64,000 bases of DNA, from assembly GCA_026983835.1 (NCBI GenBank), contig JALSTH010000104.1:3862-67861 (forward strand), in the 5' to 3' direction. Positions within the stretch are counted from its first letter, which is position 1; the number at the start of each line of letters is the position of its first letter. The translations under genes and the position numbers were made by a program. Below are positions 1 to 64,000 of this stretch, piece by piece. The notes under the pieces were generated by a model. The model had not been told where the DNA came from and did no database searches. It was given only the letters and a program-made list of their open reading frames with translations. This DNA comes from Candidatus Zixiibacteriota bacterium (GTDB lineage: Bacteria > Zixibacteria > MSB-5A5 > UM-FILTER-46-8).

Positions 1-541
1 TAACAGTATCCAAATCCACCTCGAGCTGGTTAGTCACCTGAAGATATAGTTTCCCCTCGCTTATCGTCGCCCAAGAAAACTCATCTATGGTTGTTAGCTG
101 GCTGGTAAAAGCAAACGATGAGGGAGGGACCATTCCTTGATTAACGGGGAGAAAGTCATCCAACTGAGTCTCGATTGTTTCTTCGGGAGGGGATGATATA
201 CTGACTTCCCCTAATTCCTCCGAGAATGTTTCGGTAATACCGTCTATCATAAGGCTATCACCGACTTCAAAAGTATCGACCGTTTGACGGGTCTCAATCC
301 TGGGGTCGCCGTTTTCATCGAAGATTATATTATTCTCATTCAATTCATCGATAATATCGGTAATACTATATGTTTTGCTGCTCAAAGGGATAGACCATTG
401 TGTGTCCCATTCGGGAGCTTGGGGTTTTTTGGGAGAGCATCCCGTTAATCCCAATAAGAGAAAGGTAAACAAAATTAAAGCGGATAATTGCAATAAGAGC
501 TTTATTGCTTTAATACGCTTGGATGAATTAATGATAATCAT
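1..541 (-). CDS. Lipoprotein, N-terminal part only (gene runs off the window edge). Signal peptide with lipobox-like LTGC.
   Basis: Reverse-strand translation from ATG at ~541 gives MIIINSSKRIKAIKLLLQLSALILFTFLLLGLTGCSPKK..., open to position 1. GGAGG Shine-Dalgarno sits just upstream on the minus strand. It is absent from the ORF track because it is truncated. Confidence 0.45.
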   Translation of the reverse strand, partial: MIIINSSKRIKAIKLLLQLSALILFTFLLLGLTGCSPKKPQAPEWDTQWSIPLSSKTYSITDIIDELNENNIIFDENGDPRIETRQTVDTFEVGDSLMIDGITETFSEELGEVSISSPPEETIETQLDDFLPVNQGMVPPSSFAFTSQLTTIDEFSWATISEGKLYLQVTNQLEVDLDTV

Positions 542-808
542 CGCCCCCTCCTTAAAATAAATGTCAGTTTAAAAATTCCTTTTGACAGTTAATTAAGCAA
601 TTGGCAGGCCGATACGGCAAAATTTTCGGGAATTGTATTTTATTGAATGTCAATCAGTTATTGGGTACACAATATCAGATAGGCAACAAACTATTACTTC
701 TTTTTGTGAAAGCGCTATAAGGTATTGGGATAATCCGATATATTTTTCTTTTCATTGGCGGGGAAATTATATATATTGTTTTAGGAGAATATATAATATA
801 GGGTTGGA

Positions 809-1756
809 ATGGATAAATTCAGCCGTTTGCTTTATATCATCAATACATTGAGATACAAACGCGGGATGCGTGCTAGGGAAATAGCGGACGATTGTAATGT
901 CTCTCTTAGAACCATATATCGGGATTTAAGCAGCTTATCATCAGCTGGCGTTCCCATTTATTATGAAAATGGTTATAAGATACTTAATGGCGGATTCCTG
1001 CCTCCGCTCAATTTTGAAGAGGAGGAAGCATTTTATATTATATGCGCTCTTTCAAACAATGTTGTCCCGGATGGGAGCTACAATAAGGAAATTAGAAAAA
1101 GCATTTTAGCCAAGTTAAGGGGAAGCCTTTCGGAAAGTATCGGAACTCTCGACACTCCCGAAGCCATCGCAATCTATGCGCGAGTAACCGCAAAGCCCAA
1201 TATTAAGGGTGAGATTTTTGAAACGATAAGGGAGGGTATAAATAATAATTGCGAAACCGAAATAGAATACGATTCTCTGAATTCCGGCGTATCTGGTAGG
1301 ATTGTGGATCCTTACTCCGTCGTCTTTCGGGGGCATTCTTGGTACCTGATAGCTTATTGTCATACAAGGAATGAACTCAGAACTTTCAGGCTTAGCAGGA
1401 TAATTAAAGCAAAAGGGACGGAAAGGAGATTTCGAAGAAAAGACAATTATTCCATAAAGGATTATTTTAAGGACTCATGGGAACTTTATAAAGGGAAATT
1501 GGTTGAGTTTTCAGCGGAATTTCGAGGAAAGGCGAGTAAAGTTATCTTATCGGGTATCCATCACCCCAGCGAAAGCATAAAACTTGAAAGCGGCGGCAGA
1601 GTTATATATTCGGCTAAAGCATCGGGGAGAGAAGAGATTATCAGATGGCTTATCGGGTTTGGAGAGGATGTTAAAATCCTTTCTCCTCCGGATTTAATCG
1701 AGGATGTAAAAAAGCATCTACAATCGACGCTGAATGTTTATCGGGACCCTTCATAA
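809..1756 (+). CDS. WYL-domain transcriptional regulator (N-terminal HTH, central WYL, C-terminal WCX-like; YafY/PafBC-like architecture)
   Basis: N-terminal HTH (LLYIINTLRYKRGMRAREIADDCNVSLRTIYRDL) and WYL core (DPYSVVFRGHSWYLIAYCHTRNELRTFRLSRI). Length 315 aa. Confidence 0.8.
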   Translation: MDKFSRLLYIINTLRYKRGMRAREIADDCNVSLRTIYRDLSSLSSAGVPIYYENGYKILNGGFLPPLNFEEEEAFYIICALSNNVVPDGSYNKEIRKSILAKLRGSLSESIGTLDTPEAIAIYARVTAKPNIKGEIFETIREGINNNCETEIEYDSLNSGVSGRIVDPYSVVFRGHSWYLIAYCHTRNELRTFRLSRIIKAKGTERRFRRKDNYSIKDYFKDSWELYKGKLVEFSAEFRGKASKVILSGIHHPSESIKLESGGRVIYSAKASGREEIIRWLIGFGEDVKILSPPDLIEDVKKHLQSTLNVYRDPS

Positions 1757-1960
1757 AGCACCTAAAATAGCAATTTAGAAATAATATATGGGTGGGCTGC
1801 GATGTAATATTAACTTCTCGACTCGTTTAATAAAGCGAACCAATAGTTTTCCGATAAGTCATATATAATCGCTGGTCAAACAACCGACATTGAAAATCGG
1901 GTTAGAAACTACGGATGAGCGTGTTATTATCATCCATATTAAAATAAGGTAGATGAAAAT

Positions 1961-3271
1961 ATGTTTAAGACCACATATAGACAAGATGGCGAGATCAAAG
2001 AGGTTCGCTCCCTGATAGATGAAATTGACAGCCTAAAAATCCAATTGGATAATATAAAGCATTTGGGGGCGATGATAACCTCCATATTGGATTTCGATAC
2101 AATTCTATCGGTTTTAATGGAAGCTTCCTTGGAGATGGTTAATGGGGAAGTGGGAGGGATATTGATAAACGAGGAGGGGAATTGGGTTCCAAAAATTGCG
2201 ATGGGCTTACAACCCGAATATATAAAATCATGGGAGATTAAAGGGAAAGGTAACATCTTAGATGTTCTTTTATCCACAAAACAGGTTATGCGGATGGATA
2301 ACCCTCGTGAGGCGTTGCTAATACATAGTAAAAAGATGAATGTTGAGTCTCTAATGATTGCACCGGTCCATTCTAAAGGAGAAATTATTGGAGCTGTTAT
2401 AATAGCTAATCGTACCGATGGACTTAACTTCGACGATAAGGATGTATCCAATCTTAAGATGTTGGTGCATTTTACAGCGGTAGCTATTAACAACGCAAAA
2501 CTGCTTCAGCTGACATTGGAAAAACAGCAACTTGACCATGAGCTTTCCGTTGCGAAACTTGTGCAAAGCGCATTATTACCCAGCAGAAAATTAACGATCC
2601 CGGGTGTTATCATTGATGCTTCATATATCCCCGCCAAAGAAGTTGGAGGGGATTATTATGATGTAATAATCAGGGACGATAAGCATTTCGCTGTTGTCGT
2701 CGGTGATGTAACCAACAAGGGTGTTCCCGCGGCTTTGATGATGAGTGCGGCAAGGAGTTTAATAAGGGCGGAATATCGCAATGGGAAAGATGCCGCCTCT
2801 GTTATAAATTCAATCAATCAGCTTCTCTGCGAGGATACCGAGAGGAATTCCGATATGTTTATTACGCTTTTTTATGCGCATATCGATTTAGAGACTAAAA
2901 CGATGGAATATATCAATGGCGGACATCCACCCGGTTTCCTTATACGAAAGGGAGAGGATAATATGGAGATGCTCGGTACTTCGGGGACGATTGTGGGACA
3001 ATTTCCCGAATTTCAATACAGCAGCAAGATGATTAAAATCGAAGAGGAAGATAGAATTGTATTATACACCGATGGCGCTTTTGAATGTTTCGATTCCGAA
3101 GGTCAAATGCTTGGCCTTAACGGGCTTAAAAAAATCGTCAATGAAATCAAAGATTATAAATCTCCGATGTTTTTGGAAGAGATCAATGAGCTTCTGAAAG
3201 ATTATATGGTGGACAAAAGCAAGATAGATGATTTCACAATGCTGGTTTTGGACTTTAAACAAATTCAATAA
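1961..3271 (+). CDS. GAF-domain PP2C-family serine phosphatase (RsbU/SpoIIE-like), input phosphatase of a partner-switching module
   Basis: N-terminal GAF-like region followed by a PP2C/SpoIIE core (GGDYYDV, FAVVVGDVTNKGVPAALMMS, FITLFYAHID, YINGGHPP, VLYTDG). Confidence 0.85.
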   Translation: MFKTTYRQDGEIKEVRSLIDEIDSLKIQLDNIKHLGAMITSILDFDTILSVLMEASLEMVNGEVGGILINEEGNWVPKIAMGLQPEYIKSWEIKGKGNILDVLLSTKQVMRMDNPREALLIHSKKMNVESLMIAPVHSKGEIIGAVIIANRTDGLNFDDKDVSNLKMLVHFTAVAINNAKLLQLTLEKQQLDHELSVAKLVQSALLPSRKLTIPGVIIDASYIPAKEVGGDYYDVIIRDDKHFAVVVGDVTNKGVPAALMMSAARSLIRAEYRNGKDAASVINSINQLLCEDTERNSDMFITLFYAHIDLETKTMEYINGGHPPGFLIRKGEDNMEMLGTSGTIVGQFPEFQYSSKMIKIEEEDRIVLYTDGAFECFDSEGQMLGLNGLKKIVNEIKDYKSPMFLEEINELLKDYMVDKSKIDDFTMLVLDFKQIQ

Positions 3272-3282
3272 GTGGGAAAACT

Positions 3283-3750
3283 ATGGAAAAACATCCTTTA
3301 CATTATGCCTCCCTTGAGTTGAATAACTCGGGACTTTGTATCAAAATTACCGATGATATATTAAAAGCCTTTTTGGAGTTGACATCTTTGGATGATAGAG
3401 AGAAGTATCGGCTGAGGGTGGCTGTTTCCGAAATAGTTACCAACGGTTATTTTCATGGAAATAAACAAAACGCTCAAAAACGGATGTTTTTCAGCTGCAA
3501 TGTATTTAATAACCGTATAGAGATATCGGTTGAAGACGAAGGGGATGGATTTAATGATGATGAGGTAGAAGAAAAATACGGAGCTGCCGGAGAGTATGCA
3601 ACTGGGGGAAGAGGATTAAAAATTGTCGAGAAGGTAGCCGATAGGGTAAAATGTGGAAAGACGGACAACGGGCGCTTTAGGGTATCGCTCTTAAAGTATG
3701 TGAATGCGGAGCCGGTGGAGGCAATAGGCCAAAGTATTGAAAGCTATTAA
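3283..3750 (+). CDS. RsbW/SpoIIAB-like anti-sigma-factor-type serine kinase (GHKL ATPase, HATPase_c_2)
   Basis: N-box-like VAVSEIVTNGYFHG and G-boxes EDEGDGF, GGRGLKIV. It is 155 aa and immediately follows the PP2C gene (11-nt gap). Confidence 0.75.
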   Translation: MEKHPLHYASLELNNSGLCIKITDDILKAFLELTSLDDREKYRLRVAVSEIVTNGYFHGNKQNAQKRMFFSCNVFNNRIEISVEDEGDGFNDDEVEEKYGAAGEYATGGRGLKIVEKVADRVKCGKTDNGRFRVSLLKYVNAEPVEAIGQSIESY

Positions 3751-3788
3751 TCCGAACTATTTGAGCACAAAATACAAGGAGAGCACAG

Positions 3789-4145
3789 ATGAACATTAGC
3801 AAATCAATGGTTGGAGACATTGCCGTAATTAAACTTAATGGGAGACTGGATCTTGAAACCTCAAAGACACTAAAAGGGTTGACCAAAGAGCTTATGGCTG
3901 ACAATCATAATAAAATGATTTTCGATTTAACCGATGTAGATTTTATTAATAGTTCCGGTTTGGGGACACTCGTTTCCATTCTTCGCGATGTGAATTCAAA
4001 AAAAGGGAATTTGGAGCTTTGCTCTCTTGCCCCCTACATCCAAGAGATTTTTGAAATTACACACCTTTCGTCGATATTTCGCATTTATGAGAATGAGGAG
4101 GAAGCTTTATCGAGTTTCGCGGTAACGGAAAATAAAACGGAATAA
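3789..4145 (+). CDS. STAS-domain anti-sigma-factor antagonist (RsbV/SpoIIAA-like)
   Basis: 118 aa. Contains DLTDVDFINSSGLGTLVSI, with the conserved phosphorylatable Ser in a DFINSSG context. Confidence 0.8.
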   Translation: MNISKSMVGDIAVIKLNGRLDLETSKTLKGLTKELMADNHNKMIFDLTDVDFINSSGLGTLVSILRDVNSKKGNLELCSLAPYIQEIFEITHLSSIFRIYENEEEALSSFAVTENKTE

Positions 4146-4244
4146 AAAATAAGTTAAGACGAGGTAAATCGGATGTTTCGGCTATGTTTACGCTTTCGAA
4201 TATTACAAAATTGTTAACGGCTAATCTTATTAGGGGCTAATATA

Positions 4245-4646
4245 ATGAGATATGGAATCCTGGTAATTGATGCGGATATTTTATTGAGAGATATGCTTTA
4301 CGACTTCCTTTACGATAAAGGGTATAATGTGTTCACGGCGGAAGATACGGATTCAGGTAGAGAGGCTGTGCATAAACACAAATTTGATGCCTTAATTATA
4401 AATTTGGATCTCCCCGATGGAGGAGGAATAGAACTTTTATCCGAAATAAAAAAGTCGCATCCGAAAATACCAATTATAGTTATTGCTTCGAAATTAGATG
4501 ACAATGAAAGAAAAATAGTTTATGAATTGGGCATTATCTCCTATATGGAAAAACCCTTGAAAATTTCCAAAATTGCGGCAATCCTCAAAAACTCGCTAAT
4601 GCAAAAAGACGAAACTAACCCCGTTAATTACGGTAATGATAAATGA
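4245..4646 (+). CDS. Single-domain response regulator receiver (CheY-like)
   Basis: Has VIDAD, INLDLPDGGG, VIAS and EKP motifs, which are the canonical receiver Asp/Asp/Thr/Lys positions. Confidence 0.8.
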   Translation: MRYGILVIDADILLRDMLYDFLYDKGYNVFTAEDTDSGREAVHKHKFDALIINLDLPDGGGIELLSEIKKSHPKIPIIVIASKLDDNERKIVYELGIISYMEKPLKISKIAAILKNSLMQKDETNPVNYGNDK

Positions 4647-4814
4647 AATAATTGACCCATAAATTATATGAGAAAAACTTGAATTACCGAACCGAATGAA
4701 TTATTGAAAGCAGATATTAAATAATACAATACAAAGACTCCCTTTTTAATAAGATATTCAACAAGAAGTTATTGAATTTTTCAATTTGCCGTTTTATATT
4801 GAAACAGAAAATAG

Positions 4815-5339
4815 GTGGAGAAGTATATGCCAACTTATAAAATTTTAATCGTTGATGACGAAGCTTTTGTGCGGGAATTGTTAGAAGAATTTTTAGCCAA
4901 ACAGGATTTTGAGATTTTTCTTGCCGATTGCGGAGAAGCCGGCATCAAAATAGCCGGCGAGAATGATATCGATGTGGCTTTGGTGGATTTGAAAATGCCT
5001 GGTATTGATGGACTGGAAACCCTAAAACGGCTCAGAAATATACGCCCCAACATACCGATAATTATTTTGACGGGCTATCCTACTATTGAAACCTCTATCA
5101 AAGCTTTAAGGCTTGGGGCATCTGATTATATAATTAAGCCATTTAAACTTAACGAACTAAAAGCAGTGGTGGAGAAAGCTCTCAAAGAGCGGGAATTGAA
5201 GATGGAAATAAATTTGCTTAGGGATAAAATTAAATCAATCGAAAGCAAATTAAAAAAATACGAGTTGGAAACCGAAGTCTCTTACAATCCGACAATAGAC
5301 ACCGAAAAGGACCCCGAGGATAAAAATAATCAAGAATAA
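4815..5339 (+). CDS. Response regulator receiver domain with a C-terminal coiled-coil/charged tail
   Basis: Has ILIVDDE, VDLKMPGIDG, ILTGY and IKPF. The C-terminal ~50 aa are K/E-rich and helical. Confidence 0.8.
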   Translation: MEKYMPTYKILIVDDEAFVRELLEEFLAKQDFEIFLADCGEAGIKIAGENDIDVALVDLKMPGIDGLETLKRLRNIRPNIPIIILTGYPTIETSIKALRLGASDYIIKPFKLNELKAVVEKALKERELKMEINLLRDKIKSIESKLKKYELETEVSYNPTIDTEKDPEDKNNQE

Positions 5340-5511
5340 GCAAAAACACCTTTTCTCATCAAGCAATGCCAACTATCTTCAGGAAAAAACAGATAACCCG
5401 ATAATATAACTATGCGGCGATATGGATGTCTGCCCCTTTGGGTTGAATGACCTAAATATTCTCAAAAGATTGACTTGAAATTTCTTCAACTATAGTTTAT
5501 TATTTTCCCTG

Positions 5512-5871
5512 ATGAGCGGTAAAGAAAAGGAACTTCAATATATCAATAAACTATACGGGCAAATTCTCAATGTTTACGCCCAATTGGGATATCTAATCGA
5601 CAAATCGGCTGCGGTTTTTAATGATTCATCCGCGCGGCAAATTAAATCTATTCTTTTATCCATAAATACTATTGCCAACGAAATAGGCGAATTGAAGGAT
5701 AAAATTTCGATTCGAAGAAAAATCTACTTTGAATCCGGTTGGGATATCGGGGAATTGGAAAATATTACAAAAGATTTTATAAGGGAATTCAATCCCCTAT
5801 TTGCCGAAGTATTGCGGGCGCAGTCGAGGCTCGAATCAGCAGTTAAACAAAGCGGAGTTAAAATATCGTAG
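5512..5871 (+). CDS. Hypothetical small helical protein (no His residues, so not an HPt)
   Basis: 119-aa ORF sitting between the receivers and the histidine kinase. It overlaps the extended N-terminus of ORF 5801, and its coding status is uncertain. Confidence 0.35.
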   Translation: MSGKEKELQYINKLYGQILNVYAQLGYLIDKSAAVFNDSSARQIKSILLSINTIANEIGELKDKISIRRKIYFESGWDIGELENITKDFIREFNPLFAEVLRAQSRLESAVKQSGVKIS

Positions 5872-5884
5872 GCGTAAGTATCCA

Positions 5885-7147
5885 ATGGAAGGGAAAGACG
5901 GTAATTCATTGATATCCAAGGATCGGTTGCAAGCATTCAGCGAATCGTTCGTCTCCTTTACCGAGATGACTCGACAGCTACAGGAGGCTTATCGCGAATT
6001 AGAACAAAGGTATGAGACGCTTAATAAAAAACTGAGCGAAACCAATATCGAACTGCGGCAATCATTGGCGGAAAAAGACAGACTAAGTTCATATCTAAAC
6101 GATATTCTGGAGAATCTGAACTCGGGTGTTGTTGTTATCGACACGAAGGGAGTAGTCCGTCTTTTTAACAGGGCGGCGGAGCGCATATTAAAATATAATA
6201 ATGATAATGTTATCGGCCGCAAGTGGGGCGATATTATAGATTCCCCCAATACTCCATCCGGTTGTTTGGAGACCCTCACAAAAGGAGCGGTGTTCACCGA
6301 GGAGGAGAAAGTAGTAGCTGATGGTGAAGGAGGATTGATTAACATAGGCTTTTCGACTTCCCTTTTGAAATCCCCTGATGGAGAAGTTATAGGGGCGGTG
6401 GAGGTGTTTTACGATTTAACAAAGATGAAAAATTTGGAAAGGGAAATGACTCGGGTTTCGACGCTTGCCGCTTTGGGGAGGATGGCGGCGACTATTGCTC
6501 ATGAGGTCCGCAATCCTTTGGGTGCCATAGCCGGTTTTGCAGCCTTATTGGATAAGGATACTCCCAAAGATGACGACCGTAAAAAGTTAATCGCAAAAAT
6601 AACAACCGGTATAGGAAGGCTAAATAGGATTGTAAACGGATTACTGGACTTTACGCGGGAACCGAATTTGAATATAACCGATGTCGACCTTGAATCGGTC
6701 ATTTCCGAAGTGATTGAGGAAATCGCAGCAAGGAATAATAAAAGGGGAATAATAATCGAGAGCAAAATAAACGCAAGTCTTGGCAAATATCCGCTCGATA
6801 AAGAGAGTTTTCGATTAGTAATGAATAATTTGATAGATAACGCTATCCAAGCCTCACCCGAAGGGGAGAAGGTAAAAGTGATTCTTAGCCGCAAAGGCTC
6901 TCAGGTAAGGGTGGAAGTAATCGATAAGGGAAAAGGAATTACCGAAGATGTAATAAATAGAATATTCGATCCTTTTTTTACCACTCGGGAGAAGGGAACC
7001 GGTTTGGGTTTACCGGTTGTGAAAAAACTAATCAAAGCACACAACGGAACTATTTTTGCAGAAAGCGGCGGTATAAATAAAGGGGCGAGATTTGTTATTT
7101 GTCTTCCGTTGTTAAACCCCGAACATCCTGATTACAATAAGGAATAA
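5885..7147 (+). CDS. Cytoplasmic PAS sensor histidine kinase, NtrB family (FlrB/FleS/FlgS-like)
   Basis: Coiled coil, then PAS (VVVIDTKGVVRLFNRAAERIL), HisKA H-box (HEVRNPLGAIAGFAALL) and HATPase_c (DKGKGI, GTGLGL). The start was trimmed from ORF 5801 to the internal ATG at ~5885 to avoid overlapping the upstream ORF. Confidence 0.8.
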   Translation: MEGKDGNSLISKDRLQAFSESFVSFTEMTRQLQEAYRELEQRYETLNKKLSETNIELRQSLAEKDRLSSYLNDILENLNSGVVVIDTKGVVRLFNRAAERILKYNNDNVIGRKWGDIIDSPNTPSGCLETLTKGAVFTEEEKVVADGEGGLINIGFSTSLLKSPDGEVIGAVEVFYDLTKMKNLEREMTRVSTLAALGRMAATIAHEVRNPLGAIAGFAALLDKDTPKDDDRKKLIAKITTGIGRLNRIVNGLLDFTREPNLNITDVDLESVISEVIEEIAARNNKRGIIIESKINASLGKYPLDKESFRLVMNNLIDNAIQASPEGEKVKVILSRKGSQVRVEVIDKGKGITEDVINRIFDPFFTTREKGTGLGLPVVKKLIKAHNGTIFAESGGINKGARFVICLPLLNPEHPDYNKE

Positions 7148-7151
7148 AGCT

Positions 7152-8546
7152 ATGCGGAACGATTTTAATAAAGGGATAAAGATTTTAGTAGCCGATGATG
7201 ATTCTTTAATGCGGGATTTCCTGATGGAGGTTTTATCCCGTTCGGGATATCAAGCTTTAAGTGTTCCAGACGGGAAAAGTGCTGTTGAGGCGATTAATCG
7301 GGATGACTTTAACATTATCATAACCGATGTCAAAATGCCGGGTTATGATGGGATGAAGGTCTTAAAAGCGGCATTGAGTAAAAATCCGCAATCTAAGGTT
7401 ATTCTGATTACGGGTTATGGGACAATTGAAAATGCCGTAGCCGCAATGAAGGAAGGTGCCTTTGATTATTTGACAAAAGGCGAGAAAACCTCGCCCGATG
7501 AAATAGAAATAGTGCTGAAACGGGCTATTAATTATCAAAAGCTCGAAACGGAAAACAAACGGCTGAAAAATGAGTTATCGAATAAATATTCTTTTTCCAA
7601 TATGATAGGCAAAAGTCCACAGATGTTGCGTATTTACGATATGATCAAGACGGTTGCCGACAGCAGCGCCACGGTTTTAATCACCGGAAAGTCAGGAACG
7701 GGGAAAGAATTAGTTGCCAAAGCGATACATTTTAACTCAAAGAGAAAAGATTATCCATTTATAAAACTTAACTGTGCCGCCCTGCCGGATGGATTGGTCG
7801 AATCCGAATTGTTCGGCCATGAAAAGGGCGCTTTCACCGGAGCGATAAAAACTGTGAAAGGCAGATTTGAGTTAGCTAATGGGGGCACGGTTTTATTGGA
7901 TGAAATCTCGGAAATGTCGGTTAATATGCAGGCTAAACTGTTGAGGGTTTTGCAGGAGCGGGAGTTTGAACGGATAGGTTCGAGCCGTACCATACAAGCA
8001 GATGTAAGAATCATCGCTACTTCCAATCGGAATTTGAAAGAGGAATACCGTAAAGGGCGCTTTCGGGAAGATCTATATTATAGATTAAATGTAATTCCCA
8101 TTGAGATACCCGAATTATCCGAACGCCGAGAGGATATTCCTCTTTTAATAGAACATTTTATCGAAAAATATTCTTCCAAGAACAATAAACCGATAAAAGC
8201 AATTTCGGAGACGGCAATGAAAGTTCTCTCCGATTATAGTTGGCCCGGAAATGTCCGTGAACTGGAAAATTGTATCGAAAGAGCGGTGGTCGTAAATAAA
8301 TCGGGGACAATAGAAAAAGATGACCTGCCCGGAAATATCTTTGATATTGCAAAAAACGATTTGCCGGAAAGAATCAAACCGGGTATGTCTATAAAAGAGA
8401 TGGAGAAGACTCTCATCCTGAAGACCCTCAAAAAAAGCGGGGGCAACCGAACGCATGCCGCTGAGACTTTGGGCATAACTACAAGAACCTTAAGGAACAA
8501 ACTTGCCGAGTATGGTTTGCATAGCCGTCAGATCGACTCGGAATAA
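7152..8546 (+). CDS. Sigma-54-dependent response regulator, NtrC family (receiver + AAA+ with GAFTGA + Fis-type HTH; FlrC/FleR/FlgR-like)
   Basis: Receiver (ILVADDD, ITDVKMPG), Walker A GKSGTGKE, the ESELFGHEKGAFTGA sigma-54 contact motif, and a C-terminal HTH (RTHAAETLGITTRTLRNKL). It is 4 nt downstream of the kinase. Confidence 0.9.
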   Translation: MRNDFNKGIKILVADDDSLMRDFLMEVLSRSGYQALSVPDGKSAVEAINRDDFNIIITDVKMPGYDGMKVLKAALSKNPQSKVILITGYGTIENAVAAMKEGAFDYLTKGEKTSPDEIEIVLKRAINYQKLETENKRLKNELSNKYSFSNMIGKSPQMLRIYDMIKTVADSSATVLITGKSGTGKELVAKAIHFNSKRKDYPFIKLNCAALPDGLVESELFGHEKGAFTGAIKTVKGRFELANGGTVLLDEISEMSVNMQAKLLRVLQEREFERIGSSRTIQADVRIIATSNRNLKEEYRKGRFREDLYYRLNVIPIEIPELSERREDIPLLIEHFIEKYSSKNNKPIKAISETAMKVLSDYSWPGNVRELENCIERAVVVNKSGTIEKDDLPGNIFDIAKNDLPERIKPGMSIKEMEKTLILKTLKKSGGNRTHAAETLGITTRTLRNKLAEYGLHSRQIDSE

Positions 8547-8683
8547 TCTATTGTTCCTTTCCATAATAGGGCATAATGTGGGATTGATTCGATTCTTCAC
8601 CTGAGGGTTTAATCTATTCTAAAATTGCCGATATTTTAAGTAATTATTGGTTTTTAGACGACAATCTTAAAAAAAGAGCTTAT

Positions 8684-9441
8684 ATGGATATTACTACCAT
8701 AGGGGGGTTGATTTTAGGTATCGGCGCCGTATTGTTTTCCTTTTTTATGGAGGGTGGGCATATTTCCGCAATTATCAGAATTCCCGCAATGATAATTGTT
8801 ATATTCGGAGCCATAGGCGCTACTATAATTACTACTTCCTTCGATAGCATAAAAAGTTTTCCGAAGCTAATCAAAATAGCCTTTTTCCCGGAAAAGCAAA
8901 ACGCTCCCGAGATAATTAAACAAATCGTAAATATGGCACGAAGTGCAAGGCGCGACGGTATTCTTGGGCTTGAACCATATTTAAATGAAATAAAAAATCC
9001 CTTTTATAATAGGGCCGTCCAGCTACTAATAGACGGGACGGAAATGACTGAGCTCAGGGATTTGCTTGAGATGGAGTTGGATAATATTACCAAACGGCAT
9101 AAAGCCGGGATATCGTTGTTTCAAAAATTGGGGGGGTTTTCCCCGACAATGGGAATAATCGGAACTGTCTTGGGATTCATTCCCTAGCTAACACCGATGA
9201 TGCCGGCAAAATGGCTTCCTCTATCGCCTCAGCCTTTATCGCCACTTTATGGGGCGTTGCTTTGGCAAATTTGGTTTACCTTCCCATCGGAGATAAACTC
9301 AGGCGCAGACATGAGGAAGAGATAAGGCTTTTGAATATAATATTAGAGGGAGTAGTCTCCATACAATCGGGAGAAAATCCCCGCATTATCAAAACCAAGC
9401 TATTATCCTTTATCGAACCAGAAAACCGTAAGGTCCGTTGA
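8684..9441 (+). pseudogene. motA: motA flagellar stator protein MotA/PomA family, split into two ORFs (8684..9187 and 9211..9441) by an apparent frameshift near 9180
   Basis: ORF1 ends ...GGFSPTMGIIGTVLGFIP*. An overlapping frame then continues (H)SLANTDDAGKMASSIASAFIATLWGVALANLVYLPIGDKL..., matching the MotA TM3-TM4 region. Both halves are MotA-like, and a -1 slip at ATT_CCC restores one protein. Confidence 0.7.
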
Positions 9442-10136
9442 TTATGCGAAAAACGGATAGAGATGATGACAACGAAAACCTTGATCGTTGGCTATTGACC
9501 TATGCGGATTTAATTACGCTGTTATTGGCACTGTTTATCGTAATGTATTCGATATCGCGCATAGATACAAAGAAATTCGGGAAAGTTTCTGAGGCTTTTA
9601 ATACGGCTTTGAGTGGTACCAACGGGACATTGAAAAACGCTGAAGCCATTCTTCAGAAAGACAATTTAGATAAACTGGTAAAAATAGATAAGCTCCTTAA
9701 TATACAAACTCAAATTAGAGGATTTGTGGCTTCACAGGGTATGGAAAAGGATATCGATGTTATTTTAGAAAAAAATGATTTAACGGTTCATGTAACGGAA
9801 TCGGCATTTTTCGAATCCGGGAAAGCGGACATAAAACCAAAGGCTAAGAAATTCCTAAGATCCCTATCCTCGGTTCTCAAACAAATTCCCAACGAGATAA
9901 GAGTAGAAGGGCATACTGATAACATCCCGATAAGCACTCCTCAGTTTCCATCTAACTGGGAGCTATCGGTTATGAGGGCAACGAAGGTCGTTCGATTTCT
10001 GACAGAGCGGTGTGGAATAAAACCAAAAAGGATCTCAGCCCTCGGTTTCGGCGAATATAAACCGAGATTCCCCAATGATACCCCGGATAACCGTCGACGA
10101 AATAGACGAGTGGATATTGTGATACTTCGGGAATAA
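9438..10136 (+). CDS. motB: Flagellar motor protein MotB (single TM + OmpA-like peptidoglycan-binding C-terminus)
   Basis: N-terminal LTYADLITLLLALFIVMY plug/TM region and OmpA-like FESGKADIKPKAKKFL...GHTDNIPI...LSVMRATKV. It overlaps the motA end by 4 nt (ATGA). Confidence 0.85.
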   Translation: MIMRKTDRDDDNENLDRWLLTYADLITLLLALFIVMYSISRIDTKKFGKVSEAFNTALSGTNGTLKNAEAILQKDNLDKLVKIDKLLNIQTQIRGFVASQGMEKDIDVILEKNDLTVHVTESAFFESGKADIKPKAKKFLRSLSSVLKQIPNEIRVEGHTDNIPISTPQFPSNWELSVMRATKVVRFLTERCGIKPKRISALGFGEYKPRFPNDTPDNRRRNRRVDIVILRE

Positions 10137-10189
10137 TATTTTTGGCATCGCCTGATTGCCCCATATTAAATTTTTTAAATTACGATGGG

Positions 10190-10783
10190 TTATAAGGGTT
10201 TTCTGTCTTTAAGAGCCTTTGATAAGGTTACGATATCTGCGAATTCCAAATCGCCCCCTATTGGTAAACCTCTTGATATACGGGTTACTTTCACCTTAAA
10301 TGGTTTTAACAATTCCATTATATATTCCGCTGTTGCCTCGCCCTCAGTATTCGGATTGGTCGCCAATATTATCTCGGCCGCACCCTCGGAAACTCTATTT
10401 AACAGTGACCTTATCCTCAAATCGTCAGGTCCTATTCCATCAAGAGGGGAAAGCGCCCCCCCTAAAATATGGAATACTCCTTTATACTCATTGGTTTTCT
10501 CAAGAGCAAAAACATCCGAGGGCTTTTCAACTACACATATTATATTTTTGTCCCTGTCGGGATTACTGCATATAGCGCAGGGGTCTGTCTCGGTGATGTT
10601 TCCGCAGATGGAGCATTCGATAACTTTACTTTTTACTTCGATAATCGTTTCCGCTAATTCTTTTGCTTTATCATCGGGAAGTTTAAGAATATAGAAAGCC
10701 AACCTTCGGGCGGTTTTATAGCCGATGCCGGGCATTCCGGCGAATTGCCTTATAAGTTTTTCAAGCAGGGGAGAGGTAAACAT
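10190..10783 (-). CDS. recR: Recombination protein RecR
   Basis: LIRQFAGMPGIGYKTARRLAFYIL HhH motif, Cys4 zinc finger (CSICGNITETDPCAIC) and Toprim region. Length 197 aa. Confidence 0.95.
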   Translation of the reverse strand: MFTSPLLEKLIRQFAGMPGIGYKTARRLAFYILKLPDDKAKELAETIIEVKSKVIECSICGNITETDPCAICSNPDRDKNIICVVEKPSDVFALEKTNEYKGVFHILGGALSPLDGIGPDDLRIRSLLNRVSEGAAEIILATNPNTEGEATAEYIMELLKPFKVKVTRISRGLPIGGDLEFADIVTLSKALKDRKPL

Positions 10784-10784
10784 C

Positions 10785-11102
10785 TTAAAACGGCATACCC
10801 GGGATATTCAATCCTCCGGTTAATTTAGACATTTCTTCCTGCTGCAACTTCGCGGATTCCTCTTTAGCTTGATTAACGGCGGCTAAAACTAAATCCTCCA
10901 ACATTTCGATATCATCGGGATCAACAGCTTGAGGATCTATTTTGATCTCCATCAAATCGCCCTTCCCGTTCATCACAACCTTTACCATGCCGCCTCCGGA
11001 ACTTCCCTCAACGGTTAAATTTTCAAGCTCCTCCTGAAGTTCCGCTAATTTACGCTGCATTTTTTGAACCTGCTTCATCATATCGCCCATACCTTTTGCC
11101 AT
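10785..11102 (-). CDS. ybaB: Nucleoid-associated protein YbaB/EbfC
   Basis: 105 aa. MAKGMGDMMKQVQKMQRKLAELQEELENL... is typical YbaB. It ends 2 nt from recR. Confidence 0.9.
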   Translation of the reverse strand: MAKGMGDMMKQVQKMQRKLAELQEELENLTVEGSSGGGMVKVVMNGKGDLMEIKIDPQAVDPDDIEMLEDLVLAAVNQAKEESAKLQQEEMSKLTGGLNIPGMPF

Positions 11103-11141
11103 AAGAACTCCTCTATTCCTCTTAATTCATTAGAATTATTG

Positions 11142-12830
11142 TCAATTGCCCTCTTTATCTTTGGGTTTCCAGTCCACTAAATGCCCCCCGAATTTCTTTA
11201 GCGCCGAATCTATTATCTTATCGCCGGTAGGACCGGCAAACATAGGTTTATTTTGTTTTTCAGGATTACTCTTCTCAGTTAAAGCATCGGATTTACTATC
11301 GAAATTAAACTCCAAACGGATCGGGGTACCGAAAATTTTCTCGGTTAATAAATTTAGGGCTTTGATATTGTTCGGGGTATTTATTAAATTCGGAATTCCG
11401 GAATTGGTAACCTTTAATGTTAAGGTATTATTATCGAGGGCTTTTGGGATAGCTCCATTTAACAAAGCCCATAAGGTTTTCCTTTTCTTGCTCATTTCCT
11501 CAACAACAAGCTTCCAACCGCTTAAAACGGATCCCCAATCATTTCTATCGATTTTAATCGGGATTTTTCCTTTTATGCTTTCTTCTTTTGGTATTATTTT
11601 CAGTTCGGGGTGGTTATTAGGTATGGATGTTGGCTGTTGCGCTTTTTGGGGAAAATCAAAAATATCAGGTTCCTTAAAATCGGCGGCTATATTGGCATTG
11701 GAATATTCCATTTTTAACAGTTTCTCCAAATCGATGGTTTTTTCGAGGTTTGCCATCTTAATAAGGGCTAATTCGATGGAGATTATCGGTTCTATCGTCT
11801 TACGCCTGAAACCCGCAAAAAGCTCAGCGGATATATTCAACATCCTTAAAAGTTTACCCTCATCGAGATTTTTAAGGGCTTCTCGATATCCCTCTAAATA
11901 GTCCCCTGCAATTTCACCCAAATATTGTCCATCATTATCTAATTTTATAACCAAAAGGTCTCTAAAATGCTTGTTTAAGCTTTCGAGGAAGTATTCGATA
12001 TTGCCTCCCGAATTGATAAAAGTACGAAATAATTTAATAACTTCTAAAGGTTTTGAACGGCTAATGGATATGGATATTTCCAATAATACTTTTTTATCAA
12101 CCAATCCCAATATTTCGGAGACTTTCTCCGAATTGATTTTTTCATCACTCGAAGCAATAACCTGATCCAGTAACGATAATGCATCCCTTAAACTGCCGGA
12201 AGCCTTTGTGCAAATCAGTTCCATTCCCTCCTCATCAAGGACAACCCCTTCTTTATCACATATTGATTTGACCGCATTAATCAATTTTGGAAGGGGTATA
12301 AGTCTAAAATCGAACTTAAGACAGCGGGACATAATTGTGGCCGGAACCTTCTGGGGTTCGGTAGTCGCCATAATAAATATGCCATGTTTGGGTGGTTCTT
12401 CGAGAGTTTTCAGCAAAGCGTTGAAAGCCTCCGAGGTGAGCTGGTGGACCTCATCAATGATGTAAATTTTATACTTGGATCTGATGGGAGTATATCTTAT
12501 CGCCTCGCGCAGGTCGCGTATATCATCGATACCACGATTGGAAGCCGCGTCGATTTCAATTACATCGGGACTGTTCCCGGAGGCGATTTCCAAACAGGAA
12601 TTACAGATGGAGCAAGGTTCACCATCTGTAGGATTTTCACAATTAAGCGCTTTGGATAAAACGCGGGCGGTTGTTGTTTTTCCGGTTCCGCGGGGTCCCG
12701 AAAAAAGATAACCGTGGTGTATTTTACCAAAGGCGACCGCATTTTTTAGCGTCAGGGTAATATGTTCCTGCGCTATTATTTCGGAAAAGTTCTGCGGCCT
12801 ATGTTTGAGGGCGATTACTTTATAGGTCAT
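11142..12830 (-). CDS. dnaX: DNA polymerase III subunit gamma/tau
   Basis: Walker A GPRGTGKTT, zinc module (CENPTDGEPCSICNSC) and the SRC motif. The start was trimmed to MTYKVIALKHRPQNF at ~12830, because the track ORF extension (to 12917) would overlap the SRP RNA gene. Confidence 0.9.
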   Translation of the reverse strand: MTYKVIALKHRPQNFSEIIAQEHITLTLKNAVAFGKIHHGYLFSGPRGTGKTTTARVLSKALNCENPTDGEPCSICNSCLEIASGNSPDVIEIDAASNRGIDDIRDLREAIRYTPIRSKYKIYIIDEVHQLTSEAFNALLKTLEEPPKHGIFIMATTEPQKVPATIMSRCLKFDFRLIPLPKLINAVKSICDKEGVVLDEEGMELICTKASGSLRDALSLLDQVIASSDEKINSEKVSEILGLVDKKVLLEISISISRSKPLEVIKLFRTFINSGGNIEYFLESLNKHFRDLLVIKLDNDGQYLGEIAGDYLEGYREALKNLDEGKLLRMLNISAELFAGFRRKTIEPIISIELALIKMANLEKTIDLEKLLKMEYSNANIAADFKEPDIFDFPQKAQQPTSIPNNHPELKIIPKEESIKGKIPIKIDRNDWGSVLSGWKLVVEEMSKKRKTLWALLNGAIPKALDNNTLTLKVTNSGIPNLINTPNNIKALNLLTEKIFGTPIRLEFNFDSKSDALTEKSNPEKQNKPMFAGPTGDKIIDSALKKFGGHLVDWKPKDKEGN

Positions 12831-12840
12831 AATAATTTTT

Positions 12841-13104
12841 GTGTGCACCCACCTCCGACCCTCTGCACAAATGCGCATCGGGGTAGTTAACTCAGACCGA
12901 GCCACCCCGCAACACACCGAGTGTTCGCTTACCGCTGCTACCTTCCGGTCCTGACGGGGTTCGGCGATCTTCAGTTGTGCGGGACCCGATCCTCAACGCC
13001 ACTTGCACCGATAACGCAAATGGCTTTAGGCCTCGGGTGGGAATTCGACCCCGGTATAGCGGATTCCGGGTTACAGGGCACCGCTAGCTCCCCGTCTAGC
13101 ACAT
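12841..13104 (-). ncRNA. ffs: Signal recognition particle RNA, long (Bacillus-type, Alu-domain-containing) form, about 264 nt
   Basis: Minus-strand sequence contains the domain IV core GUCAGGACCGGAAGGUAGCAGC. The 5' part (GUGCUAGACGGGGAGCUAGCGGUGCCCUGUAACCCGGAAUCCGCU...) closely parallels the Alu domain of B. subtilis scRNA, and the 3' end (...GGUGGGUGCACAC) pairs back with the 5' end. It lies between tRNA-Ala and dnaX, as in the scr-dnaX-yaaK-recR arrangement. Confidence 0.85.
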
Positions 13105-13113
13105 AAATTCTAA

Positions 13114-13186
13114 TGGAGTTGAGGAGATTCGAACTCCCGGCCTCCTGAGTGCGATTCAGGCGCTCTCCCAGCTGAGCTACAACCCC
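13114..13186 (-). tRNA. tRNA-Ala (anticodon CGC); CCA not encoded
   Basis: Minus strand reads GGGGTTGTAGCTCAGCTGGGAGAGCGCCTGAATCGCACTCAGGAGGCCGGGAGTTCGAATCTCCTCAACTCCA. It folds as a cloverleaf and carries the G3:U70 Ala identity pair. The anticodon loop is AUCGCAC. Confidence 0.85.
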
Positions 13187-13399
13187 ATTCCTTTCACTAA
13201 AAATCAAACAATAATATAAAAAATCAATAATTATTGCAAATGAAAATTTGTAAAGGTTAATTTCAAGCGGAATATTCAATATTGGAACTCATCGGATATT
13301 TTTGTAAATAAAAACCGCAAGTGTTCCGATAACATATATAACCACAAATAGTTGTGGAAAGCGGTCTAATCTTACATTTAAGCATCCGGAGATTATTTA

Positions 13400-15226
13400 A
13401 TGAATCTGGGTTCAACCCGTAAAATCCTAAAATGGATATCAGGAATAATCCTTATCGTTGCTGTTATACTTATAATCCAATCCGAATCATCAATTAAGAC
13501 AAAATTGGATGATTTAAATCGGAAGGATCTACTAACACAAAACCAATATTCGGGGATGGAGCAACAGCTTTTTCAAATATCCTCTTTGTTGGAAAGGATA
13601 TCGGGGTTATTAAATAAGCACATTCTCGCACTATCCGCCAATGATAAAAGTAATTTTTCAAACCGCATTAATTCCTATCAAAATAAACTCCTAAATACAA
13701 TTTACGATCTTGAGGGAAAATTGGATGAGGATCAAATTCAAATAATGGATGAAATCAAAAATGATGTGGCGTTATATATAACTAACGATATGATAGTGCA
13801 GGATTATAGCAATAGGGGATTAAAAAAGAAGGCTTGGGGATTTATACAGGATAGTTTGGAACAAAATTTCAATAGCGCTTTAACAAATATCGACAAATTG
13901 AACCAACAGCTTTCGGATAGCAAAGATAGAGAATTAGCGAAATTGAAGGGTGATATAGCAGGAGTGGAAGCTAAAGCCGACTTTACACTTAAAGTGGCTT
14001 ATATGCTAATACTATTTTCTATTGCGGGGTTTCTTTTTTCCTTCTTTATGCCGTCAAGGGGTAAGGCAAACCAAAGACAACGGGATAATAAAAGAATTAA
14101 AACTAAAAACAGGGTAGATAGTACGGAAAGGAATTCGCAAACTATTGAGGGGTCCGCAACCGTCGAAACAAATTATTCCAAAAGTAATAAGATTGCCGCA
14201 AATGTAATCAACAAACCCTCCCAAGATTCAATACAGGAAGAGCTCAGACAACAAAATGAAATTGCGAAACAAAGGAAAAAAATGCTGAATGAGGTCGATA
14301 AATTGACTTCTTATGATACGAAACGAGATAAACCATCATTGGATTTCGGAACCTATTTCAAGAATTCCAATAAAGTATCGGAATTGCTTAAATCGGCGGG
14401 AGAACTGTCATCCTCATCAATTGTCGAAGCTCAAGATATAGCCCTAAAAATTGCGAAAATGGGGGAGTACGAAATAAGGAAATTAGCTTCATATACAATT
14501 AAGATGTCAAGGGATGTGCAGAAGATTATTGATAAAAACAACAGCGCACTGCTTAACAACCTTAAAAACGCCGAAAACACAAGCGCAGAACTCCAAAACA
14601 TTGTCAAGAATATCGGTCGAATTGAAAATCTGCTTACAGGAATCGAGGGTACTGAAGATATTATAAATTCATTGGATAATATGACGGTGAAAATAGGGGG
14701 CTTAAACCAAATAAAGAAAAAGCATTCTTTTGAAGGATTAACAAATGAACTTAAAGCCACCTTCCAAGATATTGAAAATGGAGAATTGGAAGGCGAAGAA
14801 ACATCGTTAAATAATTATGAAGAGGAATCGATACAGCCAAGCATACCCGATGATATCGATATAGTTACGGCGAATACTTCATTGGAATCTTTAAGTGAAG
14901 AAGATGTTTCCGAGAATAGTACGGGCGAAGAAGAAACCATAGAGAATACTAAGTCCGATAATGCATCCGATGATTTAGAGCAGGACAAAGCATCTTCAAA
15001 TGATGGAAATATCGGGGACACTCCAAAGAATGCCGAGCCGCAAAAAGATCAGGAAAATGATGTGCAAATCCTTTCTGACAAAGAACTTGAGGAAGCACTG
15101 AATGGAATCGAACCTCCGAATGGTATTACCGACAAAGTTCCCGATAACGAGGGAAATAATATAAAGGATATAACAGATAATATCGATAAACAAGCCGATG
15201 AAGAATTGATGGCCGATAAAGATTAA
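13400..15226 (+). CDS. Hypothetical membrane-anchored coiled-coil protein with a strongly acidic low-complexity C-terminal tail
   Basis: 608 aa. N-terminal TM (ILKWISGIILIVAVILII), second hydrophobic segment (VAYMLILFSIAGFLFSFFMP), long heptad-like helical regions, and a D/E-rich last ~150 aa. No recognisable catalytic motif. Confidence 0.5.
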   Translation: MNLGSTRKILKWISGIILIVAVILIIQSESSIKTKLDDLNRKDLLTQNQYSGMEQQLFQISSLLERISGLLNKHILALSANDKSNFSNRINSYQNKLLNTIYDLEGKLDEDQIQIMDEIKNDVALYITNDMIVQDYSNRGLKKKAWGFIQDSLEQNFNSALTNIDKLNQQLSDSKDRELAKLKGDIAGVEAKADFTLKVAYMLILFSIAGFLFSFFMPSRGKANQRQRDNKRIKTKNRVDSTERNSQTIEGSATVETNYSKSNKIAANVINKPSQDSIQEELRQQNEIAKQRKKMLNEVDKLTSYDTKRDKPSLDFGTYFKNSNKVSELLKSAGELSSSSIVEAQDIALKIAKMGEYEIRKLASYTIKMSRDVQKIIDKNNSALLNNLKNAENTSAELQNIVKNIGRIENLLTGIEGTEDIINSLDNMTVKIGGLNQIKKKHSFEGLTNELKATFQDIENGELEGEETSLNNYEEESIQPSIPDDIDIVTANTSLESLSEEDVSENSTGEEETIENTKSDNASDDLEQDKASSNDGNIGDTPKNAEPQKDQENDVQILSDKELEEALNGIEPPNGITDKVPDNEGNNIKDITDNIDKQADEELMADKD

Positions 15227-15428
15227 TCGATAAACACGCATAAACCTCATCAATCCCCCCTTGAAAGCAAAAAGACAATTTTATAATATGTGAAAGGATA
15301 TACACTATCCCTGCAAGCTACTGCATATAGTTGATATGACAATATTATATTATCTTAATTACACTTAGTTAATCCATTATGGGACAGCGGATAATATTTC
15401 GGTAGGTGATGATTCAAACAGCGGGGAT

Positions 15429-15443
15429 TGGCACATAATTTGC
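15429..15443 (+). promoter_or_regulatory. Sigma-54 (RpoN) -24/-12 promoter element, TGGCAC-N5-TTGC
   Basis: Sequence tTGGCACataatTTGCt matches the canonical consensus exactly, about 70 nt upstream of ATG 15514. A good Shine-Dalgarno (AAGGGAG) precedes the start. Confidence 0.55.
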
Positions 15444-15513
15444 TTGATTAATAAGGCGATAGTAGTAGGTTAGGAATTATTCTGAGCTCACAGGAAGTTA
15501 TAAGGGAGCATTT

Positions 15514-16338
15514 ATGAAGAAATATTTGATAGTATTGTTATTTATTTTCGCAATTGTGTGGGCACCACAGATTTATTCGCAGGAACGGCCTGCTGTTCAT
15601 ACTACATATCCTGAAAATGGTTTGTCGGGATCGATTATAATTACTCCCAATGATTCAACCTGTGAGATAGGAACTGATGGAGGATATTTCCGCTATGATG
15701 TTTTGATTAGTAATAATTATAGCCATTTGGCAAACGGTTATATATGGGGGAAGGTGCATAGTGTCGAAACTGGTCAGGAATGGGGTCCCCTGCTTTTGAC
15801 ATCGCTAACCTTAGGCCCTTATGAAACTCTATTGATAGAGGATGCGGATTTATATGTTCCTTATTGTATAAGTGAGGGGTCCTATTTATTTGTCGTCAGT
15901 ATTGGATGCTATCCGATTATAGTCGATAGTGATACAGCCGAGTTCTTTAAGGATGGTGAATCTGAAATAGATTGTCCTCCCAACCTTCTTGTTGATGAAA
16001 ATACTAACATTCCGCCGGGATCGGTTGAGTCTTCGTGTAATGGTGGTAGTATCGATGATAGCGGAATTATCCCTATGGCATTCAACATAAATAAAATTTA
16101 TCCTAATCCTTTTAATGCGTCGGTTAAAATAGATTTCAGCTTGTTCCAACCCAATGAAGTAAGAGTTAAAATTATAAATCTTGCGGGGGAGGTAATCGAA
16201 ACTCTTGAAAACAATTATATGGATGCCGGTGAACACGAGCTGATTTGGAAGGCATCTTCGAAGTCGTCAGGAATATATTTTATAGAATTAGAAGTTTCCG
16301 GGAAAAAGGAAATACGGAAGATATCTTTAATAAAATAA
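15514..16338 (+). CDS. Secreted protein with a type IX secretion system C-terminal sorting domain (Por_Secre_tail / type A CTD); the passenger domain has no known function
   Basis: N-terminal signal peptide MKKYLIVLLFIFAIVWAPQIYSQ. The C-terminal ~80 aa carry the canonical CTD motifs KIYPNPFNASVKIDF, SGIYFIELEV and a terminal KEIRKISLIK. Confidence 0.85.
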   Translation: MKKYLIVLLFIFAIVWAPQIYSQERPAVHTTYPENGLSGSIIITPNDSTCEIGTDGGYFRYDVLISNNYSHLANGYIWGKVHSVETGQEWGPLLLTSLTLGPYETLLIEDADLYVPYCISEGSYLFVVSIGCYPIIVDSDTAEFFKDGESEIDCPPNLLVDENTNIPPGSVESSCNGGSIDDSGIIPMAFNINKIYPNPFNASVKIDFSLFQPNEVRVKIINLAGEVIETLENNYMDAGEHELIWKASSKSSGIYFIELEVSGKKEIRKISLIK

Positions 16339-16368
16339 CTATCTTCGCACAAAAGCTATTCGCTTATA

Positions 16369-16396
16369 AGCCGGGATATTTATCTCGGCTTTTTTA
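16369..16396 (+). terminator. Rho-independent terminator (10-bp stem with one G.U, 2-nt loop, U-tract)
   Basis: AGCCGGGATA tt TATCTCGGCT followed by TTTTTTAATTT, 30 nt after the stop of the T9SS cargo gene. Confidence 0.6.
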
Positions 16397-16587
16397 ATTT
16401 CGTACATTCCCATTTTAAAATAATATCTTTACTACCGGTTCTATCCCGCAACTCGGCATTACAATCGAAAATTCCGGAAAATATCATATAAACTATTTTC
16501 ATATCGCATAATCAATCAAGCATCACCCCCTTGATGCCGATAATAATATTACTGTTTTGAAAAATAATAATCCTTCGATTAGATGAT

Positions 16588-17922
16588 TTGTATGAATATC
16601 CGGCGTTAACGAGCAAGGACACAAATTACGGAATGGAATCCATAAAACAATCGTTAGAACATCAAAAAAAACAATATGACAAAGGAAGCAATGTTAGCAG
16701 TGCTATACGAAAACTATGGTCATATTGTTCCGATAGAAATTTTTCCGGCTATGACCCTCACGATGCTCTCAACTCCCCTGTTTTGAGGTTGTCGGGCAAG
16801 CTCCCCCGACAATTGGCGATACAGTTTCTAAAAAGGTCCCCCATAAATTTTAGGAGTTTGTTTGGCATTCCGAAGGGGGAGAATCCCAAGGGGTTGGGTT
16901 TGTTTTTATCGGCGGCAACTAAACTTTATAAAATGATAGGTGATGATGTATATAAATCGACTGCATATAAACTCGCCGAAAAGCTTGCTCTATTACGGAG
17001 TGAAGGCTATTCATCATATTGCTGGGGTTATAATTTTGATTGGCAGTCGAGGGCATTTTTCCTCCCCAAATATACTCCGACAATCGTCGCCACGACATTT
17101 ATTGCAAATAGTTTTATTGAAGCGGCGCAGGTTTTTGGAGATGATGAGTTTTTGAAGATTGGGATTTCAGCTGCGGGTTTTGTTGCCGGCGATTTGAATC
17201 GGAGTAACCTTGATGATTCAATATGCTTCTCCTATTCTCCAAAAGATAAAAGCTGTGTTCATAACGCTAATATGTTAGGGGCGGCATTTTTGGCAAAGGT
17301 TTCCAATCTTGCTGATAATGATGAATATATGGAATTAGCATATCGCTCCGCCGAATTTTCCTTGAGATATCAGAACCCCGATGGTAGCTGGTATTATGGT
17401 GTATCTCCATCTCAAAATTGGATAGATAACTTTCATACCGGTTATATGATAGATACGCTTTCCGAATATATACGCTATTCTAATCGCTGGGAATTGGAGA
17501 ACAGCTTAAACAGAGCGATAGATTTTTATGTGAATAATTTATTTACAATCGATGGAGTTCCCAAATATTACCCGAATAAGTTATTCCCGATAGACATACA
17601 TAGTTGCTCGCAAGCGATAATCACCTTGAGCGACTTATCCCGAAAGTCGGCTTCATTTCAGGGATTATTGGAAAAATGCGTAAATTGGATATTGGAAAAT
17701 ATGGTTGATGCTCGGGGATATTTTTATTTCCAAAAGCATAAATTCTACATCAACAAAATTCCTTATATGCGATGGGGACAGGCATGGATGCTTAAAGCAT
17801 TGGTTGAATACTATTGGTATCTGCTGAAAACAGGTAAAATATCGGGAGCTGAAAATATATCCGACGGATACAGCATTATTTTCGGAGAGGAAGGATTTTC
17901 ATTTGAGAAGGTGGAAAGATGA
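16588..17922 (+). CDS. Hypothetical protein of a polysaccharide-biosynthesis cluster, possibly an (alpha/alpha)6-toroid glycosyl hydrolase/epimerase-like enzyme
   Basis: 444 aa and W/Y-rich with repeated aromatic-Gly motifs (SYCWGYNFDW, NPDGSWYYG, YMRWGQAWMLKAL). The family assignment was not verified. The true start may be the internal Met (MESIKQ...). Confidence 0.35.
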   Translation: MYEYPALTSKDTNYGMESIKQSLEHQKKQYDKGSNVSSAIRKLWSYCSDRNFSGYDPHDALNSPVLRLSGKLPRQLAIQFLKRSPINFRSLFGIPKGENPKGLGLFLSAATKLYKMIGDDVYKSTAYKLAEKLALLRSEGYSSYCWGYNFDWQSRAFFLPKYTPTIVATTFIANSFIEAAQVFGDDEFLKIGISAAGFVAGDLNRSNLDDSICFSYSPKDKSCVHNANMLGAAFLAKVSNLADNDEYMELAYRSAEFSLRYQNPDGSWYYGVSPSQNWIDNFHTGYMIDTLSEYIRYSNRWELENSLNRAIDFYVNNLFTIDGVPKYYPNKLFPIDIHSCSQAIITLSDLSRKSASFQGLLEKCVNWILENMVDARGYFYFQKHKFYINKIPYMRWGQAWMLKALVEYYWYLLKTGKISGAENISDGYSIIFGEEGFSFEKVER

Positions 17923-18680
17923 AAAGATATCAATTTTTAGGTTATCCGGTTGACAGTTTAACCACTACCGAAGCGCTTTCGAGGATAGATGATTTTATTA
18001 GGGAAAAGAAACCGCACAGGATAACCCCCATAAACGCATCGAAACTATGCAAGGTCGATAAAGACCGGAGATTAGCGGATATAATTAAAGAATCGGACCT
18101 TGTTATCCCGGAATATGCGGTTGTATGGGGCGCTAACAGACTTAAAATAAAACTCGATGAGCATATAGGCGGGATTATGCTGATGAGACGCATCCTCGCA
18201 ATTGCTCCAAAGAAGAATTATCGGATTTATTTCTTAGGAACGAGGCAGGAGATTATCTCCGAAATGATAAGGCGATTGAGAAACGAATATCAAAACCTGA
18301 AAATAGCGGGTTATCATAACGGTTATTTTACTGAGGATGAGGAGGCTTCCATAATCGAAGAAATTAGATCCTCCAATGCCGATATACTCTTTGTGGCGAT
18401 GGGTACTCCGAGACAGGAAGTGTGGATAGATAAGCATCTTTCCGAATTGAATGTTTCGGTGATTATGGGCGTTGGCGGCAGTTTCGATGTTTTTGCGGGA
18501 GTGAAAAAAGAAACTCCGGCTTATTTAAGATGTGGTTTTGAATGGTTATACAGGCTTGCCCAAGAACCAGGTAGATTATGGAAGCGGTATTTGACCACGA
18601 ACACAAATTTTGTTTGGAAAGTATTAAAGGCGAAGTGGGGTTTAAGAGGGGACAAAGCAAACACGAAAAGGGCGGTATGA
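17919..18680 (+). CDS. WecB/TagA/CpsF-family glycosyltransferase (GT26; N-acetylmannosaminyl/glucosyl transferase to a lipid-linked acceptor)
   Basis: Has ITPINASKL, ADIIKESDLVIPEYAVVWGA, ILFVAMGTPRQEVWI and VIMGVGGSFDVFAG. It overlaps the upstream gene by 4 nt. Confidence 0.85.
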   Translation: MKRYQFLGYPVDSLTTTEALSRIDDFIREKKPHRITPINASKLCKVDKDRRLADIIKESDLVIPEYAVVWGANRLKIKLDEHIGGIMLMRRILAIAPKKNYRIYFLGTRQEIISEMIRRLRNEYQNLKIAGYHNGYFTEDEEASIIEEIRSSNADILFVAMGTPRQEVWIDKHLSELNVSVIMGVGGSFDVFAGVKKETPAYLRCGFEWLYRLAQEPGRLWKRYLTTNTNFVWKVLKAKWGLRGDKANTKRAV

Positions 18681-20095
18681 TTAAACAAAATTTACAGTTG
18701 TTAAAAATAATGCATATTGCTTTGGATCTAATATTAACGGCAATAGCTTTTACCTCCGCTTTTTTATTGATTTATATCTTTGGCGGCGATCCTTACGGAA
18801 CTGCAATAAAATTTCACCGGTATATTTCATTGCTAAAAGTTATCCTGCCTCTTTGGTTGGTAATATTCCTGAATTCCCCAAATTCTTATTCCTATAGAAT
18901 GAAATCGGGACCCTTCCTCATAACACAGATATTAAAACCTATACTTACCGGTGCGGGGATATTGATAGCTTATCTGACCATTTCAAGCAATCTGATGGTA
19001 ATCCGTAGCGAAATATTCGTATTTATAGTCTTGGATATGGTTATGCTTTATCTCTTAAGGCGCTCCATTCAAAGGGTACTACGATACTATCGCGCAAAGG
19101 GAAAAGATCAGAAGAATATCCTCATTGTCGGAAGCGGGAAACAGGCCTGTGAGTTTTACGATAAAGCTAAATCGAATTCCCAATGGGGAATCAATATATT
19201 GGGTTTCCTGTCGGAAGACGGAAACCGCCTGTATAATGGAATGTCGGACTTGCTAATAGGTAAGATTAAAGATTTACCATATATACTGAATCATAATCAG
19301 GTGGACGAAGTATTTATTTCCCTGCCGCTTTCATCATTTCACAAAGTAGAGGATTTACTCTCTCAATGCCAGGAGCAAGGAGTTACCGTACACATTGCAG
19401 CGGAATTTCTTAAGGCAAATGCGCGGAATTTTTCCGCCAACGATATATTTGGTTCTCCCGTATTAAGCTTTACCTCGGCGCCGCGCAGGTTGGATATGGT
19501 TTTCATTAAACGGGTTGTTGATATAGTTGTTTCGGGGATAATGTTGATTATGCTGTCTCCCGTATTCCTGATTTTGGCAATTGCGATTCGTTTGGATTCA
19601 AAGGGACCCGTATTCTACCGATGGAAAGTAGTCGGGAAAAACCGCAAAGAATTCACGGGATACAAATTCAGAAGTATGGTAGTTTCTGCCGATAAGCTCA
19701 AAATAAAATTGCTCAACAAGAATGAAATGAAGGGCGTTGTATTCAAAATGAAAAACGACCCCCGTATTACCAGAGTCGGAAAGTTTATCAGGAAATATTC
19801 GCTTGATGAGCTTCCGCAGCTTTATAATGTATTCAAGGGTGATATGTCCTTGGTCGGACCTCGTCCTCCCCTGCAAACGGAAGTGGGAAGTTTTGCGAAT
19901 TGGCATAGGCGGAAACTATCGGTAAAACCGGGAATCACCTGTTTGTGGCAGGTCTCAGGCAGAAATAATATAAACGATTTCGATGAGTGGGTCAAAATGG
20001 ATTTGGATTATATAGACCGCTGGTCACTATGGATGGATTTGAAGATATTAGCCCGCACCATACCAACCGTAATAAGCGGCAAGGGGGCAAGCTAA
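18677..20095 (+). CDS. Polyprenyl-phosphate sugar phosphotransferase (bacterial sugar transferase, WbaP/EpsL-like initiating enzyme)
   Basis: N-terminal TM helices and C-terminal catalytic domain (VGKNRKEFTGYKFRSM...DELPQLYNVFKGDMSLVGPRPP). The start is set at ATG 18677, overlapping the TagA-like stop (ATGA); the track ORF 18578 is an overextension. Confidence 0.85.
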   Translation: MIKQNLQLLKIMHIALDLILTAIAFTSAFLLIYIFGGDPYGTAIKFHRYISLLKVILPLWLVIFLNSPNSYSYRMKSGPFLITQILKPILTGAGILIAYLTISSNLMVIRSEIFVFIVLDMVMLYLLRRSIQRVLRYYRAKGKDQKNILIVGSGKQACEFYDKAKSNSQWGINILGFLSEDGNRLYNGMSDLLIGKIKDLPYILNHNQVDEVFISLPLSSFHKVEDLLSQCQEQGVTVHIAAEFLKANARNFSANDIFGSPVLSFTSAPRRLDMVFIKRVVDIVVSGIMLIMLSPVFLILAIAIRLDSKGPVFYRWKVVGKNRKEFTGYKFRSMVVSADKLKIKLLNKNEMKGVVFKMKNDPRITRVGKFIRKYSLDELPQLYNVFKGDMSLVGPRPPLQTEVGSFANWHRRKLSVKPGITCLWQVSGRNNINDFDEWVKMDLDYIDRWSLWMDLKILARTIPTVISGKGAS

Positions 20096-20112
20096 AATCG
20101 AGTAATAAAAAA

Positions 20113-20179
20113 GTGAGGAGAATGTTATGGAGCAACAGAGGGGGGTAAAACTATTACCCCAAAGAACCATTCTCCTCAC
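20113..20179. terminator. Nested inverted repeat between convergent genes, likely a bidirectional terminator
   Basis: The outer 12-bp arms are GTGAGGAGAATG and CATTCTCCTCAC. They enclose an inner hairpin GGGGTAA-aacta-TTACCCC. The element lies between the stop of the + strand sugar transferase (20095) and the stop of the - strand M28 gene (20229). Confidence 0.5.
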
Positions 20180-20228
20180 AAAACCACCGCTATCAATAAC
20201 AATACCATTTCAAATACAGTTCCACAAT

Positions 20229-21152
20229 TCAAAAAGACTTTATGGGATTGTAAATCAGCGATACCAAAAGTTCACCAATTTGCTTAAGACTTTTTGGCGA
20301 ACATTTATCCGGCGTGTCAGATAGAGTGTGCCAATATGGATAATCAAAATCAATTATATCCACCATCGGGATACCTGCTTTTATCAGGGGTATATGGTCA
20401 TCGTAAACTTGATATTTAAGACGAGGGACAAAGCTTACTAACCCCAGCTCAGCAATAGCCCTACTGATCCATATCGATTCAACCAACGCTGGATTTGTGT
20501 AATAGGAATACTCCTCCATATATATTTGTAAATCCTTATCTCCGATCATATCCAAAAGTATCCCGTAGTCGGGGTAAGGGTAGGACTTTTGCGAAGCATA
20601 GTATTTGGAACCGAGGGAGAAATGCTCCAAGTCTCCCGCTTTTCCCCAATCCTCCCCGTCAAACAAAACAATTGTAATGCCAATCGGCGGCGGATATGTC
20701 GAAACCAAGCGAGCTATCTCCAAGAGAACTGCCACCCCAGAGGCACCATCGTTTGCTCCCAAAATAGGTTTTAACGCCTTTGTGGAATCACTTTCCTTGT
20801 CGGCACGAGGCCTAGTATCCCAGTGGGCACACAGAAGGATTCTATTTTGTTTCAACAAATCGAAAGAGGTAATTATGTTATACATTGGGATTGTGTTGTT
20901 CGGCAATTCGGGAGTGAAGTTTTGTTTTTCAACCGAATTGGAGTATTTTTTCAGATATGATACCAAAAATTCCCCGCATAGTCGATGTCCTTCTCCGCCG
21001 GGATTTCGGGTGCCAAAAGAGCATTGTTTCTCCAAAAGTCTAAAAGCATTCTTCTCATCGAAAAAGGGATATCCTTCGGGTTGGTTTTGAGCGAATCCAT
21101 CAATGCCGCAAAAGAGAACAGCAATTATAATTACCGAAAGTATTTTATTCAT
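20229..21152 (-). CDS. M28-family zinc peptidase-fold protein, glutaminyl-peptide cyclotransferase-like (secreted/lipoprotein)
   Basis: Signal peptide MNKILSVIIIAVLFCGIDGFAQ. Metal-site motifs CAHWDTRP, GANDGASGVAVLLEIA and VLFDGEDWG. Its start codon overlaps the sprA-like stop by 1 nt (translational coupling). Confidence 0.6.
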   Translation of the reverse strand: MNKILSVIIIAVLFCGIDGFAQNQPEGYPFFDEKNAFRLLEKQCSFGTRNPGGEGHRLCGEFLVSYLKKYSNSVEKQNFTPELPNNTIPMYNIITSFDLLKQNRILLCAHWDTRPRADKESDSTKALKPILGANDGASGVAVLLEIARLVSTYPPPIGITIVLFDGEDWGKAGDLEHFSLGSKYYASQKSYPYPDYGILLDMIGDKDLQIYMEEYSYYTNPALVESIWISRAIAELGLVSFVPRLKYQVYDDHIPLIKAGIPMVDIIDFDYPYWHTLSDTPDKCSPKSLKQIGELLVSLIYNPIKSF

Positions 21153-24100
21153 TAGAATCTTATCTCAGTCCATAATCCGATTTCGCGGGAATGTTGTTTC
21201 CTCCCCAATTTTTTATCATTGGTGTCCGACCAGCCTAACTTAAACCCACCGCTTATCTGACTGGAGAACGAATAGCTGGCATTGAAATCGAAGCTAAAGC
21301 TTTTTCTATCGGTCTCGGTTGTGTACGGATATCCGGGTTTGGCGTTCTCAGATTTATCATACTGTTGATTCGCCGTAATTCCAAGCGTTAAATTTGAATC
21401 GAATTTAATCCTTTTTAAGAAAGGCAGGTTTATTCCCTGAGGTGCCTTAAAGGAATAATTCAACGAAAGGGATATCGATGAACTCTTCGATCGAGTTGTG
21501 CTCTCACTTCCGCTTCTCAAATTTTCTTTCTTTGATTTGGAGGTCTCCATCTTCAAACTGGTCCTAATTCCATTTTTCCAATTAAGAGACCAAGAGAATA
21601 GAGGAGAGAACGATTTGGTAATATCTTTATTGGTTAATTCACCCGTGTTTGGATTTTCCTTTGTATCGGTTTTTACAGAATAGCCGGATTGCAATGAGGA
21701 AGATGAAGCAATTTTTTTCAGTAGCTTAATTTTTTCCAGGCCAGTTAAGTTTGCGGATATATCGGGAAATGTAGTCGAGACGGATTTAGTCGGTTCGGAT
21801 GTAGATCGGGTTATGGAGATACGCTGGGTATATGACCCATCCAATTTAAGAGAACTGAACGGCGCTATCCCCGATTTAAGGCTATAACTGTCGGTAAGCG
21901 ACTTGCTGTCGCCGGTTTGGATACGGATAGTGTCTGCTTTTGTTGAAACCCCCGGATCCTCGGTAAAGCCAAACCTGTAAAGGAAAGACGGCTGACCTAC
22001 TAACCCCGTTCTGCCGAAATTCTTAGAGCGTGTAAGAGAGCCGCGGATCGGGTCGAGAGAGGTAAAAATATCTTTAAACCTCTGCCATAACCATACTGGG
22101 CTTCCGGGCATAGGGGATTTTTTTATCTCTTCCTCAATTTGCTTTCCCTTTTCCCCCTCCGATTGATTGCTATTCTTTGGTGGCGCACCGATTCTTGGGA
22201 GTTTACTGCCCCTGGATTTTTTATAACCAAATAGCTTCTGTAGATTAAGCGATGTATCAAAAGAAATACTGTTGCTGCTACTCAATGATAATGTCGAATC
22301 GGGATGCTGTTTCGGATCTGAATTCTGATGGTAATTAGACGAGAAATTCATCCTCGTATCTAAAAAACTCAATATCTGAGGCCTCCAACCGGAACCGAAC
22401 CTTTGAGTGTAATCTATTTCCTCTCCCAATTTCAATTTCTCCGGCTTGAATGATATATTTAATTGGTCACTCCTGCGGATATCTCGTATAGATGTAAAAT
22501 TGAAAGAGTAATCCATCGCATTAAAGGGGGAGTATTGTGTATTACCGCTTAATGTCAAATCACGGGTGAATGTGTCCGGAAGCCAACCGGTGCTTGAAAG
22601 CTTCTTACTTTTTAGCGAGCTCATATCTCCTTGAAAATATGTGGAAGCAGGGAAGAGGTAAAAGTCGGATTTGGAGAGTTTATTCAAAAGAAATATGTTT
22701 TTTGTCCAACCGAAAATGGAAAGCTTTGGTTTGGATTTTATCGACATATCATATTTACCGGAAAAGTTCCATCTATCGGTAGATGAAAAAGGAATAGTCG
22801 AGGTTTTAGATTCGGTGTATGAAGACGAAAAAGAACCCGAAAGACGGTTTAGTGTGGCATTGATAAACCAATTCCCCGTCTTCATATTCATCCGTTCGGA
22901 AACATTAAATTGAGTCGAAGTGTTCTTCGATGCTTCTTCGCTCCTCAACTCATCAGGTAAGACAACATCCGACCCCGGTTTTAATCGAGGTAAACTCAGC
23001 GTGCTTTGCCAAGACGCGGTAACAGGGATATTCAACCCTAATTCCGGAGGGAACAGTTTGTGCAATGATACACCCCCGCTTACACTGTTTGTTGTTTGAA
23101 TTGAACCCGGACCTTTTTTCTCCAATAGGGTAACAAAGTCTGCTCCTTTTCGCTGATACGATGCCGAGAAATTAACGAAATCCGCGAAATGCGCATCAAC
23201 ACTCATCCTTCCCGCCCAATCGGATTTATTGCGAGGGTTGGTTAAACGAAGTTCATCCACCCAGATCTCACCGCTGACAGGACCATCGGCCGAATTATCT
23301 ACCTCCAATCCTAAATCAAACCATCGGATTGTCGTCAAGGTTGGACGCCCTTTAACCGAATAATTGCCGTCAGTCGTGTCGGGAGTACCGCCGGTACTAT
23401 CGTTCCAATTCATAAGCATATAATTTTTCAGCGCTGTAATGTTTGCAAAATCAACAATCATATCATTGGAGGTTGCCCAACCGGGCGAAATATGATTATG
23501 ATATTCATAATAGTTTAACGAATCACTTCCGAACCTGAAAAAGAATTTTATTTCCCCCGAAGGGACGCCCGAAGCTATGTCCGGATCCCCATAGACAAAC
23601 ATCTGCATATTCTCGTAGTTGGAATAATCTTCCGCCGAATACGGTATCATAAAAGCATCAGCCCCACGACCCGGCCATAAATTATCATATTGGAGAACAA
23701 GCGATTGCTCTTTTTTGCGTAAACCGGTACTTCTGTCCCGTTCGCCGGATACTCCCGGAGGCGAAAAGTAATCGGTATTCTCCTGAGTATTTTTAACCGT
23801 CACTTCAAATTTCTCACCGGGATACTGCGGTATTGGATGAAATTGCGGAATAGCATCCGAAGAATCGGAAACGGAAAATATCTTCCCAACTTCCCATTTA
23901 TTACCTACCAGTTGGAATTGAGCTATTTGCAGAGTTATTGTGTCTTCCCCGGTAAACCAAAAACGTGCAAATTCTATTTGATTCCAATCGGGGAATCCCG
24001 TCTTGGAGAACATTGTAGAATCCTTAATCGGAATCCGATATAATTTCCAACCGGTCGGGGTACCATCTTTTAGAGTTGAATCGGCAATAAAACTGGTACT

Positions 24101-27082
24101 GTCCAAATCGAAACTAAATGAGAAATAACTATTGTTTCTGTCCAATCCACCGTTATTGTTTATATCCTCAGTATCGGGCTTCCATCCCCTATCGGGGTCT
24201 TCACGGTTGTTCTCAGTCCCGTTTATATGACTATAATCATACCTGTCGGAATAATTCCAATCATCCCCGTGAGGATCCCCCGGTTCCCAAAATTTTGTTG
24301 AATCCTCATTGGCATCGAAAACGCCATCTAGACCGGTATCCTCATCCTCTTCCAAAACGCCATCGCTGATACCATTCTTACGATCCTCAGTGTCAAGGAC
24401 ACCATCCCCATCTATATCCTCATCTATCCTGCCCAAATCGATATGCATCACCGCATCGGCATTATCGGATTTGCGCATCCATATCTCAAGGAACTTACTT
24501 CTTGTTTGATCGTAAAGCCCGGGCGGTAAGGACCTCATTACTCCAGCCCACGCCGAATCGCTATCGGGGAAATATCGAACTTCAAGTATATTTGTTCTAT
24601 CCTCAGATTTTTTAACCTCTCTTTCGGGCCAGATATCGGTGAGTTTTAGCTGGTCGTAAGGATTGTACCACCACAAGCGCGAACGCTCGGGATCCATTGG
24701 CGTTAGAGAATCCTCTACCGGTTTGGAGCATAATGTCCAGGACCCTCGCAATATCGAAAGATCGGTGTATTCCCTGCTTGATTCGAAATCATCTATGAAC
24801 GCCTCCCCTTTGGTGTTCATATTCGGTACCGACTGGGCAAACTCCGCTTGGAAATCTAATGACGAATTAGATTCGGTTTCTATTAACGGTAGAGCGTCGA
24901 CAACAGAAGTCATAAATTTAGGCTCAAAATTAAGTGTTAAATCCGTATCCCAAACGAAATTGCGAGTAGGCTCCCTGCCCACACGGGGCCTTTGCTCATT
25001 TGATGTTTCACCCTTATAAAGAGCGGTCATTCCCAATTTGCTGTTATCGTTAAAGTGATAGTCGAGCCGGGTTCCAAAAAGCGATTTTTTCTCCGGCATA
25101 AAAAAGGGAGCAAACTCGTAATCGATAGTGATATTCGCATTCGGATCCGTTGCATCCTGCGTCAAAAAAGTAACCTGTCCCAATTCATATATTATATTAT
25201 AATCTTTCCCCCTTTGTAATGTCCTTCCATTTAGTTTCACCACCTCAGAACCTTTGATTATATTAGCGTGTCCCAGTGAAAAAGTGGCTTGCCGATTCAT
25301 TGTCTTAACTTTAAGATAATATTTTGATTTTTGATTTATAACGACGGAATTGGTCGAATTATATATTTCGGGTACCCTGTCCTCAGAATCCAAAGAATCG
25401 CTGTCAAATGGATGCATTATGGGAAATATCAATACTCCCGAAGACAAATAGACATAATCGAGGTCTACGATGTTATCCGGGGTTGGATTACCCGACAGAT
25501 CCTTTTGGTCTAATCCCAAAACTTGGATATAAGGTTTTCCCTTGTATTCCCACGGGTCGGTGTCAGGTTGCTCCCCACCCTTCGGCCCCTTATATATACT
25601 TATTTCCAAACCATCTTGACTAATATTGGTTCCTCCCAGACTATAAACATTCCTCCATTGATTTTCCCAAGTCGAGAAAGTGCTATCAGCATTGCTGCGC
25701 CATATTAATTTCAAAACCAAAGTGGTATCCTGCAAAACCGAATCGGAAGGGGGAGGACGGAAATAATCTTTTGTCCCTATGGTATCTGTTTGTCCACTAC
25801 CCCTAATTATCTCAATAAATGCTCCCAGAGTTGCGGTAGTAGATAATGAACGGTTGAGGATTACATAAAATTGCCTTCGATTCAATTCGTATTCGTCGCT
25901 GTCCATACGCCGAAATAAATCGTATTTATACTCATTGCGCTGCTCTTCATCCTCAGGTAATACAGGCGGTATTGTAGGGGAGACCATAACCATCGCATGT
26001 GGATCCGTTTGGTTATTTGTTTGTTCGTTTACATAGAGGTCAAAAGCTCCTATCGAATCACCGGAATTCGGATTGTACGGTATTCCCAAGAAAAAATATT
26101 TTCGGGGGACATAATCGTAATCACGAATGATAAGGTCGTTGCTTTCGGCTCCGGCGTTGAAAGTGGTTTTTTCCGTGGAACCGCGTTCCTGGCTGGCTAT
26201 CATTGTAATATCGAGTTTTCCCACCTGCGCCAAAGCCTTTATGCCGAATAATCCCTGCACACTTCCGGAATATCCCACAAATTGAGACCCGCCAATCGAC
26301 AAATTGGTGTTCCCTGCTTCAATCGATTTAATTATTTCATCCTCTTCACCGGTATATTTCAAATGAATACGATTCTCCAAATCGGACATAGCTTTTGAGT
26401 CCTGATCGACTTCCACGGATATTTTTGAGCCGATGGTACCGGTGATTTTGAATTTCGATTCCTGCTCCATATGAAGGTTGGGGAATTTGGATTGCTTATA
26501 GGTGGCTGTACTTTTTACACCCGAATCCCAGTCAGACTTACCCGAAAGCGATATTTTTCTATACCCCGTTACCCTCAGCGCTGGACCGCCTTCACCGATT
26601 ATGCTTCTCACCACCTTTGGAAACTTGATTGGTATCTCGTATCGAATGCCTTCGCTTTCTGTTCCTTTTTCCTTTTCGAAAAGATTCTTTTTTAATTCAT
26701 CCTTCCATGCATTTTTCATTACCATATCAATATCCTGCTTGAGATAAGAATCCCAAGGGACATATAGAGGCTTCAGGGTTTGATAACCACCTTCTGAATA
26801 ACTTATTTTCACCCAGCTTTCTTTATAAAAAAATTGAATATCCCTATTTATCTTGAATTTTGTTGAAAGTAGAGGCTGTCTTCTTTTGGTAATGGACAAA
26901 CCATAAACCGGGGCTTGATGATAAAAATCCAAATACTGGATTTTCGACTTATTCAAAGAAATTTTTAATTGTTGGGCAGTGGAAAAACCAAATGCAAAAA
27001 CAACAGCTATTAAACCTAATAATAGCCTTTGTGGAGTTAAAAGATTGGATATGAATTTTAGATGTGCCTTTAGGGACATCAA
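21152..27082 (-). CDS. sprA: Giant outer-membrane beta-barrel protein, SprA/Sov-like candidate T9SS translocon (1976 aa)
   Basis: N-terminal signal peptide (LLLGLIAVVFAFGFSTAQ), then beta-rich sequence throughout with aromatic-terminated strands. Size and composition are typical of the SprA family. It contains internal thrombospondin-type-3-like Asp-rich Ca-binding repeats. The identification is by recognition, not by an HMM hit. Confidence 0.65.
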   Translation of the reverse strand: MMSLKAHLKFISNLLTPQRLLLGLIAVVFAFGFSTAQQLKISLNKSKIQYLDFYHQAPVYGLSITKRRQPLLSTKFKINRDIQFFYKESWVKISYSEGGYQTLKPLYVPWDSYLKQDIDMVMKNAWKDELKKNLFEKEKGTESEGIRYEIPIKFPKVVRSIIGEGGPALRVTGYRKISLSGKSDWDSGVKSTATYKQSKFPNLHMEQESKFKITGTIGSKISVEVDQDSKAMSDLENRIHLKYTGEEDEIIKSIEAGNTNLSIGGSQFVGYSGSVQGLFGIKALAQVGKLDITMIASQERGSTEKTTFNAGAESNDLIIRDYDYVPRKYFFLGIPYNPNSGDSIGAFDLYVNEQTNNQTDPHAMVMVSPTIPPVLPEDEEQRNEYKYDLFRRMDSDEYELNRRQFYVILNRSLSTTATLGAFIEIIRGSGQTDTIGTKDYFRPPPSDSVLQDTTLVLKLIWRSNADSTFSTWENQWRNVYSLGGTNISQDGLEISIYKGPKGGEQPDTDPWEYKGKPYIQVLGLDQKDLSGNPTPDNIVDLDYVYLSSGVLIFPIMHPFDSDSLDSEDRVPEIYNSTNSVVINQKSKYYLKVKTMNRQATFSLGHANIIKGSEVVKLNGRTLQRGKDYNIIYELGQVTFLTQDATDPNANITIDYEFAPFFMPEKKSLFGTRLDYHFNDNSKLGMTALYKGETSNEQRPRVGREPTRNFVWDTDLTLNFEPKFMTSVVDALPLIETESNSSLDFQAEFAQSVPNMNTKGEAFIDDFESSREYTDLSILRGSWTLCSKPVEDSLTPMDPERSRLWWYNPYDQLKLTDIWPEREVKKSEDRTNILEVRYFPDSDSAWAGVMRSLPPGLYDQTRSKFLEIWMRKSDNADAVMHIDLGRIDEDIDGDGVLDTEDRKNGISDGVLEEDEDTGLDGVFDANEDSTKFWEPGDPHGDDWNYSDRYDYSHINGTENNREDPDRGWKPDTEDINNNGGLDRNNSYFSFSFDLDSTSFIADSTLKDGTPTGWKLYRIPIKDSTMFSKTGFPDWNQIEFARFWFTGEDTITLQIAQFQLVGNKWEVGKIFSVSDSSDAIPQFHPIPQYPGEKFEVTVKNTQENTDYFSPPGVSGERDRSTGLRKKEQSLVLQYDNLWPGRGADAFMIPYSAEDYSNYENMQMFVYGDPDIASGVPSGEIKFFFRFGSDSLNYYEYHNHISPGWATSNDMIVDFANITALKNYMLMNWNDSTGGTPDTTDGNYSVKGRPTLTTIRWFDLGLEVDNSADGPVSGEIWVDELRLTNPRNKSDWAGRMSVDAHFADFVNFSASYQRKGADFVTLLEKKGPGSIQTTNSVSGGVSLHKLFPPELGLNIPVTASWQSTLSLPRLKPGSDVVLPDELRSEEASKNTSTQFNVSERMNMKTGNWFINATLNRLSGSFSSSYTESKTSTIPFSSTDRWNFSGKYDMSIKSKPKLSIFGWTKNIFLLNKLSKSDFYLFPASTYFQGDMSSLKSKKLSSTGWLPDTFTRDLTLSGNTQYSPFNAMDYSFNFTSIRDIRRSDQLNISFKPEKLKLGEEIDYTQRFGSGWRPQILSFLDTRMNFSSNYHQNSDPKQHPDSTLSLSSSNSISFDTSLNLQKLFGYKKSRGSKLPRIGAPPKNSNQSEGEKGKQIEEEIKKSPMPGSPVWLWQRFKDIFTSLDPIRGSLTRSKNFGRTGLVGQPSFLYRFGFTEDPGVSTKADTIRIQTGDSKSLTDSYSLKSGIAPFSSLKLDGSYTQRISITRSTSEPTKSVSTTFPDISANLTGLEKIKLLKKIASSSSLQSGYSVKTDTKENPNTGELTNKDITKSFSPLFSWSLNWKNGIRTSLKMETSKSKKENLRSGSESTTRSKSSSISLSLNYSFKAPQGINLPFLKRIKFDSNLTLGITANQQYDKSENAKPGYPYTTETDRKSFSFDFNASYSFSSQISGGFKLGWSDTNDKKLGRKQHSREIGLWTEIRF

Positions 27083-27147
27083 TTCAAATTACCGTTTGAA
27101 TTGTTTTTATTACCTTTACATTGTCCCGATAGGCTCCTCCTATTTAT

Positions 27148-28131
27148 TTATAATCGAATGAATTTCAAAAGTTCCGTATATTCCCCAAAATCGCCAACAG
27201 GCATAACTTCCATCTGCAAATTCAAACCGAATTTATCCAAAACCCGACGCTTAAGTTCCGCCGCCAAGCGGATTACATCCGAAGCCTTTGCATTTCCGTG
27301 ATTAACGAACATATTCGAATGCTTTTTAAATACTCCCGCATCTCCTACCCTAAAATCACGAGCACCTATCTGTTCCAAATACCAACCCGCTGCAGTTTTC
27401 ATACCACTTACTGCCGGATTTTTAAAATTCTTAAAGAAACTGCCAGCCGAAGGAATATCAATCGGATGCCGTTCGGTTCTAATTGAGCGATGTCTATCTA
27501 TTAGCCCTTTTATCTCCGAACGATTACCCTTCCTTAGTTTAAGTGTTACCGACAACAACAGCTCCTTACTTTCTTTTAGGGCTGAACGACGATATCCGAA
27601 ATGAAAATAATCTTTATCAACTATGCTTATATCGCCTTTAATATCATAAACAACTGCTTTGCCGAGCAACTCGGATATAGAACCGCCAAAAGCCCCGGCA
27701 TTACCGCAGATCGCCCCCCCCATAGTTCCCCATATCCCGGCGGCAAATTCTAAACCGCTCAAAGAATGCTCCGCCGATAAATCCACAATATCATTAAGAA
27801 GTGCTCCACTTTGGGCGGTTATATATTCATCCTCACAAAAGTATTCCTTGCATTCGTTTTTAATTACTAATCCTCTAAATCCATTATCGCCCACAAGGAT
27901 ATTCGAACCACCGCCCAATACAAAATAGCCCAAGCCAAGTTTTTTTGCTCGGTTTATTCCTCCAATTAATTTATCCGGTGTGTTGGCAATCAAAAAATAA
28001 TCTGCAACTCCACCTATCCTGAATGAAGTATGCTTGGATAAGGGTTCATTTTCAAGCAGGTTTTCACCGAAATAATCTTCCAATTGCCATTTAACTTTAG
28101 ATGGCTTCATTCTTTTGGTGCCTTTATCCAT
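27148..28131 (-). CDS. murB: UDP-N-acetylenolpyruvoylglucosamine reductase
   Basis: FAD-binding domain FRIGGVADYFLIANTPDKL...GGGSNILV and the C-terminal MurB domain. Length 327 aa. Confidence 0.9.
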   Translation of the reverse strand: MDKGTKRMKPSKVKWQLEDYFGENLLENEPLSKHTSFRIGGVADYFLIANTPDKLIGGINRAKKLGLGYFVLGGGSNILVGDNGFRGLVIKNECKEYFCEDEYITAQSGALLNDIVDLSAEHSLSGLEFAAGIWGTMGGAICGNAGAFGGSISELLGKAVVYDIKGDISIVDKDYFHFGYRRSALKESKELLLSVTLKLRKGNRSEIKGLIDRHRSIRTERHPIDIPSAGSFFKNFKNPAVSGMKTAAGWYLEQIGARDFRVGDAGVFKKHSNMFVNHGNAKASDVIRLAAELKRRVLDKFGLNLQMEVMPVGDFGEYTELLKFIRL

Positions 28132-28298
28132 ATGGACGGTATTTTTTATGCTCCGATAATTCTAACATATAAATTATAACAGAAATCAATACACGGAATA
28201 TTATAATTTTAAAAGTTTCTATTATCATTAATAAGTTATGATAAAACCCCTAAAAATCAAGCATATATTTATATTATCGGTAAAAACCCTAATGTAAT

Positions 28299-28568
28299 CT
28301 ATGGTTCTCGGGTATTATCACTAATTTCTTCAATGGAGTAATAATTGACACCATCTTTCTTTGGAATACTTTTTTGCGGTATATCGAGAACCGTTATCAA
28401 ATAATAACCACGGCGAAGACTAATCCCTATCTTATCATTTATTCTAATTTCTTTTCCGGGCTTGGCTCGATTATCATTTATTTTAACCTTTCCCGCATCG
28501 CATAACTGGCGCGCAATTGTCCGCCTTTTAACCAAACCAACCGTTGAAAGAAATAAATCAATTCTCAT
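28299..28568 (-). CDS. S4-domain RNA-binding protein (Hsp15/YlmH-like)
   Basis: 89 aa. [41 protein letters not shown] is a canonical S4 fold signature. Confidence 0.7.
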   Translation of the reverse strand: MRIDLFLSTVGLVKRRTIARQLCDAGKVKINDNRAKPGKEIRINDKIGISLRRGYYLITVLDIPQKSIPKKDGVNYYSIEEISDNTREP

Positions 28569-29854
28569 TAATCGATATTACGAATCTGTACGAAATATGT
28601 TTTTCGAGCCTCTCTTATCATCTCCTGAAGCTTATCGTTTGCTTTCTGACGCCTTGCCATTTCCTTGAGTTCATCCCAATCCAGCTTTAGATTTACAGGC
28701 CTTTTAGGTTGGCGGTCTAATATTTTGATTATATGAATACCGGAGCTACTCACTATAGGCGGTATTATTGTCCCCGCTTTTTTATCGCCGACAGCCTTCT
28801 TAAAATCCGAGGATAACTCATCAGCCGCATACCAGCCAAGTTCACCGCCAAAAACACGCGAATCCTCATCGTCGGAGTATTTCTTGGCTAACTCTTCAAA
28901 AGGAGTGCCGGAAACAGCCATCTGATAAATGCTGTCCGCTTTTGCCATAGCCCGAGAGGTATCGGTGGATGTTGGGATTGTGGAGATGAGAATATGACTG
29001 CATCTTATTTGCTCTCCGTCGCGATCGGTACATTTTATAATGTGATAACCGAAATCGGTCTTGACAACTTTCGAAATTTGTCCTGACACGAGGGAGTAAG
29101 CTGCTTTTTCAAATTCCGGAACCATATCGCCGCGCCCGAAAAATCCCAAATCTCCACCGCGGGTTGCGGTAGGATCATCGGAATATTCTTTGGCTAATTG
29201 AGAAAACTCAGCCCCGTTCAGCAATTCGGTATGAAGCGAATCAGCCAGTCTTTTCTTCTCATTCAGCGTTTCTTCTCCGGGTTTAATCGAAATAAGTATA
29301 TGAGCCAATTTTACGCTGGCGGGTCTTTCGGGAAGGCTATCCTTGTATGTATTATAAAAATCTTTGACTTCCTGATTATTAACCGTTGTCTGACTCAGCT
29401 CCTTATTTAAAAAACGATCCTTCAGAAGTTGATTGGCAACCTCATCTCTGTATTTTATGCGGAGATCCTTTAATGTCAATCCTTCGGCTTTTAATTGTTG
29501 CTTAAAGGATTCTTCCGAGGGAAATTTTGAGCGCACATCCTTTATATGTTTTTCCAATGCCTTGTCGATTTCATCTTTCGTAATACTTATGGTTGTGTCC
29601 TCTCGCGCAAGTGCCAAAAGTAGTTTGTCATCTACCATTTTATTCAATATTTCCATTTTTGCGCTATCTATTTCCGTTGGAGACATTTCCTTAAACGCCC
29701 TCTGAGAGGCAAGCAATTGATATTGAGATATAAACTCACTATACAAAATTATATCCGAGTCAACTACCGCGACAATTTTATCAACTGTCTTGGAATTAAC
29801 TGTCATCGAAAAACATAATATGAATATTACTATAAATAAATGTTTTTTCCACAT
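28568..29854 (-). CDS. Periplasmic peptidyl-prolyl isomerase/chaperone, SurA/PrsA-like with two parvulin domains
   Basis: Signal peptide plus a SurA N-domain. Two parvulin cores ([20 protein letters not shown]...FGYHIIK and [20 protein letters not shown]...GIHIIKI). Confidence 0.8.
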
Positions 29855-29967
29855 AAAAACTCCGAAGCCGAAATTAATTCAGCATAAAGTATCCTTTTAG
29901 GTTCGGAATATCAAGTTTAATTATTTGCCAAAGCCTAAATAACTCTGTTTGAAAAACAATATTCTCT

Positions 29968-31677
29968 CTATTGAATTATTTTACGGTTTGAAATAATCAG
30001 CGTTTCCAAGAGTTTGTAATTTATTTTTGCATTATATCGCTTTCTTAATTCTTTTAGAATATCTTCCTTGGCTTTCCTTCTTGCCTCAGCAAGTAAATCA
30101 GATCTAATATCATATTTTACATCATCAAACTTTTTGACTTTGGGCTTGACGATATTTTCCACCTTAATAATCCCGAACCCTTTGCTTGTCTTGATAGGAC
30201 CGATTATATCCCCGATTTCGGCGCTTTGCGTTTCCTTATAATATTTCGGAAATTCACCCGCTGTAATCCAACCTAAATCGCCTTTCTTTACAGCCGAATA
30301 ACGCCTTTTACTAAATTTATACGCTAATTCGCCGAAACTGCCTCCATTATTTACCATCTTCAAAACCCGTTCAGCATCATCTTTATTATCCAAAAGAATC
30401 TCTCGAACACGAGCCTTTCCCTCAACTGTATATTTGGTTTTGTTTCGATTGTATTCCCCCAAAATATCATTATCCGTTATTTTGATGTTCCCATTAATTC
30501 GAATCATCATATAATCGGAGAGCGTTTTAATATAAATAAGCCTCCATTGTAATTTGAACCTTGAATCATTATAATATCCATCCTCCTCCGCCTTTTTGTA
30601 CAACATCTTATCGAATAGCAATCTTTTTAAAAAATAGATATAGCTGCCATCATCCCCAGCTATCGGGTATAGCGCAGGTCTAAGCTTTGAAAAACCATCC
30701 AAGAACCCGGAAAAGGACAAAGTATCATCATCGAATATCACAAATGGTGTATTAAGTTCATCCTCGGTGAAATAGGAAAGCTTGAAAGGAATTACACTGT
30801 TGTTTAGGTGGGGGAGAGCTTTAAGCCTTTTTTCATAAAGGGCGATTATTTTTCTATCGATTAAAGGGTTGTATCTTTCCCATAAAGAATCGCTCAGTTC
30901 CTGAGATAATTTTGCCTCTGTGAGCTTTCGAGCCTTTACAGACAGTTTAGCATAATCCTTATTATTCGGCTTATTGCCCTTTCTAAACCCTTCAATCTTT
31001 ATTATCCAATATGAATCAGCCGCCAAAAAGGGTCGGGAATAAGTTCCCACCTTCAATGTGTCAATGACCGTTCTTACCTTTGCGGGATAGTAAACTTTGG
31101 GGACAAAGTCGGTGATGCCGTCTGTCGATTTTGAAAATAAGTCGATGGAGTAATTTATCACCAATAGCTTAAAATTCACTCCGTTCATCAAGCGCTTATA
31201 AACACTCAATGCCGTATCAGGGGGGGCATTTAGACGGATTATCGAAAGCTTTACCTCATCGCTAAAGTTTTGCTTTAAGGTATCGAGTTTGTCCTCATAA
31301 TATTTGGATTTCGAAGTTATATTGTCAATATAATATAATTGCGCTTCTAGTTTTTGGCGTTCGGTCTTAAGCCTTCTTTTAATCTTCGCCATCTTATCGA
31401 ACCCGGAGTCGATTGCAGCAAAGGCAAGCAGTTGTTTATCGATGATATTTTCTAAAATATTCTTTTTAATTTCATATTCCTGCTCCACTGATAGATAGCC
31501 GCGCGGTTTTGATTCATCAAAAATATTATTAATCAAATCCGCGCTAATAGTGCTATCGCCGACCGTCGCTAAAATGGCGCCATCTGAATCATCAAAAGAT
31601 TTACTACACCCCCAAAAACATAAAAAGAATACAGAAATTGATATGAAAACAAGAAAACTTATTTTATTACTCAACAT
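29968..31677 (-). CDS. Periplasmic chaperone with a single C-terminal parvulin PPIase domain (PpiD/SurA-like)
   Basis: N-terminal TM/signal, long chaperone-like region, and C-terminal GDLGWITAGEFPKYYKETQSAEIGDIIGPIKTSKGFGIIKV. Confidence 0.7.
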   Translation of the reverse strand: MLSNKISFLVFISISVFFLCFWGCSKSFDDSDGAILATVGDSTISADLINNIFDESKPRGYLSVEQEYEIKKNILENIIDKQLLAFAAIDSGFDKMAKIKRRLKTERQKLEAQLYYIDNITSKSKYYEDKLDTLKQNFSDEVKLSIIRLNAPPDTALSVYKRLMNGVNFKLLVINYSIDLFSKSTDGITDFVPKVYYPAKVRTVIDTLKVGTYSRPFLAADSYWIIKIEGFRKGNKPNNKDYAKLSVKARKLTEAKLSQELSDSLWERYNPLIDRKIIALYEKRLKALPHLNNSVIPFKLSYFTEDELNTPFVIFDDDTLSFSGFLDGFSKLRPALYPIAGDDGSYIYFLKRLLFDKMLYKKAEEDGYYNDSRFKLQWRLIYIKTLSDYMMIRINGNIKITDNDILGEYNRNKTKYTVEGKARVREILLDNKDDAERVLKMVNNGGSFGELAYKFSKRRYSAVKKGDLGWITAGEFPKYYKETQSAEIGDIIGPIKTSKGFGIIKVENIVKPKVKKFDDVKYDIRSDLLAEARRKAKEDILKELRKRYNAKINYKLLETLIISNRKIIQ

Positions 31678-31692
31678 AAATTGGTTGATTCC

Positions 31693-34600
31693 CTACCGAT
31701 TTACCATTTCCAAAATGTGCGGATTCGCTTCTTTTTCCACCTTCTTCATAATATCCAAAACCGCTTCCAACCCTCGCCGTTGTCTTTCACCTCCAAGCAG
31801 TATAATCATTTGGAATCTTTTTGAATGGAAAAACTCAATTCGGCTTTTTATGGATTGAACAAAACCTTCCACCATTTCCCTTGTCGGCATGGAGCTTTCA
31901 GCGAATTCTACAATTAGTTTTTCCCCGTTGAGGGTCAGGCGGGACACTCCCGAATTTTCCGAGGTTATTTTTATTTTGATCATATTGAAAAGATTTTTGA
32001 CCGATTCGGGGAAAGAACCAAACCTGTCAAGTGTTTCGCTTGATATTTCATCAATCTTTTCATAATCTCTAACCGCCGATAACCGTCTATATAATTCCAC
32101 CCGCAGATCGTTTTCATAAATATATGTTTCGGGGATATAAAGGTCACAATCGATAGTAATTTTCGTCTCTATTCCACCTTTAGGTTCTTCTCCTTTGAGT
32201 TCAGCAATAGCCTCGTCCAACAATCTACAATATAAATCGAAACCGACCTCCTCTATAAAGCCGTGCTGTTGGATCCCTAACAGATTTCCCGCACCCCGTA
32301 TTTCCAAATCCCGCATAGCCAAATGAAAACCGGAACCCAAAGCCGTAAATTCCTCCATAGCCTTCAACCTTCTCTTGGCGGTTTCGGATAAAAGATGATA
32401 TGGGGGAATTAAAAAGTAAGCGTAGGCTTGACGGTCCGACCTGCCAACCCTACCTCTTAATTGATAAAGCTGTGCCAATCCAAGTTTATCCGCCCGGTTG
32501 ATTATAATCGTATTGACAGCGGAAATATCCAATCCGGACTCGATTATTGTAGTGGAAATCAAACATTGGAAATCACCCCGCGAAAAGCGGTGCATTATCC
32601 TTTCCAATTCGCGCTCTCTCATTTGACCGTGAGCTACCGCAAAACTGACTGAAGGGAGGATTTTCTTAAGGTATCGATACATCGCCTCAATGGACTGAAC
32701 TCGATTGTGAACGAAATATACCTGTCCGTTACGATCTATTTCCCGGATTACGGCTTCGATAATGACTTTCTCCCTAAAAGGGGAGACTTCGGTAATTATC
32801 GGGCGCCTATCCTTCGGGGGGGTATTGATTATCGACATATCCTTCGCTCCCGACAAAGCTAACCGCATCGTTCTGGGAATCGGAGTCGCCGTAAGGGTTA
32901 AAACATCAACTATGGTTCTCCATCTTTTTAGTTTCTCTTTATGAGCAACCCCGAACCGCTGTTCCTCATCAATTATAAGTAATCCGATATCCTTGAATTC
33001 GACATCCTTTCCTAAAAGGCGGTGTGTCCCGATAACAATATCAACAATCCCTTCTTTAATCGCTTTGATTGTCTCCTTCTGTTTGCTTTTGCTCACAAAT
33101 CGTGATAACATCTCAATCCTGATAGGAAAAGCCGCCATACGCTTCTTGAATGTATCGTAATGCTGTTGTGCTAAAATAGTGGTGGGAGCTATAATTGCGA
33201 CCTGTTTGCCTGAATCCACAGACTTGAATGCGGCCCGTACAGCCAATTCGGTTTTTCCATAACCGACATCCCCACAGATTAACCTGTCCATCGGGAAATC
33301 GCTTTGCATATCCGATTTTATCTCTTCAAGGGCCCTTATTTGATCCGGGGTTTCCTCAAATGCGAAGCTCATCTCCAATTGCTTTTGCCAATCGCTGTCG
33401 GGTTGGTGAGAATAACCAATGGAAATTTTACGGCGGGCATATATGGATATCAATTCCTGCGCCATTTCCAAGATCGCCTTCTTGGCGCGGCGGACCGATT
33501 TCTCCCAAGTTTTTGTTCCGAGTTTAGACAACTTCGGTTTGCTATCGCTTCCCGAATATTTTTGGATACGGTTGAATTGCTCTATCGGCACATAAATCTT
33601 ATCATCATCCCTGTATTCGATATGAAGACAATCGCGCCTCCTCCCATCGACAGTCAATGAGGTTAAACCTTTATATCTTCCTATTCCAAAATCAATATGG
33701 ACAACATAATCACCCGGATTCAAACTATTATAATCGGGCAACGAAACCCCTTCCTTATATCTTTTCGGCCTTCTCCTTATGTGGTGTCCGAACAATTCGT
33801 GGTCCGTCAAAACCGCCAATTCACCGTGGGGATAAACAAATCCTTGCTCCAAACGAGCCGTAAAAAATTTTAATCTCGATCTGTCGCTATCGAAAAAATT
33901 TTCCACCCGCATAGTCTGCATATCATTATCACAAGCGATATAGACCGAATAACCATTATTAAGCAAATCATCAATTTGATTTTTCATAAAATCGATTCGC
34001 AGAGCGGATATGGTGGGCGAATATGAATTGAAATCGATATGGTTAACACCCGACATCTTAAGGGGATATATTTGGAGATTAATATTATCGGAAATTTTAT
34101 TTTTGATAACCCCATAATCGTCGATAAGATTACTTAAATCGCAAGTTGGCAAACCCAAATCAGCGGCATTGCCTTTATATTCGGATGACCGAGAAAGGAA
34201 TTCTTCAATTTTATCTTTTATCGTCTCCGGTTCGAAAAGAATTACGATCGCATCCTTCGAAATATAATCAAGCACGGATGATGTCGTCGCACCTGTTGAA
34301 GGAATAATCCATTCCAAACCGGGCATCGGATCGTTGACTAATGATTCCTTATGGAGCGCATCGATTTGATCGGATGGTAATTTTTCCAATTGCTTTACAA
34401 GTTTATCTTCCGAGATCTGGAATTCACGGCGCGGCAGAACGGTAATTTTCTTTCGATTCACCAATGACCCTTGAGTCGCCACAGAAAATTCCCTGATGGA
34501 TTCGATTTCGTCTCCGAAAAATTCTATCCTGATCGGATGTTCAGTTGTCGGCGGAAATAAATCCATTATCCCACCCCGTACCGCAAAATCTCCCACTTCT

Positions 34601-35130
34601 TCAACCATTGTAACTCTCTTATAGCCGGAGTTATGGAGAAATTTGCTTAACTTGTCCATTTCTAACTCATCCCCCTCCGTGATTTCGAGAATGGAATTGG
34701 CTAATCGGTTCGGTGGAATTGTTCTCTCGGCGATTGAAGTGGCGGAAGCAACCACAACTGAGTGATTTCGGTTTAAGTGGTAAAGAGCTTCTAATCTACA
34801 GCCGGTTGTTTCGAAATATGTAGCTTTCATTTGGAAAGGATATATTCCGCGAGCGCATAAATGGAAAATCTCATTGGGCAATAAAAAAGTTTTAAGGTCA
34901 TAATATAAGGCGGAAGCGGAGTTCTCATCGGGAGCAATGATTAACATCGGTCTCCGAATATTCTCGTAAAGAGCGCTTATTAATGCGGAAGAGAAAGAAC
35001 CCGACAATCCTGTTAATGCCCCCTGTTTGTCAATCGGATGCGATAGATAATCGCTCCCCCCCGAAATCAAGTTTATCAGGGAAATGAATTCCGAAGTTTC
35101 TATGATATGGCGTTTTATTTCATTTATCAT
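31693..35130 (-). CDS. mfd: Transcription-repair coupling factor Mfd
   Basis: 1145 aa. UvrB-homology N-terminus, RNAP-interacting domain, DEAD/DExH helicase motifs (GDVGYGKTE, DEEQRFG) and TRG motif. Confidence 0.95.
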   Translation of the reverse strand: MINEIKRHIIETSEFISLINLISGGSDYLSHPIDKQGALTGLSGSFSSALISALYENIRRPMLIIAPDENSASALYYDLKTFLLPNEIFHLCARGIYPFQMKATYFETTGCRLEALYHLNRNHSVVVASATSIAERTIPPNRLANSILEITEGDELEMDKLSKFLHNSGYKRVTMVEEVGDFAVRGGIMDLFPPTTEHPIRIEFFGDEIESIREFSVATQGSLVNRKKITVLPRREFQISEDKLVKQLEKLPSDQIDALHKESLVNDPMPGLEWIIPSTGATTSSVLDYISKDAIVILFEPETIKDKIEEFLSRSSEYKGNAADLGLPTCDLSNLIDDYGVIKNKISDNINLQIYPLKMSGVNHIDFNSYSPTISALRIDFMKNQIDDLLNNGYSVYIACDNDMQTMRVENFFDSDRSRLKFFTARLEQGFVYPHGELAVLTDHELFGHHIRRRPKRYKEGVSLPDYNSLNPGDYVVHIDFGIGRYKGLTSLTVDGRRRDCLHIEYRDDDKIYVPIEQFNRIQKYSGSDSKPKLSKLGTKTWEKSVRRAKKAILEMAQELISIYARRKISIGYSHQPDSDWQKQLEMSFAFEETPDQIRALEEIKSDMQSDFPMDRLICGDVGYGKTELAVRAAFKSVDSGKQVAIIAPTTILAQQHYDTFKKRMAAFPIRIEMLSRFVSKSKQKETIKAIKEGIVDIVIGTHRLLGKDVEFKDIGLLIIDEEQRFGVAHKEKLKRWRTIVDVLTLTATPIPRTMRLALSGAKDMSIINTPPKDRRPIITEVSPFREKVIIEAVIREIDRNGQVYFVHNRVQSIEAMYRYLKKILPSVSFAVAHGQMRERELERIMHRFSRGDFQCLISTTIIESGLDISAVNTIIINRADKLGLAQLYQLRGRVGRSDRQAYAYFLIPPYHLLSETAKRRLKAMEEFTALGSGFHLAMRDLEIRGAGNLLGIQQHGFIEEVGFDLYCRLLDEAIAELKGEEPKGGIETKITIDCDLYIPETYIYENDLRVELYRRLSAVRDYEKIDEISSETLDRFGSFPESVKNLFNMIKIKITSENSGVSRLTLNGEKLIVEFAESSMPTREMVEGFVQSIKSRIEFFHSKRFQMIILLGGERQRRGLEAVLDIMKKVEKEANPHILEMVNR

Positions 35131-35228
35131 CTTGTTAAAGCTTATTAAAACAAACTTGAAAATCCCACCTTAATTTGTATGGGGTGGGTTATTAAAAGTG
35201 TAGCTCGGTTTTTATACCGTTTGCTAAT

Positions 35229-35981
35229 TTATGTTATCGGCTTCTGCGCAAGTATAATCATTCTGCGGCTGTCAACGGAATATTGTTTCATATCAAAATC
35301 GCCGTATATGGCGGATGTCGATAAACCCGCTTTATTAATCATCGCTAACATTTCGTGCAGTGAATATAATCTTATGGAAAAATTGGAGATCTCGCGACTG
35401 TCATCTTTGCCGATATATGTTCTTTTGGTTTCCAGGCGGCTCGAAAAGAAATCAAAAATATTTTCTTCCAAAACAATATAGTCCCCATAAGTGAACCATT
35501 GTCGACGCTTGAAATTCTTTAGGATGTTTTCTCGATTAGCCAAATCAATAAGGAAATTTCCTCCCGGTTTCAATACTTTGGCAACTTCATTCAGCGCCTT
35601 CTGGTTATCGGAATCCTTTGTATAAAATCCGAAGGAAGTAAAGATATTAATCACCGCATCGAAATCGCCATCTACCTTTTTTGAAAGTTTACGCATATCA
35701 CCGAAAACGAAATCCACTTCTACACTTGATTGCTTTGCCTGTTGCTTGGCTTTTTCCAACAGGGATTCGGATATTTCAAAACCGACTACCTTATATCCCA
35801 TATTGGACAGGGGGATAGAGTGCCTCCCATAACCGCAACACAAATCCAAAAGTTTCGCTTTGGGCTTGAGACCCAATATCTCAACAATGGACATTATCTC
35901 ATTTGGGGCACGCTCGGTGATTTGCACAAATTCTTTTAAGGAGTTTTTATCCATCAATTTATTAATCGGAATGTATCTCAA
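35229..35981 (-). CDS. Class I SAM-dependent methyltransferase
   Basis: Motif I LLDLCCGYGRHSIPL, post-I VVGFEISE, and motif II/III region. Length 250 aa. Confidence 0.8.
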   Translation of the reverse strand: MRYIPINKLMDKNSLKEFVQITERAPNEIMSIVEILGLKPKAKLLDLCCGYGRHSIPLSNMGYKVVGFEISESLLEKAKQQAKQSSVEVDFVFGDMRKLSKKVDGDFDAVINIFTSFGFYTKDSDNQKALNEVAKVLKPGGNFLIDLANRENILKNFKRRQWFTYGDYIVLEENIFDFFSSRLETKRTYIGKDDSREISNFSIRLYSLHEMLAMINKAGLSTSAIYGDFDMKQYSVDSRRMIILAQKPIT

Positions 35982-36234
35982 TTTTCTAAATTAGGTTGTA
36001 TAATTTAAGCTTCTATTTTATTACAAATAAACATAGAATTATTTTAGTTTATAAATTATAGAATGGAAAGTCAAGCATTTTACGATGCCCATAACTTGAA
36101 GTAGCAATATCCTCGAAATTCTATCACATTGCCTAAAACACTTGACAATCAAGAGATATTTGCTTATGGATTTTACTTGTTTCGTTAGAACTTGTTATAC
36201 GATAAAACAATTAAGGTTAAAGGATTAATAATTC

Positions 36235-36307
<73 letters not shown>

Positions 36308-36332
36308 TAAATAATTGTAAGCGGTATTTTTT

Positions 36333-38054
36333 ATGAGATGGACAAATAGCTATATTCCTACACTTCGTGAGGACCCGGCGGAAGCGGAGTTGATTTCTCA
36401 CAAACTTTTGATGAGGGGCGGGTATATAAGGAAAGTAACAGCAGGGGTCTATAACTATCTCCCCTTAATGCAGAGGGTTCTGCTGAAAATTACGAGGATT
36501 GTGCGGGAGGAGATGGATAAGGCAGGAGCCTTGGAAATTACAATGCCGGTTCTACATCCTGCGGAGCTTTGGCAAGCTTCGGGAAGATGGGATGTCGTCG
36601 GAAAAGAGCAAATGCGCTTCAAGGATAGACATGGGAGGGATTTATGTTTGGGAGGAACTCATGAGGAAGTTATAACCGATCTCGTTAAAGGCGAGTTAAA
36701 ATCATATCGTCAATTCCCGAAGAATCTATATCAAATCCAAGTAAAATTCCGCGATGAGATAAGGCCTCGCTTCGGGTTAATCCGAGGCCGCGAATTTATA
36801 ATGAAAGATGCTTATTCCTTTGATGTTGATGAAGACGGTTTGGACAAAAGTTATAACAAAATGGTCGATGCCTACTTCAAGGTTTTCGATCGGTGCGGTT
36901 TTAATGTCCGCAAAGTCGAGGGTGACACCGGCGCAATGGGAGGTACGGGTGCTCATGAATTTATGGTTATCGTCGATACGCAAGGAGGCGAAGGCGTAAT
37001 TTATTATTGTGATAAATGCGATTATGCTGCCACCGATGAGAGAGCCGAATTCTATGAATCTTCGAACGACACCAAAATTGAACCTTTGAAGGAAAAGGAA
37101 TTGGTGCATACGCCAAACGCCAAAACGATAGCTGAAGTTACGGCATTTTTAAATACACCCTCGAAAAAACTAATTAAAACGCTTTTATATTTGGTAGATG
37201 GGGAACCTGTCGCCGCTTTAATCCGCGGCGATAGAATGATAAATGAAATAAAGCTCAAAAATTATTTGAAGGCTAATGAGTTGGAATTGGCAGATGCCGA
37301 TACCATTATGCGATTGACAGGTGCGGAAGTTGGATTTACCGGTCCCTGCGGACTAAAAAATATAAGATTGGTGGTGGATACGGAAATTTATGGGATGCGC
37401 AACTTCATTACGGGCGCCAATAAAACTAATTATCATTTCATAAATGTAAATCACCCCCGTGACTTTACATTCGAGGATATAATTGATATTAAGATGGCTG
37501 AGGAAGGGGAGAGGTGCCCAAGATGCAAGCAGGGAATATTAAAGTCGGACAGGGGAATAGAAGTCGGAAATACATTTAAGCTCGGTACTAAATACTCTCA
37601 AGCTATTGGGGCGAAGTTTATCGATAAGGATGGGAAGGAAAAGCCGATCGTTATGGGTTCTTATGGGATAGGGATTACTCGCACCGCTCAAGCGGCGGTG
37701 GAAAGATTCCACGATAAGAACGGTATAATTTGGCCGAAACCTATTGCGCCTTATGGGATTCATATCATATATACCAATTCTTCGGATAAAAATCAGGTCG
37801 AAACCGCTTTCGATATCTACAATGAATTAAAGGAGAAAGGTATAGAGGTTTTAATCGATGATAGGGATGAGCGTGCGGGCGTTAAATTTAAGGATGCGGA
37901 TCTAATCGGCATCCCGTTGAGGATAGTGGTAGGGGAGAGGGGACTCAAAGATAAGACCGCCGAAATAAAAATTAGGAAATCGGGGGAGAATATCAAGATT
38001 CCGCTTGCTGAAATCGTGCCTAATGCTTTAAAAATATACGAGGAGATTTGTTGA
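36333..38054 (+). CDS. proS: Prolyl-tRNA synthetase (bacterial type with INS editing domain)
   Basis: Class II motifs, insertion/editing domain and anticodon-binding domain. Length 573 aa. The N-terminus MRWTNSYIPTLREDPAEAE is typical of ProS. Confidence 0.95.
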   Translation: MRWTNSYIPTLREDPAEAELISHKLLMRGGYIRKVTAGVYNYLPLMQRVLLKITRIVREEMDKAGALEITMPVLHPAELWQASGRWDVVGKEQMRFKDRHGRDLCLGGTHEEVITDLVKGELKSYRQFPKNLYQIQVKFRDEIRPRFGLIRGREFIMKDAYSFDVDEDGLDKSYNKMVDAYFKVFDRCGFNVRKVEGDTGAMGGTGAHEFMVIVDTQGGEGVIYYCDKCDYAATDERAEFYESSNDTKIEPLKEKELVHTPNAKTIAEVTAFLNTPSKKLIKTLLYLVDGEPVAALIRGDRMINEIKLKNYLKANELELADADTIMRLTGAEVGFTGPCGLKNIRLVVDTEIYGMRNFITGANKTNYHFINVNHPRDFTFEDIIDIKMAEEGERCPRCKQGILKSDRGIEVGNTFKLGTKYSQAIGAKFIDKDGKEKPIVMGSYGIGITRTAQAAVERFHDKNGIIWPKPIAPYGIHIIYTNSSDKNQVETAFDIYNELKEKGIEVLIDDRDERAGVKFKDADLIGIPLRIVVGERGLKDKTAEIKIRKSGENIKIPLAEIVPNALKIYEEIC

Positions 38055-38206
38055 TTTTAATATCAGGTTTTTAAAAATAAAACTTGCAAAAAAATATCGC
38101 TAATGATAAATTCAAAATTGTTGTGTTTTTTACGCAACCGTAAGGAAAATACTTTTTGAGACGAGATGGGAGCGAAGATTAAAGAATTAATTCAAGGAGA
38201 TATATT

Positions 38207-39658
38207 GTGATGAGATTTTTGCGATTGATTATTTTAACCGCTGTAGTTTTATCAGTTCCTTCTTTACTTTGGGCGCAATGGTTTTGGCAGCAGCCAATGT
38301 TTGACCCAACGGGTATTAACCTTAATTTACATGGAACATCCACCAGAGCTCGCGGTATGGGTAATGCTTATTTGGCGATCTCCGATGATGTCGGCGGGGC
38401 AACATGGAATCCTGCCGGTGCCGCTTATTTGGAGAATGGAGAAGGTGTCGTTGAATTTCTTTCCAATGCATCTGATTACGATAATAACATAGGCAGGAAT
38501 TATAGTTTTAAATACAACACCAACGATAATATTTTCAGCAGTTTCGGCTACTTATCGCCCTTGAGGTTTTATAATCGCGACTATACGGTCGGAATAAATT
38601 ATTATAGATTATTCGATTTCAGCAGGGATTACGATGTAAATGTTCCCGATCGAAGGGAAAAATATTACAATAAATTTGGAGTCGAGGTCGTAAAACTTAC
38701 CGCCGCCACGAAAATTCTGCCAAATGTTTCCTTCGGCATAAATGGAAACATTTATATCCGCGGTTTTTCTGAAGATTACATCCAACATAACCCTCCTTTT
38801 TATTGGATTATCGGGAATGACACCACTTTTGTGCCATACCATTATCATAGCGGTACTTCTTTCAGGGGTATTAATTTTGATTTTGGTTTACAGGGACGCT
38901 TTGGTGGATTAAATATTGGGGCGGTTGTTTCAACCCCGTTTAAACTTAGACAAGAAAGTACTATAAAAAATACTGTAGTCGTCCCAGATTATGGGGAACA
39001 AGGTAATATAATAACTCAATCTTTTATGAAATATGATTTCCCGTTTGGTTATAGCGGAGGGGCATCTTATACTTTGAATAAACTGACCTTATCGGCGGAT
39101 ATTTCCTATTACCAATTCTCGAAATCTCGAAATTCAATGAATCCCTACTTCGCCGATGCTTTTTATCCCTATTCTTGGGACCCCTCGGTTCCCAATGAGG
39201 ATTACAATCCTTACTGGGCTGATATAATGCAGTATCGATTTGGAGCGGAGTATTTAATCGATGTAAGCAATTTGACCATCCCTATCAGAGCAGGTTATCG
39301 CAACGATCCCAAAATATACAGCGATGGAGATCAATTTTATGCAAGTGTTAGCAACAACCCTCTCCTGCCTCTTCCGCCGGGGACAATAACTCCTTATGGA
39401 GGAACGGAGTTTAATACTGATAATCAAGTGGTGGGATATGTAGTTTCGTTCGGTTCCGGTTTGAAATATAAAATCTACCGCCTTGATGTGGCTTATGAAT
39501 ATGGTCATGCCGAAAGAAATGTGCGAAATGTGGTTGTTGCTTTGGATGACATAGATAATGACTACAACCCGGTTTGGGGAGACAAACTATCCGATTACAC
39601 GCGGAAAATCAATGAGAATTTAAGCAAGCTATATATTTCGCTGACGGTGCAATTTTAA
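38207..39658 (+). CDS. FadL/TodX-family outer-membrane beta-barrel protein; in the T9SS context it could be a PorV-type shuttle
   Basis: Signal peptide ending LLWA. N-terminal family motif RARGMGNAYLAISDDVGGATWNPAG (compare FadL [24 protein letters not shown]). Beta-strand-rich throughout, with C-terminal aromatic residues. Confidence 0.6.
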   Translation: MMRFLRLIILTAVVLSVPSLLWAQWFWQQPMFDPTGINLNLHGTSTRARGMGNAYLAISDDVGGATWNPAGAAYLENGEGVVEFLSNASDYDNNIGRNYSFKYNTNDNIFSSFGYLSPLRFYNRDYTVGINYYRLFDFSRDYDVNVPDRREKYYNKFGVEVVKLTAATKILPNVSFGINGNIYIRGFSEDYIQHNPPFYWIIGNDTTFVPYHYHSGTSFRGINFDFGLQGRFGGLNIGAVVSTPFKLRQESTIKNTVVVPDYGEQGNIITQSFMKYDFPFGYSGGASYTLNKLTLSADISYYQFSKSRNSMNPYFADAFYPYSWDPSVPNEDYNPYWADIMQYRFGAEYLIDVSNLTIPIRAGYRNDPKIYSDGDQFYASVSNNPLLPLPPGTITPYGGTEFNTDNQVVGYVVSFGSGLKYKIYRLDVAYEYGHAERNVRNVVVALDDIDNDYNPVWGDKLSDYTRKINENLSKLYISLTVQF

Positions 39659-39689
39659 CTTGAAATAATACCGACAATGTATTATTTAT

Positions 39690-39720
39690 GAGGCGGAACT
39701 GATGTTTCGCCTCTTTTAAT
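39690..39720 (+). terminator. Candidate rho-independent terminator (6-bp GC stem, 12-nt loop, U-tract)
   Basis: GAGGCG gaactgatgttt CGCCTC TTTTAAT, 32 nt after the stop of the FadL-like gene. Confidence 0.4.
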
Positions 39721-39762
39721 GGGCTTAATTTAATGAAAAAGAAGGGAGAATTAAAAAAATAA

Positions 39763-40440
39763 ATGAGTGCTGAGAAAAGAATTACTCGTAAAGATATGAA
39801 GCAGGATAAACTTGTAACAACTACCTTTAAGGCAACCGATTATATTCAAAAGCATAAGCAACTTTTTTTAATTGCCGTAGTGGCAGTCGTAGCGGTCGGT
39901 ATTATCGCCTATTATTTTTCGGCATACGGTACCAAAAAAGAAACGGAATCAATGGTACAGTTGGGTAAAGGCGATATCGCCCTTTTGGGCGGCGATTATA
40001 ATGCGGCAGTAACCGAATATCAAATGACAATAGAAAAATACGGATCGACCTTAAATGGCAGAAAGGCATATATCCTATTGGGCAGAGCTTATTATGGGCT
40101 TGGAGACTATAAAAATGCAAAAAAAACTTACGAGGAATATTTAGACAAATTCGATGGAAAAAAACCTACTCTTTTATATAGGGCGGCTCTCGTGGGCCTT
40201 GCCGCTTCTCTTCGGAATTTGGGCGATAAAGCTCTGGCTGCGGATTATTATCTAAAGGCAGCTGCAGATAATCCTTCCGATGATGAGAAGGCGTATCTAT
40301 TGCTTGATGCTGCAAGATGCTTAGCGGAAGCAAAGGAATATAAAAAGGCTTCGGATATATTCAAGCAAATCAAGGAAGAGTATAAATTCTCATTATATTC
40401 TTCCTGGGCCGATAGGGAATTAGCGGGAATCCCCGATTAA
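39763..40440 (+). CDS. Membrane-anchored tetratricopeptide-repeat protein (YfgM-like architecture)
   Basis: Single N-terminal TM (LFLIAVVAVVAVGIIAYYF) followed by TPR-like helical repeats (AYILLGRAYYGLGDYKNAKKTYEEYL...). Confidence 0.65.
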   Translation: MSAEKRITRKDMKQDKLVTTTFKATDYIQKHKQLFLIAVVAVVAVGIIAYYFSAYGTKKETESMVQLGKGDIALLGGDYNAAVTEYQMTIEKYGSTLNGRKAYILLGRAYYGLGDYKNAKKTYEEYLDKFDGKKPTLLYRAALVGLAASLRNLGDKALAADYYLKAAADNPSDDEKAYLLLDAARCLAEAKEYKKASDIFKQIKEEYKFSLYSSWADRELAGIPD

Positions 40441-40469
40441 ACGGGTTTTTGAGATAGAGCTTTTCCATT

Positions 40470-42644
40470 GTGAATGATAATAAATTGCATATCGCCTTTC
40501 TCTGGCATATGCACCAACCATATTATAAAACCCTTAAGGAAAATCGCTTCCAAATGCCGTGGGTGCGACTTCATGGTATAAAAGATTATTATGATATGGT
40601 TGCCATATTGGATGATTTTCCAAAAATAAAACAAACATTTAATCTGGTCCCCTCGCTTGTAGAGCAAATTGAGGAATATACCGAGAGGGGATGCTCAGAT
40701 AGACATTTGGAACTAAGCCGAAAATCGGTGGAAGATTTGACTCCTCATGAGAAAACCGAAATTCTGTCGAGCTTCTTCTCCGCTCATTTTCCCACAATGA
40801 TTCAGCCGTTTACTCGTTATCGAAGTTTGCGGGAAAAATCTGCCCGAAAAGGCGTTAAATCCTTCTCCAAACAGGATATCCTTGACCTTCAGGTTTGGTC
40901 GAATCTCGTTTGGTTTGATCCTATTTTTCGAAATGACGGGATAGTATCCCAACTTTTTGCAAAGGGGGAGGGTTTTAGTGAAGGTGAAAAGCAGGAGCTT
41001 TTAAATAAGCAAATTGAAATAATGAGGATGATAGTTCCTAAGTATAAAGAAGTTCAGGATAGAGGGCAAATAGAAGTTTCCATCAGCCCGTATTATCATC
41101 CCATATTGCCATTACTTTATGATACAAATATCGCAAAAGAATCGAATCCCAACATAAATTTGCCGAAAAATAGATTTCGACATCCTGAGGATGCAGAACA
41201 ACATATAAAAGCAGCTATCGAATTTTACAGGAAAAGGTTTGGCAAACTACCCAAAGGGATGTGGCCATCCGAGGGGTCCGTCTCCGAGGATATAATACCT
41301 CTAATTTCAAAAGCGGGGATAAAATGGGTTGCCAGCGATGAGGAAATATTGGCTTTAAGTCTTGGTCGTTCGGCAGACCGAAGGGAGGCTAACAATGTTT
41401 CTGCGACCACCGAATTATACCAACCTTACTTGGTAGGGGAGAGAGAAAATCAGATTTCGATAATATTCAGGGACCATACCTTATCGGATAGGATTGGTTT
41501 TGTTTACGCCAATTGGGACCCCCAAAAAGCTGCCGATGACTTTGTTGACAAGCTGTTGGGGTTAAAGCTTCATTTGGGTAAAACAAACCCCAAAAACAAT
41601 TTTATTCCTATTATTCTCGATGGCGAAAATGCATGGGAATATTATCACAACGACGGTAGGGACTTCCTGAAAGCCTTATACGCCAAACTAAGCGCTCAGC
41701 CGGATATCGAGACTACCACTGTCTCGGAATATCTTGAATCATTCCCCCCAAATAAAAAGATACAAAAGCTTTTTCCCGGCTCTTGGATTAATCATAATTT
41801 CGATATATGGATAGGGCATTCCGAAGATAATCACGCGTGGGATTCTCTATTTGCCGCCCGATCGGCATTGCTGGAGTTTCAAAATTCGGCAAAAGGCAGA
41901 GGATATGATAAGGATAAAATCGCTCAGGCTTGGAATGAAATTTATATCGCCGAAGGTTCCGATTGGTGCTGGTGGTTCGGTGATGAACATCAAAGCCCCA
42001 ATAATGATAAATTCGATTCACTATTCCGCTCGAATCTCACCTATATTTATGAACTTTTAGAACTATCCCCTCCAACAGACCTTCTCAAACCGATTAGGAC
42101 CATTCCCTATCGAACAAATATAATCTATCCCACTGGATATTTAACACCTGTAATTGACGGCAGGAATACAAATTTCTACGAATGGTATTCCGCGGGGTAC
42201 TATGATTGTGCTAAGGCTGGCAACACGATGCATCGCTCCATATATTATATAAGAAAGATTTATTTTGGCTTCGATAAGAATAATCTTTATATAAGAATCG
42301 ATCCTGACCCTTCATTGGCTAAAAATATATTTCTTGAAATAGTTTTTAATATAGAATTTTTTACACCAGTCAAATCTACCATAACCCTTAATTATAAAAA
42401 TAAATCTATTGAAATCAACCCTCCCTCTCCTATGAAGCCTAATGTAAAAATCACCGCTGAGATAGATTCTTTTTTGGAGATGGCAATCCCTATGGAGTTT
42501 TTTCCGACCGATGATTTTCTTGCATTACAATTTGATTTTCGTGTGATAATCTCACATAATGGTAAGGAATTGGAGATTTGGCCCCCTGTCGATCTAATTT
42601 CGTTTAAACTACCCAAGGCGTCTCCCGATTCCATATTTTGGTGA
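40470..42644 (+). CDS. Glycoside hydrolase family 57 enzyme (alpha-amylase/amylopullulanase/branching-enzyme-like)
   Basis: All five GH57 conserved regions are present: HMHQPYY, GQIEVSISPYYHPI, WPSEGSVS (nucleophile Glu), HTLSDRIGF, and ILDGENAWEYY (acid/base Asp). Length 724 aa. Confidence 0.85.
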   Translation: MNDNKLHIAFLWHMHQPYYKTLKENRFQMPWVRLHGIKDYYDMVAILDDFPKIKQTFNLVPSLVEQIEEYTERGCSDRHLELSRKSVEDLTPHEKTEILSSFFSAHFPTMIQPFTRYRSLREKSARKGVKSFSKQDILDLQVWSNLVWFDPIFRNDGIVSQLFAKGEGFSEGEKQELLNKQIEIMRMIVPKYKEVQDRGQIEVSISPYYHPILPLLYDTNIAKESNPNINLPKNRFRHPEDAEQHIKAAIEFYRKRFGKLPKGMWPSEGSVSEDIIPLISKAGIKWVASDEEILALSLGRSADRREANNVSATTELYQPYLVGERENQISIIFRDHTLSDRIGFVYANWDPQKAADDFVDKLLGLKLHLGKTNPKNNFIPIILDGENAWEYYHNDGRDFLKALYAKLSAQPDIETTTVSEYLESFPPNKKIQKLFPGSWINHNFDIWIGHSEDNHAWDSLFAARSALLEFQNSAKGRGYDKDKIAQAWNEIYIAEGSDWCWWFGDEHQSPNNDKFDSLFRSNLTYIYELLELSPPTDLLKPIRTIPYRTNIIYPTGYLTPVIDGRNTNFYEWYSAGYYDCAKAGNTMHRSIYYIRKIYFGFDKNNLYIRIDPDPSLAKNIFLEIVFNIEFFTPVKSTITLNYKNKSIEINPPSPMKPNVKITAEIDSFLEMAIPMEFFPTDDFLALQFDFRVIISHNGKELEIWPPVDLISFKLPKASPDSIFW

Positions 42645-42672
42645 CTCATTTATTGCAATAAAGGCGTTATTT

Positions 42673-43050
42673 ATGAAATCAGATGAAAATCCTCACGAGA
42701 GCTTAAAATCTATTACCGATGAAAAAGAAAAAGATTATGAATCTTATCGCGATATCGAAGAGGGTAAATCCGGCGCAGTATTAGCCTATATACCATTCTT
42801 ATGCTTTATCCCTCTCGTTATGATGAAAGATAATGAATTCGCCCTTAAACATGGCAAGCAAGGTTTATTATTGCTTTTAATTGAAATTGTCGCCGTTATA
42901 TTTCTATTTCCCGGAATTTCAGATTTCTTTTGGAAAATTATCCTTATATTTTGTTTCATAACTGCTATACTGGGTATTATCTATAGCCTTCAGGGAAAAG
43001 AACTTAAGATACCTTATTTAAGTAAATTTGTTAATAAATTTCAGATTTAA
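42673..43050 (+). CDS. Small integral membrane protein (DUF4870-like), hypothetical
   Basis: 125 aa with an acidic N-terminus followed by two hydrophobic helices (AVLAYIPFLCFIPLVMM, LLLLLIEIVAVIFLF). Confidence 0.45.
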   Translation: MKSDENPHESLKSITDEKEKDYESYRDIEEGKSGAVLAYIPFLCFIPLVMMKDNEFALKHGKQGLLLLLIEIVAVIFLFPGISDFFWKIILIFCFITAILGIIYSLQGKELKIPYLSKFVNKFQI

Positions 43051-43190
43051 ATCCGACATTATTATTTAAGTATTTTCGATAGGGGAGAGGGGAATTATTC
43101 TGAATTTAATAAAGACAATAACATCCCATAAGAAATATTATGTATAATAATACGAATATTCTTATTTTCTTATCTTCACTTATATTGACC

Positions 43191-44192
43191 CTATCCCCTT
43201 AAATTTTGTTCTAATATCTCGGAAATAGCCTTTATGACAACCTGAGGTTTGAGATCTTCCATACAAATACGGCTTTCCCTTCGGCATTTTTTTTCGCCGT
43301 GAAGGCTGCAGGGTGAACATTCCGCATCTATCATAACAACTTTATCTTTTTCGCCCAATGGATAAAACCCCAATATGGGATGAGTAGGCCCAAAAATCGC
43401 AACAACCGGTATTGAAAGCGCCTCCGCTATATGCATAGGACCGGAATCGCCGGAAACAACTAAACGACATAAAGATATTTCCTCTATTAATATTGATAGG
43501 TCAGGTTGCACAAAAACTTCTACGGATTCTAAATTGTTGAATCGTGTAAAATATTCTTTATCATAATCATCGCATATAATCTTGATCCTGAAATTATTAT
43601 CAAGTAATACATTAACTAATTCGAGGAAGTATCGGGGCAGCCATCTCTTAGCAAGATGTTTAGTTGGGGTAATAATGCCGATGGTGATGGAAACGGTTAT
43701 GTCTATATTATTAGGATATAATAGAATAGGATGTTTTGTTGATGTATCGGGTGAGATAAATGACGCAATGGCCGAAAGGTATAAATCTGTTGTATGCCTA
43801 TAGGGTTCCTTTACTTCTGTTTTATGACTAAGATATGATTTGCGTCTAACTCTTTCGCTGTCATAGATTAACAATTTCCTGTATCGCAAGAATTTGATAA
43901 TAATACGACTTCTTAAACTATTATGAAGATCTACAATCAAATCAAACTTTATTTTACGCAATTCACCTATATACTTTATAAAAGAAACTAAATTTCCGTT
44001 CTCCGGAAACAATATATATCGGCTGATACCGGGAAAATATTTTATAGCGGATTCATATTGTTGTTTTGTTGTCAAGATTATATTGGCATCGGGGAAGGCT
44101 TTTCCTAATGCTTGAATAGGTCCCGATGTTAAAATAACATCCCCCAGTGAGCTATACCTTATAATAAGGACATCGTGTGGATTATATTTCAT
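43191..44192 (-). CDS. Glycosyltransferase family 9 (LPS heptosyltransferase-like)
   Basis: ILIIRYSSLGDVILTSGPIQAL N-terminal motif and C-terminal GDSGPMHIAEALSIPVVAIFGPTHP. Confidence 0.8.
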   Translation of the reverse strand: MKYNPHDVLIIRYSSLGDVILTSGPIQALGKAFPDANIILTTKQQYESAIKYFPGISRYILFPENGNLVSFIKYIGELRKIKFDLIVDLHNSLRSRIIIKFLRYRKLLIYDSERVRRKSYLSHKTEVKEPYRHTTDLYLSAIASFISPDTSTKHPILLYPNNIDITVSITIGIITPTKHLAKRWLPRYFLELVNVLLDNNFRIKIICDDYDKEYFTRFNNLESVEVFVQPDLSILIEEISLCRLVVSGDSGPMHIAEALSIPVVAIFGPTHPILGFYPLGEKDKVVMIDAECSPCSLHGEKKCRRESRICMEDLKPQVVIKAISEILEQNLRG

Positions 44193-45005
44193 TTAGGAAA
44201 GGAACAATAGTGACAACAAGCCAATGGCGATACAATAGATGCCGAAATAGGAAAACTTGCCTTTTTTAACAATGTTCAAAACGATTATAATGCTTATATA
44301 ACCAACAATAAATGAGGTTATTCCTCCAACTAAATATGTGGTTATTTGGGCTGTTGTCGGCGGAGAAGAAACAACCTCTTTTAATTTTAAGATTGTAGCT
44401 CCAGCAACTGCAGGAATAGATAAAAGGAATGAAAAATCAGCAGCACGAGTAGGCTCGATTTTCAAAAATAAGCCGGTGGAAATAGTCATCCCCGAGCGGG
44501 ATAAACCAGGGGTAATGGCCAACGACTGCGCAATTCCAACGAGAAATGAGGATAATATGCCAAATCGCCTTTGTCCCCTTAAAACCCATCTGGTGGATAT
44601 AAGTATTATCCCGCAAAAGACCAAGACGATACCAACCAATTTTACATTATTAAATGCTTGAGTTACATAATCTTCAAACAACAAACCTATTATTCCCGCC
44701 GGAATAGTTCCGATTATTATATACCAGAACCACGATGCGGGAACTTTATTATTAGCCTCTCCCCTACCGCTTGATTCGGAAGGGGATTTACGCAAAAAGT
44801 AAAGGGTCAGATCGATTAGTTGTCGGCGGTAATAAATCAAAACAGCCAATAGTGTTCCAGTGTGAACGAAAACATCAAAATTGATATTTTCCAATCTAAC
44901 ATTCAAGAGGTGTTCGAAAATCACCAAATGGCCGGAACTGGACACGGGTAGAAATTCCGTTAGCCCTTGAACAATTCCCAAAAATAAAGCCTGTAGTATA
45001 GTCAC
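44193..45005 (-). CDS. uppP: Undecaprenyl-diphosphatase
   Basis: LQALFLGIVQGLTEFLPVSSSGHLVI and the later PGLSRSGMTI motif. Length 270 aa with 8 TM helices. The start abuts the GT9 stop. Confidence 0.9.
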   Translation of the reverse strand: MTILQALFLGIVQGLTEFLPVSSSGHLVIFEHLLNVRLENINFDVFVHTGTLLAVLIYYRRQLIDLTLYFLRKSPSESSGRGEANNKVPASWFWYIIIGTIPAGIIGLLFEDYVTQAFNNVKLVGIVLVFCGIILISTRWVLRGQRRFGILSSFLVGIAQSLAITPGLSRSGMTISTGLFLKIEPTRAADFSFLLSIPAVAGATILKLKEVVSSPPTTAQITTYLVGGITSFIVGYISIIIVLNIVKKGKFSYFGIYCIAIGLLSLLFLS

Positions 45006-45192
45006 TTGGACCTCGAATTTTGTATATCTATATTCAATGACGGAACCAAAAATCGGGATGTTGCAACCCTCGGGTAGTTTTTAGGGATGTATGATTTAGG
45101 AATGATTTGCTTTGTATCATTTTATATTCCAATTGGCAAAATATATCCATAGCGTTGCGGGTAGGATAAATCTTACCCCTATTCCCATTTTT

Positions 45193-45798
45193 CTACGGAA
45201 GATTAAATGTAGCACCTGCTAATATAGTACTAAATTTAGTCGCCTTGTCGGTGGTATTTATATAGGTATATCGATATTGAGCAAAGAACTCCAACGGGAA
45301 AAGCGGTGGGTGAACTTTTGCCCCTAAAATCCCATGATAACCAAGTTTGGTAACATTATCAATTGGGAAAGGGATGATTGCCCCACTTGGTTCGTCTAGT
45401 GAATAAACCAACTTATGGGTTCCAATTCCTGCCCCGAAATATGGAGTTATCATCGGAGTGGGGACCAATTTCAAATTATATATCGCGGTTGCCAAAAGGG
45501 AAAAATCGGAGAATTTCAATTTGTACCCCTCACCCAAATCCATATTCTTCCAAGAGTATTCCGCAGCTATTTCAAAATCAATAATAGGCAATGTACCTAC
45601 TTTTATATGTCCACCTATCATTGTCATCTTATCTTCAAGGCTTGCATTGAAATTTAAACCGCCAGCCCAGTTTTCAACGGGTCCCATATTTAATCCGGTA
45701 ATATAACCACCCCTGACGCCAAAACCAAGGCCAGTAATTCCAAATGAACTCCCGGCGATCAAAATCACTGATAAAACAGTTAAAGTAAAAATCCTCAT
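45193..45798 (-). CDS. Small outer-membrane beta-barrel protein (OmpW/porin-family-like)
   Basis: Signal peptide and alternating hydrophobic beta-strand pattern, with Gly/aromatic-rich strands. Length 201 aa. Confidence 0.5.
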   Translation of the reverse strand: MRIFTLTVLSVILIAGSSFGITGLGFGVRGGYITGLNMGPVENWAGGLNFNASLEDKMTMIGGHIKVGTLPIIDFEIAAEYSWKNMDLGEGYKLKFSDFSLLATAIYNLKLVPTPMITPYFGAGIGTHKLVYSLDEPSGAIIPFPIDNVTKLGYHGILGAKVHPPLFPLEFFAQYRYTYINTTDKATKFSTILAGATFNLP

Positions 45799-45904
45799 CG
45801 GTTATCCTCCTTGTTAATTTATTGCGATGATATGACGCATACTCCAATATTGAATGAAAGTCAAGTTTTAGTTGAAGCCATTAAGTTTTTAAGGAAGCCT
45901 ATTC

Positions 45905-46396
45905 TTAAATAATTTCTAAATCGAAATGCTCTCCCCATATCCCCCCGTTTTCGACAAACAGCTCGCCATAAGAGGGCGATTCGTTCCAACTTCCGGCTAC
46001 GGCTCCGGGATTAAAAAGTAATGTCTCTTTTATTTTTTTGCTCATTTTGCTATGCGAATGGCCAAAAAGAATGACATCGGGCTTTGGCGAAAATGCTTCG
46101 TAAACCCTATTGTCCAAGCCTACGGGAGATCCCCAGCCATGTATTAATCCAATCGTAATCCCTTTTATTTTAACAAACTGTTGTTTAGGTAATTCGGAGC
46201 GTAGCGCATAATCGTCCATATTCCCGTAAACACCATAAAAACGGCACATTTGCCCTAAACGCCGATATACATCTATTGAAGTAAAATCACCACAGTGAAA
46301 AAGAATATCTTCGCTTTTTATTTTTTTAATTATTTCTTTTGGAAATGACCCGATACGACCAGGGATATGCGTGTCAGAGATTACAAAAATCCGCAT
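45905..46396 (-). CDS. Metallophosphoesterase, YfcE/MJ0936 family
   Basis: MRIFVISDTHIP, HCGDF, GNMD, GHSH motifs. Length 163 aa. Confidence 0.85.
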   Translation of the reverse strand: MRIFVISDTHIPGRIGSFPKEIIKKIKSEDILFHCGDFTSIDVYRRLGQMCRFYGVYGNMDDYALRSELPKQQFVKIKGITIGLIHGWGSPVGLDNRVYEAFSPKPDVILFGHSHSKMSKKIKETLLFNPGAVAGSWNESPSYGELFVENGGIWGEHFDLEII

Positions 46397-46500
46397 TTAG
46401 CGATTTTTCTTTTTATGGCGATCTTTTCTTAGCCTTTTTTTCCTTTTATGCGTTTTAATTTTATGCAGTTTTTTCTTTTTACCGCTTGGCATTATTCTCC

Positions 46501-46842
46501 TTAATTGGAAAAAGTGTTATGTTCTTCGATGGAATTCTCCTCGGCCGTTTTCTTTTCCACAGGATTGGCGTTCATTACCGAATTCTTAAAATCGTTTGAT
46601 GGTTTAAAAACGGGTACATTTCTATCCGGCACCGGTACTACCTCGCCCGTTCTCGGATTACGGGCTTTCCGTGCTTTTCGAGCCTTTACCTTGAAGGTTC
46701 CAAACCCCCGAATCTCGATATTTTTACCTTCCTCCAAAGCCTTCCTTATTGCCGTGAGCATTGAGTCAATAGTTACCGCAACATCCGTTCTTGTTAACCC
46801 CGTTTTATCAGCTACAATTTCAACCAAATCAGCCTTGGTCAT
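46501..46842 (-). CDS. HU/IHF-family nucleoid-associated DNA-binding protein
   Basis: MTKADLVEIVADKTGLTRTDVAVTIDSMLTAIRKALEEGKNIEIRGFGTFKVKARKARKARNPRTGE. Canonical beta-arm motif. Confidence 0.85.
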   Translation of the reverse strand: MTKADLVEIVADKTGLTRTDVAVTIDSMLTAIRKALEEGKNIEIRGFGTFKVKARKARKARNPRTGEVVPVPDRNVPVFKPSNDFKNSVMNANPVEKKTAEENSIEEHNTFSN

Positions 46843-47131
46843 CCTATACCTCCAAATCTATTCCCATCAACAAAATATTTACAAATTTCATTTTCATTTC
46901 GATGAAAATCCTTTAGGTTGGAAAAATAAACCTTTTTTCTCAAGTAGCGCAAGCCTTTTTTCAAATTAATTATTTAACAATCAGATTAAGTTATATACTG
47001 ATTGGGAGTTAGGTTAGAAGGAATTGTTATATGTTCGATATCTGCGGGGATTCATTTTATATATTGTTGTGTATTGTTGCGAATAATAGCTTAGCTGGCT
47101 TGAGCGATCTAATTTGATGGTTAATCATATC

Positions 47132-47665
47132 TTATATTGTACCAATCAGTTGCGTTTCATTTTCCTCAATCTCATCTTTAGTAATTTCGGCAGGGTTATC
47201 CCTGAACAAATAGTATTTTGTCGAGTAATCGCTATCGGTCAATGGGATCTGGACTGCCTTTTTGTTTTCTAGATTTACGATAATTGGCCCAAGAAGATTG
47301 ATGCTTATCTCCTCAGGTTCTTTCGGAGGAATGGTTACTACTACGAATATTCTTGCATTAGATGGATTTACTGTCCCGATTCCTGCTAAATCACCTGCGT
47401 GAACCCGTACTTCATAGTCGGGCTTGAAATATAAAGGGTCCACTATCGGGAAGGCGATGGATGGATTCTTAACGGATTGAAGCCAGAGAAAAGGCATCGT
47501 GGATTCTCGTTCAATAAGCACATATTCATGCAAACTCTCAAATCCTAATAATCCTTTGGGAAATAATATAATGTCCCGTTCATTGAACCGAATTTCTCCA
47601 AAGCGGGTGGACTTGACTTTTCGCACAACCGATTTAGCGATTTTTTCCGTAATTATTGTTTCCAT
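47132..47665 (-). CDS. fliW: Flagellar assembly factor FliW (CsrA antagonist)
   Basis: ILFPKGLLGFESLHEYVLIE, the FliW signature. Length 177 aa. Directly downstream of flgL. Confidence 0.85.
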   Translation of the reverse strand: METIITEKIAKSVVRKVKSTRFGEIRFNERDIILFPKGLLGFESLHEYVLIERESTMPFLWLQSVKNPSIAFPIVDPLYFKPDYEVRVHAGDLAGIGTVNPSNARIFVVVTIPPKEPEEISINLLGPIIVNLENKKAVQIPLTDSDYSTKYYLFRDNPAEITKDEIEENETQLIGTI

Positions 47666-47669
47666 AATT

Positions 47670-49580
47670 TTAGCTCAAAAAGTTAACTAATGATGGTTGA
47701 ATTACTTTAGCGACCGTAGCCAATGCCGCCTGATAAACTACTTCTTGGTTGGCTAGGTTGCTGACCGCATTTAGCATATCAGCATCCTCTACATCGGAAA
47801 GCAATTTGGTTATATACACCTGATAATCGAGATTTTTGGAATCCACGCTATCAAGCCGATTTATTCTGCTACCGACAACAGATCTTAATGAAAGTATTTG
47901 ATTTTGGGCTAATTGAAAACGGTCAATTGTTTCCTGAGCGGTTGATACCCAATTATTTTCCAACCCCTTTTGCAAATAAAGTAAACTCCCGACTAAATCC
48001 GGGCTACCCGCTATGCCCAATTGACTTGCCGACCCATTTTCGTCGGTATCATAAACAATTAACGATTGGCCGCTTACCGTAGATTCCAAGATAACTCCGG
48101 TTTTATCGTCGTTCAGACGCATCTTAACTTGAGCCCCCGACCCCTCAATCATATCCATCAAGTCCTTGATGGTTGCATCGGGATTATCATCGAGTGATGA
48201 TAAATCGATATTAACTGAATTATGACCGTTTACAATGTTTATAAGCGAATTGGTAATCCCCAAATTATTGCGTAAATTTGTAAGCTTGGTATTATAGGTC
48301 AAACGCGGATCGACATCATCCCCATCATAAACCATTTGCGATGTGCTGAATAGGATTCCCAAATCCGAGGCAGTTGATTCGCCATCGGCGGATTCCTCAA
48401 TCGATATCATTAGGGGATTTAAATCGCTCCCCACAAATTCACCATTAATAGGCTCGGAGGTTAATAATCCCAAGTCTTCCGCCACACTCCCGCCATCCTC
48501 CTCAACCGTGTAATCCAACCCTAACGAATCGTTTAAGGTTATGGAATTGCCCTCATTCGTTATCGATGCGCTCAAGCCCGGTATTGCGGCATTATTTATG
48601 GCGTCTATTACATCACCCAAATCCTCCGCACCTGTGAGATCTATCGTATATTCGGTTCCGGTGCCGTCTTTAATCGTAAAGGTTGGAATGGAAAGATCCA
48701 CCCCCGAACCGCTATTGAGCATAGATAACGAAGTGTTAACGGTAATATATGGGTCGGATGTATCCTCAAAATGAAAGGAATTTCCCGCATCGGAGATAGA
48801 TACAGTAAAATTGGACAAACCTTGAGAGGCGGCTTGGGAATTAATCGCATCGAGGGCATCACCGATAGAAACAACTCCCGTTAAATCGATATCCGCAGTT
48901 CCGTTCAATGTTTCGATCGTAAAATGATTATCGCCTAAATTTACACCATTTCCACCATTGAGGTTGATAAGTAATGTGTCTCTCGAAAGACCGGGATTCA
49001 AATCATATCCATCACCGAGAACCGTAACCGGTTTTAATAAGAAATCGGAGCCGGGTATGTTGGCGGTAATCATCATATTCCTGTCTATTTCATAGCTCAG
49101 ATCGCCGTTGTCACCTCGATATACAACCCCCATTCCATTGAAATCATACGGGGCTGTTTGAGTCATATGTCCGGCAAAAATATATTTATTCTGATAGGAA
49201 TTATTCCCCGTGGATATTATTTGTTTAATTATATCGCCAATTTGCTGGGAGGCGGCTATTCTCGCATTATCATCATAGGTACCGTTCGATAATTGTAAGG
49301 CTACATCCTGAGCTTGGATAACAAAATCGTTAATAGCCGAAAATGACGAATCGGAATAATTCAACATCGTCCGCGCCGTCCCGATGTTCCGTTGGAATTG
49401 ATCGAGCTCATTCAGATAAGTACGGTAACCGAGCGCTTTGGTGATGCCGATAGGATCGTCCGAGGGCTTATTGATTCTTCTTCCGCTTGAGACAATTGTC
49501 TGCAGTTCCATATAGCGGGAGAATGAGGTCGTTAGATCCCGAACGGCGCGGTCTATAATCATTTGATTGGTAATTCTCAT
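47670..49580 (-). CDS. flgL: Flagellar hook-associated protein 3 FlgL (long form with large variable central domain)
   Basis: Flagellin-like N-terminal helix (MRITNQMIIDRAVRDLTTSFSRYMELQ...) and C-terminal helix (...AALATVAKVIQPSLVNFLS). The central ~400 aa are hypervariable and Gly/Asp/Ser-rich. Confidence 0.8.
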   Translation of the reverse strand: MRITNQMIIDRAVRDLTTSFSRYMELQTIVSSGRRINKPSDDPIGITKALGYRTYLNELDQFQRNIGTARTMLNYSDSSFSAINDFVIQAQDVALQLSNGTYDDNARIAASQQIGDIIKQIISTGNNSYQNKYIFAGHMTQTAPYDFNGMGVVYRGDNGDLSYEIDRNMMITANIPGSDFLLKPVTVLGDGYDLNPGLSRDTLLINLNGGNGVNLGDNHFTIETLNGTADIDLTGVVSIGDALDAINSQAASQGLSNFTVSISDAGNSFHFEDTSDPYITVNTSLSMLNSGSGVDLSIPTFTIKDGTGTEYTIDLTGAEDLGDVIDAINNAAIPGLSASITNEGNSITLNDSLGLDYTVEEDGGSVAEDLGLLTSEPINGEFVGSDLNPLMISIEESADGESTASDLGILFSTSQMVYDGDDVDPRLTYNTKLTNLRNNLGITNSLINIVNGHNSVNIDLSSLDDNPDATIKDLMDMIEGSGAQVKMRLNDDKTGVILESTVSGQSLIVYDTDENGSASQLGIAGSPDLVGSLLYLQKGLENNWVSTAQETIDRFQLAQNQILSLRSVVGSRINRLDSVDSKNLDYQVYITKLLSDVEDADMLNAVSNLANQEVVYQAALATVAKVIQPSLVNFLS

Positions 49581-49626
49581 TTACATCTCCCCTTCTTGGC
49601 TATACAAAACCTGAAAAAAGAATAAA

Positions 49627-49896
49627 TCATTTTTCACCATTATCTTTTTTATTCTCGCCGTTTCTTTTATGCTTTCGCAACAGATCGCTCATCCTTTCAA
49701 TATCCGCACCTTGAGCTTTGGCGGCATCAATATTTTCCTTTAGAATTTTTTTATAGATTTCCTCACGGTGAACTGAGATTTCCGGAGGCGCGATAATGCC
49801 TAAACGAACCTGCCTCCCTTGAATTCCAAGCACCCTGACGGTTACATCATCTCCTATTGCTATTGACTCACCAATCCTCCTTGTCAATATTAACAT
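49627..49896 (-). CDS. csrA: Carbon storage regulator CsrA (post-transcriptional regulator)
   Basis: [48 protein letters not shown] is near-identical in pattern to E. coli CsrA. Confidence 0.9.
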
Positions 49897-49951
49897 TTTA
49901 CCCTCCCTGGCAATTTCAATGTAAAGGTTAGAAACCCTTTTCCATAACTTC

Positions 49952-51334
49952 CTAAACCGTATTTAAAAGTGTATCTATCATCGAATCCATCGTATCTATT
50001 ATCTTTGCGGCCGCATTATATGCATTTTGGTAAGAGATCATATTAGCCATTTCTTCATCCAAAGAAACGCCGGATACCGCTTGTTGTCGATATTGAATTT
50101 GGCTAACCAAGAGGTCGTGATTGTCTTTCAAATTGGATGCTTCCTGCGCCCGAGAACCTATTTCACCTATAAGCGAATTGTAATAATCATCGAAAGTGGA
50201 TGTCCCGTTATCCATTAATTTCTCGTCTTTGAGAGCAAGTATTGCTAAAATATTCGAGTTATCCCCTTCGGAACCATCTTGTGAGATGGCTATATTATCG
50301 GCATTCTCCTTAATCTCATCCGATAATTGGATGGTATCCGCCGTAATGCCCAATGGGTTAAAGAAATTAATTCCCGTGGAACCATCGCTTGTATATCCTG
50401 CAGAGTGAACGGCATTTATAGAACTCACTAATTCGGCGGCATAATCGTTCAATTGCTGGAGTTTCTCCGGGATTATTTCATCGCGAGCTTCAATTAATCC
50501 CTTTAATTTCCCATCGGTAACATTTATCTCAACGGAATGTGCTGTGGACAATACTATTTTGGTTTTAACAGAATCGCCATCACTTGTAATTTTCGTTTCC
50601 CACGGAACATAATCACCCTGATTTATAATGGATACCGAACCCGCATAAACCGTAATAGCTCCATTATCCTCTTCCTGAGTTCTGACATTAACGAGCCCTG
50701 AGAGCTCATCCACTAAATAGTCCCGTTTATCCCGGAGGTCATTGGCGGTCTCCCCCCCAACCTCATATTTAACTATATCCGAATTTAAATCCGCTATTTG
50801 TTGAAGGTAGCCATTAATCTGGAATACGGTGCTGTTGATATCGGAATTAAGCGTATCCTTAAGATCCGTTAATTGACCGCTTATACTATGGAAAGTATCG
50901 ATGACTGTCGATGCTTTTTCTTTTACGGCGGTTTTGGCAGACATACTTTCCGGATCATCGGCGAGATCCTGCCAGGCGCTCCAAAAATCGCTCATCATTT
51001 GGGACAGCCCGGAATCCGACGGCTCATTGAATATCATCTCTATTTGACTCCATGTTTGGTCAAGATTCTCCCATCGTCCCAAACCTTGATTTTCCTTCCT
51101 AAACTGTGTGTCGAGGAATAGCGATCTCATTCTGCGTATACCGGTTGCTTCAACCCCGGTTCCACCATAAGCGTTTGCGATTTTTATCGGGTATGTACTC
51201 GCCATTTTGATATTCTGGCGGGTGTATCCCGGGGTATTTACATTTGCGATATTATGACCCGTGACATTAATAGCAAATTGCTGGGCCAACAACGCCCGCT
51301 TGGCAATCTCAAATCCTATATTAATTCCATACAT
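49952..51334 (-). CDS. flgK: Flagellar hook-associated protein 1 FlgK
   Basis: [39 protein letters not shown]-terminus and C-terminal [17 protein letters not shown]. Confidence 0.9.
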
Positions 51335-51343
51335 AATTTTAGC

Positions 51344-51850
51344 CTATACAACCCTATTAAGTGCCAAATTCGATTCCGTATTAAATGATGGCCTGACACC
51401 CGCGGCATCGTATGAAGGTTTACCACGGTCGTCGGTATAATAAAATATCTTCATCGTATCGTTGACGATTTCCATCGATCGTTTTATCAGCGCCTCATTT
51501 TGATTTCGTAGTTCCTTTAATTTTTCCAACGAATTTATTAAGTCCCCGCGGAGCTCCATTAAACGCTTCGAATATGCCGGCCCCACACTATTACAAATAT
51601 CGATCAAGCGTAATTCATTGTCTTCCAATCCAAGTTCATTACTTATATTTTTCAATAATGAAATCCTGTCTTTTTCGAGATTCTTTGTTCTCGTAATCAA
51701 ACGATTTTGTAAATTCATATTTTCCTTTAATGAATTCACATCATCATAAACCAAACTCTTTCGTTGGGCGGTCAGCAGTTGTTGTAGCTCCTCAAGGTTC
51801 TTGATCTGTTTATCGAGATTATTTATAAGTGTTTCCAAAATATCGCCCAA
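51344..51850 (-). CDS. FlgN-like flagellar export chaperone (candidate)
   Basis: 168 aa. All-helical, sits immediately upstream of flgK, with FlgN-like size and heptad pattern. Confidence 0.5.
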   Translation of the reverse strand: MGDILETLINNLDKQIKNLEELQQLLTAQRKSLVYDDVNSLKENMNLQNRLITRTKNLEKDRISLLKNISNELGLEDNELRLIDICNSVGPAYSKRLMELRGDLINSLEKLKELRNQNEALIKRSMEIVNDTMKIFYYTDDRGKPSYDAAGVRPSFNTESNLALNRVV

Positions 51851-51863
51851 TTAAACCTCCTAT

Positions 51864-52724
51864 CTAAAAATCGGCATTTTTACCAATATCCTTAACCGAA
51901 TATTCCTCCGAATTTCTTGAATAGCTGATATTTAACCGTTTTAATATGTCTGCCACATAATCCATAGTTTCTTTATATGGAGGGATGCCATTATATCTAT
52001 CCACGGACGATGGTCCGGCATTGTAAGCCGCTAATGCCAATGCTATATTGCCTTTGTACTTGTCAAGCATAAGGCGGAGATATTTGGCACCACCATTTAT
52101 GTTTTGATAAGGATTGAACGGATCCGAGACACCCATTTGTGCAGCCGTTGAATCCGCTAACTGCATTAACCCCTTTGCCCCTTGCGGAGAAACGGCTTTC
52201 GTATCCCCGCTGGATTCAACCTCAATAACAGCTGATAGAAGTTTCGGTGATAGGTTATATTTATGAGCTACTTCACGAATAATATGGGAATATTCACCGT
52301 TTTTATAATTATCTCCAACAGGGTTGCTTCCATCAAGAAGTTTAATCATTTTTGCATTTTGTGGGATAACATCCTCGCTAAAGGCGTCCTTCCAGCTATC
52401 CCCTAAAGCCGCCGGTGCGAGCTGCCTAAAGAGCATCTCATCCAATCCCAACTTGGAATCACCGCTGATTTCTTCGGCTAATTTCGTATCGAATAAGTCT
52501 GTGAACATTTCCCCCCCATATCCTTTGCCCAATAAACCTGATTTGGAAATCGTCCGCCTCATCGTTTTCAAGATATACCCTAAAAATATCGCTTGAAAAT
52601 CACGGCATGTTTTCCGCAGTTCGGCAGCCTTTTGTTTTGTCGATTTCTCACCTTTATTAATTGAATTACTTTGTTTAATGGATATTTGAGGGTTGGACGA
52701 ATCAATTGACGAGGTGTTTATCAT
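51864..52724 (-). CDS. flgJ: FlgJ-type rod-assembly protein: N-terminal rod-binding domain fused to a C-terminal SLT lytic transglycosylase domain
   Basis: Rod_binding motif KTCRDFQAIFLGYILKTMRR. SLT motif AVIEVESSGDTKAVSPQGAKGLMQL...AYNAGP with a catalytic Glu. Confidence 0.8.
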   Translation of the reverse strand: MINTSSIDSSNPQISIKQSNSINKGEKSTKQKAAELRKTCRDFQAIFLGYILKTMRRTISKSGLLGKGYGGEMFTDLFDTKLAEEISGDSKLGLDEMLFRQLAPAALGDSWKDAFSEDVIPQNAKMIKLLDGSNPVGDNYKNGEYSHIIREVAHKYNLSPKLLSAVIEVESSGDTKAVSPQGAKGLMQLADSTAAQMGVSDPFNPYQNINGGAKYLRLMLDKYKGNIALALAAYNAGPSSVDRYNGIPPYKETMDYVADILKRLNISYSRNSEEYSVKDIGKNADF

Positions 52725-52730
52725 ATCTTT

Positions 52731-53837
52731 CTATAGAATTATCAATTCGGCGTGAAGTGCGCCCGCAGATTTTAAAGCTTGGAATATGGCAATAATATCC
52801 CGAGGCGTCGCACCGATAGCATTTAGCGCCCGGGAAAGCTCACTGACATCGGTTTGTTCGTTTAAATAAATCATCCGAGCTGTTTCTTCTTTCGCATTTA
52901 TCTCCGTCTCCGCAGTCTTAACTGTTTTCCCCTGAGAAAATGATTCGGGTTGTGAAATAATCGGTGTAGATTTTATTTTAACCGTTAGATTGCCGTGAGA
53001 AAGCGCCACTGCATCGATGCTTACCCCCGCCCCAGCAACTATTGTCCCCGTTCTTTCGTTTATAACTACCCTCGCGGGAGAACTTGGTTCTATATCGATA
53101 TTTTCCAATTCGGCGATGATCGAAACCATCTCGCCCGAAGTGATATCATCCTTTTGAGGGATGACATTTATGGTCTTTTCACTAATTGCTTCCGCACTAC
53201 AGTATTTAATCTTTTCCTTTATTTTATCGGATAATAATGAAGCGGTTGTATAATCTGGAGTATCCAATTGAATTTTAATTATCTTATTATCTTGTAGGAA
53301 CTCGAAGCGCTTTTCAATCAATCCTCCACCCGGAACACGCCCAACAAGGGTATAATTTTTTGAGATCTTATTGCCCCCCGCCGCTTGAGCATTAAACCCG
53401 CCGGTTGATACTGCTCCCTGTGCCCAGACCATCACATCTCCGTTTGGCGCTGACAGAGGAGTAAGCAACAACATCCCTCCCTCGAGACTGGACGCATCGC
53501 CCATCGAGGAAACGGTTACATCGATTCTACCTCCAACAGGGTCAAGCGGGGTTATCTCAGCGGTAACCATCACGGCGGCAATGTTTTTAACCTTAACCTT
53601 ATTGGGAGGAAGAGATATTCCCATCCTCTGCATCATATTATTCAAGGATTGAAGTGTAAATATCGTTCCCTTACTATCGCCGGATCCGTTTAAGCCAACA
53701 ACCAATCCATAACCGATTAAGGGAACTTTTACCTTAGATTGAATTTCGGCGATATTTTTCAGTTTTACACCGAAAGCAATATTTACGCTGAATAGAATTG
53801 ATATCAGGATTAAAATTATAATAGTTTTTGGTTTCAT
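52731..53837 (-). CDS. flgI: Flagellar P-ring protein FlgI
   Basis: Signal peptide and KLKNIAEIQSKVKVPLIGYGLVVGLNGSGD N-terminus. Length 368 aa. Confidence 0.9.
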   Translation of the reverse strand: MKPKTIIILILISILFSVNIAFGVKLKNIAEIQSKVKVPLIGYGLVVGLNGSGDSKGTIFTLQSLNNMMQRMGISLPPNKVKVKNIAAVMVTAEITPLDPVGGRIDVTVSSMGDASSLEGGMLLLTPLSAPNGDVMVWAQGAVSTGGFNAQAAGGNKISKNYTLVGRVPGGGLIEKRFEFLQDNKIIKIQLDTPDYTTASLLSDKIKEKIKYCSAEAISEKTINVIPQKDDITSGEMVSIIAELENIDIEPSSPARVVINERTGTIVAGAGVSIDAVALSHGNLTVKIKSTPIISQPESFSQGKTVKTAETEINAKEETARMIYLNEQTDVSELSRALNAIGATPRDIIAIFQALKSAGALHAELIIL

Positions 53838-53847
53838 TTTGCCCTGT

Positions 53848-54444
53848 TTAAAATAACCAGTTTAAAAATTTAGCGATTATGCCCGGCTTACCACCGGTGT
53901 TTGCAACCCCTTTTCCTTTATAGGATATTTCCGCATTTGCGATATTATATGAATAAACCGTATTTTTTCCCTCTATATCTTGAGGCCTAATTTCACCTTT
54001 AAGAGTTATCGCTTCCTTATCGTCATTGACGCCGATTACACGGGTTCCTTTAATCAAAAAGTTACCGTTTTCCTTAACCCCCACAATAGTTGCTGTCATC
54101 TTTGCCTTAAGGGATCCCGACTTAATAGTTGAGCCCTGTCCGTCGTATTCATTTTTGCCCTCTCCGGAAAAATTAAATAAGGGAATAAAACCCAATGCGC
54201 CTGTTCCCGGACCTCCTTTGGCTTCGGTTTTTTGTTTCTTCTTGGTTACGGTTTTAGCCGAATGAGAAGCTTCGGCGTTTTCCACTATGAGAACCGTAAG
54301 CAAATCCCCGACTTTCCTTGCTTTATGGTCGGAGAACAAACTATTGTTTGCAGCTTCGGTGAAATTCAGCCCGGATCCTGTTGCGATTTGAAAAGACACT
54401 CCAATATAAAATATCAGAATTATGAAATTCTTTAGAGCCTTCAT
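53848..54444 (-). CDS. flgH: Flagellar L-ring protein FlgH
   Basis: SLFSDHKARKVGDLLTVLIVENAEAS...VGVKENGNFLIKGTRVIGVNDDKEAITLKGEIRP. The L-ring implies an outer membrane. Confidence 0.85.
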   Translation of the reverse strand: MKALKNFIILIFYIGVSFQIATGSGLNFTEAANNSLFSDHKARKVGDLLTVLIVENAEASHSAKTVTKKKQKTEAKGGPGTGALGFIPLFNFSGEGKNEYDGQGSTIKSGSLKAKMTATIVGVKENGNFLIKGTRVIGVNDDKEAITLKGEIRPQDIEGKNTVYSYNIANAEISYKGKGVANTGGKPGIIAKFLNWLF

Positions 54445-55184
54445 CTGAGTATTGATACCTCCACTTCGCCATTATCGGACAACCGGCCTTTAATAGTTTT
54501 TCTGGAAGCCAAATTTTTAACTCTTATAAATTTACCCGGATTACCATCCTCCTTAGCGATACCTTCGGCAAATACCTCAAGGTTATCGATTTTAGAGACG
54601 ATTTTTACCCTATCCCCTTTTTTTATTCTTGGAATTATTTCAGTTGCCGAAGAACCAATTATGGCACCATCACCGAAGTTTCTCTTCGAACGCATACCTT
54701 TCAATTTAGACACATCATATATCGGCTTCCCGTTAAAACCCAATATATCCCTTTCAACCAATCGGCAATTTTCCTTATTAAAAGTATCTCCCTTTTTTAT
54801 AACACCTCTTGAACAAATCACTTTCTTTTTCTCCGAAATTCTAAGCGTTATATAAGAGAATACCGGTTCTCCTTTTATCTTCCCATATAATCCATTTTTG
54901 ACCTTGAAAGAATGTATTATCAGCGTCAAAGTCTTTCGAAGCTTTTTAGGAATCTTGCCCTCTATGAAAAGAGGTTGGCTGTTCGGTAAATGCAAGATGG
55001 TCTGTGGATATTTAGTAACCTTAAAACTGATATCATTCATTTTATCGGGAATGTTTTTTAGCAAATAATCGCTTACAGCTTTATCTATATTGCTTTTGTC
55101 CATTCCAAAGGCGGCGGAAACAAGGAACAATACGCTAAGTATCGGTAGAAATCTTTTCATATTATCTTCGTAATTGATTGACAA
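54441..55184 (-). CDS. flgA: Flagellar P-ring assembly chaperone FlgA (SAF domain)
   Basis: Signal peptide. C-terminal SAF-like segment GDRVKIVSKIDNLEVFAEGIAKEDGNPGKFIRVKNLASRKTIKG. Confidence 0.75.
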   Translation of the reverse strand: MSINYEDNMKRFLPILSVLFLVSAAFGMDKSNIDKAVSDYLLKNIPDKMNDISFKVTKYPQTILHLPNSQPLFIEGKIPKKLRKTLTLIIHSFKVKNGLYGKIKGEPVFSYITLRISEKKKVICSRGVIKKGDTFNKENCRLVERDILGFNGKPIYDVSKLKGMRSKRNFGDGAIIGSSATEIIPRIKKGDRVKIVSKIDNLEVFAEGIAKEDGNPGKFIRVKNLASRKTIKGRLSDNGEVEVSILR

Positions 55185-55950
55185 TGGCAGCCATATCGTC
55201 AGAGGTCTGAATTGCCTTCGAATTTATTTCATACGACCGTTGAGCCACAATCATATTAACCATTTCATTTATGACATCCACATTCGATAATTCGAGATAT
55301 CCCTGAACGATTCTCCCAAACCCTTCCTCCGAAGGCGTACCGCTAATCGGTGTTCCGGAAGATGCGGATTCCGTGAAAAGGTTGTGTCCCTTAGCATCCA
55401 ATCCTTGGGGATTAATAAATTTTGTAAGCTCGATTTGGCCTATATCGGTAGGATCGCTCTCCCCGGGCATCATTACCGAAACAATGCCGTCCATAGATAT
55501 GCTAATTGATTCCGCCTCGGCCGGTATTGTTATTTCGGGATCAATTATAAAACCATCGCTGGTTACAATTCGTCCATCATCCGATATTTTCAAGGCACCA
55601 TCGCGAGTATAAGCATAACTTCCATCGGGCATCACGACCCTAAAAAATCCTTGTCCCTCTATGCATAAATCGAGGGGATTTTCCGTGGAGGTCATATTCC
55701 CTTGATTGAAATTACGGGCGGTAGCCGACGGTCTCACGCCATAGCCTAATTCGATATTAACAGGGACTTTCGATTCCGAACTTGATGCTGTACCCGCCAA
55801 ACGCAATTTTTGATAAAGTATGTCCTGAAACTCTATTCTCCCTTTCTTAAATCCGGTTGTATTAACATTGGCTAAATTGTTGGCGATATTATCGACATTC
55901 ATCTGTTGAGCTTCCATTCCGGAAGCCGCCGTTCGCATAGCTTTTATCAT
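55162..55950 (-). CDS. flgG: Flagellar distal rod protein FlgG
   Basis: MIKAMRTAASGMEAQQMNVDNIANNLANVNTTGFKK N-terminus and C-terminal LELSNVDVINEMVNMIVAQRSYEINSKAIQTSDDM. Confidence 0.9.
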   Translation of the reverse strand: MIKAMRTAASGMEAQQMNVDNIANNLANVNTTGFKKGRIEFQDILYQKLRLAGTASSSESKVPVNIELGYGVRPSATARNFNQGNMTSTENPLDLCIEGQGFFRVVMPDGSYAYTRDGALKISDDGRIVTSDGFIIDPEITIPAEAESISISMDGIVSVMMPGESDPTDIGQIELTKFINPQGLDAKGHNLFTESASSGTPISGTPSEEGFGRIVQGYLELSNVDVINEMVNMIVAQRSYEINSKAIQTSDDMAAIVNQLRR

Positions 55951-55975
55951 AATTACCCTCTTCGATTATTCCCCA

Positions 55976-56704
55976 TTATCTAATATTGCCGAGATTATTG
56001 ATGGAGCGTTGAGCAACTCCGTCAAGTATCTGAACCATTTTTTGTTTAATTTCAAATTCCCGAAAACTTGTTATCATATCCACCATTTGATTTAAAGCCG
56101 AGCTGTTTGATTCCTCCAAATATCCCTGCCGAACATTATAATCGGTTGCCGTTTGAGGTTCTATCCCGTCCGGAGCCGTAAATTCGGTATTCCCCGCTTT
56201 GACAAGGTTTTCCGGATTATTAAATTTTACAATTTTTATTTTGGCGAGCGTTTCGCCATTTGTTTCAATATTCCCTTCGACATCGATGGAAGGATTGTTC
56301 GTATCCAGAATAATCGGACCTGAATCCGATAATACTTTATCACCATTGGCGGTAACCAAGGCTCCCGACGGATCAAGGCGAAAACTTCCATCACGAGTAT
56401 ATTTAATTCCATTTTCGGTTTCGATGGTAAAGAAGCCCTCACCTTCTATGGACAAATCCAAAGGCATATCCGTTTTACGGAAGGATGATTGTGTCATATC
56501 AATTATATGTCTTTCTTTTATCGGCGCTTCCCAATCGTAATCTTTGGGGAGATATTTCTGCTCCGCCTTCGAAACAGCCTCCGCGAATATCCCATCCTTT
56601 TTATATCCTATGGTGCCGCTATTCGCGAGATTGTTAGCAATGGCTTCCTGCTTAAAAGCATTGGTGAACATACTGGTCGCAGCCTCATACAATCCTTTAA
56701 TCAT
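55976..56704 (-). CDS. flgF: Flagellar proximal rod protein FlgF
   Basis: MIKGLYEAATSMFTNAFKQEAIANNLANSGTIGYKKD N-terminus and C-terminal rod-family helix LEESNSSALNQMVDMITSFREFEI. Confidence 0.8.
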   Translation of the reverse strand: MIKGLYEAATSMFTNAFKQEAIANNLANSGTIGYKKDGIFAEAVSKAEQKYLPKDYDWEAPIKERHIIDMTQSSFRKTDMPLDLSIEGEGFFTIETENGIKYTRDGSFRLDPSGALVTANGDKVLSDSGPIILDTNNPSIDVEGNIETNGETLAKIKIVKFNNPENLVKAGNTEFTAPDGIEPQTATDYNVRQGYLEESNSSALNQMVDMITSFREFEIKQKMVQILDGVAQRSINNLGNIR

Positions 56705-56751
56705 CTATATATCCTTCCTTGACTTTTCGATTGTAGCCGATATATATCAAA

Positions 56752-56766
56752 GCAATTATTGTGCCG
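56752..56766 (-). promoter_or_regulatory. Sigma-54 (RpoN) -24/-12 element upstream of the flgF operon
   Basis: Minus strand reads cGGCACaataaTTGCt, with invariant GG and GC at correct spacing. The -12 element is about 48 nt upstream of the flgF ATG, which has a strong Shine-Dalgarno (AAGGAAGG). Confidence 0.55.
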
Positions 56767-56987
56767 TGATAAAAGATGATATTGGAAACAATTTATTTTA
56801 TGTAATCAGTTGGTGCTTATGGGGAATCTTAATGGGCAAATTAATTTTTTCTCACTTAACGGAATTAAATTTAATACATAAGGAAAAAAGTTTTTATGAC
56901 TATGAATCTTTTTCCCCCCGATACAAAAACATTTATTGGCATATATTTTTGGTTCGTTTGCCCCAAAATGCAAGGGGGTCAATAAAA

Positions 56988-57428
56988 TTATTTACCTGTC
57001 GATTGTTCCTTTTTGTTGGTGGAATTCAATCGCCAAATGGTCTTCTCAACAACCAGGGATATCTCGTGAGTTTTGAAGGGTTTTGTTATATACTCATCTG
57101 CACCCAACAGTAGAGCATCTTTTACCGTAAATATTTCCCCATAGCCGGTCATAATAATCACGCCGATTTTTGGATTCTCGGCTTTAAGTCTTTTTAGAAG
57201 CTCGAACCCGTTCATTTTAGGCATCTTGATATCAGAGATTACCAAATCTATTCTTTCGGTTTTGACTATCTCGAGGGCATCAAATCCGTTTTGCGCTTTT
57301 ATGACATCATAGCCATCTTTTTTTAATATCGTCTCCAAAAGTTTTAGCATTGGAGCTTCATCGTCAACCACCAGTATTCTCATTTTATATTCCACAATTT
57401 CCTCTAAGTTAAAATAATTCCATTTCAT
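56988..57428 (-). CDS. Single-domain response regulator receiver (CheY-like)
   Basis: ILVVDDE, VISDIKMPKMNG, IIMTGY, TKPF. Confidence 0.8.
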   Translation of the reverse strand: MKWNYFNLEEIVEYKMRILVVDDEAPMLKLLETILKKDGYDVIKAQNGFDALEIVKTERIDLVISDIKMPKMNGFELLKRLKAENPKIGVIIMTGYGEIFTVKDALLLGADEYITKPFKTHEISLVVEKTIWRLNSTNKKEQSTGK

Positions 57429-57470
57429 AGATGTAAAATTCGATAAACAATTAATCCATAATGTATCACC

Positions 57471-57866
57471 TCAAGACTGCTTCTCGGGATTCAATCGTTT
57501 TAAAAGATTAACGACCCGTTTGATATCAGCCATCATCAAAGAAAATGAATTTTCTATTTCTCTTAAAGTTTTCAAATCGAATTCATATCTCTTTTTAAAG
57601 GAGCTATAATCGAAGGAGTTTAATCCCTCCGTTGCTAATTTGGACAGCTCTTCTATTTTAGAGGTGGCATCTGATGATTTGGTTGCCAGATCATTCAACG
57701 CCTTTCCAAGCTCACTTTGTCTGCCATAATTTTTCCCAATCATCTTAGCGGCTATCGATATATTGATGGCGGAGAATTGAGCTTGCTGCATAATTTCACG
57801 CAGATATTCGATTACATTCTTCAGCTCCTGCCCTTCCGGCGGTTTATCGATGGTTTTATTACTCAC
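57471..57866 (-). CDS. Hypothetical helical protein; faint resemblance to an MCP signalling-hairpin segment
   Basis: 131 aa. AINISIAAKMIGKNYGRQSELGKALNDLA loosely parallels the MCP motif [27 protein letters not shown]. The similarity is weak. Confidence 0.35.
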   Translation of the reverse strand: MSNKTIDKPPEGQELKNVIEYLREIMQQAQFSAINISIAAKMIGKNYGRQSELGKALNDLATKSSDATSKIEELSKLATEGLNSFDYSSFKKRYEFDLKTLREIENSFSLMMADIKRVVNLLKRLNPEKQS

Positions 57867-57879
57867 CGTTCCCCCCTTG

Positions 57880-58233
57880 TTATATTTTAAGCAATTCGCT
57901 TATTTTCTCTTTTAATTGTGCCAGATCGCTCGATTTAACAATGTATGCGTCCGCCAACCAAGAGGAAAAGTCATCCTTGTAAATTGAATATGCCGAATTG
58001 AGAATAACCGGAGTATCGGTATGTTTCCTGCGGAATTCATTCAAAACCTCCAATCCATCCATATCATCCATTTTGATATCAAGCACCATAAGGTCTATTT
58101 GATTATCTTGAGCGACCCTTAATGCTTCTGTACCGCTGTTTGCGATTAGGACATTATATCCTTCTTCGACCAACTCGTGCTCATAAAGTTTGCTTAGCAC
58201 TTTCTCGTCATCGACAACTAAAACATTATGCAT
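57880..58233 (-). CDS. Single-domain response regulator receiver
   Basis: VLVVDDE, LMVLDIKMDDMDG, ILNSAY, VKSS (receiver Lys present). 5 nt downstream of the kinase gene. Confidence 0.8.
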   Translation of the reverse strand: MHNVLVVDDEKVLSKLYEHELVEEGYNVLIANSGTEALRVAQDNQIDLMVLDIKMDDMDGLEVLNEFRRKHTDTPVILNSAYSIYKDDFSSWLADAYIVKSSDLAQLKEKISELLKI

Positions 58234-58238
58234 CCTTT

Positions 58239-59978
58239 TTACTCCTTGTATAATGGTAGTTTTATATAAACCGATAATGGTTTATCTTTCCCTTGCTCTA
58301 TTCCAATCATTCCAAGGTGTCTATTTATTATCTCATTGGCAATTGTCAGCACCGTATCGCGTTTCAGGGGGCTATTTCCATAAAGAGCTTCAAATATCGT
58401 ATTCGGATGTTTTTTACCCGTATCGGATATTTGGGGAATAAAATTAAGCAATACCGCTTCTCCCTCTATTTTTGTTGAGACTGAAATAGGAAAAGATTCC
58501 TTGTCATCTTTTATAAATTGTTTTGCCACAGATAAGATAGCGTTTCGTAATTGTGCCTCGCCGCCAAAGATTTTTGCATTACCTTCCATTTTGTTTATCT
58601 CAAATATCCTCATACCCGAAGAAGAATTGTTCTCGGCGATATTTATTACTCCCTTAACTAATTCCGAGAAGTTTATAATTGTTTTTTCCTCCGGAGCCGT
58701 TTTGGATAAACTGTCAAAAGTTTCGAGGACTTTTTCTATCCTCTCTACTTCCTTGATTATTATTTCCATAAATTCGGAGAATTTGTCATCATCATCCATT
58801 TTCCTTTTAATATTTTTGGCATACCCCCCGATTACCGATAAAGGATTACGGATTTCGTGTGCGACTTGAGAGGCCATCTTTCCTATAGCGGTCAACTTTT
58901 CGCTCTCGATTAATTTCTTCTGGCTCTCCCTAATTTTTTCATTCGCCGATGAAAGCTCATTTATCTTCTCCGCCAACTCTTCATACAAACGGGAACGCTG
59001 GATAGCCGTACCGGCATGGTTGGCAAAAATCCCCAATACTTCCAAATCGGAATCATCGACCGGTCTACGGGTTATCATATTATCCGCCAATAGTAAGCCT
59101 ACGATATTTCCCTCAACCATTAGTGGAGCTGCTGCAAAACAATCAATCCCCAAGATCTTGAACAAGGACCATCCATTTTCGGTCGAATCATTACAGGAGC
59201 CTTCTTTTATTATGCGCGGTTTTTTGTTGCGAATTACCTTTGATAGCTGCTCACATAAATTATCAATGGGGATAAATATTTCCCGCACCAACTCGTTTAC
59301 CTTAACATCCCTTTTTAGGGTAGCGTTCTTATAATTATTAATTAATTCATCCAACGATTTCGGCGATCCATCCAATTCCATCCAGATTGCAGCTGCTTCT
59401 TCCCCATCGGAGGGACCTATTGCGACCTCCCCCCTAAAAGCTTTATTCTCCGCATCGTAAAGTAGCAGGAATGCCCTATTGAAACCCAACCCCTCACCGG
59501 CGGTTGCTCCAATAAGGATTATTTTAAATGTATCTTCCAGCCTATACGAATGATCGAGCTTCCTCCCCAATTCATTTATAACCGCAGTAATATTATAATT
59601 CCTTATGGAATTGTCTGCGTTTTTACGGTTTGGCGATTGTGAGATCTGATATATTGCTGTTTCACCAAAACCAAAAGAATCGGAAGGTAAATGTGTTATA
59701 TAATACGGAGGCTCATCCTTCCCAATTGAGATTCGACATACTTTACTCCCGTCCTCCGAATTATTCCATTCGCCATCCTTAAATATACCGATTATATTAT
59801 CAATTAGTGTGGGCGAAATCTCATTCGAGGAATATTTATCGTTCAAGAGCCAAAACTCTTTGTTAGCCCATAAGAGATTATCGTTGCGAATAATCAATAT
59901 GGGATTTCGAACGCATTCCTTATCGCTGTCTGAGTAATTTCGGTCCTTTTCCTTTTTTTCCACAATAGCTTTAATCAT
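58239..59978 (-). CDS. GAF-domain sensor histidine kinase (cytoplasmic; ATP-lid motifs somewhat degenerate)
   Basis: Central GAF region, HisKA H-box MASQVAHEIRNPLSVIGGY, and N-box LRNAILSVAKQF. The G-boxes are weak. Confidence 0.7.
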   Translation of the reverse strand: MIKAIVEKKEKDRNYSDSDKECVRNPILIIRNDNLLWANKEFWLLNDKYSSNEISPTLIDNIIGIFKDGEWNNSEDGSKVCRISIGKDEPPYYITHLPSDSFGFGETAIYQISQSPNRKNADNSIRNYNITAVINELGRKLDHSYRLEDTFKIILIGATAGEGLGFNRAFLLLYDAENKAFRGEVAIGPSDGEEAAAIWMELDGSPKSLDELINNYKNATLKRDVKVNELVREIFIPIDNLCEQLSKVIRNKKPRIIKEGSCNDSTENGWSLFKILGIDCFAAAPLMVEGNIVGLLLADNMITRRPVDDSDLEVLGIFANHAGTAIQRSRLYEELAEKINELSSANEKIRESQKKLIESEKLTAIGKMASQVAHEIRNPLSVIGGYAKNIKRKMDDDDKFSEFMEIIIKEVERIEKVLETFDSLSKTAPEEKTIINFSELVKGVINIAENNSSSGMRIFEINKMEGNAKIFGGEAQLRNAILSVAKQFIKDDKESFPISVSTKIEGEAVLLNFIPQISDTGKKHPNTIFEALYGNSPLKRDTVLTIANEIINRHLGMIGIEQGKDKPLSVYIKLPLYKE

Positions 59979-60017
59979 TGGAAATCTTTTCCTCTAATAG
60001 CTTCTATGCAATTAGGA

Positions 60018-60623
60018 TTAACTGTTCTTTCCGGTAAATGATAAAATAACTCTCCCGCCCTTCCTTATTGAATCTCCATCGGAAAACCTGCTTCGGCGGT
60101 TCCCGATTTCGCTTCTGGTATATTGCCATCCCAACAATGATGATATTTGGCTTGCTATTATCTTTATTATATCAAGATCCAATTTTCCGAATGAATCGGG
60201 CTCTTCGTTGCTGACATTAATAACACCCATCAAGTCATCACTTATAATAATAGGAACAGACATAAAGGAATGAATATGATTATCAACCGATTCCCTATAT
60301 CGCTTGATGTTAGGCATAAATATCGGCTTACGATATTTTGCTACCCACGACGAAAAGCCTAAACCGAGATCGAATTTAACAAATGATATCAGATCGTTTT
60401 TCCTCCCTATTTTCACTACCTCCTCAAGTTTATTTTCTCTCGGGTTTAATGCAAATATGCAAGCGGAGGAATAACTTATCGCTCCGCCCATTGTTTCGAG
60501 AATTTCTAAAAAGGTCTCCTTTCCTTTGGTTTCTTTCTGGATTAACTCTCCGATTCGCTGCAGCGTTTTGAACTGTTGTATTACACGCTCCACATCATAG
60601 AGATCGCGTTTCCCTTTCGGCAT
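60018..60623 (-). CDS. Stand-alone GAF-domain protein
   Basis: 201 aa with a GAF-like fold pattern (ISYSSACIFALNPRENKLEEV...MSVPIIISDDLMGVINV). Confidence 0.65.
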   Translation of the reverse strand: MPKGKRDLYDVERVIQQFKTLQRIGELIQKETKGKETFLEILETMGGAISYSSACIFALNPRENKLEEVVKIGRKNDLISFVKFDLGLGFSSWVAKYRKPIFMPNIKRYRESVDNHIHSFMSVPIIISDDLMGVINVSNEEPDSFGKLDLDIIKIIASQISSLLGWQYTRSEIGNRRSRFSDGDSIRKGGRVILSFTGKNS

Positions 60624-60682
60624 ATTTTCCCATCCTTGGTTGTTTGTGATCCTCTAAGGAACTGCTGCTCGTTAATTAATCC

Positions 60683-61306
60683 TTAAAATAGTATATAGTA
60701 TCCTCCCTTTTTTATTTTTTCGAGTTGTGTCGAAATAGTATCGGCTATACTATGCGCTAATTCATTATAAATCATTTCATTATCCACCGCGTTCAATAGA
60801 TTGTCCGTCCTATTCGGCTCATATTCAAAAAATTGAGCGCTTTTATTTATATTTATCCGAAACTCAAATTTGCCGCTTTTCGGACGAACAATCGATTTTG
60901 GATCCATAATCTTGTAATCCAATTCCGCATATAAATACTTCGAAAAACGATTCATCAGATAAGGGATCGAGAGGTTCTTTTTAATTTCCCGTTCGAGGCG
61001 GGAGATCCTGTATTCTACTATGTAATCGGAATTAGGATCGACACGCGCAAGCGGGTCCAAACGGGATTTGATAAATATCCCCTTGTTCTTTGATGTTCCG
61101 TAAAGGGTATCCGTATTTAACCATTGGGTATAATTGTCCGCCTTCGATCTATTCGAAAGAATATTATTTACGATATGGGATATTTCGGCACCATTGTCGG
61201 AATGAATGATATATGCTTCTATCCTTTTATCATCCCCCGCATAAGAATTTATGGCCGATAATAGAGTCAAATAAATGAGAGATATAATTAATAAACTTTT
61301 CATCAT
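60683..61306 (-). CDS. Hypothetical secreted protein
   Basis: Signal peptide MMKSLLIISLIYLTLLSAINSYA. No recognisable domain. Confidence 0.45.
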   Translation of the reverse strand: MMKSLLIISLIYLTLLSAINSYAGDDKRIEAYIIHSDNGAEISHIVNNILSNRSKADNYTQWLNTDTLYGTSKNKGIFIKSRLDPLARVDPNSDYIVEYRISRLEREIKKNLSIPYLMNRFSKYLYAELDYKIMDPKSIVRPKSGKFEFRININKSAQFFEYEPNRTDNLLNAVDNEMIYNELAHSIADTISTQLEKIKKGGYYILF

Positions 61307-61821
61307 TACCTCAATTCAGTAATGGCTTCCTGTTTTAATCGTTTTGCCAATACATATTTTGATATTACTCTATTGACGCTTTCATTGAAATTCGATAACT
61401 CGTCTGTTATAATTTCTTTGTCCGTCAGTTGAAATCGTCCGACAAGCTCGCCTTGTTCAACGAATTCTATTCCGGTTAGATATTCGGAATGTTCTATTTT
61501 TTCGACCCGTTTCGCTTTCCCAATTACATTTTCGATAGATTCAAGTCCCCTCAAATCGAGCTTTAATGCCACATACGAATCAACTTTTAGTTTTGTATCG
61601 ATCGCCGCCAAAATGCCGCTTCCCGATATATTTAAAATCATACCGTGAATTATTTTCTTGTTTATTAATCCCCTATTTTTATTAAATGGCAGGTTTAATT
61701 TCCTTAAAGTAAACGGTGAAGCTATATCTATCCTTACGGAATTACGCTTTTTCCCTTTCTCTTTTTGCGGCGTGATTTTTTTCTTGGTTTTCTGTTTTAT
61801 CTCTGTTTTGTTCTTGTCCAT
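61306..61821 (-). CDS. PilZ-domain protein (c-di-GMP receptor candidate)
   Basis: RNSVRIDIA (RxxxR) and ILNISGSGI (D/NxSxxG) motifs about 25 aa apart. The start is set at MDKNKTEIK (~61821) because the longer track ORF would overlap the upstream gene. Confidence 0.6.
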   Translation of the reverse strand: MDKNKTEIKQKTKKKITPQKEKGKKRNSVRIDIASPFTLRKLNLPFNKNRGLINKKIIHGMILNISGSGILAAIDTKLKVDSYVALKLDLRGLESIENVIGKAKRVEKIEHSEYLTGIEFVEQGELVGRFQLTDKEIITDELSNFNESVNRVISKYVLAKRLKQEAITELR

Positions 61822-61831
61822 TTTTCCCTCT

Positions 61832-63025
61832 TTACTTCTTTTTAATAGACTTAGCCGATTTTTCCATTTCAAAAACTTTTTTCGCTTGAGTCGTGGCTTT
61901 TTCAACAATGCTCTTGACCCGTTGGATATCGGCGATCGCATTGGCCCTATTCATTATAAAGGTACGCCCGCCATTTATCGTGGAATTAAAATACTTTTTC
62001 GATTCCTCAAAATCCCCGACCCTTCTTGCTAATTCACCTATCAAGTAAAACGCCTGCAACGATTGAGAGCCATCCTTAAGTTCCCTCCCCCCTTCCGAGC
62101 ATTTTTTGTAATACTCTTTGGCATATTTTAATGCTTCTTCTTCATTGGTAGGTAATTCAGGCATCAATTTCTTGACTTTCTCAAGAAAATAACGAAAGTC
62201 CGGGAAATTTTTAAACCCAATTAATTGTTGTTCCCCGTTCATATCGATGGAGGTAATCTCTTTAGCGGCAAAATCCCTTAATAAGTCTATTCGCGATATT
62301 GATTCCTTGGAGTAATGTAATAAATCATTTAGCAAATTCAATTGCTTTGATACTTCAACATTTGGAGTTTTATCGTTTTTATTCCCGAAAAGTGTATCGG
62401 AATTTTCATTATAAAACAAAGCGAGTTCTTTTATGGAATCCTTAAAAGCATACAAATTAGATTCCAAGCTATTGATTTTACCGTTTAATTCGGAAACTAA
62501 CCCTCCCCTTTTCCCCGTTGTCTGTGATTTTACTATCCCCAATTCCCGAAATAGCCATCCAATCCTTAAATAAAATCTGCCAATTGATAAAAAACTGGGA
62601 TGTGAATTTAGCCTCTCATCATAAATCGCCAATATTATTTTGCATATCGCAGTCTCGTAGGGATAATTTTTCGGATCCAAAACCCCGCCAATTAATTGTA
62701 GCAAACTATCATCAGTATCGAGAGCGGCTAAATGTTTTTCTTTTAGTGCGGGAAGTTTATAAGTTCGAAAATGTGTATTTTTTGTCCATTCCTTTAATTT
62801 ATCGTTAAATTCCGCGGAATAAAAACAGTTTGGACAAGTAGCGATAAAATATAATAGAGGGTTGATCCCCGTCATTTCATTACTCGACCATACAATACCC
62901 AACGGCATAAAATCCGTATCCACTCCGGAAATTCTATATGCTCCCTTTTTCAGGTTCTCGAATTTATTATCCGAACCACAAATCGGACATTTTACACTGC
63001 TGTAAAATAAAGGCGCTTTGTCCAT
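61832..63025 (-). CDS. Hypothetical protein with an N-terminal zinc ribbon and C-terminal helical/TPR-like region (DUF2225-like)
   Basis: CPICGSDNKF...CPNCFYSAEF has four Cys in a zinc-ribbon arrangement. The remainder is helical. Confidence 0.45.
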   Translation of the reverse strand: MDKAPLFYSSVKCPICGSDNKFENLKKGAYRISGVDTDFMPLGIVWSSNEMTGINPLLYFIATCPNCFYSAEFNDKLKEWTKNTHFRTYKLPALKEKHLAALDTDDSLLQLIGGVLDPKNYPYETAICKIILAIYDERLNSHPSFLSIGRFYLRIGWLFRELGIVKSQTTGKRGGLVSELNGKINSLESNLYAFKDSIKELALFYNENSDTLFGNKNDKTPNVEVSKQLNLLNDLLHYSKESISRIDLLRDFAAKEITSIDMNGEQQLIGFKNFPDFRYFLEKVKKLMPELPTNEEEALKYAKEYYKKCSEGGRELKDGSQSLQAFYLIGELARRVGDFEESKKYFNSTINGGRTFIMNRANAIADIQRVKSIVEKATTQAKKVFEMEKSAKSIKKK

Positions 63026-63137
63026 AGGAATCCCACCTTGAAAAGGTTCTTTTTATTATTGTATCGGCAGAATAATGATTTTTCTCCATATATCGCTTCG
63101 CTAAAGTAATACTTAATATAAATGCCTTACCCCCATG

Positions 63138-63608
63138 CTATCCCCGTAAATCCGTAAGCATTTCTTCTTCTGCCGTTGATAATTTCTTAAATGTTGCGGC
63201 CGAATGTCTCCTTTTGATTTTTCGGGGTTTTATAGAATTTCTTTTGGTTGCTGAAGGATGTTTAACGGTTGACCTTTGGTTGTTTCTGTTTATCGGCTTG
63301 GCGTCGATATTAGCCTGCTTCCCATTTGATAAAACAGGAGTAATTCGGGTTTGGTCGGCAGATGTAGATGTTCGTTTATTATTGCTATCCTTTTTCTTCT
63401 GCATCTCGGCTTCTTTCAACAATCGGGTAAGCATTGAAGTATCGATCGATTTTGGAGAGCCAATAGCCTTATCCAATCGAGATTTGATATCCGCGGTCAG
63501 CCTCTTTTGACGCTGAATGATATTATAAAAGATTGCAAAAAAACCTAACCCCATAAAGAAATTTGCCAATGAAACAATTATTAGCAGATTATCCATTTTT
63601 AACAACAT
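63138..63608 (-). CDS. Hypothetical membrane-anchored basic protein
   Basis: N-terminal TM (LLIIVSLANFFMGLGFFAIF) followed by a K/R/S/T-rich tail. Confidence 0.4.
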   Translation of the reverse strand: MLLKMDNLLIIVSLANFFMGLGFFAIFYNIIQRQKRLTADIKSRLDKAIGSPKSIDTSMLTRLLKEAEMQKKKDSNNKRTSTSADQTRITPVLSNGKQANIDAKPINRNNQRSTVKHPSATKRNSIKPRKIKRRHSAATFKKLSTAEEEMLTDLRG

Positions 63609-63620
63609 TTAACAGCTCCT

Positions 63621-63950
63621 CTAAATATGTATATCTATATGTTTCTTCTCGGCTTCTGTCTTTTGACTCTTTTCAACCGAAGTATCCGATGAGTTCAAAT
63701 CTTCCCCTTGATTTTCGTCCTGCTTCTTTTTGTCTTTCTTATCATCCTTTTTCTTATCCTCACGGTGGATGACGACTTCATCCGCTTTATCGGAATGTTG
63801 GATTTTTTTGTGGCGTGCTTTATTTTTTTCTCGGATTGCGGCTTCGAATTGTTGTTGGGTTATGTCGGGTTGTGCTTTTTCGAGTTTCGCTATTTTTTCG
63901 GCGGCTTGGGTTTTCGCCAATACATTTTGAAGGTCAACCGGTTGTGCCAT
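63621..63950 (-). CDS. Hypothetical Lys/Glu-rich helical protein
   Basis: 109 aa. It is the first gene of the minus-strand signalling operon. No motif recognised. Confidence 0.35.
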   Translation of the reverse strand: MAQPVDLQNVLAKTQAAEKIAKLEKAQPDITQQQFEAAIREKNKARHKKIQHSDKADEVVIHREDKKKDDKKDKKKQDENQGEDLNSSDTSVEKSQKTEAEKKHIDIHI

Positions 63951-64000
63951 AACCCCCCCTATTTATTAAACTTATCCTTAATCATATTTCGCAACCTTAA

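What the first reader, a model, noticed from the sequence alone, without database searches (positions are those of the whole stretch)
1961..10136. Partner-switching triad with no sigma factor, embedded in a flagellar regulatory block (receivers, FlrBC-like sigma-54 TCS, motAB)
The window shows a GAF-PP2C phosphatase, an RsbW-like kinase and a STAS antagonist in tandem, with no sigma-B/sigma-F gene adjacent. They are followed co-directionally by two orphan receivers, an NtrB/NtrC-type pair and motA-motB. In established systems, partner switches without a cognate sigma factor regulate other targets (e.g. Pseudomonas HptB-HsbR-HsbA acting on FlgM and flagellar expression). The inference is that this triad is a motility-control input rather than a stress-sigma switch, and the RsbW-like kinase target is unknown.
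Basis: partly seen in the sequence, partly recalled or inferred. Interest (0 to 1): 0.6.

Follow-up and report, generated by a model that had tools for sequence, protein, structure and literature searches.

The report
Flagellum-linked partner-switching module in Zixibacteria
A three-protein phospho-switch normally used to control stress sigma factors is a conserved first element of the flagellar and chemotaxis gene cluster of an uncultured phylum (Zixibacteria). It appears to be switched on by the flagellar sigma factor, so it most likely tunes motility, as a distantly analogous switch does in Pseudomonas.

Summary
Window 1961-10136 encodes, co-directionally, a GAF-PP2C phosphatase, an RsbW-type serine kinase, a single-domain STAS protein, two receivers, an unnoticed 119-aa ORF, a soluble PAS histidine kinase, a sigma-54 activator, and motA-motB. 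All catalytic motifs are intact. The organism is a Zixibacterium.

The motility reading gains two independent supports.
- In 20+ Zixibacteria-type loci (PP2C 31-60% identical), the triad heads the same array: REC, often HEAT-CheR-CheY-CheY-CheZ-CheA-CheB, then HK, sigma-54 activator, motAB, flgBC-fliEFG. More distant GAF-PP2C loci lack flagellar neighbours.
- A sigma-28-type promoter motif (TAAA-N15-CCGATA) lies upstream of the phosphatase gene in 10 of 20 loci, against about 0.3-0.6 expected. It also precedes motA.

No group-3 sigma gene lies within 10 kb of the triad. However, fliA sits at the window's right edge (63959-64723). No FlgM was detectable.

The target stays unproven; I favour control of sigma-28 activity. 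This is a new variant of a known kind (cf. Pseudomonas HptB-HsbR-HsbA). Interest is moderate.

The parts
1831..1857 (+). Sigma-28 (FliA)-type promoter-like motif TAAAGCGAACCAATAGTTTTCCGATAA, 104-130 nt upstream of the phosphatase start codon
   Evidence: An equivalent motif lies upstream of the orthologous gene in 10 of 20 loci. Poisson P is about 7e-10 against the background rate. In 500 dinucleotide shuffles the mean was 0.25 and the maximum 2.
1961..3271 (+). GAF-PP2C (SpoIIE-family) serine phosphatase, 436 aa, soluble
   Evidence: Pfam SpoIIE E 4e-45 and GAF E 2e-8. PDB hits to the Rv1364c, RssB and SpoIIE phosphatase domains and to a cyclic-nucleotide-type GAF, 5w10. D231, D249, D371 and D423/D424 are invariant in 19 orthologues, as is the GAF N150..F157..D161 motif. 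No transmembrane segment.
3283..3750 (+). RsbW/SpoIIAB-type serine kinase (anti-sigma-factor fold), 155 aa
   Evidence: Pfam HATPase_c_2 E 1e-15. PDB RsbW 6m36 E 3e-9 and SpoIIAB E 2e-4. N-box E50/N54, G1 D85-E-G-D-G89 and G2 G109-R-G111 are present and largely conserved in 22 orthologues. NCBIfam RsbW scores 55.6 bits, below the equivalog cut-off of 145.
3789..4145 (+). Single-domain STAS protein (anti-sigma antagonist type), 118 aa. The predicted phospho-acceptor is Ser55 (codon 3951-3953).
   Evidence: Pfam STAS E 1e-20. It passes the NCBIfam TIGR00377 superfamily cut-off, 81.4 against 53.45 bits. 'FINSSGLG' aligns to SpoIIAA 'FMDSSGLG', which contains Ser58. 'INSSGLG' is invariant in 20 orthologues.
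4245..4646 (+). Stand-alone receiver 1, 133 aa
   Evidence: Pfam Response_reg E 5e-21. A receiver follows the STAS gene, or the HEAT-repeat gene, in every orthologous locus long enough to show it.
4827..5339 (+). Stand-alone receiver 2 with a C-terminal coiled-coil tail, 170 aa
   Evidence: Pfam Response_reg E 6e-32. The start follows the gene call in the identical public contig.
5512..5871 (+).
   Evidence: No Pfam or NCBIfam hit. Positional counterparts of 124-125 aa occur in L001 and L002. phmmer gives 7e-7 to the L002 counterpart. No other homologue was found through the word-indexed 5.8-billion-protein search.
5885..7147 (+). Soluble PAS-HisKA-HATPase histidine kinase (NtrB/AtoS type), 420 aa
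   Evidence: Pfam. NCBIfam best match is AtoS at 291 bits, below 646; FlgS scores 104, below 600. No transmembrane segment.
7152..8546 (+). Sigma-54-dependent response regulator (REC, AAA+, HTH_8), 464 aa
   Evidence: Pfam Sigma54_activat E 3e-72. Walker A at residue 179 and GAFTGA at 226-231. NCBIfam scores: AtoC 516, FlbD 385, FlgR 341, all below their cut-offs.
8609..8634 (+). Sigma-28-type promoter-like motif TTAATCTATTCTAAAATTGCCGATAT upstream of motA
   Evidence: It aligns with the same element at the same distance in L001 and L002, and is also present in L003 and L013.
8684..9441 (+). motA stator gene. In this window it is disrupted by a 4-bp deletion (AATT) between 9174 and 9175.
   Evidence: The Pfam MotA_N and MotA_ExbB matches are split over two ORFs. 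The identical ENA contig carries an intact 253-aa MotA, which scores 244.7 bits against NCBIfam 'flagellar motor protein', above the cut-off of 237.
9444..10136 (+). motB stator gene, 230 aa
   Evidence: Pfam MotB_plug E 3e-19 and OmpA E 9e-23.
56752..56766 (-). Sigma-54 promoter-like site CGGCACAATAATTGC just upstream of flgF. It is a likely target of the sigma-54 activator in the block.
   Evidence: one mismatch to TGGCAC-N5-TTGC. Comparable sites lie upstream of flgB in L001, L011 and L013.
63959..64000 (-). 3' end of fliA (sigma-28). The rest of the gene lies just beyond the window, at window-equivalent 63959-64723.
   Evidence: locus L091, same contig. NCBIfam TIGR02479 FliA_WhiG scores 267.8 bits, above the cut-off of 189.6.

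Best explanation
The triad is a functional partner-switching module that belongs to the flagellar/chemotaxis regulon of Zixibacteria.

Shown here:
- The three proteins have the full catalytic equipment of an RsbU/RsbW/RsbV-type switch: the PP2C metal-binding aspartates, the kinase N/G1/G2 boxes, and an invariant STAS serine (Ser55).
- The genes form the conserved head of a co-directional array: receiver(s), optionally HEAT-repeat protein plus CheR/Y/Y/Z/A/B, then a PAS kinase, a sigma-54 activator, motAB and flgBC-fliEFG.
- The triad and motA are each preceded by a sigma-28 (FliA)-type promoter motif. The flgB and flgF operons are preceded by sigma-54 promoter motifs.
- fliA is present on the same contig, as the last recognised flagellar gene of the fliM...flhA-flhF-flhG run.

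Inferred mechanism:
1. The sigma-54 activator turns on the basal-body operons, including fliA.
2. Sigma-28 then transcribes the late genes: stator, chemotaxis genes and the triad.
3. The kinase phosphorylates STAS Ser55. The GAF-PP2C removes the phosphate when its GAF domain senses a small ligand. The neighbouring stand-alone receiver may also modulate this step, since it is the domain fused to the phosphatase-kinase in HsbR and SypE.
4. The phosphorylation state of STAS decides whether the kinase, or the STAS protein itself, is free to bind its target.
5. I consider the most likely target to be sigma-28 activity. Either the RsbW-type kinase sequesters FliA, which is a group-3 sigma like SigB and SigF, or unphosphorylated STAS displaces an anti-sigma-28 factor, as HsbA does with FlgM. 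Either way the module would place a metabolic or signal-dependent feedback on late flagellar and chemotaxis gene expression.
For: - Domains and motifs.
- Organism and orthologues.
- Synteny at 31-60% PP2C identity: L001-L006 and 17 species-representative genomes L007-L023. In many of these loci the intergenic gaps through triad-HEAT-REC-che-HK are 40 nt or less (for example L017).
- Flagellar and che neighbours occur only in the orthologous group, not in 63 more distant GAF-PP2C loci.
- PP2C and kinase are fused into one polypeptide in L010 and L014. This ties those two activities together.
- The sigma-28-type motif lies upstream of the triad in 10 of 20 loci, against 0.58 expected (P about 7e-10). 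Shuffles gave a mean of 0.25 and a maximum of 2. It also lies upstream of motA in 5 loci.
- Sigma-54 promoters lie upstream of flgF in the window and of flgB in relatives.
- fliA is on the same contig.
- No other group-3 sigma lies near the triad.
- No FlgM was detected in the visible flagellar loci.
- Precedent: HsbR-HsbA acts on FlgM/FliA and RpoS, and its genes sit inside the Pseudomonas flagellar cluster (PMC6482189; PMC8256260; bioRxiv 10.1101/2021.08.29.457346).
Against: - No binding or phosphorylation was tested. The target is inferred only from context and analogy.
- The sigma-28 motif was found in half of the loci, not all. Start codons in the other loci are uncertain.
- The heptamer GCCGATA is generally over-represented in this window, 32 copies against 9.8 expected. 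The enrichment statistics were therefore computed against the real sequence background and against shuffles, not against a uniform model.
- The loci are phylogenetically related, so they are not fully independent.
- The kinase G1 box is degenerate in three orthologues, L004, L007 and L008.
- Several known sigma-less partner switches (RbaV, HmpV, SypA, BtrV) act through non-sigma targets.
- FlgM is hard to detect by sequence, and only about 85 kb of a 179-kb contig of this genome was visible.
- In this window the triad-motAB block is separated from the rest of the flagellar genes, and motA is frameshifted.
Confidence: 0.6

Rival explanations
1. The switch is motility-linked, but its output is not a sigma factor. 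The STAS protein (or the kinase) acts post-translationally on a non-sigma partner. Candidates are the adjacent receivers, the PAS kinase / sigma-54 activator pair, the HEAT-repeat protein and chemotaxis proteins found next to it in most lineages, the stator, or a c-di-GMP enzyme (as with HsbA-HsbD).
For: - The genes immediately downstream of STAS are always receivers and, in most lineages, a HEAT-repeat protein plus a complete che operon.
- Late, sigma-28-type expression together with mot and che genes fits control of motor or chemotaxis behaviour as well as control of transcription.
- Known sigma-less switches work through non-sigma targets: RbaV, HmpV, SypA, BtrV and HsbA-HsbD (PMC5085249, listed).
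- The receiver domain is fused to the phosphatase-kinase in HsbR. This suggests that receiver-switch cross-talk is an ancestral theme.
Against: - The kinase keeps the small RsbW/SpoIIAB architecture typical of sigma-binding anti-sigma factors.
- No specific non-sigma partner is conserved in all lineages apart from a receiver. The HEAT and che genes are absent from the window's own clade.
Confidence: 0.27
2. It is a conventional anti-sigma / anti-anti-sigma switch for a stress or other alternative sigma factor encoded elsewhere in the genome. Its position next to flagellar genes only serves to couple that response to the motile state.
For: - The best family matches of the kinase and STAS are RsbW/SpoIIAB and SpoIIAA.
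- Only part of the genome could be inspected.
- HsbR also binds RpoS in Pseudomonas.
Against: - No group-3 sigma lies within 10 kb in any of 86 loci.
- Deep conservation of the flagellar and che context, and only in the orthologous group.
- The sigma-28-type promoter.
- The kinase and STAS scores are far below the RsbW/SpoIIAB/SpoIIAA equivalog cut-offs.
Confidence: 0.1
3. The adjacency is fortuitous. The triad is an unrelated signalling cassette that happens to lie next to motility genes in this genome.
For: - In this window the block is followed by recR-ybaB-dnaX rather than by flagellar genes.
- GAF-PP2C plus STAS cassettes without flagellar neighbours are common in other phyla.
Against: - The same order is kept across loci whose PP2C proteins are only 31-36% identical.
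- Gene fusion of PP2C and kinase, and tight operon-like spacing with che genes.
- The shared sigma-28-type promoter.
Confidence: 0.03

Closest known systems
Pseudomonas aeruginosa / P. putida HptB-HsbR-HsbA partner switch (PA3345-PA3347)
   Same: - It combines PP2C phosphatase, RsbW-like kinase and a single-domain STAS protein with a conserved phospho-serine.
- The gene order is phosphatase, kinase, STAS.
- There is no adjacent cognate sigma.
- The genes are embedded in the flagellar gene cluster.
- The output bears on FliA, through FlgM, and on motility.
- In two Zixibacteria-type loci the phosphatase and kinase are fused, as in HsbR.
   Different: - The input domain is GAF, not a receiver fed by an Hpt protein, and no Hpt gene is present in the block.
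- The phosphatase and kinase are separate genes in the window.
- The promoter is sigma-28-like here, but sigma-70-like upstream of hsbA in P. putida.
- The organism belongs to a different phylum (FCB group).
- Orthology to HsbR/HsbA was not tested, because no sequences were available to the tools.
- No FlgM was detected.
Bacillus subtilis RsbU-RsbV-RsbW-SigB and SpoIIE-SpoIIAA-SpoIIAB-SigF
   Same: - The same three protein families and the same catalytic motifs.
- The closest solved structures by sequence are RsbW (6m36), SpoIIAB and SpoIIAA.
- The sigma factors controlled by these systems are group-3 sigmas, the group to which FliA belongs. FliA here also matches the SigB/F/G model at E 2e-42.
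   Different: - No sigma gene is in the operon.
- The gene order is phosphatase-kinase-STAS rather than STAS-kinase-sigma.
- NCBIfam scores are far below the equivalog cut-offs.
- The context is flagellar and chemotactic, not stress or sporulation.
Sigma-less, motility- or behaviour-linked switches: Rhodobacter RbaV/RbaW/RbaY, Nostoc HmpU/HmpV/HmpW, Vibrio fischeri SypE/SypA, Bordetella BtrU/BtrW/BtrV
   Same: - These are partner-switch triads with no adjacent cognate sigma factor.
- The unphosphorylated STAS protein is thought to be the output.
- They are linked to motility (RbaV, HmpV) and lie next to chemotaxis-like genes in Nostoc.
   Different: - They control type IV pili, hormogonia, gene transfer agent, biofilm or type III secretion, rather than a bacterial flagellum cluster.
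- Their sensor domains differ.
- None is reported with a sigma-28 promoter. That last point rests on my own knowledge and was not checked in the papers.
FlgSR / FlrBC / FleSR flagellar sigma-54 two-component systems
   Same: - A soluble PAS histidine kinase paired with a REC-AAA+(GAFTGA)-HTH activator.
- It is encoded next to flagellar genes.
- Sigma-54 promoters precede the rod operons.
   Different: - The best family matches are AtoS/AtoC.
- FlgS, FlgR and FlbD models are matched well below their cut-offs.
- The assignment is therefore contextual.

Membership tests
RsbU/RsbW/RsbV-type partner-switching system | PP2C (SpoIIE-family) phosphatase with conserved metal-binding aspartates | tested here: met
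   Pfam SpoIIE E 4e-45. D231, D249, D371 and D423/D424 are invariant in 19 orthologues.
RsbU/RsbW/RsbV-type partner-switching system | Small GHKL serine kinase (HATPase_c_2) with N, G1 and G2 boxes | tested here: met
   Pfam E 1e-15. Alignment to RsbW and SpoIIAB shows E50/N54, DEGDG and GGRGL. The boxes are conserved in most orthologues, but G1 is degenerate in 3 of 22.
RsbU/RsbW/RsbV-type partner-switching system | Single-domain STAS protein with the phosphorylatable serine | tested here: met
   Ser55 aligns with SpoIIAA Ser58. INSSGLG is invariant in 20 orthologues. TIGR00377 scores 81.4 bits, above the cut-off of 53.45.
RsbU/RsbW/RsbV-type partner-switching system | Cognate group-3 sigma factor gene in or next to the operon | tested here: not met
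   phmmer with E. coli and Zixibacterial FliA found no sigma ORF within 10 kb in 86 loci. The nearest is fliA, about 60 kb away.
RsbU/RsbW/RsbV-type partner-switching system | Equivalog-level match to RsbW, SpoIIAB or SpoIIAA | tested here: not met
   RsbW 55.6 bits against a cut-off of 145; SpoIIAB 46.8 against 135; SpoIIAA 68.2 against 114.75.
RsbU/RsbW/RsbV-type partner-switching system | Kinase binds and inhibits a sigma factor; STAS relieves the inhibition when dephosphorylated | not testable with these tools
   This needs interaction and transcription assays, or multimer structure prediction.
HptB-HsbR-HsbA (Pseudomonas) | Phosphatase, kinase and STAS encoded within the flagellar gene cluster | tested here: met
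   for Zixibacteria. for Pseudomonas.
HptB-HsbR-HsbA (Pseudomonas) | One polypeptide with receiver, PP2C and kinase domains (HsbR) | tested here: not met
   In the window these are separate genes, and the phosphatase has an N-terminal GAF domain. A GAF-PP2C-kinase fusion occurs in L010 and L014, still without a receiver.
HptB-HsbR-HsbA (Pseudomonas) | Adjacent Hpt phosphotransfer protein feeding the switch | tested here: not met
   No Hpt domain occurs in any protein of the block. The only Hpt domain seen is the one in CheA of relatives.
HptB-HsbR-HsbA (Pseudomonas) | STAS binds FlgM when unphosphorylated | not testable with these tools
   No FlgM was detectable in the visible DNA. Interaction cannot be computed here.
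HptB-HsbR-HsbA (Pseudomonas) | Sequence orthology to PA3346 / PA3347 | not tested
FlgSR / FlrBC flagellar sigma-54 two-component system | REC-AAA+(GAFTGA)-HTH activator plus soluble PAS histidine kinase | tested here: met
FlgSR / FlrBC flagellar sigma-54 two-component system | Family-level match to FlgS/FlgR or FlbD | tested here: not met
   FlgS 104 bits against 600; FlgR 341 against 750; FlbD 385 against 750. AtoS and AtoC score higher.
FlgSR / FlrBC flagellar sigma-54 two-component system | Sigma-54 promoters in front of basal-body and rod operons | tested here: met
   Window 56752-56766, upstream of flgF. Upstream of flgB in L001, L011 and L013. These are consensus matches only.
Sigma-28 (FliA) regulon | TAAA-N15-GCCGATAA-type promoter upstream, and a FliA gene in the genome | tested here: met
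   Motif at 1831-1857, with enrichment across orthologous loci. FliA passes TIGR02479. Actual use of the promoter was not tested.
MotAB stator | Intact MotA (MotA_N plus MotA_ExbB) and MotB (plug plus OmpA) | tested here: inconclusive
   The domains are present. motA is frameshifted in the window but intact in the otherwise identical ENA contig.

The most novel reading that the evidence does not exclude
Zixibacteria may have no secreted FlgM checkpoint. Instead, the RsbW-type kinase encoded at the head of the late flagellar/chemotaxis operon would be the anti-sigma-28 factor. FliA would transcribe its own inhibitor together with the antagonist (STAS) and the GAF-sensor phosphatase. Late flagellar, stator and chemotaxis expression would then be gated by a small-molecule signal through serine phosphorylation, rather than by hook completion. 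That would be a partner switch recruited as the primary regulator of the flagellar sigma factor.
Probability: 0.15. Interest if true: 0.65.

Novelty: new variant of a known kind. Interest (0 to 1): 0.42.

Why it matters
Flagellar gene control has been worked out in only a few cultured phyla. The Pseudomonas Hsb system is the only case described in detail, among the papers I read here, of a partner switch wired into flagellar sigma-factor control.

This result shows a deeply conserved switch with different wiring at the head of the flagellar/chemotaxis supercluster of an uncultured FCB-group phylum. It has a GAF input, split genes and a sigma-28-type promoter. Two things follow.
- Phospho-serine partner switching may be a recurrent, independently recruited way of coupling motility to cellular signals.
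- There is now a concrete, testable candidate for how sigma-28 is controlled in a lineage where no FlgM is recognisable.

The result also gives a provisional outline of the Zixibacterial flagellar hierarchy: sigma-54 plus activator for basal-body operons, and sigma-28 for stator, chemotaxis and switch genes.

Tried and rejected
Nothing scored below E about 1. Pfam and NCBIfam scans of every small unannotated protein in the visible flagellar clusters gave no FlgM or other informative hit. These proteins were the 109-aa and 156-aa genes after fliA, the 131-aa gene between receivers, the roughly 107-aa gene between flgC and fliE in relatives, and the 119-aa ORF. This does not prove absence.
- Sigma factor next to the triad: none found.
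- Homologues of the 119-aa ORF in the 5.8-billion-protein set: only itself.
- Sigma-70-type promoters and intrinsic terminators in 1600-10400: counts at or below shuffle expectation, so they say nothing about operon boundaries.
- Generic sigma-54 pattern over the window: the total count is at chance (27 against 28.9). Only the sites directly upstream of flgF, and of the gene at 15514, were kept.
- Rfam: no RNA element in the block. The only matches were SRP RNA and two tRNAs elsewhere.
- Repeats in the block: only short chance-level matches.
- Walking to the rest of the flagellar operon, or scanning the whole genome, was not possible with the look-up rules.
Monomer predictions were judged uninformative for the open question and were not run.
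- Considered and rejected: that the block is a mobile or defence element. It has no such domains, and its chromosomal synteny is conserved.

Full report
**1. Observation**

- 1961-3271: GAF plus SpoIIE/PP2C.
- 3283-3750: HATPase_c_2.
- 3789-4145: STAS.
- 4245-4646 and 4827-5339: receivers.
- 5885-7147: PAS-HisKA-HATPase kinase.
- 7152-8546: REC, sigma-54 AAA+, HTH_8 activator, with Walker A and GAFTGA motifs.
- 8684-9441: motA.
- 9444-10136: motB.

Three details were missed.
- A 119-aa ORF without any known domain lies at 5512-5871.
- motA is split in this window.
- The flagellar sigma factor gene lies at the very edge of the window (section 6).

**2. Source**

The phosphatase is identical to a protein on a 179-kb ENA metagenome contig. 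Its nearest named relatives are from candidate division Zixibacteria. The window also carries type IX secretion markers, Por_Secre_tail and SprA, which fits an FCB-group organism.

The window equals that contig from position 63495 on. About 22 kb were compared, and the differences are:
- a 4-bp deletion (AATT) at window 9174/9175, which frameshifts motA;
- two substitutions, at 62638 and 63882.

The ENA copy encodes an intact 253-aa MotA. The frameshift is therefore either an assembly error or a strain variant. It is not a property of the lineage.

**3. The triad is catalytically complete**

- STAS. 'FINSSGLG' aligns to SpoIIAA 'FMDSSGLG', which places Ser55 on the phosphorylated Ser58. 'INSSGLG' is invariant in 20 orthologues.
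- Kinase. It aligns to RsbW (6m36, E 3e-9) and SpoIIAB. It has the N-box (E50, N54), the G1 box (D85-E-G-D-G89) and the G2 box (G109-R-G111). These are conserved in most orthologues, but G1 is degenerate in three.
- Phosphatase. The aspartates D231, D249, D371 and D423/D424 are invariant in 19 orthologues. So is an N..F..D motif in the GAF domain. The best structural relative of the GAF domain by sequence is a cyclic-nucleotide-type GAF, 5w10. That is only a weak lead to the ligand.
- All three proteins, and the histidine kinase, lack transmembrane segments.
- At family level the STAS protein passes the anti-sigma-antagonist superfamily model. The kinase and STAS score far below the RsbW, SpoIIAB and SpoIIAA equivalog cut-offs.

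**4. Conserved context**

Look-ups of five orthologues covered P0002, P0003, P0009, P0012 and P0018, at 60, 58, 35, 36 and 31% identity. A scan of one genome per species then returned 17 further orthologous loci, L007-L023. These carry labels of Zixibacteria, GN15, 'Ignavibacteriales' or unclassified MAGs.

I annotated all loci by phmmer with reference proteins from the window and from annotated loci. This gives one recurrent order:
1. PP2C, kinase, STAS.
2. In most lineages, a 635-aa HEAT-repeat protein.
3. One or two receivers.
4. In many lineages, CheR-CheY-CheY-CheZ-CheA-CheB.
5. PAS kinase and sigma-54 activator.
6. motA-motB.
7. flgB-flgC, a small ORF, fliE-fliF-fliG.

Further points:
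- Gaps are often 40 nt or less through triad-HEAT-REC-che-HK, for example in L017.
- In L010 and L014 the GAF-PP2C and the kinase are one polypeptide.
- Loci that stop right after the kinase (L009, L018, L019) are short contigs.
- None of the 63 more distant GAF-PP2C loci, L024-L086, shows flagellar structural or stator genes nearby.
- In the window's genome the array ends after motB and is followed by recR-ybaB-dnaX on the other strand. The rest of the flagellar genes have been separated from it.

**5. Promoters**

A sigma-28-type motif lies within 250 nt upstream of the phosphatase gene in 10 of 20 non-redundant loci. The motif is TAAA (at most one mismatch), a 14-16 nt spacer, then xCCGATA. 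The window copy is at 1831-1857, TAAAGCGAACCAATAGTTTTCCGATAA.

- The rate of this motif over all 737,600 nt of the same loci, both strands, predicts 0.58 hits (Poisson P about 7e-10).
- Dinucleotide-preserving shuffles of the upstream regions give a mean of 0.25 loci, with a maximum of 2 in 500.
- The spacers are unrelated in sequence. What is conserved is the motif, not the flanking DNA.
- The same element precedes motA in the window (8609-8634) and in L001, L002, L003 and L013. Its distance to the start codon is conserved in the three closest genomes.

Sigma-54 consensus sites lie directly upstream of flgF in the window (56752-56766, one mismatch). They also lie upstream of flgB in L001, L011 and L013.

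Taken together, this suggests the following hierarchy. The sigma-54 activator drives the basal-body operons. Sigma-28 drives the stator, the chemotaxis genes and the triad.

**6. Sigma and anti-sigma genes**

No sigma-70-family ORF was found next to the triad in any locus.

One look-up from the last window gene showed what lies just beyond the right edge, on the minus strand. The genes there are fliM-fliN-fliO-fliP-fliQ-fliR-flhB-flhA-flhF-flhG-fliA. Downstream of fliA come the genes visible in the window:
- a 109-aa and a 156-aa unknown protein;
- DUF2225;
- a weak PilZ-like protein;
- a GAF protein and a GAF-kinase;
- two receivers;
- flgFGAHIJ-flgN-flgK-csrA-flgL-fliW.

The sigma factor passes the FliA/WhiG model, 267.8 bits against a cut-off of 189.6. 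It is 62-72% identical across many Zixibacteria. The same post-fliA arrangement occurs in the MAG that also holds locus L002.

FlgM is not next to flgN, and it was not detectable anywhere in the visible DNA. Its absence is therefore not established.

**7. Mechanism**

Shown:
- a complete phosphatase / kinase / STAS module;
- conserved linkage to flagellar and chemotaxis genes;
- a sigma-28-type promoter;
- fliA in the genome.

Inferred:
- The kinase phosphorylates Ser55 of STAS.
- The GAF-PP2C reverses this on ligand binding.
- The stand-alone receiver that always follows may modulate the pair. It is the domain fused to the phosphatase-kinase in HsbR and, from my own knowledge, in SypE.
- The switch controls late flagellar and chemotaxis expression.

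I favour sigma-28 activity as the target, with roughly one-third probability within the overall model. The kinase could act as a direct anti-sigma-28, since FliA is a group-3 sigma like SigB and SigF and matches the SigB/F/G model at E 2e-42. Alternatively, STAS could act against an unrecognised anti-sigma-28 factor, as HsbA does with FlgM. Transcription of the module by sigma-28 would then close a feedback loop, as is known for flgM in enteric bacteria (established knowledge).

The main rival is a non-sigma, post-translational target among the neighbouring receivers, HEAT and Che proteins, the two-component pair or the stator. That would follow the precedents of RbaV, HmpV, SypA, BtrV and HsbA-HsbD. 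A stress sigma encoded elsewhere, and chance adjacency, are much less likely.

**8. Comparison with known systems**

The closest functional analogue is HptB-HsbR-HsbA. In P. putida its genes lie inside the 59-gene flagellar cluster and are co-transcribed with fliK...flhB.

The Zixibacterial module shares:
- the phosphatase-kinase-STAS order;
- the lack of an adjacent sigma gene;
- the flagellar context.

It differs in:
- the input domain, which is GAF rather than a receiver fed by Hpt;
- gene fission, with separate phosphatase and kinase genes;
- promoter type, sigma-28-like here against a sigma-70-like motif upstream of hsbA;
- phylum.

Orthology could not be tested. It is not an RsbW/SigB or SpoIIAB/SigF member, because it fails the equivalog thresholds and has no operonic sigma gene. 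'FlrBC-like' is a contextual label only. A review of STAS-only proteins already notes that some lie in motility or chemotaxis operons with unknown roles. No paper retrieved links Zixibacteria to such a system.

**9. Verdict**

It is a new variant of a known kind, not a new category. Interest is moderate at 0.42.
- It would not astonish a specialist, who knows the Hsb system.
- It does define a conserved, testable regulator of flagellar gene expression in an uncultured phylum.
- It raises a specific and more novel possibility, a partner switch acting as the anti-sigma-28 in place of FlgM. I rate that at about 0.15.

Noticed in passing
window 9174/9175 (motA, 8684-9441): There is a 4-bp deletion (AATT) relative to the otherwise identical ENA contig ERZ27262647 k141_524001. 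It frameshifts motA into two ORFs, while the ENA copy encodes an intact 253-aa MotA. Two further substitutions between the copies lie at 62638 and 63882. This could be an assembly error or a strain-level loss-of-function variant.
   Followed up: partly
window 63959-64000 (-) and beyond (locus L091 1-9650): The fliA (sigma-28) gene ends just inside the window. Upstream of it on the same strand lie fliM, fliN, fliO, fliP, fliQ, fliR, flhB, flhA, flhF and flhG. The window therefore clips the main flagellar operon at its last gene.
   Followed up: yes
window 63621-63950 (-) and 63138-63608 (-): Two genes without any known domain follow fliA directly: a very charged 109-aa protein and a 156-aa protein with an N-terminal hydrophobic segment. 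The pair recurs after fliA in another Zixibacterial MAG (L093: 108 aa and 209 aa). Their position makes them candidates for a sigma-28 regulator, but there is no sequence evidence for that.
   Followed up: partly
window 49627-49896 (-) and 47132-47665 (-): A csrA gene sits between flgK and a 636-aa flgL/flagellin-like gene, with fliW just downstream. These are the components of the FliW-CsrA flagellin translation switch known from Bacillus. csrA and fliW also follow the fliA-linked signalling genes in the complete genome CP070839.1 (L092).
   Followed up: partly
window 56988-63025 (-): A second conserved signalling block lies between fliA and flgF. It comprises DUF2225, a weak PilZ-like protein, a 206-aa unknown, a GAF protein, a GAF-HisKA kinase without a recognisable ATPase domain, a receiver, a 131-aa protein with a weak MCP-signal match, and a second receiver. 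The same set occurs in L093 and partly in L092.
   Followed up: partly
window 15429-15443 (+): A perfect sigma-54 promoter consensus, TGGCACATAATTTGC, lies 70 nt upstream of a gene (15514-16338) for a protein with a type IX secretion C-terminal sorting domain.
   Followed up: no
window 13305-13332 (+), 16516-16543 (+), 589-615 (+): Further sigma-28-type motifs lie in intergenic DNA. They are upstream of a 608-aa protein with no known domain (13400-15226), upstream of a 444-aa protein with no clear domain (16588-17922), and upstream of the small ORF / WYL regulator gene that precedes the triad. These are possible additional members of the sigma-28 regulon.
   Followed up: no
whole window: The heptamer GCCGATA occurs 32 times, against 9.8 expected from dinucleotide-preserving shuffles (none of 100 shuffles reached 32). 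Most copies are inside coding regions. I have no explanation for this.
   Followed up: no
L010 9770-11647 and L014 9917-11635: In two related MAGs the GAF-PP2C phosphatase and the RsbW-type kinase are fused into one 570-625-aa protein. This is an HsbR-like architecture with GAF in place of the receiver.
   Followed up: yes
L004 12146-14053, L006 3457-5367 and equivalents in L008, L012, L015-L017, L020-L023: In most Zixibacteria-type lineages a 635-aa HEAT-repeat protein is encoded directly after the STAS gene and before the receiver and che genes. It is absent from the window's own clade.
   Followed up: partly
L001 17592-17915, L003 18050-18379, L011 10213-10530, L013 18190-18447: A conserved small ORF of 85-109 aa with no known domain lies between flgC and fliE in relatives. 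Three of the four copies begin MKI..IG..AYQ, or a similar sequence. Its function is unknown.
   Followed up: partly
window 12841-13104 (-): The SRP RNA gene overlaps the 5' end of the longest dnaX ORF (11142-12917, GTG start). The real dnaX start is therefore further downstream, giving the 578 aa called in the public contig.
   Followed up: no

What the first reader, a model, noticed from the sequence alone, without database searches (positions are those of the whole stretch)
12841..13186. Long Alu-domain (Bacillus-type) SRP RNA in a T9SS-encoding genome, in scr-dnaX-ybaB-recR synteny preceded by tRNA-Ala
The ~264-nt minus-strand RNA aligns along its length with B. subtilis scRNA, with a helix 8 core GUCAGGaCCGGAAGGuAGCAGC, 5' GUGCUAGACGGGGAGCUAGCGGUGCCCUGUA and 3' GGUGCACAC. 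Large SRP RNAs are best known from Firmicutes and Thermotogae. Here one sits next to FCB-type secretion genes and L/P-ring flagella, which is a useful taxonomic marker for the lineage. The track ORF 12971..13279 and the dnaX N-terminal extension are artefacts of this RNA locus.
Basis: seen in the sequence. Interest (0 to 1): 0.5.

Follow-up and report, generated by a model that had tools for sequence, protein, structure and literature searches.

The report
Bacillus-type long SRP RNA in Zixibacteria
This is a genuine gene for the long, Alu-domain form of the signal recognition particle RNA, sitting between a tRNA-Ala gene and dnaX in a Gram-negative-type Zixibacteria genome; it is an ordinary housekeeping RNA of a known family, and its only mild interest is that the long form is usually described as a Firmicutes and Thermotogae trait.

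Summary
Confirmed. Rfam's Bacteria_large_SRP model (RF01854) matches window 13104..12841 (minus strand, 264 nt) end to end at 177.7 bits, against a gathering score of 60 (E = 2e-29). tRNA-Ala(CGC) lies 8 nt upstream, and dnaX-ybaB-recR starts 10 nt downstream.

The 5' and 3' extensions are real structure, not leader sequence. In 27 homologous RNAs, 81% of Alu-domain cells pair, against 36-45% when the partners are slid. 48 of 62 pairs show compensatory changes. The five-base-pair loop-loop pseudoknot known from the B. subtilis crystal structure is complementary in all 26 sequences that have the loop.

The genome is Zixibacteria. Its ProRS is 74-76% identical to named Zixibacteria, and it is a diderm (FlgH/FlgI, SurA, SprA). 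All nine other Zixibacteria dnaX loci fetched carry the same tRNA-Ala, large SRP RNA, dnaX arrangement.

The trait is not lineage-specific. Loci labelled KSB1, Cloacimonadota, Poribacteria and Scalinduaceae have it too.

The called 102-aa ORF and the 16-aa DnaX N-terminal extension are annotation artefacts. The HU/IHF-like gene gives no evidence of an SRP role.

Verdict: a correct annotation and a new member of a known kind, of low to moderate interest.

The parts
12841..13104 (-). SRP RNA gene (ffs/scr), large Bacillus type, 264 nt
   Evidence: RF01854 at 177.7 bits, model positions 1-256 of 256, E = 2.4e-29. My own model R1 gives 249 bits. Covariation in 27 homologues.
12993..13104 (-). 5' part of the Alu domain (about nt 1-112): 5' strand of helix 1, helices 2, 3 and 4, the UGU linker, and the proximal 5' strand of helix 5
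   Evidence: Rfam alignment. Pairs with compensatory changes: helix 1, 6 of 7; helix 2, 3 of 4; helix 4, 5 of 6. The loop-loop pairs AGCGG/CCGCU are 100% complementary. U30-G31-U32 is near-invariant. The boundary with the S domain is approximate (within about 2 nt). It is taken from where small-SRP loci start matching model R1, at positions 115-213.
12894..12992 (-). S domain, the equivalent of 4.5S RNA (about nt 113-211): distal helix 5 and helix 8, with the GGAA tetraloop and the Ffh-binding loops
   Evidence: GUCAGGACCGGAAGGUAGCAGC is at nt 150-171. The S-domain helices are 74-100% paired, with 30 of 36 pairs showing compensatory change. Small SRP RNAs of other loci align only to this part of model R1.
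12841..12893 (-). 3' part of the Alu domain (about nt 212-264): 3' strand of proximal helix 5 and of helix 1
   Evidence: Alignment columns 99-115 pair with columns 336-351 in 83.7% of cells, with 11 of 13 pairs compensatory. Helix 1 columns 1-7 pair with columns 353-359.
13113..13187 (-). tRNA-Ala(CGC), 8 nt upstream of the SRP RNA, with no encoded CCA
   Evidence: ARAGORN. Rfam tRNA model 64.5 bits. The same tRNA sits 5' of the SRP RNA in all 9 other Zixibacteria loci and in L001, L002 and L005.
13211..13254 (-). AT-rich region with sigma-70-like promoter matches; candidate promoter of the tRNA-Ala / SRP RNA / dnaX unit
   Evidence: Four overlapping matches of 9 out of 12 positions. This is consensus-level evidence only. 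No terminator-like site lies between here and dnaX.
11142..12830 (-). dnaX (DNA polymerase III gamma/tau), 562 aa from the ATG at 12830, which is 10 nt after the SRP RNA 3' end
   Evidence: PRK05563 at 478 bits (cut-off 400). PRK14965 aligns residue 1 to model position 1. TIGR02397 aligns residues 3-359 to model positions 1-354. Pfam domains.
12831..12917 (-). Spurious N-terminal extension of the dnaX ORF, overlapping the 3' end of the SRP RNA. The ORF can be opened at GTG 12917. The public gene call of 578 aa starts at 12878.
   Evidence: ORF list. P0121 is 578 aa at 100% identity. Gene call in the source record. The family models start at the ATG at 12830.
12971..13279 (-). Spurious 102-aa ORF lying over tRNA-Ala and the 5' half of the SRP RNA
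   Evidence: It is called as a gene in the source record (L170 600..908). It has no Pfam match. No gene call spans the tRNA-Ala and SRP RNA in any relative; the only call in that gap is a 34-aa ORF in L165 (2179..2283), which overlaps only the first 11 nt of the tRNA (2273..2347).
10785..11102 (-). ybaB/ebfC
   Evidence: PF02575 at 129 bits. TIGR00103 at 97.8 bits.
10190..10783 (-). recR
   Evidence: TIGR00615 at 251.5 bits. Pfam RecR domains.

Best explanation
Window 13104..12841 (minus strand) is the single-copy gene for the RNA subunit of the bacterial signal recognition particle, in its long 'Bacillus-type' (6S/scRNA) form.

The middle third (about nt 113-211) is the S domain. Its helix 8, with a GGAA tetraloop and the conserved internal loops, binds the Ffh M domain and scaffolds the Ffh-FtsY GTPase cycle, as in 4.5S RNA.

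The 5' 112 nt and the 3' 53 nt fold together into a protein-free Alu domain. It consists of:
- helix 1, which clamps the two ends;
- helices 2, 3 and 4, joined by the UGU linker;
- a five-base-pair loop-loop pseudoknot between the helix 3 and helix 4 loops (AGCGG with CCGCU);
- purine-purine pairs in proximal helix 5, onto which helix 3 packs.

By analogy with B. subtilis and eukaryotes, this tRNA-like module reaches the elongation-factor site of the ribosome. It slows elongation while the nascent chain is delivered to the membrane.

The gene is most likely transcribed from an AT-rich promoter region upstream of tRNA-Ala(CGC), as one precursor with the tRNA and probably with dnaX-ybaB-recR. 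The RNA would then be released by tRNA-processing nucleases.

Shown here: family membership, full-length structure, covariation, synteny and its conservation in the phylum. Inferred: expression, processing, Ffh binding and elongation arrest.
For: Family membership and structure:
- RF01854 matches full length at 177.7 bits against a gathering score of 60, E = 2.4e-29.
- In 27 homologues aligned to a structure model, the whole structure is 82.5% paired, against 38-42% when partners are slid. 77 of 95 pairs have double-sided changes, and 0 of 500 shuffles reach the observed values.
- For the Alu domain alone, 81.1% of cells pair against 36-45% slid, and 48 of 62 pairs are compensatory.
- The loop-loop pairs are complementary in 26 of 26 sequences, with one A-U to G-C double change, in L022. 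This matches the five-base-pair pseudoknot t1 of the B. subtilis crystal structure (PMC4231752).
- The UGU linker, the equivalents of the A8/G59 and A61/U258 platform, and the G.A/G.G, A.G/A.A and G.U pairs at the minor-saddle positions are conserved (motifs from PMC4231752).

Conservation in the lineage:
- Within 10 Zixibacteria, 5 of 11 helix 1-2 pairs and 19 of 34 proximal helix 5 pairs show compensatory change.
- All 9 other Zixibacteria dnaX loci have a full-length RF01854 hit at 116-193 bits. Each is preceded by tRNA-Ala(CGC) and followed by dnaX-ybaB-recR.

Transcription unit:
- The spacers are short: 8 nt from the tRNA to the SRP RNA and 10 nt from the SRP RNA to the dnaX ATG.
- No terminator-like site lies between them.
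Against: - There are no expression, end-mapping or binding data.
- Neither ffh nor ftsY appeared among the window ORFs scanned against Pfam: 47 of the 52 ORFs of at least 150 aa, plus the HU/IHF-like gene and the 102-aa ORF.
- The single-sequence minimum-free-energy fold does not reproduce the rod and is not significantly more stable than shuffles (z = -1.72).
- 16 of the 95 Rfam pairs are non-canonical in the window sequence.
- The middle of helix 5 (alignment columns 121-135) is only 57-61% paired across homologues. This may reflect internal loops or misalignment.
- The alignment was fitted to the model structure, which biases pair counts upwards. The slid controls argue that this is not the main effect.
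- The pseudoknot is almost invariant, so apart from one sequence it is supported by conservation rather than by covariation.
Confidence: 0.95

Rival explanations
1. Only the 4.5S-like core is the functional SRP RNA. The 5' and 3' flanks are precursor leader and trailer sequence, or the dnaX 5' UTR, that happens to resemble an Alu domain.
For: The RNA is embedded between a tRNA and dnaX with spacers of 8 and 10 nt, so it must be cut from a longer transcript. The single-sequence fold is not significant.
Against: The covariance model matches end to end with high posterior probability in the 5' domain. Helices 1, 2, 4 and proximal helix 5 show compensatory changes in 25 of 30 pairs. The five loop-loop pairs and the UGU linker are conserved across phyla. 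Leader sequence would not keep base pairs through double substitutions.
Confidence: 0.02
2. The long form is a recent horizontal acquisition from Firmicutes or Thermotogae in this one genome, not a trait of the lineage.
For: Textbook distribution: Kempf et al. [quoted passage not shown] The 5' domain is very similar to that of the Firmicute locus L045.
Against: The same gene sits in the same tRNA-Ala / SRP RNA / dnaX / ybaB / recR context in 10 Zixibacteria loci whose DnaX proteins are only 40-59% identical to the window's. The SRP RNAs themselves are 65-86% identical. Identity to the Firmicute RNA (68%) is no higher than to the KSB1 RNA (69%). An ancient transfer at the base of the phylum cannot be excluded.
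Confidence: 0.04
3. The 102-aa ORF 12971..13279 and the longer DnaX (578 or 591 aa) are real coding features, and the RNA match is incidental.
For: Both are called as genes in the public source record.
Against: The ORF lies on top of a 64.5-bit tRNA and a 177.7-bit SRP RNA. It has no family match. No gene call spans the tRNA-Ala and SRP RNA in any relative; only L165 has a 34-aa call in that gap. The DnaX family models begin at the ATG at 12830. DnaX extensions in relatives vary in length and likewise run into the RNA, for example P0126 at 615 aa.
Confidence: 0.01

Closest known systems
Bacillus subtilis scRNA (6S/long SRP RNA; Rfam RF01854; Alu-domain crystal structure of Kempf, Wild and Sinning 2014, PMC4231752)
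   Same: Similar length (264 nt here; 271 nt in B. subtilis is from my own knowledge). Helices 1-5 and 8, with no helix 6. The UGU linker. The five-base-pair loop-loop pseudoknot (AGCGG/CCGCU). The A/G and A/U platform positions. Purine-purine pairs at the minor-saddle positions. A GGAA tetraloop in helix 8. A position directly upstream of dnaX-ybaB(yaaK)-recR; the B. subtilis gene order is from my own knowledge.
   Different: The host is a diderm, T9SS- and L/P-ring-bearing Zixibacteria rather than a monoderm Firmicute. The RNA is fused behind tRNA-Ala(CGC) with an 8-nt spacer. Two of the four minor-saddle pairs differ in the 3' partner: C/A and G/G here, against C/C and G/A in B. subtilis (compared with the text).
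Escherichia coli-type 4.5S RNA (Rfam RF00169 Bacteria_small_SRP) and Bacteroidales small SRP (RF04183)
   Same: The S domain (about nt 113-211) is homologous. Small SRP RNAs from other dnaX loci align to exactly this part of the model. Many of them also lie upstream of dnaX.
   Different: The small forms lack helices 1-4 and proximal helix 5 altogether. The window RNA has them, and the large model outscores the small one, so the small-model overlap is suppressed within the clan.
Large SRP RNAs found here in other diderm candidate phyla: loci labelled KSB1 (L002), Cloacimonadota (L034, L041), Poribacteria (L050, L078) and Scalinduaceae (L036)
   Same: Full-length RF01854 hits of 129-194 bits upstream of dnaX, with the same 5' domain sequence motifs.
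   Different: 56-69% identity to the window RNA. The flanking tRNAs differ. The taxon labels are those of the submitters.
Archaeal 7S SRP RNA (Rfam RF01857)
   Same: Helix 1 and an extended loop-loop pseudoknot are shared prokaryotic Alu features (PMC4231752).
   Different: The archaeal RNA has helix 6 and an SRP19 site. The window RNA does not, and it matches the bacterial model.

Membership tests
Bacteria_large_SRP (Rfam RF01854; Bacillus-type SRP RNA) | Covariance-model score above the curated gathering score, over the full model length | tested here: met
   177.7 bits against a gathering score of 60, model positions 1-256 of 256, not truncated.
Bacteria_large_SRP (Rfam RF01854; Bacillus-type SRP RNA) | S domain with helix 8, a GNRA (GGAA) tetraloop and the conserved Ffh-binding loop sequences | tested here: met
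   GUCAGGACCGGAAGGUAGCAGC at nt 150-171. The apical helices are 78-100% paired across 27 sequences.
Bacteria_large_SRP (Rfam RF01854; Bacillus-type SRP RNA) | Alu 5' domain: helices 2, 3 and 4 joined by a UGU-containing linker | tested here: met
   Helices 2, 3 and 4 are 77%, 86% and 84% paired. Helix 2 has 3 of 4 and helix 4 has 5 of 6 pairs with compensatory changes. UGU is conserved in at least 25 of 27 sequences.
Bacteria_large_SRP (Rfam RF01854; Bacillus-type SRP RNA) | Prokaryote-specific helix 1 pairing the 5' and 3' termini | tested here: met
   Seven pairs, 82% paired, 6 with double-sided changes. In the window the pairing is UGUGC with GCACA.
Bacteria_large_SRP (Rfam RF01854; Bacillus-type SRP RNA) | Extended loop-loop pseudoknot of five Watson-Crick pairs between the loops of helices 3 and 4 (t1 in PMC4231752) | tested here: met
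   AGCGG (nt 20-24) is complementary to CCGCU (nt 43-47). The pairs are complementary in 26 of 26 sequences, with one A-U to G-C double change. Support comes mostly from conservation, not covariation.
Bacteria_large_SRP (Rfam RF01854; Bacillus-type SRP RNA) | Non-Watson-Crick pairs in proximal helix 5 (minor-saddle motif) and the four-base platform at junction IIIA | tested here: inconclusive
   Positions were mapped by offset from the residue names in PMC4231752. A8/G59 and A61/U258 are conserved. G74/U247 and A72/G249 are as in B. subtilis. C70/A251 and G71/G250 differ in the 3' base. The three-dimensional contacts cannot be tested from sequence.
Bacteria_large_SRP (Rfam RF01854; Bacillus-type SRP RNA) | Absence of helix 6 and the SRP19 site (which distinguishes it from archaeal 7S RNA) | tested here: met
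   The best clan member is the bacterial large model. At 264 nt, the sequence is fully accounted for by helices 1-5 and 8.
Bacteria_large_SRP (Rfam RF01854; Bacillus-type SRP RNA) | Expressed as a stable ~260-270-nt RNA that binds Ffh and slows elongation | not testable with these tools
   No transcriptome or biochemical data are available. ffh was not found among the window ORFs scanned.
HBsu-containing SRP (the B. subtilis model of Nakamura et al. 1999, cited in PMC4231752) | An HU-type protein that specifically binds the Alu domain | not testable with these tools
   Gene 46842..46501 matches PF00216 at 110 bits. It scores 93 bits on IHF-alpha and 70 bits on HU-alpha NCBIfam models, all below their cut-offs. 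It is about equally similar to the solved HU and IHF-alpha single chains; two 204-residue integration host factor chains (2iif, 2iie) score highest. It lies 33 kb away with no linkage. PMC4231752 calls the bacterial Alu domain protein-free.
Bacteria_small_SRP (RF00169, 4.5S type) | A single hairpin of about 100-115 nt with no Alu domain | tested here: not met
   The RNA has 112 nt (5') and 53 nt (3') of conserved, covarying structure outside the 4.5S-equivalent core.

The most novel reading that the evidence does not exclude
Alu-domain (long) SRP RNAs are the rule, not the exception, in several diderm candidate phyla. These include Zixibacteria (10 of 10 loci here) and loci labelled KSB1, Cloacimonadota, Poribacteria and anammox Planctomycetota. 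If so, RNA-only elongation arrest is not a monoderm or Thermotogae peculiarity. The 4.5S form of Proteobacteria and Bacteroidales would then reflect repeated loss from a long ancestral bacterial SRP RNA that was linked to dnaX. The distribution itself is well supported by my data. What is uncertain is whether it is undescribed, and whether 'ancestral with repeated loss' is the right history.
Probability: 0.5. Interest if true: 0.4.

Novelty: new member of a known kind. Interest (0 to 1): 0.22.

Why it matters
Practical value: it corrects three gene calls in the public record. One spurious 102-aa ORF should be removed, DnaX should be shortened by 16 aa, and an unannotated SRP RNA should be added. 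The same DnaX over-extension recurs in related Zixibacteria assemblies.

Biological value: it adds Zixibacteria, and in passing KSB1, Cloacimonadota, Poribacteria and Scalinduaceae loci, to the bacteria that keep the Alu domain. The structural paper on the bacterial Alu domain states that Gram-negative SRP RNA lacks it except in Thermotogae. These lineages have outer membranes, T9SS and flagellar L/P rings, so the presence of the Alu domain does not track cell-envelope type.

It does not reveal a new mechanism or a new RNA class.

Tried and rejected
1. An exact-sequence look-up of RecR found nothing. The source record calls a shorter RecR of 181 aa.

They returned only relatives at 33-51% identity and no Zixibacteria. 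Zixibacteria loci had to be reached through the search for homologous proteins followed by the look-up of encoding contigs.

3. My regular expression for the 5' Alu motif was wrong and matched nothing. I replaced it with covariance-model searches.

4. Model R1 reported 'full-length' hits in the Bdellovibrio-labelled loci L056 and L039. Rfam classifies these as small SRP RNAs, so the hits were artefacts of my model and I dropped them.

5. Single-sequence thermodynamic folding gave a partly different structure with z = -1.72. It is uninformative for a long rod with many internal loops.

6. Literature searches found no paper describing long SRP RNAs in FCB-group or candidate phyla. Cavalier-Smith and Chao 2020 is held only in part and yielded nothing relevant. 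Absence from this library does not prove the distribution is undescribed. Rosenblad et al. 2009 and SRPDB were not readable here.

7. I considered the HU/IHF-like gene as an Alu partner and rejected it as unsupported.

8. I looked for a Bacteroidetes-type promoter (TTTG ... TAnnTTTG) upstream of the tRNA and found no exact match by eye.

Full report
**Observation.** A gathering-threshold scan of the whole window against Rfam 15 gives three hits: two tRNAs and one SRP RNA. The SRP RNA hit is RF01854 Bacteria_large_SRP at 13104..12841 on the minus strand. It scores 177.7 bits against a gathering score of 60, with E = 2.4e-29. It spans model positions 1-256 of 256 and is not truncated. Posterior probabilities are near maximal through the 5' domain and the helix 8 region. 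ARAGORN and Rfam agree on tRNA-Ala(CGC) at 13187..13113 on the same strand. The finding's coordinates therefore cover two adjacent RNA genes.

**Surroundings.** The SRP RNA ends at 12841. Ten nucleotides later, an ATG at 12830 opens a 562-aa DnaX. The NCBIfam model PRK05563 scores 478 bits, above its cut-off of 400. PRK14965 aligns residue 1 of this protein to model position 1, and TIGR02397 aligns from residue 3. ybaB (11102..10785) and recR (10783..10190) follow.

The mechanical ORF can be extended to a GTG at 12917. The public source contig is ENA ERZ27262647 k141_524001, 179 kb long. It carries a 578-aa DnaX call and a 102-aa gene call that corresponds to window 12971..13279. Both overlap the RNA genes. 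The 102-aa ORF has no family match. No gene call spans the tRNA and SRP RNA in any relative; only L165 has a 34-aa call in that gap, overlapping just the start of the tRNA. The same DnaX over-extension recurs in relatives: P0126 is called at 615 aa and overlaps the SRP RNA of L165 by 149 nt.

Upstream of the tRNA lies an AT-rich stretch with several sigma-70-like matches of 9 out of 12 positions (13254..13211). No terminator-like site lies between it and dnaX. The spacers are 8 nt (tRNA to SRP RNA) and 10 nt (SRP RNA to dnaX). A single transcription unit of tRNA-Ala, SRP RNA, dnaX, ybaB and recR is the natural inference. The tRNA-processing nucleases would then define or approach the SRP RNA 5' end. 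This is inference only, with no expression data behind it.

**Organism.** The window's ProRS (36333..38054) is 100% identical to a protein on the 179-kb contig. It is 74-76% identical to proteins named 'candidate division Zixibacteria', and many further hits carry that name. The closest DnaX relatives, at 54-59% identity, are also named Zixibacteria.

The window encodes the following features:
- the flagellar L-ring and P-ring proteins and their chaperone (FlgH, FlgI, FlgA);
- SurA-like chaperones;
- a heptosyltransferase;
- an outer-membrane beta-barrel protein (a weak Pfam match, below the gathering score);
- the T9SS translocon SprA (27082..21152);
- a Por_Secre_tail cargo protein.

I collected homologues in three steps:
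- DnaX-anchored loci from GTDB representative genomes and from metagenomes.
- Nine Zixibacteria dnaX loci reached through protein search and exact look-ups.
- A covariance model (R1) built from nine sequences with the Rfam structure projected on them, used to search all loci.

Twenty-seven full-length RNAs were aligned (A2). The results on A2 are:

| Measure | Whole structure | Alu domain alone, with pseudoknot added |
|---|---|---|
| Cells forming standard pairs | 82.5% | 81.1% |
| Same, with 3' partners slid by 1-3 columns | 38-42% | 36-45% |
| Pairs with changes on both sides | 77 of 95 | 48 of 62 |
| Shuffles reaching the observed values | 0 of 500 | 0 of 500 |

By helix, the pairs with compensatory changes are helix 1, 6 of 7; helix 2, 3 of 4; helix 4, 5 of 6; and proximal helix 5, 11 of 13. 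Helix 3 is nearly invariant.

Within the 10 Zixibacteria alone, 5 of 11 helix 1-2 pairs and 19 of 34 proximal helix 5 pairs show compensatory change.

Three caveats apply. The alignment was fitted to the model. The middle of helix 5 (columns 121-135) is only 57-61% paired. A single-sequence minimum-free-energy fold is uninformative (z = -1.72).

**Tertiary features.** Kempf, Wild and Sinning (2014, PMC4231752) describe several features of the B. subtilis Alu RNA:
- a five-base-pair Watson-Crick loop-loop pseudoknot;
- a conserved UGU linker;
- a four-base platform, A12/G62 with A64/U263;
- four non-Watson-Crick pairs in helix 5 that form a 'minor-saddle motif'.

In the window, the helix 3 loop AGCGG (nt 20-24) is complementary to CCGCU (nt 43-47) in the helix 4 loop. 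The five pairs are complementary in all 26 sequences that have the loop. One sequence, L022, carries an A-U to G-C double change. U30-G31-U32 is near-invariant. The platform equivalents A8/G59 and A61/U258 are conserved. The minor-saddle positions hold C/A, G/G, A/G and G/U in the window, and predominantly G.A or G.G, A.G or A.A, and G.U across the set. I mapped these positions by offset from the residue names in the paper, so this part is inference.

**Distribution.** All nine other Zixibacteria loci give full-length RF01854 hits of 116-193 bits. Each is preceded by tRNA-Ala(CGC) and followed by dnaX-ybaB-recR.

Full-length large SRP RNAs upstream of dnaX also occur in these loci, named by their submitters' labels:
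- KSB1 (L002);
- Cloacimonadota (L034, L041);
- Poribacteria (L050, L078);
- Scalinduaceae (L036);
- an 'Ignavibacteria' MAG (L001);
- two unnamed MAGs (L005, L022);
- the Firmicute Anaerosolibacter (L045);
- several metagenome contigs.

Small SRP RNAs occupy the same position in Edwardsbacteria (L003), in many deltaproteobacterial loci and in Bdellovibrio-labelled loci.

The ffs-dnaX linkage is therefore old and independent of SRP RNA type. The long form is universal in the Zixibacteria sampled but is not diagnostic of them. The window RNA is 65-86% identical to other Zixibacteria RNAs, 69% to the KSB1 RNA and 68% to the Firmicute RNA. That gives no sign of a recent Firmicute origin.

**HBsu partner.** The gene at 46842..46501 is a PF00216 HU/IHF-family protein (110 bits). 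It scores higher on IHF models (93 and 92 bits) than on HU models (70 and 58 bits), and all are below their cut-offs. It is about equally similar to solved HU and IHF-alpha single chains. It lies 33 kb from the RNA. [quoted passage not shown] There is no evidence for the proposed partnership, and it cannot be tested here.

**Comparison with what is known.** The RNA meets every sequence-testable defining feature of the Bacillus-type SRP RNA family and fails the definition of the 4.5S type. [quoted passage not shown] My literature searches found nothing on long SRP RNAs in FCB or candidate phyla. The library is incomplete, however, and Rfam-based pipelines would label this gene automatically.

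I therefore file it as a new member of a known kind. It is a correct and useful annotation, with a modest point about distribution, and not a new mechanism.

**Scores.**
- Confidence that this is a functional large SRP RNA gene: 0.95.
- Interest: 0.22.
- Most novel reading not excluded: the long form is ancestral and widespread among diderm candidate phyla, with repeated reduction to 4.5S. Probability about 0.5; interest if true about 0.4.

Noticed in passing
window 8684..9441 (+): motA appears split by a frameshift. ORF 8684..9187 carries MotA_N and the first half of MotA_ExbB. A 76-aa ORF at 9211..9441, in another frame, reads like the MotA C-terminus. motB follows at 9438..10136. This could be a sequencing or assembly error, or a pseudogene.
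   Followed up: no
L161, L163-L169, L171, L001, L002, L005 (upstream of dnaX): tRNA-Ala(CGC) lies directly 5' of the large SRP RNA in every Zixibacteria locus and in L001, L002 (KSB1) and L005. The spacers are 7-49 nt, except about 460 nt in L171 and L001. In L171 a PF05635 (23S rRNA intervening-sequence protein) gene sits in the spacer.
   Followed up: partly
L165:2386-2649 with the gene call at 2501..4348; L163 and L164: Public DnaX gene calls in related Zixibacteria assemblies also run into the SRP RNA. P0126 is 615 aa and overlaps it by 149 nt. L163 and L164 overlap by 8 nt. This is a recurrent annotation artefact where the SRP RNA is not annotated first.
   Followed up: partly
L138:1180-1461: A metagenomic large SRP RNA of 67% GC lacks the helix 4 loop through a 13-nt deletion, so it cannot form the loop-loop pseudoknot. 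It keeps the helix 3 loop AGCGG.
   Followed up: no
L161:5301-5666: In one Zixibacteria genome, RNase P RNA (RF00010, 252.8 bits) lies immediately downstream of recR. No RNase P RNA was found in the window.
   Followed up: no
L034:2191-2265 and L041:5223-5297: In the two Cloacimonadota loci a tRNA follows the SRP RNA after about 6 nt, instead of preceding it.
   Followed up: no
window 13400..15226 (+): A 608-aa protein is transcribed divergently from the tRNA / SRP RNA promoter region and has no Pfam match. The gene at the corresponding position in L169 has a weak 4HB_MCP_1 hit. It has an acidic, low-complexity C-terminus.
   Followed up: no
window 21152..27082 (-) and 15514..16338 (+): A 1976-aa SprA-family protein (T9SS translocon; SprA_N at 98 bits) and a 274-aa Por_Secre_tail cargo protein. 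Por_Secre_tail proteins also flank the SRP-dnaX locus in L163, L166 and L168.
   Followed up: partly
L056:5808-6007 and L039:1-163: My model R1 reported 'full-length' matches of 200 nt and 163 nt in Bdellovibrio-labelled loci. Rfam classifies them as small SRP RNAs: RF00169 for L056, and RF04183 exactly at its gathering score for L039. I treat the R1 hits as model artefacts. A Bacteroidales-type small SRP hit in a Bdellovibrio-labelled MAG is odd.
   Followed up: partly

What the first reader, a model, noticed from the sequence alone, without database searches (positions are those of the whole stretch)
15429..16338. Perfect sigma-54 consensus upstream of a T9SS-sorted cargo protein
tTGGCACataatTTGCt at 15429..15443 matches TGGCAC-N5-TTGC exactly. 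The downstream gene encodes a signal-peptide protein whose last 80 aa are a canonical T9SS C-terminal domain (KIYPNPFN, GIYFIELEV, terminal K-rich strand). This raises the possibility that a secreted or surface-attached T9SS substrate is co-regulated with the flagellar regulon through RpoN. The passenger domain is novel (Cys-containing, no recognisable fold).
Basis: partly seen in the sequence, partly recalled or inferred. Interest (0 to 1): 0.6.

Follow-up and report, generated by a model that had tools for sequence, protein, structure and literature searches.

The report
Sigma-54 promoter before small T9SS protein
An uncultured Zixibacteria-like bacterium carries a textbook sigma-54 promoter in front of a small gene for a protein exported by the type IX secretion system; this is a sound but fairly ordinary regulatory prediction, and its proposed link to flagella is not shown.

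Summary
The sequence facts hold. TGGCAC-ATAAT-TTGC lies at 15429..15443 (+) in an intergenic region, 70 nt before the ATG of a 274-aa ORF (15514..16338). The ORF has a Shine-Dalgarno site and an intrinsic terminator, so it looks monocistronic. Its last ~80 residues pass the curated cut-offs for the T9SS type A sorting domain. SprA, the T9SS translocon, is encoded 5 kb away.

The window has only one other exact GGCAC-N5-TTGCT. It also sits in a promoter position, 47 nt before flgF at the head of a flagellar rod/ring operon. Two such sites were seen against 0.04 expected. An NtrC-type activator with a GAFTGA motif is encoded next to motAB. Sigma-54 use in this organism is therefore credible.

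- **Flagellar co-regulation.** The only support is the shared sigma factor. I found no shared enhancer, no linkage and no conserved orthologues.

Sigma-54 control of a T9SS cargo operon has already been shown in Flavobacterium psychrophilum. Verdict: a new member of a known kind, of low to moderate interest.

The parts
15429..15444 (+). Sigma-54 (-24/-12) promoter element TGGCAC-ATAAT-TTGCT, with GG at 15430-31 and GC at 15442-43
   Evidence: Read directly. It is the only exact TGGCAC-N5-TTGC in the window, against 0.03 expected. GGCAC-N5-TTGCT occurs twice against 0.04 expected, and 0 of 100 shuffles reach 2. It is intergenic and points at the gene.
15454..15456 (+). Predicted transcription start, about 12 nt after the C of the -12 GC. 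This gives a 5' UTR of about 60 nt.
   Evidence: Inferred from the standard geometry of sigma-54 promoters; not measured. The predicted UTR has no unusual structure (z = 0.36) and no Rfam match.
15502..15508 (+). Shine-Dalgarno sequence AAGGGAG, 5 nt before the ATG
   Evidence: Read directly.
15514..16338 (+). CDS of the 274-aa T9SS type A cargo protein. The exact protein is on public contig ERZ27262647:k141_524001.
15514..15579 (+). Signal peptide, residues 1-22, with predicted cleavage IYS|Q. The mature N-terminus would be Gln23.
   Evidence: By inspection of the translation: n-region MKK, hydrophobic core, small residue at -1. A glutamine cyclotransferase homologue is encoded next to sprA.
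15625..15960 (+). Passenger domain, residues 38-149: a 7-strand CARDB/FnIII-like beta-sandwich from a large family without a Pfam model, which normally sits just before a T9SS sorting domain
15961..16092 (+). Linker rich in Cys, Gly, Ser, Asp and Pro, residues 150-193, predicted disordered
   Evidence: pLDDT below 50 for residues 159-187 in the full-length model. The family linker has a median of 36 residues.
16093..16335 (+). T9SS type A C-terminal sorting domain, residues 194-274 (motifs YPNPFN, GIYF, K-rich last strand)
   Evidence: PF18962 at 42.3 bits against a cut-off of 27. TIGR04183 at 35.9 bits against a cut-off of 23.
16368..16397 (+). Intrinsic terminator: a 10-bp stem (5 G-C pairs), a 4-nt loop and a T run, 30 nt after the stop codon
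15261..15289 (+). Weak sigma-70-like element (TTGAAA-N15-TATAAT, or N17-TAATAT). It is a possible second or alternative promoter.
   Evidence: (9 of 12 matches; such matches are not enriched in the region) and reading.
15289..15304 (.). TGT-N10-ACA dyad 125 bp upstream of the -24 element. It is a weak candidate activator (enhancer) site.
   Evidence: 9 in the window against 6.45 expected, so this is a lead only. It is absent upstream of flgF.
56751..56766 (-). Second sigma-54 element, CGGCAC-AATAA-TTGCT, 47 nt before flgF (55976..56704). flgF heads the operon flgF-flgG-flgA-flgH-flgI-flgJ-flgN-flgK-csrA-flgL-fliW.
   Evidence: A flgF homologue of 36% identity in another metagenome also has GGCAC-ACCAT-TTGCT 85 nt upstream.
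7152..8546 (+). NtrC-type sigma-54 activator (receiver + AAA+ with GAFTGA + HTH_8). It follows a PAS histidine kinase (5801..7147) and precedes motA/motB.
   Evidence: Pfam Sigma54_activat at 244 bits. NCBIfam gives generic NtrC/AtoC-family hits, all below the equivalog cut-offs. GAFTGA was read in the translation.
21152..27082 (-). SprA/Sov, the T9SS outer-membrane translocon
   Evidence: TIGR04189 at 713 bits against a cut-off of 200. SprA_N PF14349.

Best explanation
**Gene structure.** This is a self-contained, monocistronic gene transcribed from a genuine RpoN (sigma-54) promoter.

**Transcription (inferred).**
- Sigma-54 holoenzyme binds GG/GC at 15430-31 and 15442-43 and forms a closed complex.
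- An ATP-dependent enhancer-binding activator opens it. I could not identify which activator, and it need not be the flagellar one.
- Transcription starts near 15455 and stops at the hairpin at 16368-16397.

**Export (inferred from family membership).**
- The 274-aa product is exported by Sec.
- It is cleaved after Ser22. The new N-terminal Gln23 is probably cyclised by the glutamine cyclotransferase encoded beside sprA.
- The SprA-based type IX secretion system recognises it through its type A C-terminal domain.
- That domain is then removed, and the protein is either attached to the surface or released.

**What remains.** The mature protein would be one CARDB/FnIII-like beta-sandwich plus a flexible tail. 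In thousands of larger T9SS cargo proteins the same module sits about 36 residues before the sorting domain. The likeliest role is a small surface or matrix-binding protein rather than an enzyme.

**Shown and inferred.**
- Shown here: the motif and its statistics, the gene anatomy, the domain memberships, the fold, and the presence of the T9SS and of a sigma-54 activator.
- Inferred: actual RpoN dependence, the start site, the cleavage site, secretion and function.
For: **Promoter.**
- The exact consensus occurs once, against 0.03 expected.
- It is intergenic, correctly oriented and 70 nt from the ATG, in a window that is 90.4% coding.
- The only other exact GGCAC-N5-TTGCT is also in a promoter position, before flgF (2 observed against 0.04 expected).
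- Rod and ring operons are classic sigma-54 targets. This is established knowledge from the Vibrio FlrC, Pseudomonas FleR and Campylobacter FlgR systems.
- A distant flgF homologue carries the same element.
- A third near-match, TGGAAC-N5-TTGCTT, lies 123 nt before fliR.
- A sigma-54 activator with GAFTGA is encoded in the window.

**Gene unit.** Shine-Dalgarno site and terminator.

**Cargo.**
- PF18962 and TIGR04183 both score above their cut-offs at the extreme C-terminus.
- SprA matches TIGR04189 at 713 bits.
- A glutamine cyclotransferase homologue matches at E about 1e-48.

**Passenger.**

**Precedent.** A sigma-54 promoter confirmed by mutagenesis drives the operon of the T9SS adhesin SprB in F. 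psychrophilum (PMC9723704).
Against: - No rpoN gene is in the window and none was called in the 20 kb of flanks read. Its presence is inferred only from the activator.
- No activator-binding site could be identified. The TGT-N10-ACA dyad is weak.
- There is no orthologue with upstream DNA. The promoter's conservation could therefore not be tested.
- No terminator separates the gene from the upstream 608-aa gene, and a weak sigma-70-like element exists at 15261-15289. Other transcripts are possible.
- No expression data were available.
Confidence: 0.65

Rival explanations
1. The promoter is real and is fired by the flagellar activator: the FlrC/FleR-like regulator at 7152..8546, or a master regulator elsewhere. 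The T9SS cargo would then be made together with the flagellar rod and ring genes, as part of the motility programme.
For: - The promoter core, including the TTGCTT extension, is the same as at flgF and as the near-match at fliR.
- The only activator seen in 84 kb sits beside motAB.
- In F. psychrophilum sigma-54 drives the operon of a motility-linked T9SS cargo (PMC9723704).
Against: - The three upstream regions share no sequence above a shuffled null and no common dyad.
- The gene is 40 kb from the flg operon. recR, ybaB, dnaX, SRP RNA and a tRNA separate it from motAB.
- The protein has no flagellar domain.
- The activator is a generic NtrC/AtoC-family member, below every equivalog cut-off including FlgR and FlbD.
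- The number of activators in the genome is unknown.
Confidence: 0.15
2. The sigma-54 match is a chance occurrence. The gene is transcribed from a housekeeping-type promoter in the 287-bp spacer, or by read-through from the upstream 608-aa gene.
For: - A sigma-70-like TTGAAA-N15/17-TATAAT/TAATAT lies at 15261-15289.
- No terminator lies between 15226 and 15429.
- The spacer is AT-rich, and half of the motif (ATAATTTGC) is AT-rich.
- Conservation could not be checked.
Against: - An exact 10-base consensus is expected 0.03 times per 64 kb. About 10% of the window is non-coding.
- The second exact site is also in a promoter position, in front of a classic sigma-54 target operon.
- Sigma-70-like matches in the region are no more frequent than in shuffles: 5 against 7.2.
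Confidence: 0.15
3. The ORF is a decaying stub of a once larger T9SS cargo gene that kept only its C-terminal cassette. It would have no function of its own.
For: - In 146 top family members the domain has a median of 325 residues in front of it.
- The other 'short' members lack signal peptides and look like fragments.
- The closest relative, P0002, carries an extra Laminin_G_3 domain.
Against: - The signal peptide is intact and lies directly before the domain.
- The gene has a good Shine-Dalgarno site, its own consensus promoter, its own terminator, and an open frame with all family-invariant residues.
Confidence: 0.05

Closest known systems
Sigma-54 promoters of flagellar rod, ring and hook operons (Vibrio FlrBC, Pseudomonas FleSR, Campylobacter/Helicobacter FlgSR systems)
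   Same: The -24/-12 element is identical in type. The same window has such an element before flgF, and a histidine kinase plus NtrC-type activator pair next to motAB. motAB itself has a sigma-28-like promoter, as in those hierarchies.
   Different: The gene in question is not a flagellar gene, is not linked to the flagellar clusters, and shares no recognisable enhancer with them. The family attributes are from my own knowledge of those systems, not tested here.
Sigma-54 (motif SM4) promoter of the remFG-sprCDBF operon, and sigma-54-dependent exported proteins, in Flavobacterium psychrophilum (PMC9723704)
   Same: A sigma-54 promoter upstream of a T9SS-secreted surface protein in the FCB superphylum. 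In that case it was validated by start-site mapping and promoter mutagenesis.
   Different: - That organism glides and has no flagella.
- SprB is a giant adhesin, and F. johnsoniae work (my recollection, not tested here) assigns it a type B sorting domain.
- Here the cargo is 274 aa with a type A domain, in a flagellated Zixibacteria-like organism.
- Nothing here is validated experimentally.
IgSF-linker-CTD tandem of the Porphyromonas gingivalis gingipain RgpB (PMC4804311)
   Same: An Ig-like beta-sandwich, then an unstructured linker, then the T9SS C-terminal sandwich. That paper proposes that both Ig-like domains influence processing. The family found here has the same order, with a strikingly fixed 35-37-residue linker.
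   Different: No sequence relationship to RgpB IgSF was tested. RgpB carries a catalytic domain, whereas this protein has nothing in front of the sandwich except a signal peptide.
RbmA, the Vibrio cholerae biofilm matrix scaffold with tandem FnIII domains; CARDB and NPCBM_assoc (E-set) domains
   Different: Sequence identity is 13-17%. The target itself has no Pfam hit even at E 10. Fold similarity among beta-sandwiches does not imply shared function, and RbmA is not a T9SS substrate.

Membership tests
Sigma-54 (RpoN)-dependent promoter | Invariant GG (-24) and GC (-12) separated by exactly 10 nt, within TGGCAC-N5-TTGCW | tested here: met
   TGGCAC-ATAAT-TTGCT at 15429..15444. Unique in the window, against 0.03 expected.
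Sigma-54 (RpoN)-dependent promoter | Located in non-coding DNA, on the same strand as a gene start and a short distance upstream of it | tested here: met
   Intergenic and 70 nt before the ATG at 15514. The window is 90.4% coding.
Sigma-54 (RpoN)-dependent promoter | rpoN is present in the genome | tested here: inconclusive
   No rpoN in the 64 kb, and none among the genes called with Pfam families in the two flanking loci. Its presence is implied by an activator with an intact GAFTGA motif. The rest of the MAG could not be read.
Sigma-54 (RpoN)-dependent promoter | An upstream activator (bEBP) binding site, or an identified cognate activator | tested here: inconclusive
   No shared or strong dyad was found. 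There is only a weak TGT-N10-ACA at 15289-15304.
Sigma-54 (RpoN)-dependent promoter | Transcription start about 12 nt after the GC, and dependence on RpoN | not testable with these tools
   This needs start-site mapping or genetics.
T9SS type A cargo (Por_Secre_tail) | C-terminal sorting domain scoring above the curated thresholds, at the extreme C-terminus | tested here: met
   PF18962 at 42.3 bits against 27, residues 195-270 of 274. TIGR04183 at 35.9 bits against 23.
T9SS type A cargo (Por_Secre_tail) | N-terminal Sec signal peptide | tested here: met
   By inspection of the translation only: MKK + LIVLLFIFAIVWA + PQIYS|Q. No signal-peptide predictor was available.
T9SS type A cargo (Por_Secre_tail) | T9SS machinery encoded in the same genome | tested here: met
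   SprA matches TIGR04189 at 713 bits against 200. There is a weak, sub-threshold PorV/PorQ-family match at 38207..39658. The other components were not seen in the DNA available.
T9SS type A cargo (Por_Secre_tail) | Secretion that depends on the sorting domain, and its removal by PorU | not testable with these tools
   Experimental.
Flagellar regulon | Same promoter class as flagellar operons of the organism | tested here: met
   flgF carries CGGCAC-N5-TTGCTT. fliR carries TGGAAC-N5-TTGCTT.
Flagellar regulon | A shared activator site, genomic linkage, or a flagellar function of the product | tested here: not met
   No shared upstream motif above the null. The gene is 40 kb from the flg operon. 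The product has no flagellar domain.
CARDB / NPCBM_assoc / RbmA-like FnIII (E-set beta-sandwich) | 7-strand Ig-like sandwich superimposable on family structures | tested here: met
CARDB / NPCBM_assoc / RbmA-like FnIII (E-set beta-sandwich) | Sequence match to the Pfam models above the gathering score | tested here: not met
   The target has no hit at E up to 10. Relatives reach 22.4 bits (cut-off 24.4) for PF10633 and 17.7 bits (cut-off 27) for PF22021.

The most novel reading that the evidence does not exclude
The gene encodes a naturally 'cargo-less' T9SS substrate: a signal peptide, the conserved pre-sorting-domain sandwich, a linker and the sorting domain. A flagellated Zixibacterium would switch it on through sigma-54 together with flagellar rod and ring genes. 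It might then be an RbmA-like surface or matrix scaffold tied to the choice between swimming and attachment, or a factor that tunes T9SS traffic. The domain it carries would be a second, unrecognised part of the T9SS export signal outside the Bacteroidota.
Probability: 0.08. Interest if true: 0.55.

Novelty: new member of a known kind. Interest (0 to 1): 0.28.

Why it matters
If the promoter is functional, it adds a regulatory data point for an uncultured phylum, Zixibacteria, where nothing is known about either sigma-54 or type IX secretion. It would suggest that sigma-54 control of T9SS surface proteins, shown so far in a gliding flavobacterium, extends to flagellated members of the FCB group.

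The by-product may be more useful. A very large domain family without a Pfam model sits at a fixed distance before T9SS sorting domains. This 274-aa protein is a natural minimal construct, just that domain plus the sorting domain. It could be used to ask what the T9SS recognises.

Tried and rejected
- **Phylogenetic footprinting of the promoter: not possible.**
  - The word-index search found only three proteins that cover the passenger, at 29-33% identity.
  - Two of them start at contig ends. The third has an 85-bp spacer with no sigma-54 motif.
  - The second contig carrying the exact gene is identical over 6,244 bases.
  - The closest genome has the downstream synteny but a different upstream gene.
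- **Profile search of the passenger through the word index:** one weak hit. The full HMMER scan was needed.
- **Metagenome locus scan with FlgF:** a single relative.
- **AFDB fold library:** unavailable.
- **Shared enhancer search among the three sigma-54-like promoters:** nothing above shuffled controls. Only AT-rich palindromes were found.
- **CCCCCTTG, an 8-mer upstream of both promoters:** it also occurs at three other places, so I rejected it as an enhancer.
- **A sigma-28 promoter at the target:** only a poor match by eye (TAAT-N16-GGCGATAG). It is absent from the scan allowing 2 mismatches.
- **5' UTR structure or a known RNA family in the spacer:** none.
- **Conserved disulfides in the passenger:** rejected, because no Cys column is conserved.

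Full report
**The observation**

The sequence at 15429..15443 (+) reads TGGCAC-ATAAT-TTGC, flanked by T on each side. It is the only exact TGGCAC-N5-TTGC in the window on either strand, where dinucleotide-preserving shuffles give 0.03. GG and GC are 10 nt apart, as sigma-54 promoters require.

The window is 90.4% coding. The motif lies in a 287-bp spacer, on the strand of the next gene, 70 nt before its ATG.

That gene (15514..16338) has these features:
- A Shine-Dalgarno sequence, AAGGGAG, 5 nt before the start.
- A 10-bp hairpin with a T run 30 nt after the stop. It therefore looks like a one-gene transcription unit.
- No Rfam family in the spacer.
- No unusual fold in the predicted leader.

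**Is the motif more than chance?**

The shortened pattern GGCAC-N5-TTGCT occurs exactly twice in 64 kb, against 0.04 expected. None of 100 shuffles reached two.

The second copy (56751..56766, minus strand) is also intergenic and also points at a gene start 47 nt away. That gene is flgF, the first gene of flgF-flgG-flgA-flgH-flgI-flgJ-flgN-flgK-csrA-flgL-fliW. Rod and ring operons are classic sigma-54 targets in Vibrio, Pseudomonas and Campylobacter (established knowledge).

Further support:
- The only flgF relative retrievable from metagenomes (36% identity, 57% G+C) has GGCAC-ACCAT-TTGCT 85 nt before its start.
- Ten kilobases beyond the window, on the same public contig, TGGAAC-TAAAC-TTGCTT lies 123 nt before fliR, in a 383-bp gap of the fliM...fliQ | fliR-flhB-flhA-flhF-flhG-fliA cluster.
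- All three sites share GG[C/A]AC-N5-TTGCTT.
- The window encodes an NtrC-type activator: receiver, Sigma54_activat at 244 bits, HTH_8 and an intact GAFTGA. It follows a PAS histidine kinase and precedes motAB.

rpoN itself is not in the window or among the genes called in the flanks read. I conclude that the organism very probably uses sigma-54, and that the site at 15429 is very probably a real promoter. Nothing experimental supports this.

**The product**

- Residues 195-270 of 274 match the T9SS type A sorting domain above both curated cut-offs. PF18962 scores 42.3 bits against 27. TIGR04183 scores 35.9 bits against 23.
- The N-terminus is a plausible Sec signal peptide with cleavage IYS|Q (by inspection only).
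- SprA, the T9SS translocon, is encoded at 21152..27082 (TIGR04189, 713 bits).
- Next to it is an M28-fold protein whose best solved relatives are the glutamine cyclotransferases of oral Bacteroidota (E about 1e-48). This fits a Gln at the predicted mature N-terminus.

**The passenger is not novel**

The word-index search found only three covering homologues. A full HMMER scan with a four-sequence profile of residues 38-149 found much more: 3,557 cluster representatives at E <= 1e-3 and 2,085 at E <= 1e-10.

Among the 146 best family members:
- 127 have a sorting domain detectable with a small model. The rest are mostly cut off right after the domain.
- The domain ends a median of 115 residues before the C-terminus (interquartile range 113-117).
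- The linker has a median of 36 residues (interquartile range 35-37).
- A median of 325 residues lies in front of the domain.

In ten members scanned, the regions in front include LVIVD propellers, beta-helices, cohesin, multihaem cytochrome and subtilase. No Pfam model covers the domain. The target gives nothing even at E 10, and relatives reach sub-threshold NPCBM_assoc and RbmA-like FnIII.

Structure prediction:
- AlphaFold2 on the domain alone gives pLDDT 90.6 and a seven-strand sandwich.
- The full-length model aligns as two sandwiches to the tandem FnIII protein RbmA. That model is of lower confidence (pLDDT 67).

The layout of sandwich, disordered linker and sorting domain is the one solved for RgpB (PMC4804311). 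The cysteines are not conserved.

What is unusual is the brevity. The other short family members lack signal peptides and look like fragments. This protein has a signal peptide directly before the domain.

**Link to flagella**

The only shared feature is the promoter class. Against a link:
- The three upstream regions share no k-mer better than shuffled sequences do.
- Dyad searches give only AT-rich palindromes.
- A TGT-N10-ACA dyad lies 125 bp upstream of the target's -24 element. It is a weak, post-hoc lead and is absent at flgF.
- The gene is 40 kb from flgF. recR, ybaB, dnaX, SRP RNA and a tRNA separate it from the activator-motAB cluster.

motAB itself appears to use a sigma-28-type promoter, TTTA-N15-GCCGATAT at 8608-8634, and fliA is on the contig. 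So the organism seems to have the usual sigma-54 then sigma-28 cascade. The target has no convincing sigma-28 site. Because each sigma-54 promoter needs its own activator, co-regulation remains possible but unsupported.

**Origin**

- The exact protein lies on ENA contig ERZ27262647:k141_524001 (179 kb) and on a Logan contig.
- Five downstream genes (a 429-aa protein, WecG, a sugar transferase, the cyclotransferase and SprA) are syntenic with a Zixibacteria MAG and 58-74% identical to it.
- That MAG has a different gene where the 608-aa gene and the target sit. The pair is therefore lineage-specific.

**Comparison with what is known**

In Flavobacterium psychrophilum, a sigma-54 motif mapped at transcription starts precedes chaperone, envelope, gliding and exported-protein genes. 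Its role at the remFG-sprCDBF operon was confirmed by mutagenesis; that operon encodes SprB, a T9SS-secreted adhesin (PMC9723704). Sigma-54 control of a T9SS cargo therefore has precedent. I found no paper mentioning both Zixibacteria and type IX secretion in the library searched.

**Verdict**

This is a well-formed, probably functional sigma-54 promoter in front of a bona fide T9SS type A cargo gene. It is a new member of a known kind. The flagellar co-regulation idea is untested, and the 'novel passenger' claim is refuted. Interest is low to moderate. The most reusable result is the large family, without a Pfam model, of domains that sit before T9SS sorting domains, and this natural minimal substrate.

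Noticed in passing
window 56751..56766 (-): The second exact sigma-54 element, CGGCAC-AATAA-TTGCT, lies 47 nt before flgF, at the head of an 11-gene flagellar rod/ring/hook-associated operon. A distant flgF homologue (L088:635-649) carries the same element.
   Followed up: yes
L087:3019-3036 (same contig, about 10 kb beyond the right end of the window): TGGAAC-TAAAC-TTGCTT lies 123 nt before fliR, in an unusually long 383-bp gap between fliQ and fliR. It may be an internal sigma-54 promoter for fliR-flhB-flhA-flhF-flhG-fliA.
   Followed up: partly
window 15625..15960, and proteins P0122-P0268: The passenger belongs to a very large domain family with no Pfam model (3,557 cluster representatives). 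It almost always sits 35-37 residues before a T9SS type A sorting domain, behind very diverse N-terminal domains.
   Followed up: partly
window 8608..8634 (+): A sigma-28-like promoter, TTTA-N15-GCCGATAT, lies 50 nt before motA. Other sigma-28-like sites lie at 1831..1857 (TAAA-N15-TCCGATAA, before the SpoIIE-type phosphatase gene) and 16517..16543 (before the 429-aa gene). The pattern at up to 2 mismatches is over-represented, with 31 matches against 14 expected.
   Followed up: partly
window 20229..21152 (-): The M28-fold protein directly downstream of sprA is a close homologue of the glutamine cyclotransferases of oral Bacteroidota (PDB 6qql and 6qro, E about 1e-48). The sprA-cyclotransferase pairing is conserved in a Zixibacteria MAG (L006).
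   Followed up: partly
window 15256, 16526, 20080(-), 56971(-), 57872: The 8-mer CCCCCTTG occurs five times against 1.8 expected, mostly in intergenic DNA near gene ends or starts. No function was assigned.
   Followed up: no
window 12841..13186 (-): A bacterial large SRP RNA (177.7 bits) and a tRNA lie between dnaX and the 608-aa gene. The 102-aa ORF at 12971..13279 and the 5' extension of the longest dnaX ORF overlap them and are spurious.
   Followed up: yes
window 809..8546 (+): A dense signalling cluster sits upstream of motAB. It comprises a WYL regulator, a GAF-SpoIIE phosphatase, an RsbW-like kinase, a STAS antagonist (together a partner-switching module), two single-domain response regulators, a PAS histidine kinase and the sigma-54 activator.
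   Followed up: no
window 47132..49896 (-): csrA, a flagellin-family gene (flgL-like, 636 aa with a long central insert) and fliW lie together. This suggests a FliW-CsrA partner switch like those of Bacillus and Campylobacter.
   Followed up: no
window 13400..15226 (+): The 608-aa upstream neighbour has no Pfam or NCBIfam match. It appears to have two hydrophobic segments, coiled-coil-like regions and a very acidic tail. Like the target, it is absent from the syntenic Zixibacteria locus.
   Followed up: no
window 38207..39658 (+): A 483-aa outer-membrane-like protein has a sub-threshold N-terminal match to the PorV/PorQ family (42.9 bits, cut-off 90).
   Followed up: no
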